Shown: positions 1 through 64,000 of the stretch, one piece after another
How the letters are laid out: each line of letters opens with the position of its first letter
How positions within the stretch are numbered: position 1 is the first letter of the stretch
Assembly: GCA_948469815.1 (NCBI GenBank)
Contig: CAOKMR010000001.1
Location: 6,710 to 70,709, forward strand
Direction of reading: 5' to 3'
DNA from: an uncultured Clostridiaceae bacterium
Lineage (GTDB): Bacteria > Bacillota > Clostridia > TANB77 > CAG-508
DNA length: 64,000 nt
Notes under the pieces: generated by a model
Seen by the model: the letters and a program-made list of their open reading frames with translations, nothing else
Databases searched by the model: none
What the model was told of the DNA's origin: nothing
Program-made: the position numbers and the translations under genes

Positions 1-32287: not shown

Positions 32288-32877
32288 ATAAAAAAGGAGA
32301 ATTAAAAGTTATGGGAACTAGAGGAATATATGGATTTTATAAAAATAAAATAGATAAATTAACATACAAGCACTTTGATAGCTATTTTGAAGGATTAGGT
32401 AATCAAATAGTTGATTTTATAAAAAATACATCAGTAGAGGAAATGAATAAGATATTTGACAAAACTATTCTAGTAAAAGAAACAGATAATCCAACAATCG
32501 AACAAATTATAGAGTGTTATAAATTTGCCAATTTAGAAGTTAGTACAAGATGTATATCAGATTTTTATTGTTTACTTAGAGAAACTCAAGGAAATTTAGC
32601 TGTATATAAAGATACAAACTTAAGATATATGATAGATAATAAGGATTTTATAAAGGACAGTTTATTTTGTGAATATGGATACATAATTAATCTTGATAGT
32701 AACGAATTAGAAATTTATATAGGGGGAAATAAAAAGAAAATAAATAATAGATACAATACTAAACCTTATGATGGTTATTATCAATGCAAGTTGTTAAAAA
32801 GATATCCATTAAAAGATATTCCAGAAAATTGGATACAAGAGTGTAATGAATTATTAGAAAGGAAAGAAGTTGCTTAA
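32284..32877 (+). CDS. Hypothetical protein
   Basis: 197 aa, ATGA overlap with the upstream gene. Confidence 0.3.
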   Translation: MNKKGELKVMGTRGIYGFYKNKIDKLTYKHFDSYFEGLGNQIVDFIKNTSVEEMNKIFDKTILVKETDNPTIEQIIECYKFANLEVSTRCISDFYCLLRETQGNLAVYKDTNLRYMIDNKDFIKDSLFCEYGYIINLDSNELEIYIGGNKKKINNRYNTKPYDGYYQCKLLKRYPLKDIPENWIQECNELLERKEVA

Positions 32878-32939
32878 AGTCAATTTTTTATTAAAATTTA
32901 TAATAATATAAAACAATTACAAAAAGAAAGGAAAATTTA

Positions 32940-34011
32940 ATGGAAGATACAGAGATTTACAATAAATTAAGTATTATAAATGTAAAAAATAAATTGAATC
33001 TAGAAGAGAGATATGCAAAAGGGGATAATATATATGTAACATGCCCATTCTGTTATGAAGGGAATCAAAGCAATATGAAACTTAATGTTACAAATGATAG
33101 TTATTATTGTCGAATGTGTGGAGAAAGTGGATTCGCAATTGGTTTATATGCCAAAATCAAATATATAAATAATAAAGTTGCATATAAAAGATTAATACAA
33201 GAAGAAGCTGAGATGCAAACAGAATTGAAAGAAATAAGAAAGTCAGTAAGGAAGCAAGATGAAGAAATATCTCTTGTATATGAATATTTTTTGAAAATGT
33301 TAGGGCTAAATAAAAAGCATTATAATATGCTACAAGAGTTAGGATTTTCTAAAGAAGATATAGTAAAATATTCTTTTAAAAGTATTCCTCAAAGGGAAAA
33401 TGAAAAAACAGAAATATGTAACAAGTTAATAAAAAGTGGATTTGATTTACAAGGAATCCCACGGATTCTATCTTAATAAACAAATGAAATGGACTTTTAA
33501 AAGTCATGAAGGTTTTTTTGTACCTGTGATATATAATAATAAAATACAAGGTCTTAGAATTCATTTAGATAAGGAATATAAATTAAAGACAACAGATATT
33601 TGGTTTAGTAGTAGTAAAGAATATAGAGGCTCAAACGCTAAAAACAGTATTTTACTATTAATTCCAAAAGATATAGAAAAGCTAGAACTAGTTACTAAAG
33701 AAAACGAAGGTAAAGAAATTATTATTGCAAGTGAAATGCTCTTAGCATATAAAGCATATAAAGAATGGAATAAGATTACAATAGGATTACCTAATACAAT
33801 ATCTGCTAAGGAAGCAGAAAGAATATTATCAAATATAAAAATTAAACAAGCAAATGTTTATTTTGATTTCCATACTGTGTTCACAGATCCAAGTCCAATT
33901 TATAGAAATTTGCTAGATAAGATAGATGAAGACAAAATAAATATAAAATTCATTATCAAAAATTCAGATATGGAAAAATTAGATAATGAAAATGTTGCTA
34001 AAGTTGCATAG
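32940..34011 (+). CDS. Primase-like protein with N-terminal CHC2 zinc finger; frame broken once
   Basis: CPFCYEG…YYCRMCGESGFAIGLY zf-CHC2. Deleting the C at 33462 fuses 32940-33476 with 33436-34011 (…GIPGFYLNKQMKW…). Confidence 0.5.
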
Positions 34012-34167
34012 AAAGGAAATAAAATGAAAAAAAATAAATGTATTATAATAAATAATGATGGAGATTTGAAGGCTTTAAGAGAAGCAATAAAATATGCTAA
34101 AAAGTTTAAAGAAAAGAATGGAAAAACATCAAAAATAAAATTGGCAACAAACGAAAAGGTTGCTTAA

Positions 34168-34200
34168 ATAAAATTAATAGGAATAGAGCAAGTTAGCTAT
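34168..34200 (+). terminator. Perfect 13-bp stem hairpin terminator
   Basis: atagagcaagtta-gctat-taacttgctctat followed by TTT. Confidence 0.5.
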
Positions 34201-34204
34201 TAAC

Positions 34205-35030
34205 TTGCTCTATTTTAAGAAAGGAATAGATAATATGAGTCATTTTTCGTTAGCCGTCTTTACAGATGAAAACACAATATTAGATGATTTACTAGAACCA
34301 TTTTGTGAAGATATAGAAGTTGAAAAATATATAGCACTTACTAAAAAACAAATAATACAACGAGGCAAAGATAGAATTAAGATATTAAAAAGGAAATATA
34401 AAGAATATAAAAAAGACAAGAAAGGATATAGAAGAAAATTTTCTAAAAATATTGAACACCTAAGGTACATAAAAAAGATTCCTTTAATGTGTAAATGGGA
34501 TAATGAAAAAATATATAAACATGAAATTAGATTTTATGATAAAGAACAAATTTCAGAAGATGGAGGAATATGGTCTATTTATAATCCAAAATCTAAGTGG
34601 GATTACTACAGTATAGGTCGGTAGATGGGATAAAATGCTTATAGTAGGAGAATCAGATAAAATATCTGAATGTAAACGTGTAAATAAAGCAAAAGTAAAG
34701 GATATAAGATGGGACTTAATGAAAGAAGAATATAAGAAAGATTTAAAACCATATGAAGAATTTATAAATGAATCTTATTATCCCCCCAAAGAATATCTAA
34801 AAGAAAAATATCCAACTGAGGAAGATTATATTAAGAGTTTTACAAAATTTAGTACTTATGCAGTTTTAACACCAGATGGAATTTGGAATGAACCAGGAAG
34901 AATTGGCTGGTGGTGTATATCGGAGGCAACTCCTAAACAAGAAAGAGAATTTCAAAATCAATATGAAGAAAGATTTATCAAAAATGCAAATCCAGAATGG
35001 TATTTAACCATTGTAGATTGTCATATATAA
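34205..35030 (+). CDS. Two-domain hypothetical protein, paralog of 35045-35713; frame broken once
   Basis: Deleting the C at 34619 fuses 34205-34624 and 34635-35030. The product aligns end-to-end with the neighbouring 238-aa paralog (TDEN…LLEPF… and …DIRWDL…PDG.W…W…I..C.). Confidence 0.4.
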
Positions 35031-35044
35031 AGGAGAAAAAGTTT

Positions 35045-35713
35045 ATGTATTATTTAGTAACAGTTTTAACGGATGAAAATGTAACAGTCGAAGAACTACT
35101 AGAACCTTTTGGGGTAAATAGTAAGGTAACAAATAGAGAAGTATTATTTACTAAAGAAGAACTTATTAGTGAAGAAAAAATGAATATATGGAAGGCTGAA
35201 GCTGAATATAGGAAAGCAAGTAGAATAAAGGGAATTACAGATAAAGAGAAAGAAAGACTATTTTATCAAATAGAGAAATTAGAACAATTAGAAAAGGCAA
35301 GTAGAGAAGAAATATATCAATATGCAATACAATGGTATTCCAAAGAACTAATAACACCTGAAGGTGGAGTATATAAATCATATAATCCTTATGCAAGATG
35401 GTCAAGCTATAGAAGAGATAGTGAAAATGTAAAGATTTTAGTAGTAGAGGATCTATATAAAAAAGGTAGTTATACTCGTGTAAGCTCAGCAAAGCTGAAA
35501 GATATACAGTGGGATTTATTAAGATATGGAAATATACCAAGTGAAGTTTGTATTATGCCAGATGGAACTTGGTATTACACTAATGAGGGATGCTGTATTA
35601 AGGTAAATAAAAATGACAGGAAAGAAATAACTTTAAATTGGTGTGATATAGGAGAATGTATAATTAAAAATGATCCAGAATGGACAGTAAACATTGTAGA
35701 GTGCTATATGTAA
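35045..35713 (+). CDS. Hypothetical protein (paralog of 34205-35030)
   Basis: ATG after AAAGGAGAAAAAG. Same two-module architecture, ending …WTVNIVECYM. Confidence 0.35.
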   Translation: MYYLVTVLTDENVTVEELLEPFGVNSKVTNREVLFTKEELISEEKMNIWKAEAEYRKASRIKGITDKEKERLFYQIEKLEQLEKASREEIYQYAIQWYSKELITPEGGVYKSYNPYARWSSYRRDSENVKILVVEDLYKKGSYTRVSSAKLKDIQWDLLRYGNIPSEVCIMPDGTWYYTNEGCCIKVNKNDRKEITLNWCDIGECIIKNDPEWTVNIVECYM

Positions 35714-35762
35714 AAATAAGAATTAGGTATAAAATTTATAATAAAGGTGGGTAGATAAATAT

Positions 35763-36170
35763 ATGATAAATAAAGAAAAAATAATGGCAAAAAAGATAAA
35801 AAAATTATTAAACAAAAGAGGCTTTTTAGTTCATCAACACAATTCACAAACAAGTAAAAGTGTATATTTAAAAATTGATAAGGGAATGCTTCCTTCAATG
35901 AGAATAAGTGATCACAAACGACTTAATAATGACAATTGTAAATATAATGTTATAAAGAATTATAATGGAGTAAGAAATGAAATAGTAAATGGTAGAGAGA
36001 AAAAATATTATAATTTTAATAATTTAAGAAGATTAATTACAGATATTGAACTTGAAAGAAATAGTAAGATAATAACTATTGGCTATTTGAGATATAAAAA
36101 AATATTGAAGACAAGAATAAACAGAAAAACAAACTATAATAAAAATAAGTATTGTGAAAAAGTAGCTTAG
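35763..36170 (+). CDS. Lys/Asn-rich basic hypothetical protein
   Basis: 135 aa, very basic. Confidence 0.25.
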   Translation: MINKEKIMAKKIKKLLNKRGFLVHQHNSQTSKSVYLKIDKGMLPSMRISDHKRLNNDNCKYNVIKNYNGVRNEIVNGREKKYYNFNNLRRLITDIELERNSKIITIGYLRYKKILKTRINRKTNYNKNKYCEKVA

Positions 36171-36440
36171 AAAAATAAAAAGAGGTGTATAAGTTAATAA
36201 ATACATCTCTTTTATGTTAAATATGAGAAAGGATGATTCAAGTGGAATATAATAAGAGATATATATCATATATCATAACAATGTATGGTACTTTAGAAAC
36301 AAATAAAGAGTCTATAGAAGAAATGAAAAAAGAATTGGAACAAACTAATATACAATATTTGATAAATAAAGTAGATAGCAAATTTGTAGAATTAAATGAA
36401 GATGAACTGATAAGCAAATTTAGAGATATGGAGGATTGAA

Positions 36441-36908
36441 ATGAATAGAAAAGATAAGAATCTTTTTGGTAATTTTGACTTGATTTTACATTCTGTAACT
36501 AAAGAAGAGATAATAAAACAGGATATTAAAAGAATTAATGAATATATAAACAAATTGAGAAGCGACTTGGTGAATTCTTGTGGTAAAATGATGATTACGT
36601 TTGATGGTTATGATAATGATACAAGAGAAATATATGAAATAGAAGAAATAAGAAAATATATAAGCAAATTATTTAATCAAAATAAGGATTTATTCTATTA
36701 TATTACTACAATAGAGCAAAATAACAAATTAATACTTACATGTTTAAGTAATTTTAGACAAATAAAACTAGAAAACTGTGATATTGTTACTTTAGAAATT
36801 GAAACGGAAGTATCTTTAAAAAAACAAATTATTCAAGGCGTTTTATCATGTGCAAATAATAACATCGAGCATACAAACAAAGTATTAGAAAATTTATTTA
36901 ATAAATAA
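36441..36908 (+). CDS. Hypothetical protein
   Basis: 155 aa, coupled to neighbours at 36233-36439 and 36908-37444. Confidence 0.25.
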   Translation: MNRKDKNLFGNFDLILHSVTKEEIIKQDIKRINEYINKLRSDLVNSCGKMMITFDGYDNDTREIYEIEEIRKYISKLFNQNKDLFYYITTIEQNNKLILTCLSNFRQIKLENCDIVTLEIETEVSLKKQIIQGVLSCANNNIEHTNKVLENLFNK

Positions 36909-37444
36909 TGGAGGTAAATATGTTAAAAGAAAGATATATAAAATATAAATATGAAAAGGAATTTGCAGAGCATTTTAAAGATAATTGTGATTGTGATTTA
37001 ACAGATGGAGGAAAAGGAAGTTGCTTTTATGGGCAATATTTAGAAAAATCAATAGATGCAGAAGAGTTTCTAAAGGCAATAGGAGATGAATATTATGATT
37101 TACAATATGGTACATTTATAAGAACTATTACAGATGATGTTGCAGTTGTTATAGGAGTTATAAAAATTGCAGGTGTAATATATTTAAAATTAGATAGAGA
37201 AGTTATACTTGATAAAAAGGATATAAGTAAAAAATCTAATCTACTTCCTTGTGATAAAATAAGGACACATTCAAATATATTAAAAGAATTAGTACAGATT
37301 GGAGATATTGCAAATGGAAATCAAATTATTGATATAAAAGACGGAATACTATTCTATGGACATTGGGGGAATGAGCATATTATAGGAGAAGTAAAAGAAT
37401 TACTCACACGAAATAACTATGATAGTAAGGTAGTATTAAGTTAA
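36908..37444 (+). CDS. Hypothetical protein
   Basis: 178 aa. Followed by a hairpin with a T-run (37501-37530). Confidence 0.25.
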   Translation: MEVNMLKERYIKYKYEKEFAEHFKDNCDCDLTDGGKGSCFYGQYLEKSIDAEEFLKAIGDEYYDLQYGTFIRTITDDVAVVIGVIKIAGVIYLKLDREVILDKKDISKKSNLLPCDKIRTHSNILKELVQIGDIANGNQIIDIKDGILFYGHWGNEHIIGEVKELLTRNNYDSKVVLS

Positions 37445-37533
37445 AGTATATATTGTATTCTGATCGATTAAAGTTGAAGATAGAATTAACTATAATAAAT
37501 CCCCTAGGCAAATGACCAGGGGATTTTTTCTTA

Positions 37534-39378
37534 GTGCGACGGGCATGTCGTTTAGTTAATCGGTGAAAGTCCGTAGTGGAGGTATACATCGCTAACCACA
37601 TAGTGAAACACAAGCGTTCCATCGTGAGGTGAGACGTGGAGGAAGTGTGTAGCAAAATCTTGGCTCAATGTACAAAAACTTGATATTAAGGCTTGATAAG
37701 AGGGCAAGGCTACTTGTGAAGTCAAAACCCAAAAGATGTGCGTAACCTTACCAAGTAAATCAAGTGAGTAAAAGAGGAAAATTAAACGACTTACCCCGTG
37801 AGGTCTTGCGGACATTAGTAATAGTGGTCGGAAAAGGTTCATCGCAAGAAGTCAGCAGATACCATAGTAGGAAAATTTTTTTTTGAAGGGTTGAACAATT
37901 TGTAGTGTTTCAAACACCAAAATCAGGGGCGAATAATAGTTAGAATGTGTTAATGAGGAGAGTATAGGCGTATCCTAGAGAGTTACTCAAAATCAATAAT
38001 TTATTCGTCATCGAGAAAGGAGAAGGAGAAACAAGCATGGAACTTTTAGAACAAATCTTAGCAAAAGAAAATCTTAACCAAGCATACGAAAAAGTAAAGG
38101 CAAACAAAGGAGTAGCAGGAGTGGACGGAATAACAGTATATGAGGTAGACGAATATATAAAAGAAAACAAAGAAAAACTGTTAAGCCAAATACGTAAAAG
38201 AAAGTATAAGCCACAGCCAGTAAAAAGAGTACAAATACCAAAAGAAAATGGCAAGAAGAGAAATCTAGGAATACCAACAGTATTTGATAGAATAATACAA
38301 CAAGCAATGGTGCAAGTATTAAGTCCAATATTTGAAAAGCAGTTCAGCGATAATAGTTATGGATTTAGACCTAAGAGGAGCTGTGAACAAGCTGTAATAA
38401 AAGCATTAGAATATCTAAATGACGGTTATGAATGGATAGTAGATATAGACCTAGAGAAGTTTTTCGACACAGTTGACCAAGATAGACTAATCAATATCAT
38501 AATGAGAACAATAAAAGATGGAGATGTAGTATCATTGATAAGAAAATACCTAAGTGCAGGAGTAATGGACAAAGGAATAGCTAAAGCAACAGAAAAAGGA
38601 ACACCCCAAGGAGGAAACCTAAGTCCACTGTTATCAAATATAATGTTAAATGAACTAGATAAAGAATTGGAAGCACGTGGCTTGCAGTTCGTTCGTTATG
38701 CAGATGACTGTATCGTAATGGTTAAGAGTGAGAAAGCAGCGAACCGAGTGTTAAGTTCAATAACGAAATTTATTGAAAAGAAACTAGGTTTGAAAGTAAA
38801 TGCAGAAAAGAGTAAAGTAACAAGACCAACACAAACAAAATATTTAAGCTTTAGTTTTTGGAAAGATACAAAGGGAAGATGGAAACCAAAACCACATATA
38901 AAAGCATATCAAAAATTAAAAAGGAAACTAAAAGCATTAACTAAAAGAAATTGGAGCATAAGCCTAGATAATAGGATAAAGCAAATCAATTACTTAGTTA
39001 GAGGTTGGGTAAATTACTTTAGAATTGCAAATATGAAAAATGCCATAGAAGAAATAGACAAACATTTAAGGACACGAATAAGAGTAATAATCTGGAAACA
39101 ATGGAAAAAGCCACAAAGAAAAGAGAAAGCATTAAAGCAACTAGGAGTAAAACCAGATATTGCATATAACCTAGCACATACAGGAAAAGGATATCAATTA
39201 GTAGCAAAAACAGATTGGCTAAAGTTTGCAATAAATAATGATAGGCTAAGAAAAAGAGGTCTGATATTTCTATCAGACCAATATGCTAAAGTACATGTTG
39301 AAATATAAATTGAACCGCCCATTGCCGAACGGCACGATGTGGTGGTGTGAGAGGGAATAAATAAAATAATTATTTATT
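37534..39378 (+). mobile_element. Group II intron (class-C-like, bacterial) inserted immediately downstream of a rho-independent terminator
   Basis: 5' GUGCGAC at 37534 directly after the hairpin ccccTAGG…CCAGGGG+TTTTTT. Internal RT/maturase ORF. 3' region carries D5/D6-like hairpins ending about 39378, just before the convergent HU stop. Boundaries are approximate. Confidence 0.65.
38037..39308 (+). CDS. Group II intron reverse transcriptase/maturase
   Basis: 423 aa. RT motifs through YADDCIVMV, followed by a maturase (X) domain. Confidence 0.85.
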   Translation: MELLEQILAKENLNQAYEKVKANKGVAGVDGITVYEVDEYIKENKEKLLSQIRKRKYKPQPVKRVQIPKENGKKRNLGIPTVFDRIIQQAMVQVLSPIFEKQFSDNSYGFRPKRSCEQAVIKALEYLNDGYEWIVDIDLEKFFDTVDQDRLINIIMRTIKDGDVVSLIRKYLSAGVMDKGIAKATEKGTPQGGNLSPLLSNIMLNELDKELEARGLQFVRYADDCIVMVKSEKAANRVLSSITKFIEKKLGLKVNAEKSKVTRPTQTKYLSFSFWKDTKGRWKPKPHIKAYQKLKRKLKALTKRNWSISLDNRIKQINYLVRGWVNYFRIANMKNAIEEIDKHLRTRIRVIIWKQWKKPQRKEKALKQLGVKPDIAYNLAHTGKGYQLVAKTDWLKFAINNDRLRKRGLIFLSDQYAKVHVEI

Positions 39379-39380
39379 CT

Positions 39381-39662
39381 CTACTCGATTTTATTTACAG
39401 CATCTTTCAATGCTTTACCAGGCTTGAATGTTGGGAGTGTTGATGCAGGTATTTTTATCTCTTCTTTAGTTCTAGGATTAATTCCTTTCATTGCAGCTCT
39501 TTTACGAGTTTGAAAAGAACCAAACCCAACTAATTTAATTTTTCCTTTATTCTTTAATACTTCCGAAATTATTTCAATGATAGCATCTAAATTAGTTTCA
39601 GAAGATTTTTTAGATGTACCAACCTTTTCGGCAATAGTTGTTACTAATTCACTTTTATTCAT
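39381..39662 (-). CDS. hup: HU/IHF-family DNA-binding protein
   Basis: 93 aa. MNKSELV…FGSFQTRKRAA…GINPRT…I.IPA is the canonical HU signature. Confidence 0.85.
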   Translation of the reverse strand: MNKSELVTTIAEKVGTSKKSSETNLDAIIEIISEVLKNKGKIKLVGFGSFQTRKRAAMKGINPRTKEEIKIPASTLPTFKPGKALKDAVNKIE

Positions 39663-39814
39663 TACAATATAACCTCCTTTCGCAAATTATATTGCAAATA
39701 ATGTATCAAAGTTATAGGAAAATGTCAAGAAATGTCGATAAATACATTGTTAAAAAAGGAAAAATGTGATATTATTTAAATATAAAATAGTAATTGTAAA
39801 AAGGAAATTTATTT

Positions 39815-40525
39815 GTGGAAAGTTTAGAAATTGATAAAAATAGTTTTTATACTAGTAAAGCCAACTATACAGAATATATGTATTGTTGGCAGTATGCTAA
39901 ATGGAATGTTGAAAAAATTTCAAAAAGTAATAATGCAAATGGTTATATTGTTCAAATGGTAAAAATGAAAATAGAAAACGATAACGATGTAATCATAAAA
40001 CAATATTTTGAGGCATGGAAAGTTGAGAATGGGAAGTGTTGTGAAGTAATTGATAATTCCCAATATAATGACCTATTTTTAATTGGAAGAGATATATATG
40101 ATTCTTTTCATGAATTAAAGATGTCAATTGGAAAGTCTGGTCAAAGTTGTTTTGAAGGTGTTGTTTTTTGGATAGATAAGTGTGATGAATTATATAAAGA
40201 TATTGATAAATGGGAAAAATCCGAAGTAGAAGAAGCAAAGGAACTTAAATCTAAAAAGTATTCTGAAAAATTAGAAAATCAATTTAGAAAGAGACGATAT
40301 TTTAACAGAAAACCATTTGTTCATAAGTGGGATATGACAAAAGAAGATGACATCTTTAGGATTACATGTAAATATTTGTACGAAATGTGCGATAATTACT
40401 CTGATAAATTAAAAAAGATGAAACTAGAAAATTATATTATAGATTTATTTTCAGAAGAACATTATAATATAAAACAAAAGGTTGTAGAGAAAATGAAAAA
40501 ACAACTTCAAATTGATGATATTTAA
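39815..40525 (+). CDS. Hypothetical protein
   Basis: 236 aa, GTG start. No recognised motif. Confidence 0.3.
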   Translation: MESLEIDKNSFYTSKANYTEYMYCWQYAKWNVEKISKSNNANGYIVQMVKMKIENDNDVIIKQYFEAWKVENGKCCEVIDNSQYNDLFLIGRDIYDSFHELKMSIGKSGQSCFEGVVFWIDKCDELYKDIDKWEKSEVEEAKELKSKKYSEKLENQFRKRRYFNRKPFVHKWDMTKEDDIFRITCKYLYEMCDNYSDKLKKMKLENYIIDLFSEEHYNIKQKVVEKMKKQLQIDDI

Positions 40526-40567
40526 TATGTAAACATTTATACAAATTATAAGTATAGAGGTGAAATT

Positions 40568-41446
40568 ATGAAGTGTTTAGAAACATGTGAAAGAGAAATA
40601 AACAATTTGCAAAACGATATTGAAAAATATTTAAACGAAGAAAATAATGAAATAAAAATATTTAAAGCTATAATAGATATAGTATATACTGAAAATCCTT
40701 TAAAAATTAATTTTTTTGCTTTAGGTATAAGAGAACTTATTAGAATATTTTTACAGCGTAATAGTAGTGATTCTGATATAAAAAAATGTACATGGTATGA
40801 AGATTATATTGAATATGATGCTGAAAACAGAGAAATAATTACAAGAAAACAAAGAATGCTATATTCAATTTATGGTGGATTAAATTTAAAAGATATAAAA
40901 CAAAAGTTGAATATAGATATAGATGATAAAATAAAGCAATTATTGATTATAATTAATAAATTAAGCAAGTTTACGCATATAGAATCTATCACATCTAATA
41001 ATGAATTTATAATGCAAGAAATAAAAGAGATTTTAAAAACATTTAAAGAATTTCTAGAAAAATTATTTAATTTTAGAGAAGAGCTTTCTTATGACTATGA
41101 AAAGTTTATTTCTGAATTAATAACAGATAAGTTTGCAAATGATGTTATAGAAGATCTTGATATAAAAGCTACTCATTATGAAGATGCATGTTTCTATATT
41201 GAGGATATAAAAATATTATCAATCGATTCAAGTAATATACATTTATCTGTGAGTGGAGACACAAGTGCTACTCTTCAATATGGTTCTAATTCTGATAATA
41301 AAATTGGTGATGGGATTAGAATTTATAAAAATTATTTAACTAACGTTAATATTTCTATTGCAACTGATAAAGCATTTGATACAAATTTTTTAAATGCAAA
41401 AATAGAAGATGTAAAGATAATAGATGATAGAGAAGACATAATGTGA
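40568..41446 (+). CDS. Hypothetical protein
   Basis: 292 aa. No recognised motif. Confidence 0.3.
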   Translation: MKCLETCEREINNLQNDIEKYLNEENNEIKIFKAIIDIVYTENPLKINFFALGIRELIRIFLQRNSSDSDIKKCTWYEDYIEYDAENREIITRKQRMLYSIYGGLNLKDIKQKLNIDIDDKIKQLLIIINKLSKFTHIESITSNNEFIMQEIKEILKTFKEFLEKLFNFREELSYDYEKFISELITDKFANDVIEDLDIKATHYEDACFYIEDIKILSIDSSNIHLSVSGDTSATLQYGSNSDNKIGDGIRIYKNYLTNVNISIATDKAFDTNFLNAKIEDVKIIDDREDIM

Positions 41447-41631
41447 ATTATTACCAAGTTGGGATTGTGAATGTATTAAAGAACAATTTATGACATCATT
41501 ATCAAATAGTATTGATAAACTTGAAAATAAGGAGAAATAAACAAAATTATACAATTGGAATAGTTAGTTTTGGGGTATGTAGTTAAAATATTAGAAAATA
41601 CAAAAAGTTAAAATAAAGAATTCCAAAGTTA

Positions 41632-41892
41632 TTATTCTCTGGAATTTTTTTGAATTTCAATATTTTCAATATTAAATATAGGATCTTTAAAAAACTCTTC
41701 TAATGTAACACCTAATCCTTCACAAATTAGGTACAGAGTATCAACTCTTGGATATAAAATTCTACTTCTGAAAAAGTCATTTAATAGTGAAGGATTAATG
41801 CCTGCATCACAAGATACTTCATATTTTGAACTTTTTTCTTTTTCTTTCATTAAGTTTTCAAGTCTAAGTTTAATAGCTTCATTAAGTTGCAT
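41632..41892 (-). CDS. XRE-family HTH transcriptional regulator
   Basis: 86 aa. The helix-turn-helix …SKYEVSCDAGINPSLLNDFF… resembles the Cro/CI type. Confidence 0.55.
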   Translation of the reverse strand: MQLNEAIKLRLENLMKEKEKSSKYEVSCDAGINPSLLNDFFRSRILYPRVDTLYLICEGLGVTLEEFFKDPIFNIENIEIQKNSRE

Positions 41893-41954
41893 TTTAATAA
41901 TCCCCCAATCTAAATAAAATCATTAAAATTATAACAAAACTTTTTACATGACAT

Positions 41955-42065
41955 TGCGTTAAAAAACGCATAATACAATTTAAATAAAGTTGATGATGAT
42001 AGGCAAATAGTTGCTAAAAATAAGAGAAAGTAGTAAAATAAAGATGATATGCGTTAAAAAACGTA
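41955..42065. promoter_or_regulatory. Two copies of operator-like motif TGCGTTAAAAAACG(C/T)A in the promoter region between XRE gene and the 42093 gene
   Basis: tgcgttaaaaaacgca at 41955-41970 and tgcgttaaaaaacgta at 42050-42065. Each has short inverted arms GCGTT/AACGC. Confidence 0.4.
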
Positions 42066-42092
42066 CAATATAAAATGAAAGGAGAATGATTA

Positions 42093-42452
42093 TTGAAAAC
42101 AAAGATGTACAAAATTGTTTTAAATAATGGAGAAGAAATAATAAATAGTTATTGTACTTCTTATTCATTACCTAAATTATTAGAACAATTTATAAATGAC
42201 GATTGGAAAACATTATTTATTAGTTCATATAAAATAGGAAAGGAATCAAAGAAAAAAAATAGAGATTTAAACAATATAGAAAAAGAAAGATATTATAATA
42301 CAAAATACTCACTGTATTATAAGAGATATAAAAATAATAAAATAGAGGAAAAAGAGTATGAAGAAATTAAGGAAATACTAAAAAGATTAAAAAATGAATG
42401 TAAAACTAAGAAAGAATTTGAAACAAAATTTGAGAAATATGAAGAACACTAA
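42093..42452 (+). CDS. Lys/Glu-rich hypothetical protein
   Basis: 119 aa, TTG start. Confidence 0.25.
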   Translation: MKTKMYKIVLNNGEEIINSYCTSYSLPKLLEQFINDDWKTLFISSYKIGKESKKKNRDLNNIEKERYYNTKYSLYYKRYKNNKIEEKEYEEIKEILKRLKNECKTKKEFETKFEKYEEH

Positions 42453-42458
42453 AAAATA

Positions 42459-42722
42459 TTAGTGTTCAAAATATTTATCAGTATCATTATATAAATCATC
42501 TAAGTTGATATTTAGAGCTAAGCAAAAGGCTTTAATCTCAAAATCTTTGACAAGTCTTTTATTATTTTCAATTTCGTAGATGTCAGCAATAAACATGGTA
42601 ACCCCCAATAATTGCATTCTTTTACACAAGTCAGGTTGAGAGAGTTTTTGTTGTTCACGATATTTTTTGATATTTGTACCAACAATATTGACTTGATTAT
42701 TTAGTTTTCTAATAATACCCAT
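42459..42722 (-). CDS. XRE-family HTH transcriptional regulator
   Basis: 87 aa. HTH: LSQPDLCKRMQLLGVTMFIADIYEIENNKR. Confidence 0.55.
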   Translation of the reverse strand: MGIIRKLNNQVNIVGTNIKKYREQQKLSQPDLCKRMQLLGVTMFIADIYEIENNKRLVKDFEIKAFCLALNINLDDLYNDTDKYFEH

Positions 42723-42848
42723 TTTGTAAACTCCTTTTTATATTTACCTTTAAATATTCTATAATATTTTTATTGCCTAACCTACAAACTGGGTTTTATT
42801 TTTTAGAAGGAATTGATAAAAAATTAAAAAGAGGAGGTGTATATATTA

Positions 42849-43018
42849 TGCCTATAGTATATATGAATTTAACCGAAGAGCAAAGATTGCAAATCCTATT
42901 TTTTTCGCTTGTGATGTTAGCAATATGTGGAGTATTACAATATATAAAAATTAAGTATAAAGATAAGATAGAGAAATGTAATAATAAAATTATAAAGAAA
43001 ATTTTTGAACAATTATAA
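42849..43018 (+). CDS. Small membrane protein
   Basis: ATG after AGAGGAGGTG. One TM helix. Confidence 0.25.
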
Positions 43019-43128
43019 GTATATTGTTAGTGAAAATTTTATGATTTTCTCAAAATAGTAAAAGGTTAAATTGTTATTTTTTTTCTCACATTGAAAATAT
43101 ATATAAATATATATAAACTAATGATGAG

Positions 43129-43488
43129 GTGAGGAGAATGGAAGAATATATTAGGACTATAAGAAAAATATTAGGAAATGAAAAATTTAATCAATTATCA
43201 CATGAGCTATATGAAAGAGTAGACAAAAAATATAGAAAGATTAGTATAGATGATGCTAATGAGATAGTAAACTTTAATCTAGCTAATATCTTAGTAATTG
43301 CAATTGAAAAGGCTAGAGGCTGTGAAAAGAAAGATATAATAAAAGTTATTAGTTGGTATAATCTAGGTCCAAAATCATTTTTATTAGAAAAGCAAATAAG
43401 TAGTTTTGAAGAAAATTATTCAGAGTATATTGCACTAATAATAAAAAAAGTTAAAGAAGATAATGTATTAGCAGAAAGTAACATGTAA
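43129..43488 (+). CDS. Hypothetical protein
   Basis: 119 aa. Confidence 0.25.
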   Translation: MRRMEEYIRTIRKILGNEKFNQLSHELYERVDKKYRKISIDDANEIVNFNLANILVIAIEKARGCEKKDIIKVISWYNLGPKSFLLEKQISSFEENYSEYIALIIKKVKEDNVLAESNM

Positions 43489-43603
43489 AAGTGTTACTTT
43501 TCCTTTTTTCTGAACTAGTTATAATAGATATACTCTATTATAATTATAAACAAATAAAAGAGTAAAAGGTTTAATAGTTTAGAGTAAATTTTATAAAAGA
43601 CAC

Positions 43604-43716
43604 AAATTCCACATAAATACACTTATGTAGAATTTATAAAAATAAAAGTAGAAATATGAAATATAAAATTCTACATAAATAACAAAAGGTGATGTAAAAA
43701 AATTCAACATAAATGG
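43604..43716. promoter_or_regulatory. Repeat cluster upstream of tyrosine recombinase gene: 13-bp inverted repeat plus three direct copies of TTC(C/T/A)ACATAAAT
   Basis: ttatgtagaattt (43624-43636) pairs with aaattctacataa (43667-43679). Direct copies lie at 43604, 43667 and 43700. Confidence 0.4.
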
Positions 43717-43727
43717 AGGAGTAAAAA

Positions 43728-44660
43728 ATGGGTAAAGAAGAATTAAATAAAAATAGAACACAAAAAGAATTGATGTCAGAATTTGAAAGATATTTAGAGG
43801 AAAATTATCCAAACACTGAAGACAAAAATACACAAAAGGCATATTTAAGTGATGTTAATATGTTTTATAAATACTTTGAAGAAAATTTTAGTGAAATAAT
43901 AATTTCCTTTTCTAGAGCTGATATTATAGAATATAAAAATTATATGTTAAAAGAAAAGGGTTATAAGGCTACAACAATTAATAGAAAATTAGCATCATTG
44001 TCTGTATATGAAAATTTTTTAATAGAAAAAGGAATAAAAGACGTAAAATCAATAAAAGAACAAGACTTTTATAAAATAACTGTACCTTACATTACAGCTG
44101 ATATGTTACCAAGAAAAGCAATGAAAAAAGTAGAACTATTGGCTGGAAAAACTAATATTAGAGATCAAGTAATATTAGTTTTTATACATGAAGGGGGATT
44201 AAGAGTCTCTGAAGTAATAAATATACAGTTAGAAAGAGATGTTAATTTAGAAATGCGTAAAATTACTATATGGGGAAAAGGAAATAGAATTAGAGAAATT
44301 ATTATAACTAATGCTATGTTTGATATTTTAGAGGAATATTTACCTATAAGGGATAAACAATTGGCTGGAAGAGAAAATAAGTACTTAATTATAAGTAACA
44401 AATCAGTAACTACAGGAAAAAGAATTGATAGGAGTATGGTTAATAAAATGTTAGAAAAGTATTGTAAAAAAGTTAATGAAAATAGTATTAATCCACATAT
44501 TTTTAGACATGACTTTGCTACAAATAAATATGAAGAGGGGTATACTGATATGATGTTAAAAAAGTCATTAGGTCAAACGTCTAATGCCACAGATAGATAT
44601 ATACACCCAGGTGGTGAGAAAATCCAAAATGAAATACGACAAAATTCGACAAAAAAATAA
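43728..44660 (+). CDS. Tyrosine recombinase (phage integrase / XerD-like)
   Basis: 310 aa with an N-terminal SAM-like domain. The C-terminal catalytic region includes …RHDFATN… and a tyrosine near the C-terminus (DRYIHPG). Confidence 0.7.
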   Translation: MGKEELNKNRTQKELMSEFERYLEENYPNTEDKNTQKAYLSDVNMFYKYFEENFSEIIISFSRADIIEYKNYMLKEKGYKATTINRKLASLSVYENFLIEKGIKDVKSIKEQDFYKITVPYITADMLPRKAMKKVELLAGKTNIRDQVILVFIHEGGLRVSEVINIQLERDVNLEMRKITIWGKGNRIREIIITNAMFDILEEYLPIRDKQLAGRENKYLIISNKSVTTGKRIDRSMVNKMLEKYCKKVNENSINPHIFRHDFATNKYEEGYTDMMLKKSLGQTSNATDRYIHPGGEKIQNEIRQNSTKK

Positions 44661-44749
44661 AAAAAGATAATTTGAGTAGTAAGGCTATCATATTTACATT
44701 TTATGTAAAGTGTGCTAAAATTTTATTATAGTAATAATAGGGAGGTATT

Positions 44750-45442
44750 ATGGTTAAGGTACTTATTGCTGAGGATAATATGTCAATCAGTATACATCTT
44801 TCAAATATAATTAATTTTACAAAATCTGCTCAGGCAATATCTATTATTAATGATGAAACAAAAGTCTATGAAGCAATAAAATTATTAGAACCTGAAATCG
44901 TTATACTTGATTTAAAATTACAAAAGGGAGATGGATTTGAGATTTTACGAAAGATAGAAAATGATATTGCAATAAAAACAAGAGTCGTAATATATTCAGA
45001 AGAAACAAATTACATGGCTAGAGTGTTGGAATTCAAGAGTGTAGAGAAAGTATTTAATAAAATTGAATCTTATGAAGATGTTGGATTAGAAATTCAGAAA
45101 ATAGCAAAAAATATTGCTAATAAAGAATTGGATAAAAAAATTTACGAAATACTCTTTAAAATGGGATTTAGAGCTGAACATAAAGGAACACAACTTATTA
45201 AAGAATGTATTGAAATGTCAACTAAAGAAAAACAAGAAAATTTAAAGACAATTTATGAAAAATTAGCAGAAGTAGAAGAAAAAAAATCATATACAATTAA
45301 AGCAGATATACAGGTAGCAGTTAATAAAATGTGGCTATATGGTAATAAAGAAAAAATAAGAAAGTTTTTACGATTAGGTGAATATGAAAAGCCAAGTCCT
45401 AAATGCGTTGTTTCTATGGTAAGGTATTATATTGAGCAGTAG
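44750..45442 (+). CDS. Spo0A-like regulator (degenerate receiver plus Spo0A C-terminal DNA-binding domain)
   Basis: Receiver-like N-terminus (VLIAEDN…IVILDLKL). The C-terminal part (GFRAEHKGTQLIKECI…TIKADIQVAVNKMW) resembles Spo0A_C. Confidence 0.45.
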   Translation: MVKVLIAEDNMSISIHLSNIINFTKSAQAISIINDETKVYEAIKLLEPEIVILDLKLQKGDGFEILRKIENDIAIKTRVVIYSEETNYMARVLEFKSVEKVFNKIESYEDVGLEIQKIAKNIANKELDKKIYEILFKMGFRAEHKGTQLIKECIEMSTKEKQENLKTIYEKLAEVEEKKSYTIKADIQVAVNKMWLYGNKEKIRKFLRLGEYEKPSPKCVVSMVRYYIEQ

Positions 45443-45543
45443 GACATAGACTATCATTATTTTTAATTTAAATTATAATTTTCAATTGTAAATCAAAAAT
45501 CTCATTCGTTAAGAATGAGATTTTTGAATATTAATAAAAAATA

Positions 45544-46071
45544 CTACCAATTACCTTGTAATGCTATTTTGCTACCAGCAGATGCTTGACTGAAACCTGT
45601 ATCAACAAAGCCATAATCAACGCCATCTCCTGAAACACGAACCCATTGACCTTTTGTACTTTTTACATATGTAACTTTCATCCAATCACTGTGTTTTTGT
45701 CCTGGTGTGCAAGTATCTGTAGCTACATACATTCCTGCTGCTACTGTTCCCCAACGATCACTATTTTGACCTGCTTTATAAACAGGCATACTTCTTCTCA
45801 TACGATAAATTTTATAGTCTTTACCATTAATATTCTCTATTGCATAAGGAAGCTGATCAATACCTGCATGGTAAAATGTTTGATCGGAGATTATTCCAGA
45901 AGTTATTACACCACTTGAGTTTCTAAATGCTACAACTTCATTATGTTCTGTATTACAAATACAAAGTTCATTAGGGTATAATCTTCCTACTATTTTGTTT
46001 GATAGTATAGGATATTCTCTTATTATATAGGTATTTTTAGTATTATTTATACCAATATAAATTTGACTCAT
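45544..46071 (-). CDS. Hypothetical protein, paralog of 53939-54517, with SH3b-like C-terminus
   Basis: Shares …GxVAAGxxVAT…WVRVxGDGxxxGFVDTG…GNW with the paralog. Flanked by the terminator hairpin aatctcattc/gaatgagatt. Confidence 0.3.
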   Translation of the reverse strand: MSQIYIGINNTKNTYIIREYPILSNKIVGRLYPNELCICNTEHNEVVAFRNSSGVITSGIISDQTFYHAGIDQLPYAIENINGKDYKIYRMRRSMPVYKAGQNSDRWGTVAAGMYVATDTCTPGQKHSDWMKVTYVKSTKGQWVRVSGDGVDYGFVDTGFSQASAGSKIALQGNW

Positions 46072-46302
46072 AATTTTCTCCCTTCTAAATATGTAAAATT
46101 TTACTAAATCTGATCAGATGATTAGTATGGTGATATTATATCTATTCTTTTAGAATTTAATTGTAAAGTTGATTAAAGTGTATAAAAATTTAATATTAGA
46201 TATAACTATCTTAAAAATACTCTATTTTTCACTATAAAACGCAATTTTTTTTAATATGTTGCTATTTTTATTGTAAATTACGATTAAAAAGGAGGAAATC
46301 TT

Positions 46303-46776
46303 ATGGAAGAAGAAATGTTAAAAATATTTAATAAAACAACTACTACAATAAGTGGCATTTGTACAATACTCACATCAATATTTGGAATTGAATGGGTATT
46401 GTTTGCAGGATATTTACTATTGAATCTAGTGGATTATTTTACAGGAACTATAAAAGCTAAGGTAAAAAAATCTGAGAGTTCTAATAGAGGATTAGTTGGG
46501 GTAGTTAAAAAAATTTGTTATTGGATTCTTATAGGGGTATCGTTTTTTATATCATATTTACTAGTACAATTAGGAAATAAAATTAACATTAATTTAGAAT
46601 TTATCATGCTTTTTGGCTGGTTTACTCTTGCTTGTCTAATAATAAACGAGTCTAGAAGCATTATAGAGAATCTAATTGAAATTGGTATAAATGTTCCAGA
46701 ATTTCTAAAAAAAGGATTAGAACAATATCAAAAAATAATAGATAACACAATAAATAATTTAGATAATAAGAAATAA
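46303..46776 (+). CDS. Holin (toxin-secretion / phage-lysis holin family, TcdE/UviB-like)
   Basis: 157 aa with three TM helices. …VLFAGYLLLNLVDYFTGTIKA… resembles that family. Confidence 0.55.
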   Translation: MEEEMLKIFNKTTTTISGICTILTSIFGIEWVLFAGYLLLNLVDYFTGTIKAKVKKSESSNRGLVGVVKKICYWILIGVSFFISYLLVQLGNKININLEFIMLFGWFTLACLIINESRSIIENLIEIGINVPEFLKKGLEQYQKIIDNTINNLDNKK

Positions 46777-47354
46777 TTGCACTTTATGAATGGTATATAA
46801 TATTTCTGTTACTGTGTGAAAAAAGTATCTTTTTTTATCTTTTTCGATATTTACATAATTTATACTATATACTAAATATAATAACTGTGATGGTGAAAAG
46901 GCAATATATTAGTAAGTAAATTAAAAATATGATATTGATTATGAGCCTTAGTCTTACCTTTAATTGAGTTCTAGTCATGAATAAGTAAAGAATTAAAACA
47001 TTTATTTTTATAAATCTTACACTTAAATTCAATTAAAATAACAATTTTCTTATGTACAAGGGGCGAAATTCGTCTCTTTTTGTATTTACAAAAAACAGCT
47101 ATAATCACTTTAGAAGTTTATACAGAGTTTTTATTTTTATATGTTACCGAAAAAGTTACTTCAATACTTTTAATATAATAATTAATTTACATGATTTTAT
47201 AAAAATTAAACGATAAAAAATTTTAGGATTGAAATTATGTAAAGAATTTTACACTATTATACATTAGTATACATTTTATTACATTCGACACCATTTTTCA
47301 TACATAACTGTAAGAATATAGTAAAATCACTAAAAAGAATCAAAAATGTAGGAG

Positions 47355-48125
47355 GTGAATATGAAAAAAGGTATTGATATATCATATCACAATGGAAGTG
47401 TAAATATGTCAGAGGTGAAGTTAAGTGGAATAGAATTTATTATTTTAAGACTAGGATATAGAAAAAAAGAAAATCATATTGATAAGAAATTTTATGAAAA
47501 TTACAATAATGCTATTCAACAAGGAATACCGATAGGAGTATATATATATTCTTATGCTCTTAATACAAATGATGCTTTAAAGGAAGCACAGTTTGTTTTA
47601 GATACAGTAAAAGATCTTAAGTTGGAGTATCCAATTTATATTGATATGGAGGATGCAGATAATTATAAATCACAAAATAAAGTAAATTACTCTACTTGTA
47701 TTGATATATGTGAGACTTTTTGCAATTGTATAGAAAATGCTGGTTATTATGTGGGAATTTATGCTAATTTAGATTGGTTAAATAATAAAATAAATGACAG
47801 TAGATTAGACAAATTTGATAAATGGGTAGCTCAGTGGTCAAATAGTTGTAAGTATAAAAAGGAATTTGGAATGTGGCAATATTCATCTAATGGAAATATA
47901 TCTGGAATAGCTGGAAAAGTAGATTTAAACTATGATTTGAGAGATTATCCTTCTATAATAAGAAATGCTAAACTAAATTTATTAACTGAAAAAAATAATA
48001 TCTATGTAGTGCAATCTGGTGATACTCTTACTAAAATTGCAAAAAAATTTAATACAAACTGGAAAGAAATCTATAATTTAAATAAAGAAACGATAGGTGA
48101 TAATCCTAATTTTATCCAAATTTGA
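47355..48125 (+). CDS. GH25 muramidase (lysozyme) with C-terminal LysM domain
   Basis: GIDISYHNG, GVYIYSY and IYIDMED fit GH25. C-terminal YVVQSGDTLTKIAKKF…NPNFIQI fits LysM, which appears to stop early. Confidence 0.8.
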   Translation: MNMKKGIDISYHNGSVNMSEVKLSGIEFIILRLGYRKKENHIDKKFYENYNNAIQQGIPIGVYIYSYALNTNDALKEAQFVLDTVKDLKLEYPIYIDMEDADNYKSQNKVNYSTCIDICETFCNCIENAGYYVGIYANLDWLNNKINDSRLDKFDKWVAQWSNSCKYKKEFGMWQYSSNGNISGIAGKVDLNYDLRDYPSIIRNAKLNLLTEKNNIYVVQSGDTLTKIAKKFNTNWKEIYNLNKETIGDNPNFIQI

Positions 48126-48153
48126 CAAAAATTAATTGTTAGGGAGGAATAGA

Positions 48154-48507
48154 ATGGAGGACAAGAAAACAAAAGAGTTTATATTGAATGAATTATCAAA
48201 GTTTAGTTTTAGAAAGTATACAAAAGGATTCAGATACCTTAATGAAGCAATATATATGTGCATAAAGGATGCTGATGCTATAGAAAATTTACATAAAAAT
48301 GTGTTCCCTTTTATTGCAGAGAAATATAAAGAGAAATCGCCATCAAATGTTAAGTGGTGTATAGAACAATCTGTAAGGACTATGTATAATAATACAGAAG
48401 AGAGTAAAATATGTAAATATTTTAATATAGGAGAAAATACAAAACCTAGTTTAAAATCTATTATATATACAGTACTGTGTAAATATGAATGGAATAACAA
48501 TGTATAA
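48154..48507 (+). CDS. Stand-alone Spo0A C-terminal-domain-like protein
   Basis: ATG after AGGGAGGAATAGA. …KGFRYLNEAIYMCI…NVKWCIEQSVRTMY parallels Spo0A_C. Confidence 0.4.
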   Translation: MEDKKTKEFILNELSKFSFRKYTKGFRYLNEAIYMCIKDADAIENLHKNVFPFIAEKYKEKSPSNVKWCIEQSVRTMYNNTEESKICKYFNIGENTKPSLKSIIYTVLCKYEWNNNV

Positions 48508-48640
48508 GATGATTAACTGGATATTAAAAATAAATTGAAATAAAGAATACAAGTGTTAAATGATTAATAAACAAAAGCGAGATTTCAATAATAGTCTCGT
48601 TTTTATTTATAACTGATTCTTTTATAAAAGAGATAAAGTA

Positions 48641-48985
48641 TTAAAAATTAGGAAAATCTTGCTTAAGAAAGAATATAATTTTTGAAATTGACTTAGAATG
48701 AATCTTAATAGTATCAAGAGATTTAAAATAATCGTAAACAAGAGAATTATTAGTCGTACTATTTAACAATATTATATTTTTATAATCATCAAATTTAAGG
48801 AATTGTGCTGTAGCAACTACAAATATGTATTGAACATATCTATCTAGTGAAATATTTAAATCAATTAATATGCTATTATCAAATTCATTTAATATAGTAT
48901 CAATAATATCAAATAGATTTTCTTTGCCATGTTTTTGAATAAAATGTTGAAAAAAGGGATATGATAAATCCATAAATAAAAACAC
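48641..48985 (-). CDS. Hypothetical protein
   Basis: 114 aa ORF. Confidence 0.25.
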   Translation of the reverse strand: MFLFMDLSYPFFQHFIQKHGKENLFDIIDTILNEFDNSILIDLNISLDRYVQYIFVVATAQFLKFDDYKNIILLNSTTNNSLVYDYFKSLDTIKIHSKSISKIIFFLKQDFPNF

Positions 48986-49047
48986 CTCTTAATATATAGA
49001 TACTAAGTATATTAAAAAGGTTTCAAAAAGTATAAAAATTATTAAGA

Positions 49048-49392
49048 TTATTGTCCTGAGTGTTTATTTTGTCTCATGAATTTTATTGTATATAATATAA
49101 ATTCTTTTTCTTCCAGAGTAAGATTTGATATTTCGTTTAAAATAATAGAATCCATGCATTCACATTTATTGGAAATGAATTCTTTTAAAATATGGTTTGG
49201 AGTTATATTTAATGCATTGCATATTTTTACTAGAGTTAAACTAGAAGCAATGTTTTCTCCACGTTCTATTAATGAAAGTGTATCAGAAGAAATTTGTGCT
49301 TTCTCAGATAAACCTTCCTGTGTAACCTTTCTATACATTTTGATATGTTCCCCAACAGATTTTTTAAATTTACTTTCATCAATATTTTGCAT
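49048..49392 (-). CDS. XRE-family HTH transcriptional regulator
   Basis: HTH: …VTQEGLSEKAQISSDTLSLIERGEN…. Confidence 0.55.
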   Translation of the reverse strand: MQNIDESKFKKSVGEHIKMYRKVTQEGLSEKAQISSDTLSLIERGENIASSLTLVKICNALNITPNHILKEFISNKCECMDSIILNEISNLTLEEKEFILYTIKFMRQNKHSGQ

Positions 49393-49549
49393 ATACTTCC
49401 TCCTAAACTATTTTATAATTATATCAATTGTAAAAGTAAAAATTAAGATATTATAATACGAATGAAAATATGACAAAAACCGACAATTTGCAACAAAAAA
49501 ACAAATGTGTTAAAATTAAATCGTACTACAATACGAAAAAGGAGAAGAA

Positions 49550-49981
49550 ATGAAAAAAAGTTTGATTTATAATTTACTATCTAATGATAAAAGAATAAAA
49601 AGGTTTAAATATTTTCATTTAGTAGAGGAAAAGACAATTATATGCTTTCTTATGCAGATTGGTGATAAAAGGGAAAATATGCTAAAGAATTTTAAAAGAA
49701 TGTTATATTTAAATAAAAGCATAACAATAACAAAGGTTAATTCTTTATGGAAAAACAATAATATTACCAATAAAGCTAAATCAGATGAAAATAGGGAAAT
49801 AAAAGAGTATGAAAGGTTAAAGGTTAAAATTAAGAAATATATAGAAAAAATTGATTTAACAAATAACAAAGGGATTACTAATGCATTTGAAACTTTAATT
49901 TTATATGAAGAAACTATTAGAAAATTATATATTGATGGAGTAGAAGATATAAAAAATACTGAAGACATTACGAAAATGTAA
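49550..49981 (+). CDS. Hypothetical protein
   Basis: 143 aa. Confidence 0.25.
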   Translation: MKKSLIYNLLSNDKRIKRFKYFHLVEEKTIICFLMQIGDKRENMLKNFKRMLYLNKSITITKVNSLWKNNNITNKAKSDENREIKEYERLKVKIKKYIEKIDLTNNKGITNAFETLILYEETIRKLYIDGVEDIKNTEDITKM

Positions 49982-50068
49982 GAAATTGTATTTTACTTTT
50001 TTATAAATTTAAAATATAATAATGTGTAACTAAATTTAGGGAAATATTATCTAATAAAAGGGGATTTA

Positions 50069-51457
50069 ATGGAAGAACTAGTAGAGAAAGTGAAAAATGG
50101 AGATAAAGAAATATACAGAGATCTAATATCAGATATGAAAGAAGAACTATATAGAATAGCTAAAAAGAAAATTAAAAATTCTAATGATATAGAAGATGTC
50201 ATCCAAGAAACTATAATTAATGGATATTTTAAAATAGGACAGTTAAGAAATAACAAACATTTTAGAACATGGATTATAAAAATACTAATTAATGAATGTA
50301 ATCTATTTTACAGAAATAAAAGACACGAAGATGATATAAAAAATAGATATAAAGATGAGTTAGAAACAAAAGGTTTCAAGAATGATTCTGTAGGGTTTGA
50401 TAATCTAATACAAGATTTAAATGATATCGAAAAAAATATTTTTAAATTATATTATGAAGAAGAACAATCTATAGAAGAGATATCTAATATTTTGAAAATT
50501 AATAAAAATACCATAAAAACAAAGTTACGTAGAGGAAGAGAAAAAGTAAATTCTACATATAAGAAGATTATTATGACAGTTGTAATCTTAGCAATTATAA
50601 CAACAGGAATAACATTTGGAAAAGATATAATAAATTACTTAAAAGATATCTTTAATTTAAGCAGTATAGGTCAAAATAACGATGGAATATTGATGGCAAT
50701 AGAGGAAAAAGAATGGATACAAAATATTGAAATGGACTATATAGAGTTAGACAAAGGATATAAAATAAGAATTGATTACTTATTAGTTGATGATATTAAT
50801 ATGTATATGATTTATGACTTGAAATCGGATGAAGATCTGAATGAATATGATAGAATGAGTATAATAGATTTAACCATTAAAGATGAAAATAATAATATTA
50901 TATTTAATAATAAAGATCTAATGGAAGAAACTATAGTTCAATTAGAAGGATGGAAGAATATAGAAACTGAGTCAAACACCAATATAAAAGAGTTAAACTA
51001 TATGATATCAAATGGAAATTTCAATATGAAAAAATTAGAAATAACTTTTTCAAAAGTTATGATTTATAGTAGTAATAATCCAAGCAAAGACAGTAAAATA
51101 ATTAATGAAAATGAAAAGAAGATATATATAGACATAGATGAAAAGTTTATTAATACCAATACTATTGAATATATTACAGAATATGAAGATAATAATGAAT
51201 ATAATATTCAAAAGGCTATAATAACAGAAACAGGTTTTTATGCCATTATAAAGAGTAAAAATATGGATGTAAATTTTACATTAGAAATAGATGAGCATTA
51301 TAAACATAAATGTAGTTATAGGCTATTAAGTTCATATAACAGTGAAGAAATATATTATTATTTGATTTTATCAGATATCAACTTAACAGATAATTATAAA
51401 CAGTTATTATTAAAAAATAAAAATGAAGTTATAAGGTTATATAAAAAGGAAATCTAG
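50069..51457 (+). CDS. ECF-type sigma-70 factor fused to a transmembrane helix and ~270-aa extracytoplasmic domain
   Basis: Sigma region 2 (DVIQETIINGYFKIGQLRN…FRTWIIKILINE) and region 4 (…SIEEISNILKINKNTIKTKLRRGREKV), then a TM helix (IIMTVVILAIITTGITFG) and a large C-terminal domain. Confidence 0.6.
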   Translation: MEELVEKVKNGDKEIYRDLISDMKEELYRIAKKKIKNSNDIEDVIQETIINGYFKIGQLRNNKHFRTWIIKILINECNLFYRNKRHEDDIKNRYKDELETKGFKNDSVGFDNLIQDLNDIEKNIFKLYYEEEQSIEEISNILKINKNTIKTKLRRGREKVNSTYKKIIMTVVILAIITTGITFGKDIINYLKDIFNLSSIGQNNDGILMAIEEKEWIQNIEMDYIELDKGYKIRIDYLLVDDINMYMIYDLKSDEDLNEYDRMSIIDLTIKDENNNIIFNNKDLMEETIVQLEGWKNIETESNTNIKELNYMISNGNFNMKKLEITFSKVMIYSSNNPSKDSKIINENEKKIYIDIDEKFINTNTIEYITEYEDNNEYNIQKAIITETGFYAIIKSKNMDVNFTLEIDEHYKHKCSYRLLSSYNSEEIYYYLILSDINLTDNYKQLLLKNKNEVIRLYKKEI

Positions 51458-51482
51458 GCAGAAATGCCTAGATATTTTAATA

Positions 51483-51911
51483 TTACCAACTATAGGATGT
51501 TAGTTCTATATTTATAGTATCAGAAGAATTACATTTACATTCAATAGAAACATCACTAGAACCAGACAAACCTAAGAATATGTAGTCAAATTTTTTTAAT
51601 GAACCATTTGTAGATATTGTATATTTATTAGTAACTTTACGACTAGCAATGGTTACATATATTGTTACATCGTAAATATTTCCAGATGATGATGTAGACT
51701 TAGCTTCAATAGCCATAAAAGTGCCATCATAGTTTTTAGTTATTGGTCTACTACTACCTTTAAATTGAATAGAACCTGTAGAATAGTAGGCATAAGGTTG
51801 AATACTATATGGACTTGAAGCCTTAACTGGAGTAGAACATATAAATAAATTCACTAACAAGAATGACATTAGTATGCAAGTAGATAATTTCGTAACTAGC
51901 TTTTTCATCAA
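51483..51911 (-). CDS. Small secreted protein (signal peptide)
   Basis: 142 aa. Signal peptide with …VKASS cleavage-like site. Ser/Thr-rich mature part with two Cys. Confidence 0.3.
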   Translation of the reverse strand: MMKKLVTKLSTCILMSFLLVNLFICSTPVKASSPYSIQPYAYYSTGSIQFKGSSRPITKNYDGTFMAIEAKSTSSSGNIYDVTIYVTIASRKVTNKYTISTNGSLKKFDYIFLGLSGSSDVSIECKCNSSDTINIELTSYSW

Positions 51912-52044
51912 TACACCTCCTTTATAAAATTTTAATAAATTATATCAACGAATATATAAATAAATATAAAAAGATAAAAAAAAATAAAATGATAATGAAA
52001 CCTAATAAGAATTTTTTGTATCTAATTAGTAGAAACATTGTGAG

Positions 52045-52761
52045 GTGATAAAGATGGTGAACATGTTAATAGCAAATAGAGATATGTTCAAATTAAAAAA
52101 ATTAGTAAATGAAGTTATTACAAAAAATGAAAATATTAGGATAGCAAAAATAGCAAATAATAAAGAAGAAACAATAAAAATCTTAAATAATGATAATATA
52201 GATGTTATTTTACTAGATATAAATATCATTAAGCCTAACGAAAATCTAATATCAAATATGATAAAAAAAGAAAAGCAGGAAAAATATAAAGATTCTATAA
52301 TGTTAATCACAAAAAATTTCAAAGAATCACAAAAAGTAATAGGAAATAAAATGATATTTGATTACTTAATTGAAGAAGAAGATAGCAATGAGATATTATA
52401 TAAAATTAATAGAATGATTATAAGTAAAGATTTAGAAGGAAAACGAAAGAAAATTATTGAAGAGTTAAAATATATAGGCTATAATATAGAACATGTTGGT
52501 ACTAATTACTTAGCAGATGCAATTATTCAAATGTATTTAAATAGAGGAGCTATGTTAGATAATCTTCAAAAAGATGTATATCCAATAATATCAAAAATGC
52601 ACAATAAACCTATACATAATATAAAATGTGATATTACTAGAGCAACAGAATGTATGTATTATGAATGTGATAATGAAAGATTAAAAAAGTATTTTGGATT
52701 TTATGATGATAAGAAGCCAACAGCAAAGACGGTCATTTTTACAATATTGAATAAAATATAA
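52045..52761 (+). CDS. Spo0A-like regulator (atypical receiver plus Spo0A_C-like domain)
   Basis: Receiver-like N-terminus lacking the usual acidic pocket. The C-terminus (…LKYIGYNIEHVGTNYLADAIIQMY…) resembles Spo0A_C. Confidence 0.4.
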   Translation: MIKMVNMLIANRDMFKLKKLVNEVITKNENIRIAKIANNKEETIKILNNDNIDVILLDINIIKPNENLISNMIKKEKQEKYKDSIMLITKNFKESQKVIGNKMIFDYLIEEEDSNEILYKINRMIISKDLEGKRKKIIEELKYIGYNIEHVGTNYLADAIIQMYLNRGAMLDNLQKDVYPIISKMHNKPIHNIKCDITRATECMYYECDNERLKKYFGFYDDKKPTAKTVIFTILNKI

Positions 52762-52802
52762 AAAATATTAAGTTAAATATAGAAAATAAAAAGGAGAAAA
52801 AT

Positions 52803-53861
52803 ATGAAAAAGAAGTTAATTGTAATCATAGTTATAATTTTAATAATAAGTAGTATTATTGGAATAGGAATCATTAAAGGGATAAATGAGGAAAAAGAAGA
52901 TGAATCAAAAAAAGAGATTACTTTTAATCAAGAAAATGAAAAAGTAAAAGACACAAATGCAGAGATAAATGAGTTGCTAGAAAAAAGCGATATTTCTAAT
53001 TATTTACCTAGAGATATATCAGAAATAAAATTAATAAATTACCAAACAGAAGACCAAAAGACAGATATTTATACAGATAGCGATTTAATATTAGAGTTAG
53101 TAAGAATTCTACATAATGTTACATGGACTGAGACAGATGAAAATATAGAATGTTGTTATTTTGGTATTGATATTAAAGGTAAAGATAGTACTACTAGGCT
53201 AGAATTAGAAGCTATACATGTAACCGAAACACAAGAGGAGTTAGGATATATAAAACTAATAAAAGGCAATTTGAAATCTAATTTTACTGTAAATGGTGGA
53301 GCATATTATGAATTATATGGTTTTGAAAAACCAAAGTATTATCTTCATAAAAGTAATTTGGAACTACCTAATAAAGATATATGCTATAAAGCAAAAGAAA
53401 AAGCATTAACAGGTTTAAATGAAAACGAAATAAAAGAACTACAGACAACCATATATGATTATCAATGTATGATGGAGAGTATATTAGGTGAAAGTACAAG
53501 GTTATTAAAAGAGAAAACAAGTTATTATTGGAGACAACAAATTTATGATGAGGTATTTACAGATAATATAACAGGAACAAAAGTGTATAATGGAAATAGG
53601 TTAATAAAAGTATTACAAGAGGTAAAAAAACAGATCGAAATTATAAAGGATGAAGAAACTAAAAGAGATTTAGAGAAATTCTGTAATTTATTGAAAGAAG
53701 GACTTGATGAACATGATATTGAAAAGTGCTTTGAAGCACACGAGATATTACATGATTATAGTATTTGGGTAATAAATTATCCAGTAATGAATCTAATGAT
53801 AGAACCATATGACTGGAGTGCGTTTAAAACATATTTTGGTAAGGCATCTATAATAAAATAA
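52803..53861 (+). CDS. Membrane-anchored hypothetical protein
   Basis: N-terminal TM followed by a 330-aa extracytoplasmic domain. Confidence 0.3.
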   Translation: MKKKLIVIIVIILIISSIIGIGIIKGINEEKEDESKKEITFNQENEKVKDTNAEINELLEKSDISNYLPRDISEIKLINYQTEDQKTDIYTDSDLILELVRILHNVTWTETDENIECCYFGIDIKGKDSTTRLELEAIHVTETQEELGYIKLIKGNLKSNFTVNGGAYYELYGFEKPKYYLHKSNLELPNKDICYKAKEKALTGLNENEIKELQTTIYDYQCMMESILGESTRLLKEKTSYYWRQQIYDEVFTDNITGTKVYNGNRLIKVLQEVKKQIEIIKDEETKRDLEKFCNLLKEGLDEHDIEKCFEAHEILHDYSIWVINYPVMNLMIEPYDWSAFKTYFGKASIIK

Positions 53862-53938
53862 AAGAGAGTATTTCAGTATATTTATACTAAAATACTCATT
53901 TAAATTTGTGCCAAAAATTATAAATTATTTGCTAAAAT

Positions 53939-54517
53939 TTACCAAGAACCATAAAAAGGTATTTTAGAATAACCTGATGCAGATCGAATGCCAGTATCAA
54001 CAAAACCATGCTTAAATCCATCACCAGTAACTCTAACCCAATTACCAGCAGAACTTTGCACATAATCGATAGCTTTACAATATGGTTTATCTTCTCCAAC
54101 AGTCGAACTATTAGTGGCAACAAGACAACCAGCTGCAACATATCCCCAATGGTGTCCTTTAGCTGTTATTACTTCTTTCTTAGAACGCATTTTATATACT
54201 TTATATAGCTCGTCTTTTCCTGTTTCAGGATTTTTAATATTTGCAGTACCATAAGGGAATTCTTCGCAAAATGTAGCAGAATAAGCTTCTCCAGGAATAC
54301 CACCAGGTAGAGGATATCTGTTTATATCGACAGTAGTTCCAGTAAATACTCCAGCAGAATTCAAGTAATTAATACCAACAAAATCTCCATCTCCTCCATA
54401 AAGAACATAAGCTTCTCTAGGGTTTATTTTGCCAACAAGCTTGTAGTTATTCATTGCATCATAAATATTATATGCTTTGTTAGTTTTATTGATAAGTAGT
54501 TTTAAAAAAAATGCCAT
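53939..54517 (-). CDS. Hypothetical protein, paralog of 45544-46071
   Basis: Shared C-terminal motifs with the paralog (see 45544-46071). Confidence 0.3.
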   Translation of the reverse strand: MAFFLKLLINKTNKAYNIYDAMNNYKLVGKINPREAYVLYGGDGDFVGINYLNSAGVFTGTTVDINRYPLPGGIPGEAYSATFCEEFPYGTANIKNPETGKDELYKVYKMRSKKEVITAKGHHWGYVAAGCLVATNSSTVGEDKPYCKAIDYVQSSAGNWVRVTGDGFKHGFVDTGIRSASGYSKIPFYGSW

Positions 54518-54780
54518 ATGGATCCCTCCTTTCTTTTAGATATAATAAAATAATAATACCTTTGTTAAGTAAAAAATTAAAAAGTGGATAAAAAAGGTTT
54601 TATATGGTTGAAGAAAGATAATTATTAAAGACCATATATAAATAACTATAATAATTAAAATATATGAAGTAAATTGGCTTTCAGATATAGTATAAAATAT
54701 AAGAAAATTATAAAAAGATAAAAAAATGAAAATGATTTAGAATAGTTTTATGATTGATTATAAGAGAAAAAATTGAATAA

Positions 54781-54868
54781 CATGATATTTGAAAATGCTT
54801 TGAAGCACATGAAATACTGCATGATTATATGATATACTTTGGTAAGAGATGTATCATAAAATAAAAAG
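54781..54868. repeat. Degenerate duplicate of the 3' end of gene 52803-53861
   Basis: catgatatttgaaaatgctttgaagcacatgaaatactgcatgattat… matches 53713-53760 and …ttggtaag…ataaaataaaag matches 53836-53866. Confidence 0.5.
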
Positions 54869-54949
54869 TATTTTCATACTGTTTGTATGGAAATACTTTT
54901 TAATGCTAATAATTTTTACTTTGCACAGTCAGGAGATTAAATAGTATTT

Positions 54950-55786
54950 TTAGTTTTTATATGTAATTTCTTTTATCTTTTTAACATTATAAATTGCAGA
55001 GGTTTCAGAAATTTCAAAAGAATTTTTTAATACTATATTTGCATATACTTCATGAAGTTCTGTTTTCAAATTATTATTTTTCACTATACTATCTTCAGAT
55101 ATTTCGAGAATTATTGGATATATAAATTTATCATTTTTAAATGATATATAAGTAATTTCTGCAAATAAATAGGTAACATTGAAATCCTCAAGATATGGAG
55201 TTTGGTATCTAATATGTAGATTTGATAATTCTTTTTTATCATTATATTCATTTAAGATAAGTTCTGACAATTCATTTTCTTTTAGTATATATATAGGTGA
55301 ATCGCCATTAATTTTTGCTATGTTAGGAGATGAATTACTAGTAGAATATGAAATTGTACCATTATAAATTAATAAGTCATTTTCTTCTATATCATCAAAT
55401 GATATTGTGCAAGAATTAGTATAACTTAAAATTTCAATATCTAAAGGAGTGTATAGAGTAAGAAAAGTATAGTCAGGGATATCGCAAACAATATGATCAT
55501 TATAAATCATATAGTCATTTTTTATATTTAAAATATTATAATTATATTCTGTGTTACTACCATTATACGATGAAAATATGATTCCTTTAACCTTTTCAGT
55601 ATAGTCTTGAAATGTAATATTTGATATATCTGTATGTGTAGCAACATTATCATTTGGGGTATAATTTGAAGTATCATTAGTATATAAAACGTTATTTAAA
55701 ATTGATTTTAAGGTTACAAAAATACATAATATAATAATGATAAAGATAATAATAATTATTAGTTTTAGTAAATTAAATTTTTTCAT
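54950..55786 (-). CDS. Membrane-anchored hypothetical protein
   Basis: N-terminal TM followed by an Asn/Tyr-rich extracellular domain. Confidence 0.3.
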   Translation of the reverse strand: MKKFNLLKLIIIIIFIIIILCIFVTLKSILNNVLYTNDTSNYTPNDNVATHTDISNITFQDYTEKVKGIIFSSYNGSNTEYNYNILNIKNDYMIYNDHIVCDIPDYTFLTLYTPLDIEILSYTNSCTISFDDIEENDLLIYNGTISYSTSNSSPNIAKINGDSPIYILKENELSELILNEYNDKKELSNLHIRYQTPYLEDFNVTYLFAEITYISFKNDKFIYPIILEISEDSIVKNNNLKTELHEVYANIVLKNSFEISETSAIYNVKKIKEITYKN

Positions 55787-55987
55787 TTTTTCCTCCTATC
55801 ATATATTAGATACAAAATTTTCTATAATAGTTTCATAAATATAAAAAAATAAGTGTATATTCTAAAATAAAATATATAATCCATACTAATTTATCTATAT
55901 TATACATCAAAATCTACCCAATAGGAAGTAATTTTAGTATAAATTCTATTGGGTAGATTATAAAATTAAATATATGCTAAAACCTTA

Positions 55988-57898
55988 TTATAAATAATAA
56001 GCATTGACAGTAGTAGTAATTTTAATTTTTTTATCTGTAACTCTAACATAACCAGTATCAGTTGTTCTAAAAACATCATATGAGATATAATATTCTATAT
56101 TATCATTAATAAATATAGAGTCACTATTTTGTGTGGATGATAAATTATATATTTTACTATCTACATTAGCAACAACATGCCCTTCTGTGCAAATACCATC
56201 TTCAAATGGTTGAGGACTCTTAAACCATACATCAACAATCATGTCATCATATTTTTCACCGTTCTCACCACTTGCTTGAATAGATAAATTTAATTTTCTA
56301 CCTGCATATGTAAGCCTTCTACCAACATTACGTCCAGATTCTAATAAAACAGTTCCGTAGTAATAATCTCTTGGAGATAACTCAGTAACAACAGGAAATT
56401 TATTAGAGAAAATATTTTTATCTATTGTAAAGTTATCATTTATTTTAACATCCGTTTGAAATTGATCAAGATTCCAATTAGTAGGCATTTTAAATCCCAT
56501 ATTGCCTGAATATCCAGAAGAAGAATTGCTAACAAAGCAAGTTGTTGCGTATCCTTTATCCATTACACGTGAACAAACATTTCTAGTTCCATACACACCA
56601 GCTTTGTAATAGGTAGAACCTCCATCAATTGCTTTAAAATAGGGAAGGGCGTATTTTTCTATTTGATTATCAAGCATATCAATATCAACTACAAAATAAA
56701 TTATAGTTCCCTTAGGAATACAATAACTTCTTGCTCTTGAGTATGCTTCTTGAACGTCTTTCCATCCTTGAGACTCTGTAAAGTAGCTTATGCTTGGTTC
56801 ACCATCTCTTTGATATATAGGATAAAATTTTATTCCATTATCTATCATACCTTTAGCTTCATCAAATGCTAACTCTTTTCCTTGATTACCACTGATATAT
56901 CTTCCAACAATAGATACTCCTAAATTTTTCACAATATCTATTCGATTAATTTTACGAATTTCACTATGGATAGTATATGATGTATCGATGGCATTGTAAG
57001 GTCTATCTTGATTACCTGTACTTACTAATAAAGCCATCCAAGTGTTAGTATCGCATATATTTGTTTGCTCTAAAATCATGTCTTTTTGAAACCTTCCTAT
57101 AGTAGAGCCTAAGAATGAATCCCATTTATTAGAATTTATGCCAATATCTATTGGATACCCATTACATACCAATGCATATCTAACAAGTTCTATTGCATCT
57201 TGCTCAGTCTCACTATTAAGACTACCATTACTAGGGACAATAGGTAAACGTGATTTAGTACCATTGCCGAATTTGCCATCTATATTTGAGCCAGTAAATC
57301 CCTCTATCTTTTGAAGCACAGCTATAAGTGATTTATTCATTTCTCTACTATAAATTCCATCGCAAGGTGTTAATCCGATGTAATTTTCATATTTATTATT
57401 AAGTTTTTGTTGAATCTCTCTAATATTACTATTTCCACCACGTACAAGTTTAAATTGATCCATAGAAAGCAATGATTTCATTATATTAAGAGTAACTGTA
57501 GAACTCGTATCTGAGCACCCAGCATCTTTTTTAATGGAAGTAATTGCAGAACCTGTTCCAGAGTAAAAATGATTAGTTATATCATTTGAGCCTATTGAAT
57601 AACCTTTACAGAAACAAGCACCTTGAATAATTCCATATATATTATCTTCTGTTGTATCGTCTGAGGATTGTTGTTGTACACCATTAGGAAATCTTGCTTT
57701 AAATTTTGATGTAGTAGAAGGACCAAAAGAAGTTGATGTAGCTGTAATACCTAATTCTATTTGGAAAGCTCTAAGAAGTGCATGAACTGTACCCCAACCA
57801 GTAATTCCATCAACAACAATATCTTCACCGTATCCTTGTTTACCATGATAAGTTTCGTTAAGCCATTGTTGAGTTTTTTCAACTAATATATCTGCCAT
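55988..57898 (-). CDS. Peptidoglycan hydrolase-like protein: three PG_binding_1 repeats plus a C-terminal glycoside-hydrolase-like (DUF1906/GH25-like) domain
   Basis: Repeats of the …L(N)..Y…DG..G..T..AL..FQ… pattern. C-terminal …VGRYISGNQGKELAFDEAKGMIDNGIKFYPIYQ…. ATG chosen after GAAAGAAGG. No signal peptide. Confidence 0.45.
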   Translation of the reverse strand: MADILVEKTQQWLNETYHGKQGYGEDIVVDGITGWGTVHALLRAFQIELGITATSTSFGPSTTSKFKARFPNGVQQQSSDDTTEDNIYGIIQGACFCKGYSIGSNDITNHFYSGTGSAITSIKKDAGCSDTSSTVTLNIMKSLLSMDQFKLVRGGNSNIREIQQKLNNKYENYIGLTPCDGIYSREMNKSLIAVLQKIEGFTGSNIDGKFGNGTKSRLPIVPSNGSLNSETEQDAIELVRYALVCNGYPIDIGINSNKWDSFLGSTIGRFQKDMILEQTNICDTNTWMALLVSTGNQDRPYNAIDTSYTIHSEIRKINRIDIVKNLGVSIVGRYISGNQGKELAFDEAKGMIDNGIKFYPIYQRDGEPSISYFTESQGWKDVQEAYSRARSYCIPKGTIIYFVVDIDMLDNQIEKYALPYFKAIDGGSTYYKAGVYGTRNVCSRVMDKGYATTCFVSNSSSGYSGNMGFKMPTNWNLDQFQTDVKINDNFTIDKNIFSNKFPVVTELSPRDYYYGTVLLESGRNVGRRLTYAGRKLNLSIQASGENGEKYDDMIVDVWFKSPQPFEDGICTEGHVVANVDSKIYNLSSTQNSDSIFINDNIEYYISYDVFRTTDTGYVRVTDKKIKITTTVNAYYL

Positions 57899-58272
57899 AA
57901 AAAAACCTTCTTTCAATTATTAAATTTTTAAATTCATTATATTTCTGATCAGAATTTTAATAAATATTAATAATATTATAAAGAATGTATTATAACAAGA
58001 TTCAGAAAAAAGATAAATGTGGTGTTTTATTGTTGATAGTTGATTTATTAATAAAATCTAATTATTTAAATATTTAAACTAAAGGATGATGATGTAAAAA
58101 AAGTATTAGCTAGATATAATGGAACAAATAATGATGCTACAGAATATGGTATATCAAACTTTGAACTATATCAGATATTTGAAAAGTATAATAAGTCTAT
58201 TAGAGGGGAATAAATTGACAGTATAGTAATAAAGTAATATAATTCATAAGAGAAAGGTTAGAATGGTGAACC

Positions 58273-58536
58273 ATGTTTATAATGAATGTATGCAAATATA
58301 TATTTATTCCTATAATTATATTTATAATTATAGGAATAGTAGTTAAGAAAAAGCATTTAATAATATTAGGAGTAGTAATTTTAATATTATTAGAATTAAG
58401 TGCCATTGCATTTTTTGGCTACACTCTTTATAAAATGGATGAAGAAGAAAAAAGCAGAAAAGTAGGAAAATATGCTGATATAAAAAGCAATTTCATAACA
58501 GCGACTGTTGACAATATGAATTATAATCTAGAATAG
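58273..58536 (+). CDS. Small membrane protein
   Basis: 87 aa with two TM helices. Confidence 0.25.
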   Translation: MFIMNVCKYIFIPIIIFIIIGIVVKKKHLIILGVVILILLELSAIAFFGYTLYKMDEEEKSRKVGKYADIKSNFITATVDNMNYNLE

Positions 58537-58936
58537 AATGAATAAAGGATACAGAGAGATATTTATATCTAGCTGTATCTTTTATTTTAATGAAATTAGT
58601 AGGTTAATTTTTATAAAAACACTTAAACAAATAAAAAAATAGTGTATGCCGAAAAATTCATATAGGCGAGTTTAATTTAATATACAAGTTGTTTCTTGTT
58701 ATTCTCAATAGGCTTAAAGTAATTATGCACTAATTCATCAGTAAATATATTAAATGATTCTAAATTTCTTTTTTGTTTTGGTGAACCCTTTTTTCTTTTG
58801 TAGGGTTTAATGATTCTACTCATTTTCATCACCTAAGGTGATTATAAATAGATTTATATTAAAAGTCTGAAAAGGACTAATAAGAAGAATTTTAAAGAAT
58901 AAAAAACAAAGAAAGACTAGAAAAGACAATTTTAAT

Positions 58937-59980
58937 CTAATTATTTTTTTCTAGCCACTTTTTAAAGTCTTCCTCAGATAATTTTTTGGCTCTATATGAT
59001 GCAACTATAATTTTACCTAGTCTCTTATATTTTTCAAAATCTGTTACATATTCGTTTATATCTGGATTTCTTCTAGCAAGCATAGCTTTTTGAGAATATA
59101 TTTTATAATACTGTTCTAAAAGTTTATCTTTATTCAAACTCCTTTGAAATACACTTTGTCTTCCAATCTCTCTGCAAGTTTTATTAGAGGATGGAGCTAT
59201 ATTACTACAATACTCTATTTTAGAGTTAGAAGAAATAAAATAGTTATTACAATTTTTACAAACTTTGAAAAATAATTTGTTTTCCACAATATTACAAAGA
59301 ATAAAGTATAATAGAGATTCTATTGAAGGAGGAAGTGAAACTGTAATTTTCTCAATTTTATTTTCTTTATTTGCTAAGATTTTATATAATTCATTTTCCG
59401 ATTTATTTGCTATTGGACAATCATTTACTTTATAAAAAATAACATTTTCCATTTTATTTTCTCTAAGTAAAGGCAAATTTTCATGTACAGTTTGTAATAC
59501 TAAAAACCTATCTAAACTCGTAAAACCTTGATTTTTTCTTTTAGGATTAATAATGCAATAATCCATAATCTCATCTAGTTGTTCTTGAATTCTCTTTAAA
59601 GAAGAACATTTTTTAGAGTATATATTATCTATAAAAATTTGGAAATCTTTTTCATTAAACGATTTAGTATTGAAAATTTTCTTATAGCTAACATCTAATA
59701 TAGCAAAAGAATATTTTAAAAAGAAATCCTTAAATTCATTTATTTTATCAAAGTCAGTATTAATAAAATCTATAAAAAAAGTACCCAATGGTTGAGTAAT
59801 AATTGAATAAGAGTTTTTGAATTCATAATTACAACTTTTTTTTGAAAAAACAAGGGGAAAATAATAGATTATTTCTTGTTTTAATTCTTGATTAATTAAT
59901 ATACCGATATGATTAAAAACTTCTGAAAGATAGTCATAATCTATCATAAAGAACTCCTTTCTGTTAAAAACAGATTTCAA
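58937..59980 (-). CDS. Hypothetical protein
   Basis: 347 aa with two Cys pairs (CKNCNN…C…C). Confidence 0.3.
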   Translation of the reverse strand: MKSVFNRKEFFMIDYDYLSEVFNHIGILINQELKQEIIYYFPLVFSKKSCNYEFKNSYSIITQPLGTFFIDFINTDFDKINEFKDFFLKYSFAILDVSYKKIFNTKSFNEKDFQIFIDNIYSKKCSSLKRIQEQLDEIMDYCIINPKRKNQGFTSLDRFLVLQTVHENLPLLRENKMENVIFYKVNDCPIANKSENELYKILANKENKIEKITVSLPPSIESLLYFILCNIVENKLFFKVCKNCNNYFISSNSKIEYCSNIAPSSNKTCREIGRQSVFQRSLNKDKLLEQYYKIYSQKAMLARRNPDINEYVTDFEKYKRLGKIIVASYRAKKLSEEDFKKWLEKNN

Positions 59981-60266
59981 AGTATTTGTATAAATCTGTT
60001 ATATTCAAATAACTGTCCAATTTATTGACTTTTGATGAAGTGGAAAATATAATGCAGTTATAGTTAAGAACATTGAAATTAAAAAAATGTTTTTAACAAA
60101 TTGATATATAGTATAATTATATATTTTCTACCTCAAAACTCCTTTAAATTATACTATATATCGCTTCAATATGCAATATATAGGGATTTTAAAAGCTCTA
60201 TATAGAAAAACTATGCCCAAAAGGGTGTAAACACTTTTTTAACCAGAAAGGAGGAAATATAGTAAT

Positions 60267-60689
60267 GTGGAAAAAAACAAAGTTATTGAGAGGCTATATT
60301 TTAAAGAAAAGAGAACATTAACAGAAATTGCTGAAGAATTAAAGGTATCAGTTAGTTATATTACAAAAGTACTAAAGAAAAATGAAATGTATAGTGTTGA
60401 AAAAGAAAAGCGAAGAGAGGCAAATCTGGCTAAAAGAAGGTTAAAACAAAAAGAAATTATTTATAATAAAAGAAAACAAAAGAAAAAATCTGACTCATCA
60501 TATCTAGCATTAAAGAGTTCTCATGAACAGGCATCAAAGGAATTATCAAAGAGCAGAACTCTTGGCACAGAAGCATTAAGACAATGGTGCTTAGGTGCAT
60601 ATAAGTATAATCCTGAGAAAAAAAGATATGAGTTTGATGCAGGTACTTCTGTTAGATCAATAGATTTACCACAGTATATAAAAGTATAG
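60267..60689 (+). CDS. Small basic HTH protein (possible excision/recombination directionality or regulatory factor) upstream of serine recombinases
   Basis: HTH-like RTLTEIAEELKVSVSYITKVLKK followed by a very basic K/R stretch. Confidence 0.3.
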   Translation: MEKNKVIERLYFKEKRTLTEIAEELKVSVSYITKVLKKNEMYSVEKEKRREANLAKRRLKQKEIIYNKRKQKKKSDSSYLALKSSHEQASKELSKSRTLGTEALRQWCLGAYKYNPEKKRYEFDAGTSVRSIDLPQYIKV

Positions 60690-60730
60690 AGAAAATAAAA
60701 AAGGCCATAAGGCTTTTTTATTTTGGAAAA

Positions 60731-61018
60731 ATGGAGGAAAAAGTGAATAAAACTGAATGCAAAAAAATTTTAAAAAAAGCATACAAACAAGCAATTGCTC
60801 ACAATAAAAACATTACACCAAGTAGTATAGAAGATGAAATGAAAAATGTTCTGAAAGAACATGGTTTAGAATATATTGCATATTCTAAAATAGCCATAAA
60901 TAATATGAAACATAGTGCAAACGATACGATTACGTTAAAAGATTTACTAGCAGAAATTGATATACTTCCTAGAATATATACTAAAAGATTAGCAATAGAG
61001 AAGTCAAAAAATATTTAA
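60731..61018 (+). CDS. Hypothetical protein
   Basis: 95 aa. Confidence 0.25.
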   Translation: MEEKVNKTECKKILKKAYKQAIAHNKNITPSSIEDEMKNVLKEHGLEYIAYSKIAINNMKHSANDTITLKDLLAEIDILPRIYTKRLAIEKSKNI

Positions 61019-61293
61019 TTTTTTCTCAGATTAATTTTTGTTAATAAATATTACAAATTTATCATACATTTAATTGAGGTGGATGAATTGGAATCAAGAC
61101 CAAAGGAAGACAACAATAAACAAAAATTCAATATATATGTTACTTATGACAAAAATGGAAAAAGATTTCAAGATATAGTTGAAGATATTCTAATAAGAAA
61201 ATTTAATGAAATTTAGAAAAATTTTTCTGAGCTTGATAAGCAAAAATTATTCTGATAATTTTTGCTTATAGGTAATTACAGAAGGGAGGATAA

Positions 61294-64000: not shown

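Follow-up and report, generated by a model that had tools for sequence, protein, structure and literature searches.

A complete group IIC intron of 1,856 nt (GUGCGAC...CUACUCGAU) occupies the plus strand of the 64,000-nt stretch of DNA analysed here (the window), downstream of a hairpin that it separates from the convergent hup gene (Table 1). Its ribozyme domains, its encoded protein and its target make it very probable that this is a full-length, apparently functional intron, reverse-spliced downstream of a bidirectional terminator stem-loop on an integrative conjugative element of low-GC Clostridia. The insertion separates hup from its native stop codon, so that the intron itself now supplies the end of the HU reading frame.

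The exact boundaries are known because occupied and empty alleles with near-identical flanks could be compared. In four alleles of the element that lack the intron (L084-L087), the site reads ...CCAGGGGATTTTTTCTTA/TTTATTTACAGC... (the slash marks the insertion point), with no target duplication. Gene order is unchanged at these empty sites (...TTTTTTCTTA/TTTATTTACAGC), their flanks are 96-100% identical and their HU is 91 aa long, and homology among more than 40 independent intron copies extends to ...CTCTACTCGAT. The intron begins with GUGCGAC at 37534-37540, and terminates in ...GAU at 39389, in keeping with the 5' GUGYG and 3' AY ends of group II introns. The Rfam Intron_gpII match lies below threshold and ends at 39382, and the 3' end was therefore set from the intron copies and the empty sites. 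An initial annotation of this DNA had already placed the 5' end at 37534, which both the sequence and the empty sites bear out, and had put it 3 nt behind a hairpin and T6 run; hairpin and T6 are present, but the spacing is 4 nt from the T-run (11 nt from the last stem G). The same annotation set the 3' end at about 39378, 2-3 nt short of the hup stop, whereas the four empty-site alleles move it 11 nt further, to 39389, giving a 9-nt overlap with hup as annotated (39381-39662 on the minus strand). Nor does the intron fill the whole intergenic space, as had been thought, since a native spacer of ~86 nt (37445-37530) persists upstream and the insertion lies at its hup-proximal edge. The comparison sequences are metagenome assemblies throughout, in which repeated introns may be mis-joined, and L082 resembles such a case: it has an intron of 95.7% identity in the same position, but to read this as a second independent invasion was judged unsafe, since the contig stops within the intron and its EBS1 (ATTT) forms 0/4 pairs with CTTA, apparent signs of a chimeric assembly.

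Table 1 Features of the intron locus, in window coordinates.
Feature	Position	Strand	Details and basis
178-aa gene, no family match	36908-37444	+	last of long plus-strand gene array (ORF list)
Bidirectional intrinsic-terminator-like hairpin	37498-37529	both	A-tract 37498-37500, core stem 37501-37522, T6 37524-37529
IBS1, 5'-CUUA	37530-37533	+	final 4 nt of 5' exon (empty-site alleles; EBS1-IBS1 register)
Group IIC intron	37534-39389	+	empty-site alleles; homology limits among copies
AGGAA	37640-37644	+	inside 11-nt epsilon' bulge (11 unpaired model columns of RF02001)
EBS1, 5'-UUGU	37714-37717	+	intron nt 181-184, terminal loop of D1d arm
GUAAAU stretch with presumed EBS3 adenosine	37755-37760	+	near-invariant among aligned copies
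IEP ORF	38037-39308	+	423 aa
Domain V	39314-39346	+	CGC triad 39316-39318, 2-nt CG bulge, short distal stem, GAAC loop (Rfam alignment, MFE fold)
Domain VI	39348-39387	+	bulged A 39383, presumed branch point, 6 nt before 3' splice site (MFE fold)
hup (HU family), occupied form, 93 aa	39381-39662	-	Pfam Bac_DNA_binding
IBS3, T	39390	+	3' exon base 1 (empty site)

Covariance models, by which the initial annotation had hoped to fix boundaries and class, did so in part. The domain I core is matched by Rfam group-II-D1D4-3 (113 bits, 37618-37789, plus strand, model positions 1-170 of 170) and the domain II/III region by a full-length match to group-II-D1D4-1 (44.5 bits, 37807-37891, plus strand), whereas the D5/D6 model Intron_gpII (RF00029) scored 22.6 bits, short of its gathering score of 40, and does not define the 3' end. 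We attribute this sub-threshold score to the IIC-specific form of D5. Class IIC is recognised by a CGC triad, a D5 distal stem 2 bp shorter than in IIA/IIB introns and an 11-nt epsilon' bulge with AGGAA (PMC1702495). In the intron described here, C39316, G39317 and C39318 align to model positions A4, G5 and C6, giving CGC in place of AGC, and the distal stem of domain V, with 4 columns deleted relative to RF00029, folds as three G-C pairs and a U-A pair under its GAAC loop, which corresponds to the 2-bp-shorter form. Domains V and VI together (39309-39389) have an MFE fold of -32.8 kcal/mol, and the 3' terminal ...CUACUCGAU is kept among intron copies. A stem-loop occupies the expected 5'-exon position, and D1 is short (~265 nt) and matches the compact RF02001 model over its full length, which hints that an EBS2 subdomain may be absent. 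Rfam matches to miRNA, sRNA and lncRNA models in the region were dismissed as chance, being far under their gathering scores.

The intron-encoded protein (IEP) ORF, which belongs to domain IV, is intact and retains YADD, with GGAG 8 nt 5' of its ATG, and encodes a reverse transcriptase (RT), a maturase (X/thumb) and a short C-terminal DNA-binding region; a profile search of the 423 aa gave no match to an HNH/En domain. Matches to TIGR04416 (440 bits, cutoff 300), RVT_1 (160 bits) and GIIM (71 bits) agree with the intact RT ORF reported in the initial annotation. The top-scoring solved IEP is that of the Eubacterium rectale IIC intron (PDB 7uim_D, 513 bits over residues 2-418), and the other solved IIC relatives follow at 401 bits (GsI-IIC RT) and 391 bits (5hhj), against 162 bits for LtrA (IIA) and 147 bits for 6me0 (IIB). 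By these scores, used here in place of a tree, the protein appears to be of class C and closest to the solved IIC proteins. Amino acid identity is 77-95% within its own clade of gut Clostridia, which is known from metagenome-assembled genomes only, and ~60% to the Streptococcus copies. The initial assignment to class C is thus upheld, with the CGC triad, the AGGAA bulge, an En-less IIC-like IEP and a terminator hairpin in the 5' exon all present.

The hairpin of the 5' exon (AAA-CCCCTAGG...CCAGGGG-ATTTTTT, with stem CCCCT[A]GG / CCAGGGG) lies in the spacer that runs from the stop codon of the 178-aa gene to the one native to hup. Its RNA has an MFE of -14.4 kcal/mol on the plus strand and -16.4 on the hup strand, a consensus terminator scan picks it up in minus-strand orientation (37526..37497), and from these features we infer termination activity. 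The position directly behind a terminator hairpin, as first annotated, is confirmed here and recurs in related introns: a strong hairpin precedes 49/49 distinct insertion sites of related copies, which have no extended sequence in common. The 45-nt flank of the window intron folds at -14.4 kcal/mol, compared with -5.1 +/- 3.6 for random 45-mers from related loci, and the mean across the 49 sites is -15.3 vs -5.1 (Mann-Whitney p = 1e-27). The distance from stem end to insertion point is 0-9 nt across sites; in the window it is 7 nt if the stem is taken with its A-U extension and 11 nt for the G-C core. The view that such introns home to stems and not to exon sequence therefore holds for the hairpin but not in full, since a short EBS1-IBS1 pairing is also used.

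As the MFE fold of the first 367 nt gave no useful signal (z = -0.41), EBS1 was sought by covariation with exon ends, with the E. rectale structure paper as a guide. In that intron EBS1 is A184-G187, and the EBS3 adenosine A231 pairs with dT36 (PMC10190682). Across 47 junctions, the EBS1 loop pairs with exon positions -1 to -4 at 3.32 of 4 positions, compared with 1.94 by permutation (0/5,000 reach it), and the signal is register-specific. The stretch presumed, by analogy with A231, to contain the EBS3 adenosine reads GTAAAT in every aligned copy except L021 and L027 (GTAGAT), with L011 misaligned and 4 copies gapped there. The first exon base downstream (IBS3) is T in 36/40 copies, and it is T in the window. 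These junctions clearly point to a lineage that uses a 4-nt EBS1-IBS1 pairing together with an A-T EBS3-IBS3 pair. The window copy itself forms 2/4 pairs (UUGU vs CUUA), among the lowest 6 of the 47 junctions, which suggests that it inserted ectopically, guided by structure under relaxed pairing, and predicts that its 5' splicing is inefficient or inaccurate; the copy may splice badly or may have drifted since it inserted. The 47-junction set thus displays clear EBS1-IBS1 covariation, while single insertions can tolerate 2/4 pairs.

The gene upstream encodes a 178-aa protein with no match in Pfam, NCBIfam or PADLOC and none by exact look-up, and the convergent gene encodes an HU protein (PF00216, 108 bits, profile positions 1-90 of 90 over residues 1-90). 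A megablast search with 36400-40600 matched no deposited phage or plasmid, and no relatives of the two flanking proteins were found among viral contigs. Native hup encodes 91 aa (39390-39662 plus a TAA that is the complement of 37531-37533). As this stop sits in the short spacer that follows the T-run, ahead of the insertion point, the intron splits hup between Lys91 and its native TAA. The initial annotation had the intron abut the hup stop; instead, the intron supplies the last two codons of hup and the stop itself. Codons 92-93 (Ile, Glu) and TAG (39381-39389) are the antisense of the final 9 intron nt, and the new TAG is the complement of 39381-39383, which contains the bulged A of domain VI. 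The reconstructed C-terminus accordingly changes from KDAVNK* in the empty allele to KDAVNKIE* in the occupied one, and the protein P0001, an HU of 91 aa with C-terminus AVNK, is 100% identical. The Ile-Glu extension is expected to be neutral for HU function. The 93-aa HU occurs on 11 contigs, and the sequence past hup is intron wherever it is available (L081-L083). As the intron is antisense to hup, it cannot be spliced from hup mRNA, and hup transcripts must end within the intron or read through it. The locus is a clean natural example in which "harmless" terminator targeting still alters how a convergent gene ends, both in its encoded C-terminus and in its 3' end formation.

There is next to no likelihood that the element is instead of class IIA/IIB, or a different kind of RT element such as a retron or defence-associated RT, lying near a terminator by chance and homing by a long exon-binding sequence. 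Such a reading could appeal to the weaker RT matches to retron and DRT models (NCBIfam, PADLOC) and to the sub-threshold D5/D6 model, but all retron and DRT models score well short of their own cutoffs while the group II RT/maturase equivalog surpasses its cutoff, and ribozyme domains are found on both sides of the ORF. The CGC triad, the AGGAA bulge and the missing En domain all argue against it, as do IIC IEP scores 2.5-3.5 times those of IIA/IIB IEPs and the 49 distinct targets with a hairpin, and not extended sequence, in common.

With the IIC class accepted, the direction of the polymorphism has also to be considered. Presence and absence alone give no direction, and a 3-nt indel in the hairpin separates the occupied allele from all 4 empty alleles, as might be expected if the empty alleles had arisen by precise intron loss (e.g. 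by recombination with cDNA of spliced RNA). This is very improbable given that the close HU homologues are all of 91 aa with ...NK ends, which marks the 91-aa form as ancestral, that the intron is foreign in base composition (34.8% GC vs 24.2% in the flanks) and that relatives at 49 unrelated sites are the signature of an invading element. Insertion being the preferred reading, the low EBS1 fit and the single copy of the intron in the window would also suit an immobile copy, stranded by ectopic insertion with misfitting EBS1 and persisting because it is harmless behind a terminator. We regard this as unlikely: the full-length ORF can be aligned over its whole length to an active IIC IEP, the D5, D6 and D1 motifs are intact, and the copy in L081, only 3 nt different, together with the near-identical intron-less elements indicates a recent gain. 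Moreover, mobility to a new site depends on the EBS1 fit there and not at the resident site, and weak IBS1 pairing is tolerated in IIC splicing with the help of the stem-loop (PMC1702495).

The presence/absence polymorphism between near-identical elements (flanks 96-100% identical) is consistent with an intron that is possibly mobile, for which splicing, termination and mobility are all inferred from sequence. In the life cycle proposed here, which draws on published work on IIC introns (PMC1702495, PMC4424553, PMC10190682, PMC7306698), the intron would have inserted by reverse splicing after the stem of a bidirectional terminator common to the plus-strand array and hup, and would be transcribed only by terminator read-through from that array. 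Splicing, aided by its own IEP, would yield the ligated-exon junction ...GAUUUUUUCUUA/UUUAUUUACAG (UUCUUA/UUUAUU), and the ribonucleoprotein would recognise a DNA stem-loop with IBS1/IBS3 and reverse-splice into it. As the IEP has no endonuclease, cDNA synthesis would be primed at replication forks.

The final 50 nt of the RT ORF contain a conserved 9-bp hairpin (39258-39279), over codons GLIFLSD. It is flagged by the consensus scan, is conserved with two compensatory pair swaps and, on the minus strand, is followed by TCTTTTTCTT, so that it resembles an intrinsic terminator 102 nt beyond the new hup stop; analogous hairpins are present in distant clades. We see an even chance that it is an element of the sense intron RNA, a sub-hairpin of domain IV with a role in IEP binding, translation control or stability, in which case its terminator-like appearance would be a by-product of the preceding Arg/Lys codons (AAGAAAAAGA). 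The A-run does encode the conserved LRKRG motif, pairing is equal on either strand in most copies, and some Streptococcus copies have G-U pairs that are good on the sense strand only. Against this, strict terminator-like sites in the positional bin of the hairpin are antisense only (25 vs 0 sense), and G-U positions functional on one strand only favour the antisense strand (45 vs 21), a count that is noisy and not phylogenetically independent. It is conceivable, if somewhat unlikely, that introns in this clade and its IIC relatives possess an antisense-facing intrinsic terminator, formed by the conserved hairpin and T-run within ~100 nt of the end of the IEP ORF, as a host-sparing adaptation; a search of the literature found no paper describing an intron-borne antisense terminator. 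Were this so, then wherever such an intron parts a bidirectional terminator from a convergent gene, as at hup, the convergent transcript would be halted ~100 nt into the intron. In combination with the antisense stop codons, present in all three frames within 6 codons, this would limit damage to the host gene and shield the IEP gene from antisense transcription, an unrecognised adaptation of terminator-targeting retroelements.

Behaviour of this kind behind terminators is already known for IIC introns, the most abundant bacterial intron class. The window intron resembles the E. rectale IIC intron with its MarathonRT (PDB 7UIM/7UIN, Chung et al. 2022, PMC10190682) in having a 4-nt EBS1 loop at the same intron position (~nt 181-187), an EBS3 A with T at +1, and a stem-loop with a short spacer as its target, which may be DNA or RNA in the E. 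rectale system (PMC10190682). It differs in the sequences of EBS1/IBS1 (UUGU/CUUA here, AAAG/CTTT there), and its activity is a prediction. With B.h.I1 of Bacillus halodurans, the reference IIC ribozyme (Toor et al. 2006, PMC1702495), it shares the CGC triad, the short D5 distal stem and the AGGAA epsilon' bulge, as well as, for its lineage, an IBS1-EBS1 pairing of 3-4 bp, a terminator stem-loop where IBS2 would be expected and a splice site 3-11 nt past that stem-loop (PMC1702495), a distance of 7-11 nt in the window copy. Unlike B.h.I1, the window copy lies at the junction of the last sense codon and the stop of a convergent ORF, whose C-terminus is altered. GsI-IIC of Geobacillus stearothermophilus (PDB 6AR1) and the Streptococcus class C introns (L035-L080) likewise have En-less IIC IEPs, a 3' end ...CUACUCGAU and a target of hairpin plus T-run, but form clades separate from the gut Clostridia clade of the window intron. 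The main addition to these systems is an undescribed member of that gut Clostridia clade, carried by a conjugative element, and the terminator-like antisense hairpin at the end of its ORF offers a testable idea of how such introns coexist with convergent transcription.

The boundaries of the intron were fixed by intron-less alleles of the same site. A one-genome-per-species scan recovered 80 loci with related RTs, of which 31 are gut Clostridia MAGs (77–95% amino acid identity), the remainder being mostly Streptococcus copies (~60% amino acid identity) and, in some cases, Bacillus-like or Lachnospiraceae ones. In BLAST comparisons of the window intron ends with these loci, homology begins at 37534, where the initial annotation had correctly placed the 5′ end, and ends at 39389–39392, with a 3′ junction reading ...CTCTACTCGAT in every copy and then a base that is mostly T. 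The window-type 93-aa HU is present on 11 contigs, and on those continuing beyond the gene (occupied alleles L081–L083) intron sequence comes next. A protein search also returned a 100% identical HU of 91 aa (P0001) with the C-terminus ...AVNK; this length and the final NK are shared by essentially every other close HU homologue. P0001 lies on four contigs (empty alleles L084–L087) with unchanged gene order and no RT gene, in which ...CCAGGGGATTTTTTCTTA is joined directly to TTTATTTACAGC... at the insertion point. This empty site sets the intron at exactly 37534–39389 (1,856 nt), without target-site duplication, and a one-base slide of the boundary is impossible because the junction bases differ (A not T, G not T); the 3′ end first proposed (~39378) was thus off by 11 nt. 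Empty and occupied alleles share 96–100% identity in their flanks, and the intron of L081 matches that of the window apart from 3 mismatches. The terminator hairpin of the occupied allele lacks 3 nt (TAG) that every one of the four empty alleles has (CCCCTAG[TAG]GCAAATGACCAGGGG), the plus-strand RNA MFE being −14.4 in the occupied and −12.4 in the empty form. At the same site, L082 (ENA ERZ14864788 contig) has an identical hup-side flank and a 95.7% identical intron whose exon-binding site EBS1, ATTT, forms 0/4 pairs with CTTA, and the contig stops within the intron; repeated intron copies joined into a chimera during metagenome assembly are a likelier explanation than a second variant at this site.

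The intron therefore does not stop 2–3 nt short of the hup stop codon, as had been suggested, but separates the final sense codon of the gene from its stop codon. Read in the hup direction, the sequence is AAA GAT GCT GTA AAT AAA TAA (KDAVNK-stop) in the empty allele and ...AAT AAA ATC GAG TAG (KDAVNKIE-stop) in the occupied one. The last three 5′-exon bases (37531–37533, within IBS1) encode the native TAA on their complementary strand; the new codons and TAG lie opposite the last nine intron bases, the D6 bulged A facing the T of TAG. As the intron is antisense to hup, it cannot be spliced out of the hup mRNA, and the original hup terminator (the same hairpin in its minus-strand reading, −16.4 kcal/mol) is now 1.86 kb distant. 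All three frames antisense to the intron 3′ end (D6; 39330–39389, minus strand) reach a stop codon within six codons, so that insertion of a member of this intron family into a convergent ORF would lengthen it by at most five residues. Replacement of the hup stop codon is a neat but minor consequence of insertion.

Within 37201–39800, a plus-strand ORF of 178 aa (stop at 37444) is followed by an A-tract and then by the hairpin, which, like the RT ORF, the initial annotation had recognised correctly. The latter encodes a 423-aa group II RT/maturase, the IEP (TIGR04416, 440 bits; cutoff 300 bits), with RVT_1 and GIIM domains and, by domain profile search, no endonuclease (En) domain. The covariance-model check proposed earlier held for domains I–IV (RF02001, 113 bits; RF01998, 44.5 bits), whereas the generic Rfam D5/D6 model scored just 22.6 bits and ended at 39382. 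Its alignment displays IIC hallmarks, namely CGC for AGC and a distal stem with four deleted columns, and folding of 39309–39389 gave a canonical D5 (2-nt bulge, GAAC loop) and a D6 helix with a bulged A. AGGAA lies inside 11 unpaired columns of RF02001. The intron is single copy within the window (GC 25.9%), with a GC content of 34.8% against 24.2% in its flanks.

Hairpins are general at these insertion sites. The 45 nt 5′ of the insertion in 49 distinct flanks have a mean MFE of −15.3 kcal/mol (window, −14.4 kcal/mol) compared with −5.1 for 600 random 45-mers from the same loci (Mann–Whitney p = 1e-27); the stem ends 0–9 nt ahead of the point of insertion, and A- and T-tracts accompany most of the hairpins. 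In the E. rectale structure, EBS1 is A184–G187 with partner CTTT and EBS3 is A231 with partner T at +1 (PMC10190682). In an alignment of 50 copies over their first 260 nt, intron nt 181–184 form a hypervariable block whose sequence is often exactly reverse-complementary to the final 4 nt of the exon (TCCC/GGGA, ACAA/TTGT, TAAG/CTTA, CATC/GATG). Over 47 junctions, EBS1–IBS1 pairing averages 3.32/4 versus 1.94 with exons permuted (0/5,000 permutations reach the observed value), a signal lost on sliding the register, and the +1 base is T in 36/40 copies, opposite a conserved GUAAAU. EBS1 varies in almost every close copy, following each copy's own site. The window EBS1, UUGU, forms only 2/4 pairs with IBS1 CUUA (one Watson–Crick, one wobble), among the six worst of the 47 junctions against a lineage average of 3.3/4, which predicts weak 5′ splice-site definition and fits structure-driven, relaxed insertion.

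In the consensus scan, the end of the IEP ORF scores as terminator-like in its minus-strand reading (GGTCTGATAGAAATATCAGACC then TCTTTTTCTT); this site lies 102 nt beyond the new hup stop codon and within the last 50 nt of the ORF. Its 9-bp stem is kept throughout the Clostridia clade (98.3% of cells paired versus ≤41% in slid registers); subclades differ by a swap of two adjacent pairs, G-C/A-T to A-T/G-C, at a protein cost of I-to-V and S-to-L; the 2/9 pairs changed on both sides represent essentially one phylogenetic split. In the distant Bacillus-like, Streptococcus and Lachnospiraceae clades, the ...KRGL... codons are likewise covered by a strong hairpin, whose sequence is unrelated and whose position differs slightly. 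Under a strict rule applied to 64 distinct RT ORFs, 25/34 antisense terminator-like sites fall in the last 120 nt, where no sense-strand sites were found, and every other ORF bin holds ≤2; by this rule, 25 of the 64 ORF ends score as intrinsic terminators in the antisense reading. G-U pairs working on one strand only number 45 for antisense and 21 for sense, a noisy count. The antisense T-run comes from an A-run that also encodes the conserved RKR motif, so a structural role in the sense RNA, with a coincidental resemblance to a terminator, stays at least as likely. A literature search with incomplete coverage of key papers returned no published description of such an antisense element, which may be new and is the sole part of the intron analysis with some potential for novelty. 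Two decaying copies have an RT C-terminus damaged at this hairpin or directly beside it, L023 through an 18-nt deletion and L025 through loss of one A from the A-run and the resulting frameshift.

The intron resides in an ICE-like element (2281–62940). A megablast search with 36400–40600 gave no close relative among deposited phages or plasmids. The element also encodes a 292-aa protein with pPIWI-associated nuclease domains pP_pnuc_1/2 (PADLOC Aga_Nuclease, 179 bits). Small HTH genes and a 236-aa protein matching no family lie beside it, whereas no Argonaute/PIWI ORF can be seen close by, and the 292-aa protein may be an orphan or re-purposed defence nuclease on a conjugative element.

Features of the intron and its host element (window coordinates)
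Feature	Position	Remark
Aspartate/ornithine carbamoyltransferase family gene	269-1183	left end; marks flanking chromosome
HTH protein		ICE-like element
VirB4/TraG-like ATPase	4724-6607	
T4SS pilin	6608-8152	
Two SpaA/thioester adhesins	10911-15294	
T4 coupling protein	18746-19699	
RDF-like protein	22435-23349	
Hairpin CCCCTAGG/CCAGGGG	37501-37522	5′ of intron, 3′ of A-tract
A, then T6	37524-37529 (T6)	directly 3′ of hairpin
CTTA (IBS1)	37530-37533	between T6 and intron start
GUGCGAC, intron 5′ end	37534	+
RF02001 match	37618-37789	
AGGAA	37640-37644	
EBS1	37714-37717	
RF01998 match	37807-37891	
IEP ORF	38037-39308	
Antisense terminator-like site	39279-39258	minus strand
Generic D5/D6 match	39313-39382	
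CGC	39316-39318	
D6 helix	39348-39387	bulged A at 39383
292-aa nuclease-domain protein	40568-41446	+
Tyrosine recombinase	43728-44660	
GH25 lysozyme; ECF-like sigma factor; peptidoglycan hydrolase		ICE-like element
Large serine recombinase	61294-62940	

Toor et al. 2006 (PMC1702495) list as IIC features the CGC triad, a D5 distal stem shorter by 2 bp, an 11-nt epsilon′ bulge with AGGAA, EBS3 as in IIB, and exon pairing through a 3–4-bp IBS1–EBS1 without EBS2, and class C IEPs lack En (review PMC4424553). The initial assignment to class C, behind a terminator and potentially mobile, is supported by the CGC triad, short distal stem, AGGAA and En-less IEP, by the 49 hairpin flanks and by IEP scores. 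The window IEP matches the E. rectale IIC IEP (7UIM; entry identity confirmed in PMC10190682) with 513 bits, the GsI-IIC RT with 401 bits and 5HHJ with 391 bits, whereas LtrA (IIA, 162 bits) and 6ME0 (IIB, 147 bits) score well below these; the intron is a further member of a well-known kind.

Follow-up and report, generated by a model that had tools for sequence, protein, structure and literature searches.

The PaLoc of C. difficile, with TcdR, TcdE and TcdL, is a clostridial sigma-holin-endolysin locus used for non-lytic export. Receiver-less or mobile-element-borne Spo0A effector domains have already been reported: phages carry truncated spo0A homologues (Schwartz et al. 2023, PMC10294663), and PF08769 is enriched on mobile genetic elements (MGEs) of gut Firmicutes (Jiang et al. 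2019, PMC6907783). Phages phi29 and Nf are controlled through host Spo0A sites (PMC2731898). Sigma/anti-sigma hybrids activated by proteolysis are also known, with IutY as an example, and in the reviews consulted the cited cases come from Proteobacteria (IutY) and Actinobacteria (ECF48/52/53) alone (PMC8999054). In RsiV and BAS1627, anti-sigma factors of the ECF30 group, DUF4179 covers the TM segment and the amphipathic helix (PMC6066255).

The window (the whole stretch of 64,000 nucleotides that we analyzed) comes from an uncultured gut Clostridia bacterium with ~25% G+C. A sequence-only reading had placed the genes described here on a mobile element, and the surrounding gene content identifies it as an ICE (VirB4-like ATPase, T4CP, pilin, sortase/adhesins, RDF and serine recombinases). 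The ICE interrupts an N-terminally truncated S11 D-Ala-D-Ala carboxypeptidase gene. This had been taken for a sporulation gene; its model matches are only generic (DacA/DacD/PBP5). The T4CP gene looks split (17851-18660 and 18746-19699), so the present copy of the ICE may be defective. We give about an even chance to the reading that the region is a regulatory and cell-wall module of this ICE with element-specific Spo0A_C-fold regulators.

Three open reading frames, all on the forward strand, had been proposed to end in a Spo0A-like domain: P1 (44750-45442, 230 aa), P2 (48154-48507, 117 aa) and P3 (52045-52761, 238 aa, with an alternative ATG possible at 52054). All three score above the gathering score of 25 for Pfam Spo0A_C (PF08769; 41.4, 52.6 and 44.8 bits, respectively), and a six-frame scan found no fourth copy in the window. 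The effector fold is that of Spo0A from B. subtilis and C. difficile. The AlphaFold model of P2 (pLDDT 92) matches only the Spo0A C-domain in the PDB (1LQ1 and 1FC3, TM 0.8-0.9, rmsd 1.6-1.9 A), and the paralogues retain the KG..Y(L)..AI and KP(T/S) motifs. We rejected orthology to Spo0A because P1-P3 reach only 40-46 bits against the Spo0A equivalog model TIGR02875 (cutoff 200). They also differ from Spo0A in forming three copies on an ICE beside lysis genes rather than a chromosomal spo0A locus.

Judged by their sequences, P1-P3 are members of a large Spo0A_C-fold radiation with diversified DNA-reading positions in the recognition helix. The radiation counts 5155 clusters at E<=1e-3, of which 654 pass E<=1e-10; its members have until now come from metagenomes, MAGs and phage/MGE families and have stand-alone, REC-fused and tandem multi-copy architectures. 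The top 150 clusters all score >85 bits, compared with 45 bits for B. subtilis Spo0A. PHROG families 24603 and 37855 match the paralogues, and P2 resembles these phage and MGE homologues in being a receiver-less effector on a gut-Firmicutes mobile element. Unlike the phage-borne examples, with which P2 shares at most 24-29% identity in the phage collection, P2 lies on an ICE, where it is part of a conserved module that also contains its paralogues, a sigma hybrid and lysis genes.

The receivers of P1 and P3 had both been described as atypical, which holds for P3 and not for P1. Like Spo0A, P1 is a response regulator with REC-plus-effector architecture (Response_reg 39.4 bits, gathering score 30.2) and an intact phospho-acceptor pocket (E8-D9, D54, S83 and K104). 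The pocket residues are conserved throughout 31 homologues (43-100% identity), and a protein 100% identical to P1 occurs in public assemblies. The P1 receiver is no more similar to Spo0A than to VraR, MtrA or Spo0F. No kinase was found near P1 or on the element, so this intact but orphan regulator would need a host kinase for its phosphorylation. In P3, the Response_reg score is 21.4 bits, under the gathering score, and the pocket is degenerate (N-R/D/T/E, with N-R at the acidic pair and E in place of K108); with this pseudo-receiver, P3 should act as an element-specific factor independently of phosphorylation. Orthologues of P3 occur in lineages L001, L003, L010, L013 and L020. Having no receiver, P2 is expected to work constitutively as an element-specific transcription factor. 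It is encoded by the last gene of the muramidase operon. Its ATG lies 7 nt after a GGGAGG ribosome-binding site.

Between P2 and P3 lies a sigma factor gene (50069-51457, forward strand) in which regions 2 and 4 had been read as fused to a TM helix and an extracytoplasmic domain. This architecture is borne out by the structural model and by 39 full-length homologues (33-99% identity), which share the fused form and thus indicate a genuine fusion. The protein matches Sigma70_r2, Sigma70_r4_2 and DUF4179 (30.0 bits, gathering score 30.1). In the model, a single continuous helix leads out of sigma region 4, spans the TM segment (residues ~166-185) and is followed by an all-beta domain of ~250 aa. 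Among PDB entries this domain is closest in fold to 3FBQ (E=1.3e-8), which is the extracytoplasmic domain of BAS1627, an anti-sigma factor of B. anthracis. The ECF sigma2-sigma4 core is common to the SigV-RsiV and BAS1627 ECF30 systems and the known hybrids, the DUF4179-type TM and juxtamembrane segment to RsiV and BAS1627, and the 3FBQ fold to BAS1627. RsiV binds lysozyme, whereas the sensor domain of the window hybrid resembles that of BAS1627. Its fused architecture is like that of IutY (ECF243) and ECF48/52/53, implying activation by regulated proteolysis as in IutY. Unlike the known systems, the window hybrid has no cytoplasmic anti-sigma domain between sigma4 and the TM helix, and in contrast to IutY and the actinobacterial ECF48/52/53 it is an ICE-borne gene in a Firmicute host. 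We suggest that the hybrid is held at the membrane and probably freed by regulated proteolysis upon an extracytoplasmic signal, possibly from the cell wall. Together with one XRE repressor and the three Spo0A-fold proteins it would form a layered transcription circuit.

Exact 0A boxes show strand-specific enrichment in the ICE family (19 observed, 4.1+-2.0 expected). The promoter class TTCGACA-N21/31-TAWAAT, which combines an exact 0A box with a -10 hexamer, occurs nine times where 0.4 are expected; all copies have the exact box and lie on the strand of the gene, and in several of them a further box is found at +10. One helical turn separates the N21 from the N31 spacing, as expected of an activator contacting RNA polymerase. 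The window copy (TTCGACA-N31-TAAAAT) precedes the GH25-P2 operon. Here, a candidate operator (47247-47290, reverse strand) consists of an exact 0A box (TGTCGAA, 47284-47290) abutting four TGTA boxes in 10-bp phase, and the predicted promoter has its -10 hexamer (TAAAAT, 47322-47327, forward strand) 31 nt downstream of this 0A box. The array of phased TGTA boxes is unique in 260 kb, was obtained in 0 of 60 simulations and was encountered only in the lineage of the window. L010, L035 and L032 retain the phased TACA boxes and ACACCATTTTT but not the central CG of this 0A box, and L035 and L032 keep the -10 position as TGgTAATAT. P2 may feed back on the phased TGT(A) boxes upstream of its own operon. 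The 0A boxes at fixed promoter positions would provide a second input, read most parsimoniously by host Spo0A~P; if so, module expression would be tied to the host's stationary-phase/sporulation decision. P1-P3 are best read as element-specific regulators, with gating by host Spo0A possible.

A more far-reaching role for the host protein is conceivable, though we consider it rather doubtful: Spo0A~P would turn on promoters of the element, that of the muramidase/P2 operon among them, when the host enters stationary phase or begins to sporulate, and the paralogues would antagonize host Spo0A, mainly by competing or heterodimerizing with it, or, in a variant, P1 could drain phosphate from host kinases. 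The promoter statistics, with the helical-turn spacing and the second boxes, argue for it, as do the intact, conserved pocket of P1 on an element without a kinase and the precedent of phi29 and Nf, in which canonical 0A boxes in mobile-element promoters could likewise read the host developmental state. Unlike those phages, the window element is an ICE that encodes its own Spo0A_C-fold proteins, and its 0A boxes are predicted sites. Moreover, host spo0A was not located among the MAG fragments, the P1 receiver shows no special likeness to that of Spo0A, and such a promoter is missing within 10 kb in six of the 12 lineages examined. The 0A box reads TTCAACA, TTTGACA and CAACACA in the three closest relatives, although the remaining promoter is conserved. 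The developmental coupling between element and host that had been proposed from the sequence is favored, indirectly and unexpectedly, by the enrichment of 0A boxes and their fixed -10 spacing and disfavored by the altered box in these relatives.

In the structure of Zhao et al. 2002 (PDB 1LQ1), the base-reading residues of Spo0A are reportedly E213, R214 and R217. In the alignment to Spo0A these positions become K/A/Q in P1 (recognition helix YTIKADIQVAVNKMW), K/W/E in P2 and K/C/T in P3 (recognition helix HNIKCDITRATECMY), with the charge reversed at 213 and both arginines lost in all three. The helix aligning to Spo0A 227-240, which we take to be the sigma-A-contacting region, is kept. Position 213 is K in 121 of 185 related domains, and positions 214 and 217 are hypervariable among them, as expected where specificities diverge. 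In C. difficile Spo0A the DNA-contacting residues are all conserved (PMC3485338). Inferring specificity from these residues, we suggest that P1, P2 and P3 are element-specific transcription factors, each with a separate operator.

The substitutions do not support the earlier suggestion that the paralogues are Spo0A mimics, and we regard it as improbable that one or more of them, especially the receiver-less P2, bind canonical 0A boxes of host chromosome and element alike, activating or blocking sporulation entry without the phosphorelay. The same hypothesis was put forward for gut phages (PMC10294663), and the isolated DNA-binding domain of Spo0A binds its targets unphosphorylated (PMC3485338). 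The retained fold and 227-240 helix are consistent with mimicry, as are the enriched exact 0A boxes, with one ahead of the P2 operon in the window and in L011, L014 and L022; KWCI in the P2 recognition helix is invariant, and the box likewise. P2 could thus read a 0A-like site. Against mimicry, including that proposed for phage-borne homologues, stand the replaced residues and low TIGR02875 scores, the dissimilarity of P1, P2 and P3 at the base-reading positions, the hypervariability of the family there and the altered box in the closest relatives.

Tandem 0A-like boxes (TACGACAaaaTTCGACA, 10-bp period, 44635-44651, forward strand) lie ~100 nt upstream of P1, inside the 3' coding end of the recombinase gene. 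They have no -10 hexamer at N21 or N31 and are present in L010 too. The regions upstream of other module genes yielded no operator motif in common.

The holin-lysozyme pair noticed in the sequence consists of a holin of the Phage_holin_4_1 (TcdE) family (46303-46776, forward strand; PF05105, 101 bits) and, beyond a terminator-like hairpin (47058-47078), a GH25 muramidase with LysM (47355-48125, forward strand, probable ATG at 47361; Glyco_hydro_25 104.7 bits, LysM 39 bits). An Rv2525c-like glycoside-hydrolase-like wall hydrolase of 642 aa lies further downstream (55988-57916, reverse strand; PF08924 123 bits, PG_binding_1 repeats 40 bits). Both hydrolases have no signal peptide, and with the holin they form a phage-type lysis cassette, the output of which may be local wall remodelling for conjugation, or lysis. 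As in the PaLoc, an alternative sigma factor, a PF05105-family holin and endolysin-like proteins occur together outside a functional phage. The window sigma is an ECF hybrid rather than a group 5 sigma of the TcdR type, the analysis identified no toxin or bacteriocin cargo, and both hydrolases look catalytically complete.

The Spo0A_C trio, the sigma hybrid, the holin and the two hydrolases are a module conserved across ICEs of more than 14 species of uncultured Clostridia. Holin, hydrolases and P2 co-occur in loci of 14 species-level MAGs; in all loci >3 kb the holin and the P2 orthologue are at most 7 kb apart, and the Rv2525c-like hydrolase is present in most loci. GH25 is directly upstream of P2, its stop abutting or overlapping the P2 start, in nine of 14 distinct contexts. 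L035 keeps the order holin-GH25-P2-u114-XRE-u143-sigma-sec142-P3 at 63-87% identity, and L043 has all three paralogue types and the sigma hybrid at 46% identity, with no kinase found nearby. It is very improbable that the region is a decaying prophage remnant whose integrase, XRE, holin, endolysins and phage-type regulators are left over without a role inside the ICE: prophages typically carry a tyrosine recombinase, an XRE protein, a holin and endolysin-like enzymes such as the two signal-less ones, PHROG families match the paralogues, and recombinase and P1 are truncated in L010, but the window ORFs are all intact, the gene set is conserved at 45-97% identity over many species-level lineages, always in ICE-type context (RDF, DUF6076, DUF5697, PcfJ/K), a search for phage structural genes found none, and the P2 family appears among 2.9 million viral contigs only as distant relatives (25-39% identity).

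At the left edge of the ICE module lies the tyrosine recombinase (43728-44660, forward strand; Phage_integrase 86 bits, SAM-like N-domain), with XerC/D-like matches below cutoffs. Two XRE repressors had been proposed. The protein at 49048-49392 (reverse strand) is supported by HTH_3 (35.4 bits) and conserved in L010, L035, L012 and L020, whereas the 114-aa protein at 48641-48985 (reverse strand), syntenic in L010 and L035, has no HTH, Pfam, PHROG or NCBIfam match. A 143-aa protein upstream of the sigma gene (49550-49981, forward strand) is also syntenic in L010 and L035 and has no significant match in family searches. A 142-aa secreted protein with an N-terminal signal-like segment (51483-51911, reverse strand) is syntenic in L001, L010 and L035. 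Downstream of P3, a 352-aa N-terminally membrane-anchored protein (52803-53861, forward strand) has no family match and has orthologues in L001 and L010. A conserved 175-aa protein with a weak SH3_3 match (45544-46071, reverse strand), divergent from the holin gene, has orthologues adjoining the holin in L001 and L010. Its 192-aa paralogue (53939-54517, reverse strand), with matches in L010 and L021, shares its C-terminal sequence. Downstream of the large hydrolase, a 278-aa membrane-anchored protein (54950-55786, reverse strand) has orthologues in L003 (2e-147) and L010 (7e-167).

Three ORFs in the window encode a Spo0A_C domain (PF08769): P1 (44750-45442), P2 (48154-48507) and P3 (52045-52761). 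They score 41.4, 52.6 and 44.8 bits, respectively, all above the gathering score of 25 bits, which bears out the sequence-only reading of these ORFs. No fourth Spo0A_C copy was found in the window. The receiver-like N-termini that had been ascribed to P1 and P3 were recovered by the Response_reg profile in P1, and P3 fell below the threshold. P2 is a protein of 117 aa that consists of PF08769 alone and matches phrog_24603 (E=1.3e-7). It fits the class of receiver-less Spo0A homologues borne by mobile genetic elements (MGEs), being a stand-alone effector domain on a mobile element. An AlphaFold model of P2 (24 homologues as input, pLDDT 92) matches only the Spo0A C-domain in the PDB, both free (1FC3) and DNA-bound (1LQ1), with TM 0.8-0.9, rmsd 1.6-1.9 Å and 23% identity. 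The HMM scores and the P2 model both identify the six-helix HTH fold of the Spo0A effector domain.

Judged by sequence, P1, P2 and P3 are not Spo0A: they score 44.5, 39.6 and 45.7 bits with TIGR02875, the NCBIfam Spo0A equivalog, which has a cutoff of 200. We aligned them with the B. subtilis Spo0A sequence (identical to PDB 9PHZ and 1LQ1), in which the stretch SRVERAIRHAIEVAW aligns with YTIKADIQVAVNKMW in P1, SNVKWCIEQSVRTMY in P2 and HNIKCDITRATECMY in P3. We take E213, R214 and R217 to be the base-specific residues of Spo0A in the 1LQ1 structure of Zhao et al. 2002. Conservation of the 0A-box recognition helix did not hold against this reference, the equivalents being K/A/Q in P1, K/W/E in P2 and K/C/T in P3. 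Spo0A reads G2, C4 and G5 of the 0A box, TGTCGAA, and the contacting residues are all conserved in C. difficile Spo0A too (PMC3485338). The receiver of P1 keeps the E8-D9 acidic pair, the D54 phospho-acceptor, S83 and K104, and these pocket residues are conserved in 31 homologues of 43-100% identity. For the receiver feature D10/D11, D56, T86 and K108, P1 has E-D/D/S/K and P3 has N-R/D/T/E, in which N-R stands in for the acidic pair and E for the Lys; P2 has no receiver. The P1 receiver shows no greater similarity to that of Spo0A than to the receivers of VraR, MtrA or Spo0F.

The gene content around the three ORFs is that of an integrative and conjugative element (ICE), which upholds the mobile-element location proposed earlier. 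The ICE spans ~2.1 kb to past 64 kb of the window (G+C ~25%), and its right junction falls outside the window, past base 64000. The host DNA to its left (bases 1-2052) carries pyrB and an S11 D-Ala-D-Ala carboxypeptidase gene (1276-2052, minus strand). This gene immediately adjoins the ICE, and its N-terminal third is missing (the first ~110-135 profile positions). This disrupted host gene is a generic S11 carboxypeptidase and was probably the integration target of a serine recombinase. The same host-ICE junction with the S11 gene recurs in two related loci, L029 (from an independent metagenome assembly) and L030. The transfer genes include a TraG/VirB4-like ATPase, a T4SS pilin, a sortase, SpaA-type adhesins and a VirD4-type coupling protein (T4CP). 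Other genes encode an HTH_36 protein, a Gp3-like RDF, DNA methylases, a tyrosine recombinase, DUF6076 and at least two serine recombinases, with an overlapping pair of serine-recombinase ORFs at the right end of the window (61294-62940 and 62897-63268). The window therefore holds what defines an ICE (T4SS ATPase, coupling protein, recombinase with RDF, and integration into a chromosomal gene); no relaxase was identified in it. The T4CP is split into two ORFs (17851-18660 and 18746-19699, covering profile positions 44-130 and 213-448), which may reflect a frameshift or a pseudogene, and this copy of the ICE may be transfer-defective. No phage capsid, portal, terminase or tail genes were found with Pfam or PHROGs among the ORFs scanned in the window.

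Related loci all come from MAGs of uncultured gut Clostridia. The P2 homologues form ~50 clusters, all from metagenomes or MAGs, and are 109-135 aa long save one partial sequence and one of 181 aa; KWCI in the recognition helix is invariant among them. Gene order was compared among loci of 14 species-level genomes and of additional metagenome contigs. In these loci a GH25-LysM muramidase gene (47355-48125 in the window) recurs immediately upstream of P2, and its stop abuts or overlaps the P2 start in 9 of 14 contexts. Other recurring neighbours are a PF05105 holin (46303-46776), an Rv2525c-like hydrolase with PG_binding_1, an XRE protein, a 175-aa protein, one or two REC-Spo0A_C paralogues and an ECF sigma, which is encoded as a fusion in some loci and as a short sigma-like ORF in others. 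ICE markers recur beside this module (Gp3-like RDF, DUF6076, DUF5697, PcfJ/K and recombinases). The gene order of the window from holin to P3 is kept in L035, and all three paralogue types and the sigma hybrid are kept in L043 (P1 46% identical), a locus in which no histidine kinase was found. P2 had no match among 72,556 plasmids; a phage collection yielded only matches of 24-29% identity, in four unannotated faecal phage records, and IMG/VR contigs only relatives of 25-39%. Given its recurrence, the absence of the P2 family from the plasmid records and the distance of its phage and viral relatives (24-39%), the module is a conserved part of the ICE family, and a recent prophage remnant was rejected.

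The holin-lysozyme pair described from the sequence is real, consisting of the PF05105 holin and the GH25-LysM muramidase. Of the XRE repressors described with it, one XRE protein was confirmed, and 48641-48985 has no HTH match. Signal peptides are absent from both hydrolases (GH25-LysM and Rv2525c-like), which explains the presence of the holin. Two ORFs on the minus strand (45544-46071 and 53939-54517) encode paralogues of 175 and 192 aa that have no family match and a common C-terminal WVRV(S/T)GDG..GFVDTG. One of them is divergent from the holin, a position conserved in L001 and L010. In other lineages (L014, L019 and L022) the first gene of the operon that P2 closes is a short sigma-like ORF. 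The leader before this ORF contains an anti-Shine-Dalgarno CCTCCA(T) (L014 ~8150-8236, L019 ~8960-9049, L022 ~8440-8506), which could possibly pair with a GGAGG ribosome-binding site and exert translational control.

The sigma hybrid of the window (50069-51457) has an ECF core in residues 1-160 with regions 2 and 4 only (Sigma70_r2 36.9 bits, r4_2 35.9 bits). It scores 68.8 bits with the ECF superfamily model TIGR02937 (cutoff 42.9), and its top PDB sequence match is SigW. The fusion of sigma, TM helix and extracytoplasmic domain noted earlier is genuine, since the hybrid is conserved full-length in 39 clusters; these homologues also rule out a frameshift artefact. In the structural model (pLDDT 81), a continuous helix (146-195) runs from region 4.2 through the TM segment and is followed by a beta-rich domain. 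This domain finds its best PDB match in 3FBQ, which is the extracytoplasmic part of BAS1627, an anti-sigma factor of B. anthracis (E=1.3e-8, 270 columns). The DUF4179 match is marginal (30.0 bits versus a gathering score of 30.1), and homologues have a precomputed Pfam DUF4179 match. DUF4179 is the TM and amphipathic-helix region common to RsiV and BAS1627, of the ECF30 group (PMC6066255). The hybrid matches these anti-sigma factors in the TM/juxtamembrane region and the extracytoplasmic sensor, but lacks their N-terminal cytoplasmic sigma-sequestering domain. Sigma region 4 ends at ~residue 160 and the modeled TM helix starts at ~166 within one continuous helix, so there is no room for a cytoplasmic anti-sigma domain and the protein is a membrane-tethered sigma. 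In architecture, as judged from sequence and model, its sigma is fused C-terminally to TM and sensor, as in the IutY type, which is released by site-1 and site-2 proteases. Hybrids of comparable design have been described: Prc/RseP proteolysis activates IutY, and similar proteins occur in Actinobacteria as groups ECF48/52/53 (PMC8999054). The ICE-borne protein with its ECF30-type sensor appears to be a new variant of known sigma/anti-sigma hybrids; it brings the one-component sigma/anti-sigma idea from Proteobacteria and Actinobacteria to a Firmicute ICE, linked to cell-wall hydrolases.

The window contains 5 exact 0A boxes, versus 1.8 expected. In 12 non-redundant sequences (261 kb), the strand that carries the P2 gene has 19 copies of the reverse complement TTCGACA (4.1±2.0 expected; 0 of 300 simulations reached 19), and the opposite strand only 2. 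Nine of the 21 sites are intergenic, though intergenic DNA makes up 14% of the total. A maximum-order Markov z-score was uninformative for TTCGACA because its sub-words are themselves enriched. Exact fits to TTCGACA-N21 or N31-TA[ATG]AAT numbered 9 versus 0.4 expected, all on the gene strand, and no site had a spacing of 20, 22, 30 or 32 between TTCGACA and the hexamer. At several sites a second 0A box lies 10 bp off. One-mismatch 0A boxes were not enriched at N21/N31 (19 versus 14.4 expected), and only exact boxes were counted in this promoter class. Outside the window its sites are L001 11465; L011 9064; L014 768/778 and 7942; L021 3506; and L022 392 and 8279. The same promoter type heads the operon ending in the P2 orthologue in L011, L014 and L022; none was found on the IMG/VR contigs with P2 relatives. 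Readings of the box context as ECF-type -35/-10 or sigma-H promoters were rejected by eye, as the spacings misfit. A sigma-70 promoter scan gave 162 sites versus 157 in shuffles and was kept as a positional aid only, and 8-mer enrichment in the module intergenic regions returned only A/T-rich words.

In the window, the 0A-box promoter (47284-47327; box 47284-47290, TAAAAT 47322-47327) is predicted to drive GH25-P2. The box adjoins four TGTA boxes phased at 10 bp. The three closest relatives keep the phased TACA boxes and the ACACCATTTTT block as well as the -10 hexamer, but have TTCAACA, TTTGACA and CAACACA in place of the 0A box. There is no further copy of the ACACCATTTTT block in the window, and the holin-GH25 spacer of L011 could not be aligned with that of the window. 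No phased TGTNNNA arrays were found; relaxed TGT[AC] arrays were found at a single site, in the window.

The analysis shows which domains are present, which residues have changed, how far synteny is kept and how the motifs are distributed; DNA binding by P1-P3 and any reading of 0A boxes are inferred. The most likely reading, to which we give an even chance, is that P1, P2 and P3 regulate the module and are specific to the element. In this reading a host kinase would phosphorylate P1, proteolysis would release the sigma hybrid, and the candidate operator with phased TGT boxes may be the site at which P2 acts on its own operon.

The exact 0A boxes are most simply explained if they are read by host Spo0A~P, which would couple element and host by a route that the sequence-only reading did not propose; its observation is confirmed and its interpretation in part supported. 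The phages phi29 and Nf provide a precedent for host Spo0A sites on a mobile element (PMC2731898). This explanation is weakened by the lack of conservation of the box within the lineage of the window itself. The promoter class offers a concrete hypothesis for how an ICE could read the Spo0A state of its host. A more far-reaching possibility, which we regard as tentative, is that the ICE family has been grafted onto the sporulation switch, with promoters timed by host Spo0A~P and Spo0A-fold factors extending the network. Exact 0A-box promoters would then let host Spo0A~P time expression of the holin/muramidase cassette and would also drive a receiver-less Spo0A-fold factor, and the phosphorylatable and pseudo-receiver paralogues and the membrane-tethered ECF sigma would add new DNA specificities to the Spo0A network. 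If true, this would be a mobile, modular developmental sub-circuit coupling conjugation or lysis to the sporulation decision of the host, and the Spo0A effector fold would be a widespread, diversified family of mobile-element transcription factors (hundreds of clusters, some of them with several domains in tandem) that is not sporulation-specific.

We searched 1.84 billion representative proteins with a profile of the three C-domains and the P2 homologues, which retrieved 5155 clusters with E<=1e-3, of which 654 had E<=1e-10. Each of the 150 top-ranking clusters scores >85 bits, versus 45 bits for B. subtilis Spo0A with the same profile. These 150 comprise 27 stand-alone proteins, ~70 with a receiver or receiver-like domain at the N-terminus, 37 with N-extensions of other kinds, and 17 arrays in which 2-4 copies stand in tandem. 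The canonical pocket is kept in about half of the receiver-bearing members. K takes the place of E213 in 121 of 185 domains, positions 214, 215, 217, 218, 221 and 222 are hypervariable, and the Spo0A triad E-R-R is present in only 12. Such hypervariable recognition-helix positions are the pattern of a DNA-binding family diversifying in specificity. With recognition residues both changed in P1-P3 and variable across the family, simple mimicry of host Spo0A at 0A boxes, as the paralogues had first been interpreted, is unlikely.

PF08769 is enriched on MGEs of gut Firmicutes (PMC6907783), and gut phages carry receiver-less spo0A homologues for which mimicry was proposed and left untested (PMC10294663). 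We found no study in the literature on the function of any MGE-borne Spo0A_C protein. When PF08769 turns up on a phage or an ICE, it is at present taken to mark a "sporulation gene" with which the element can manipulate dormancy. As the residues that we take to read the 0A box are missing from P1-P3 and from most of the radiation (at least 650 clusters), counts of sporulation genes on MGEs may overstate the hijacking of sporulation. The Spo0A effector fold would instead represent a general family of transcription factors of mobile elements, one that is diversifying rapidly.

Several database proteins of 390-1000 aa (P0091, P0092, P0093, P0096, P0100, P0101 and P0123) carry 3-8 tandem Spo0A_C-like domains, with eight matched stretches in P0123; we know of no description of this architecture. 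Within the ICE of the window, a group II intron reverse transcriptase/maturase is encoded at 38037-39308 (RVT_1 160 bits, GIIM 71 bits). The ORF at 40568-41446 (and weakly 8910-9359) contains pP_pnuc_1 as well as pP_pnuc_2, the two nuclease domains associated with pPIWI, but no gene for pPIWI was seen in its vicinity; it could be a defence or orphan nuclease gene. Adjoining Amidoligase_2-like and class-II glutamine amidotransferase-like ORFs (26418-27952) lie between a Rad50-like ATPase gene (24683-26356) and the methylase genes.

Follow-up and report, generated by a model that had tools for sequence, protein, structure and literature searches.

The closest described counterparts of the protein reported here are the tandem SH3_3 wall-binding domains of clostridial muramidase endolysins (Psm of C. 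perfringens phage phiSM101, PDB 4KRT) and the SH3b pairs located N-terminal to NlpC/P60 enzymes (NlpC1 of T. vaginalis, PDB 6BIM). PlyC is a multi-subunit endolysin in which PlyCA is accompanied by the separately encoded PlyCB. Endolysins without a signal peptide can leave the cell through holin lesions, and unrelated cargo genes of phages are classically located after the lysis genes. Mosaic module joints and 'morons' of phages were reportedly described by Hendrix and Juhala in 2000, and homology-facilitated illegitimate recombination is said to have been described by de Vries and Wackernagel in 2002. Short isoforms of the phage phi2638A endolysin are reported to originate from internal translation starts and to heteromerise with the full-length enzyme (PMC12203907).

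The stretch of DNA analysed here (the window) is 64,000 nucleotides long and comes from an uncultured Clostridiaceae bacterium (GCA_948469815.1, CAOKMR010000001.1:6710-70709). An SH3b-like gene is located on it between the 3' end of a gene designated gene A and a decayed copy of such a 3' end. As a whole, the locus is probably best explained as a module joint at which the end of a second A-family gene (A') was stranded and its hairpin was kept, with the SH3b-like protein as a lysin-associated wall-binding accessory. A scar of this kind at a module joint is nothing unusual for mosaic mobile elements. Of more interest are the family of stand-alone double-SH3b proteins and its conserved pairing with an unannotated membrane protein.

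The Element and the Genes of the Region

The G+C content of the window is about 25% throughout. Its first 43 kb code for a VirB4/TraG-like ATPase, a T4SS pilin, a coupling protein, SpaA/thioester adhesins, and a recombination directionality factor, and contain a group II intron. This intron, at 37.6 kb, is the one Rfam match in the window; Rfam gave nothing in the region of interest. Annotated between 43 and 63 kb were recombinase genes, one of the tyrosine type and two of the serine type, of which one codes for a complete protein of 548 aa and the other is cut by the end of the window. The same part codes for three regulators with a Spo0A_C domain, a sigma factor-DUF4179 fusion (50069-51457), a holin, a GH25-LysM muramidase, and the wall hydrolase GH642. 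Identical or related sequence was confined to gut metagenomes and to mouse gut catalogue MAGs labelled 'uncultured Clostridia bacterium', and near-identity DNA searches with 52000-55900 gave no match in plasmid and phage collections. The window is part of a conjugative element of gut Clostridia and, according to its gene content and the occurrence of related sequence, the region of gene A, the SH3b-like gene, and the relic lies in the variable accessory part of that element. The features of the region are:

52803 to 53861, plus strand: gene A, 352 aa, with an N-terminal membrane anchor
53866 to 53897, no strand: bidirectional terminator hairpin predicted by a terminator scan, common to the convergent gene A and SH3b-like gene
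53939 to 54517, minus strand: SH3b-like gene, 192 aa, no signal peptide, two SH3b-like barrels
54518 to 54652, minus strand: upstream region proximal to the SH3b-like gene, 135 bp, with a ribosome-binding site and a presumed promoter
54653 to 54704, no strand: filler, 52 bp between the truncated SH3 upstream region and the relic, for which BLAST matched no related locus
54705 to 54864, plus strand: relic (delta-A'), the last ~75 codons of an A-family gene, with in-frame stops, one frameshift, and a net 66-nt deletion
54862 to 54902, no strand: predicted terminator hairpin of the relic, with an intact 18-bp stem, just downstream of the minus-strand GH642-278 pair
54950 to 55786, minus strand: gene of a membrane-anchored 278-aa protein with no family assigned, its stop codon being the module boundary
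55988 to 57916, minus strand: GH642, a signal-less wall hydrolase of 642 aa with PG_binding_1 and Rv2525c-like glycoside-hydrolase domains

The hydrolase GH642 matches phrog_15213 and endolysin PHROGs. No Pfam family, peptidase families included, matched gene A, and PHROGs gave no match for gene A, the 278-aa protein, or the SH3-like proteins. The gene A product ends in ...HDIEKCFEAHEILHDY...YFGKASIIK, and its AlphaFold2 model consists of an alpha/beta domain followed by a generic C-terminal four-helix bundle. Invariant residues in 12 aligned sequences are YYLH, H313, H317-D318-Y319, and DW..YFG. The motif AHEILH prompted the idea of an HExxH zinc metalloprotease, which was rejected, as Glu is replaced by Lys in two of these 12 sequences (P0027 and P0031), and H313, H317, D318, and Y319 are the only invariant residues of that region. 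When compared with the related locus L009, gene A has a dN/dS of 0.30 over its whole length and of 0.05 in the last 75 codons, which are under very strong constraint. Homologs of gene A are 26-41% identical in distant loci and 92% identical in L017 and L033. They adjoin an SH3-like gene in L017-L021, L024, L026, and L033, and are about 5 kb off in L022 and L028.

A scan for the sigma-70 consensus over 53600-55000 found 11 sites, against 10.3 in shuffled sequence. As this is no excess over the shuffles, no promoter call was made.

The Relic of a Gene End

Gene A 53696-53760 and 54765-54829 are 82% identical over 65 nt, and 53831-53863 and 54834-54866 are 85% identical over 33 nt. In a gapped alignment, the similarity extends over 53638-53920 and 54705-54915, with about 70 nt of gene A absent from the copy. 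The local alignment score of 87 compares with 23 +/- 3 (maximum 42) in 1000 dinucleotide-preserving shuffles (z = 21) and with at most 33 in 413 other tiles of the window, and tblastn aligned gene A residues 296-352 to 54757-54861 with 42% identity (E 4.5e-6). The degenerate copy of the gene A end announced by the original prediction is therefore real, its similarity being neither too short nor too low. The span given for it, 54781-54868, proved too narrow, as the copy starts near 54705, about 75 nt earlier, and its hairpin runs to 54902. Overall, the repeats are 75-85% identical apart from the 66-nt deletion, and the longest exact run common to both is 14 nt. No second relic of gene A or of the SH3 gene was detected by tblastn across the 64-kb window.

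Read in the frame of gene A, the relic gives ...HDI(stop)KCFEAHEILHDY-MIYFGKRCIIK(stop), with its stop codon at 54862-54864; its upstream half is shifted by one base and full of stops. The stretch KCFEAHEILHDY comprises 12 codons and is identical to gene A at the protein level, with five nt differences that are all synonymous. The relic is 65-83% identical to both intact A genes, that of the window and that of L009. Given the synonymous-only stretch and this level of identity, the relic would represent a separate A-family gene that diverged while functional. On sequence grounds, it fits a diverged, once-functional A-family gene that was truncated later, and a fresh copy of the window's own gene A would be a poorer fit.

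A living A' allele with the codon variants of the relic was sought in JGI metagenome contigs, where the exact pattern had no match (the same collection missed the relic itself) and a degenerate codon pattern found one locus, L033, with an ordinary A allele. For polarising the five synonymous differences, two outgroups were informative, L021 and L026; both have CAT GAA like the relic, which is suggestive. Substitutions in the relic changed 25 of ~48 GC sites and 18 of ~172 AT sites, an apparent GC-to-AT bias that is consistent with neutral decay, on an alignment that is partly uncertain.

The hairpin of the relic was preserved. It folds at -19.6 and -15 kcal/mol (z -7.6 and -6.8) and is more stable than the terminator of gene A itself, 53866-53897, for which the values are -12 kcal/mol on the plus strand (z -3.7) and -16.4 on the minus strand (z -6.4). 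Relative to the hairpin of L009, four pairs have changed in a compensatory manner, one further change is a wobble, and no pair is broken; the L009 hairpin is about equally distant from both window hairpins. The relic hairpin sits between the GH642-278 pair and the SH3-like gene, upstream of the promoter region of the latter. The natural explanation would be that it is still used as a terminator or insulator.

Arrangements in Related Loci

Related contigs and loci are designated by L numbers, and all arrangements are given in the orientation of the window. Three types were recognized:

Type I (window, L001, L004, L008): gene A, plus; SH3 (192), minus; relic, plus; 278, minus; GH642, minus
Type II (L002, L003, L007): gene A, plus; SH3 (192), minus, divergent from GH771, plus; 153, plus; GH802, plus; relic absent
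Type III (L009, L010, L012, L015, L016): gene A, plus; 278, minus; GH636, minus; SH3 (193), minus, divergent from GH631

In type III, gene A adjoins the 278 gene, and the SH3 allele, 74% identical, is found beyond the hydrolase gene.

The window and L002 are 99.2% identical from 51901 to 54652 and unrelated afterwards. L002 and L009 keep about 70% homology past the break of the window, via a strikingly conserved intergenic region into the divergent GH771 and GH631 genes. Because these two loci stay homologous across it, the break at ~54652 is specific to type I. The proximal upstream region 54518-54652 is conserved in L002, L009, and L017, and the homology to all three ends at ~54652. The SH3 gene of type I has lost its divergent hydrolase partner, together with the distal half of the upstream region natural to it.

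On the other side, high-identity homology to L009 restarts exactly at the stop codon of the 278 gene at 54950, and L011 and L013 switch to an IS256-type transposase at the same nucleotide. Past this stop, the window continues with the relic, L009 with an intact A gene, and L011 and L013 with the transposase. The single A end and hairpin beside the 278 stop of L009 align to both window copies, so the relic occupies the place of the A gene next to the 278 gene. Between the window and L009, the coding sequence of gene A, the 278-aa gene, and the GH gene are each 95% identical, and the intergenic spacer separating the 278 and GH genes is 99% identical. The relic reaches 75% and 83% in its two parts, and its hairpin together with the spacer reaches 65%.

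Convergent A and SH3 genes sharing a terminator are also present in L017, L024, L026, and L033, and equivalent hairpins were found 3' of the A genes in L017, L024, and L026. Since this adjacency recurs where the SH3 proteins are merely 44-52% identical to that of the window, it is old. L024 has two A paralogs around one SH3 gene, a topology like that of gene A, SH3 gene, and relic. L033 and L017 have the same backbone (sigma factor, orf142, Spo0A-like regulator, and gene A with 92% identity) in combination with widely differing SH3 and hydrolase alleles. Between the window and L009, dS amounts to 0.55 for the SH3 alleles, against 0.12-0.17 for backbone genes, and the SH3-like gene has a dN/dS of 0.31 in this comparison. 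The mixed alleles of L033 and L017 together with the difference in dS indicate that the SH3/hydrolase part behaves as a replaceable allelic module beside a conserved gene A.

Origin of the Joint

In the proposed model, one module would be the old convergent pair of gene A and the SH3b-like gene with one common bidirectional terminator, the SH3 upstream region of relatives running into a divergent gene of an Rv2525c-type wall hydrolase. The other module would be the minus-strand GH642-278 pair, the ancestor of which would have been convergent with its own A-family gene, A', as in today's L009 and L016. A left half like that of type II (gene A, SH3 gene, and proximal upstream region) would have been joined to a right half like that of type III when illegitimate recombination or deletion fused the SH3 upstream region at ~54652 to A' near codon 279. 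The fusion may have occurred by exchange between two co-resident related elements or by deletion between tandem modules inside one element; L024, where two A genes flank an SH3 gene, shows that such elements exist. In this way, the terminator of A' and its last ~75 codons would have been stranded. The coding part would then have decayed by stops, a frameshift, and the 66-nt deletion, and the hairpin would have been kept by selection, presumably as the terminator of GH642-278 shielding the SH3 gene.

The joint is called illegitimate because there is no homology between its two sides and because of the 52-bp filler. Compared by eye with the preceding part of gene A, the filler has ~38% identity, which is the chance level in AT-rich DNA. 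That it matches no related locus counts against the scar model. A later homologous exchange has to be assumed as well, given the 99% identity of the window and L002 across gene A and the SH3 gene and the deep decay of the relic.

According to the original prediction, a cassette of ~0.9 kb was inserted into, or recombined next to, the 3' end of gene A with partial duplication. Such a mobile or recombined cassette, consisting of the SH3-like gene and its promoter, would have entered the 3' part of gene A and supplied a replacement end, the displaced end then decaying. Its entry would resemble the integration of an element into the 3' end of a gene, or an illegitimate recombination that was facilitated by homology and had its anchor in gene A. 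The SH3 gene is indeed flanked by direct repeats of the A end, its allele has diverged much more than the neighbouring genes (dS as above), and the empty site that the prediction looked for in relatives exists, as gene A lies directly beside the 278 gene in L009 and L016. Against the cassette, convergent A and SH3 genes without a relic occur in L002 and L003 at 99% identity and in the distant L017, L024, L026, and L033, and the full length of gene A is 99% identical to that of L002, so that no crossover is visible within it. The order without duplication in L002 and L003 is what the original prediction itself had named as speaking against it. Furthermore, the relic is physically continuous with the 278-GH642 module on the far side, its identity to the A end of L009 is 65-83%, compared with 95-99% for the flanking 278 and GH genes, and its best-kept stretch differs by synonymous changes only. 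The predicted insertion with duplication does not agree with these observations, and a cassette origin is regarded as very improbable. Nor did the suggested mobility of the SH3 unit leave traces: at its ends (53903/54704), no pairs of inverted repeats and no short exact target duplications were found, the unit codes for no recombinase or any other ORF, no recombinase is present within 53862-54949, and exact matches do not exceed 14 nt. An insertion sequence, MITE, or transposon was rejected on account of missing terminal inverted repeats, target duplication, and transposase, the sole other copy in the window being the 37% paralog. A site-specific element that rebuilds the 3' end of its target (att duplication) was rejected too; there is no integrase, the flanking repeats are 75-85% identical instead of fully identical, and L009 has the empty site, yet L002 has the same A-SH3 joint without a second repeat.

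The reverse polarity would make the order of the window (gene A, SH3 gene, relic, 278 gene) ancestral, and the empty site of L009 would have resulted from later recombination between A ends deleting the SH3 gene. Direct repeats of about 70-200 bp can mediate deletion by homologous recombination, and repeats of that size would be available here. The single A end and hairpin of L009 also align to both window copies; as the hairpins are about equidistant, L009 could stem from a window-like order. The reverse order, however, leaves the source of the relic unexplained, the coding end of the L009 A gene is identical to that of the intact A gene and not to the relic, L009 has a different and deeply diverged SH3 allele elsewhere, and the repeats are merely 75-85% identical. 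It is considered quite improbable, if slightly less so than the cassette. The fusion of two modules with a stranded A' end is preferred to both.

As an example, the scar is clean: a stranded gene end marks a module joint, and the terminator persists by compensatory change as the coding part decays. The more useful by-product is the SH3-like family, which has no Pfam or PHROG family and consistently accompanies holin and lysin genes as well as an unannotated membrane protein in elements of gut Clostridia.

The SH3b-like Family and Its Possible Function

The second copy of the family in the window and its neighbours are:

45544 to 46071, minus strand: paralog of the SH3b-like gene, 175 aa, divergent from the holin / GH25-LysM pair
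46303 to 48125, plus strand: holin and lysin beside the paralog (Phage_holin_4_1, 46303-46776; signal-less GH25+LysM muramidase, 47355-48125)

Across 188 aligned positions, the 192-aa protein and the 175-aa paralog have 37% identity (E 6e-30), and the motifs quoted in the original prediction, which was right in pairing the two genes, occur in both. An ortholog of the paralog (49% identity) follows holin-GH766-148 in L024. The AlphaFold2 model of the 192-aa protein (pLDDT 89) contains two SH3b-like barrels, small beta-barrels superposable on the SH3b domains of wall hydrolases, and thus has the SH3b fold. Foldseek E-values were 0.01 or worse. Pfam SH3_3 (PF08239) left the 192-aa protein unmatched and gave the paralog 19.1 bits (cutoff 27, E 0.0015), and the family profile matched PDB SH3 domains weakly (2kt8, E 0.014; 2kyb, E 0.18). 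The protein has a conserved C-terminal tail, ...GFVDTG...SGYSKIPFYGSW.

When 1.84 billion representative proteins were searched with a profile, 263 clusters at 50% identity were recovered, 139 of them at E <= 1e-10. Nearly all members are stand-alone proteins of 170-200 aa. Two exceptions are fusions: protein P0040 has two module copies followed by an NlpC/P60-like domain with the catalytic-cysteine motif DCSG and no signal peptide (its NlpC/P60 Pfam match is weak, E 0.003, under the cutoff), and P0144 carries the module at the N-terminus of an Ig-like/RCC1 surface-type protein of 1651 aa. A scan of species-representative genomes and contig look-ups found the gene also in mouse-gut Clostridia MAGs, an Acutalibacteraceae genome, Clostridium leptum DSM 753, Acetatifactor, and human-gut contigs; tblastn of the SH3-like protein gave no match in plasmid and phage collections. 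The family is a widespread, unannotated group of mostly stand-alone double-SH3b proteins in lysis modules. A holin and/or a wall hydrolase is located within a few kb of the gene in 13 of 15 distinct contexts (our own count). In prophage L030, tail genes, a holin, an Amidase_3 endolysin, and the SH3-like gene follow on one strand. In L016, L019, L021, and L030, though not in the window, a lysin gene of the same strand immediately precedes or follows the SH3-like gene.

The SH3b-like protein is tentatively viewed as an accessory for wall binding or targeting, encoded by a gene of its own and leaving the cell with holin-dependent hydrolases. Although signal-less, it would act outside the cell membrane alongside the neighbouring hydrolases, which are likewise signal-less and holin-dependent. 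The original prediction had offered a secreted or wall-binding effector or an immunity pair; the evidence leans to a lysin-associated wall-binding accessory instead. Several observations count against this reading, namely the separate transcription unit of the SH3 gene in the window, the SH3_3 score below the Pfam threshold, the Foldseek values, and the NlpC/P60 domain of P0040 below its cutoff. The neighbouring hydrolases carry PG_binding_1, LysM, or SPOR wall-binding domains of their own, so an extra binding subunit is not obviously needed.

These binding domains, the missing signal peptide, the lack of any annotation in the family, and the frequent position of the gene divergent from holin or hydrolase genes, as is usual for small regulators, would all suit a protein that stays in the cytoplasm, either as a regulator, inhibitor, or immunity factor acting on the lysis module, for instance an anti-lysin or transcription factor, or as unrelated cargo. 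Its structural neighbours, however, are the wall-binding SH3b domains of peptidoglycan hydrolases and not DNA-binding folds, both fusions have partners of extracellular type, and signal-less proteins of holin modules are able to exit via holin lesions. A cytoplasmic role is held to be somewhat unlikely, and the wall-binding accessory remains the preferred reading.

The gene A product and the 278-aa protein might, speculatively, serve as a receptor, regulator, or protective factor for the hydrolase. Gene A, the double-SH3b protein, and a signal-less PG_binding_1/Rv2525c-type hydrolase could even form a new three-part holin-dependent wall-hydrolase system of clostridial conjugative elements and prophages, with SH3 and hydrolase genes swapped as allelic cassettes, but this is thought unlikely. 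The constant backbone in such a system would consist of the sigma factor, the Spo0A-like regulator, and gene A and, further on, DUF6076 and the serine recombinase. If true, it would be comparable to polymorphic killing/immunity or host-specificity loci, acting in interbacterial lysis or in opening the wall during mating, and the relic would be a trace of cassette turnover. If the SH3b-like protein is a separate wall-targeting subunit, it would add to domain fusion and internal-start isoforms a third principle for the construction of modular lysins, and such proteins could give new binding modules for engineered lysins against gut Firmicutes.

Comparison with Known Systems

Unlike the SH3b domains of Psm and NlpC1, the SH3-like module is a free-standing protein of ~180 aa with its own gene, known in about 260 clusters. 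Also unlike them, the family is under the Pfam SH3_3 threshold and has a family-specific invariant C-terminal tail, ..IPFYGSW, and its wall binding is a prediction. The idea realised in PlyC and the phi2638A endolysin, wall binding and catalysis from separate polypeptides of one lysis module, would putatively apply to the SH3-like protein as well, and its gene is adjacent to lysin genes on the same strand in L016, L019, L021, and L030, as would be expected of a two-gene endolysin. The differences from PlyC are that the partner hydrolases keep their binding domains, that a complex with the SH3-like protein is hypothetical, that there is no sequence relation to PlyCB, and that the SH3-like gene in the window is a separate, terminator-insulated unit.

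As in the mosaic joints and morons of phages, the breakpoints lie at gene boundaries, and neighbouring segments differ sharply in divergence. A gene-plus-promoter unit, the promoter being presumed here, is present or absent at one site among relatives as with morons, and the stranded gene fragment marks the joint as in other mosaic joints. Unlike a moron, the SH3 gene is no foreign add-on to gene A; the pair is conserved in distant elements, and the scar belongs to the neighbouring module. The SH3-like gene has its terminator in common with gene A, and its linkage to gene A and the hydrolases argues against the 'no functional link' expected of a moron.

Breakpoint and module rearrangements

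The 278-aa gene ends at a breakpoint that recurs in the window and in three related loci (L009, L011 and L013).

54950 in the window, 9768-9858 in L011 and L013: recurrent breakpoint, at the 278-aa gene's stop codon (minus strand in the window)

Past this stop codon the window has the relic (the decayed 3' end of a gene of the same family as gene A, which encodes the membrane-anchored 352-aa protein). L009 has an intact A gene at that place, and L011 has an IS256-family (Transposase_mut) gene. The break in L013 is at the same nucleotide.

3532-9590 in L024: doubled SH3-like/gene-A module

L024 is a single contig of 1.19 Mb. Around an IS110 element it has a pair of SH3-like genes (175 and 184 aa), a pair of gene-A paralogs (330 and 328 aa) and a pair of 148-aa genes. 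These paired genes show that the module duplicates in tandem.

The SH3b-like family also varies in architecture. In protein P0040 (580 aa), a doubled SH3b-like module is joined to an NlpC/P60-like domain, and in P0144 (1651 aa) the module is N-terminal in a giant Ig-like/RCC1 protein without signal peptide. The variant on the viral contig L032 retains the C-terminal barrel and tail only.

5911-6276 in L032: short family variant, 121 aa

Other cargo of the element

37618-39308: group II intron (Rfam)
40568-41446: pPIWI-associating nuclease-domain protein, 292 aa

The conjugative element is the insertion host of the intron, in which matches to the Rfam D1-D4 models (37618-37891) are followed by a reverse transcriptase/maturase ORF (38037-39308). 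The two "pPIWI-associating nuclease" domains, pP_pnuc_1 and pP_pnuc_2, occur together in the 292-aa protein, whose gene may be defence cargo of the element. Of the neighbouring genes scanned, none was recognised as Argonaute/PIWI.

Regulators and hydrolase upstream region

44750-45442, 48136-48507 and 52045-52761: three proteins with Spo0A C-terminal DNA-binding domain
50069-51457: sigma factor-DUF4179 protein, 462 aa

Of the three Spo0A-type proteins encoded by the element, two also contain a receiver domain, which in one case is degenerate. All three genes adjoin a lysis-related or SH3-like gene, and the same pairing is found again in L024 and L029. The 462-aa protein, in which sigma-70 regions 2 and 4 are combined with DUF4179 and a long C-terminal portion, resembles a sigma factor to which its own anti-sigma or sensor module has been fused. 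Its conservation extends to L016, L029 and L033 (45-91% identity).

57927-57970 in the window, 5745-5870 in L002, 5733-5860 in L009, 5620-5760 in L017: conserved hydrolase upstream region

At these four loci, about 130 bp 5' of the Rv2525c-type hydrolase genes are conserved far above the surrounding coding sequences. The region holds the palindrome CTGATCAG within a common motif, (A/T)TTCATTATATT(G/T)CTGATCAG. These loci probably share it as an operator or leader, on which the element's sigma factor or Spo0A-like regulators may act.
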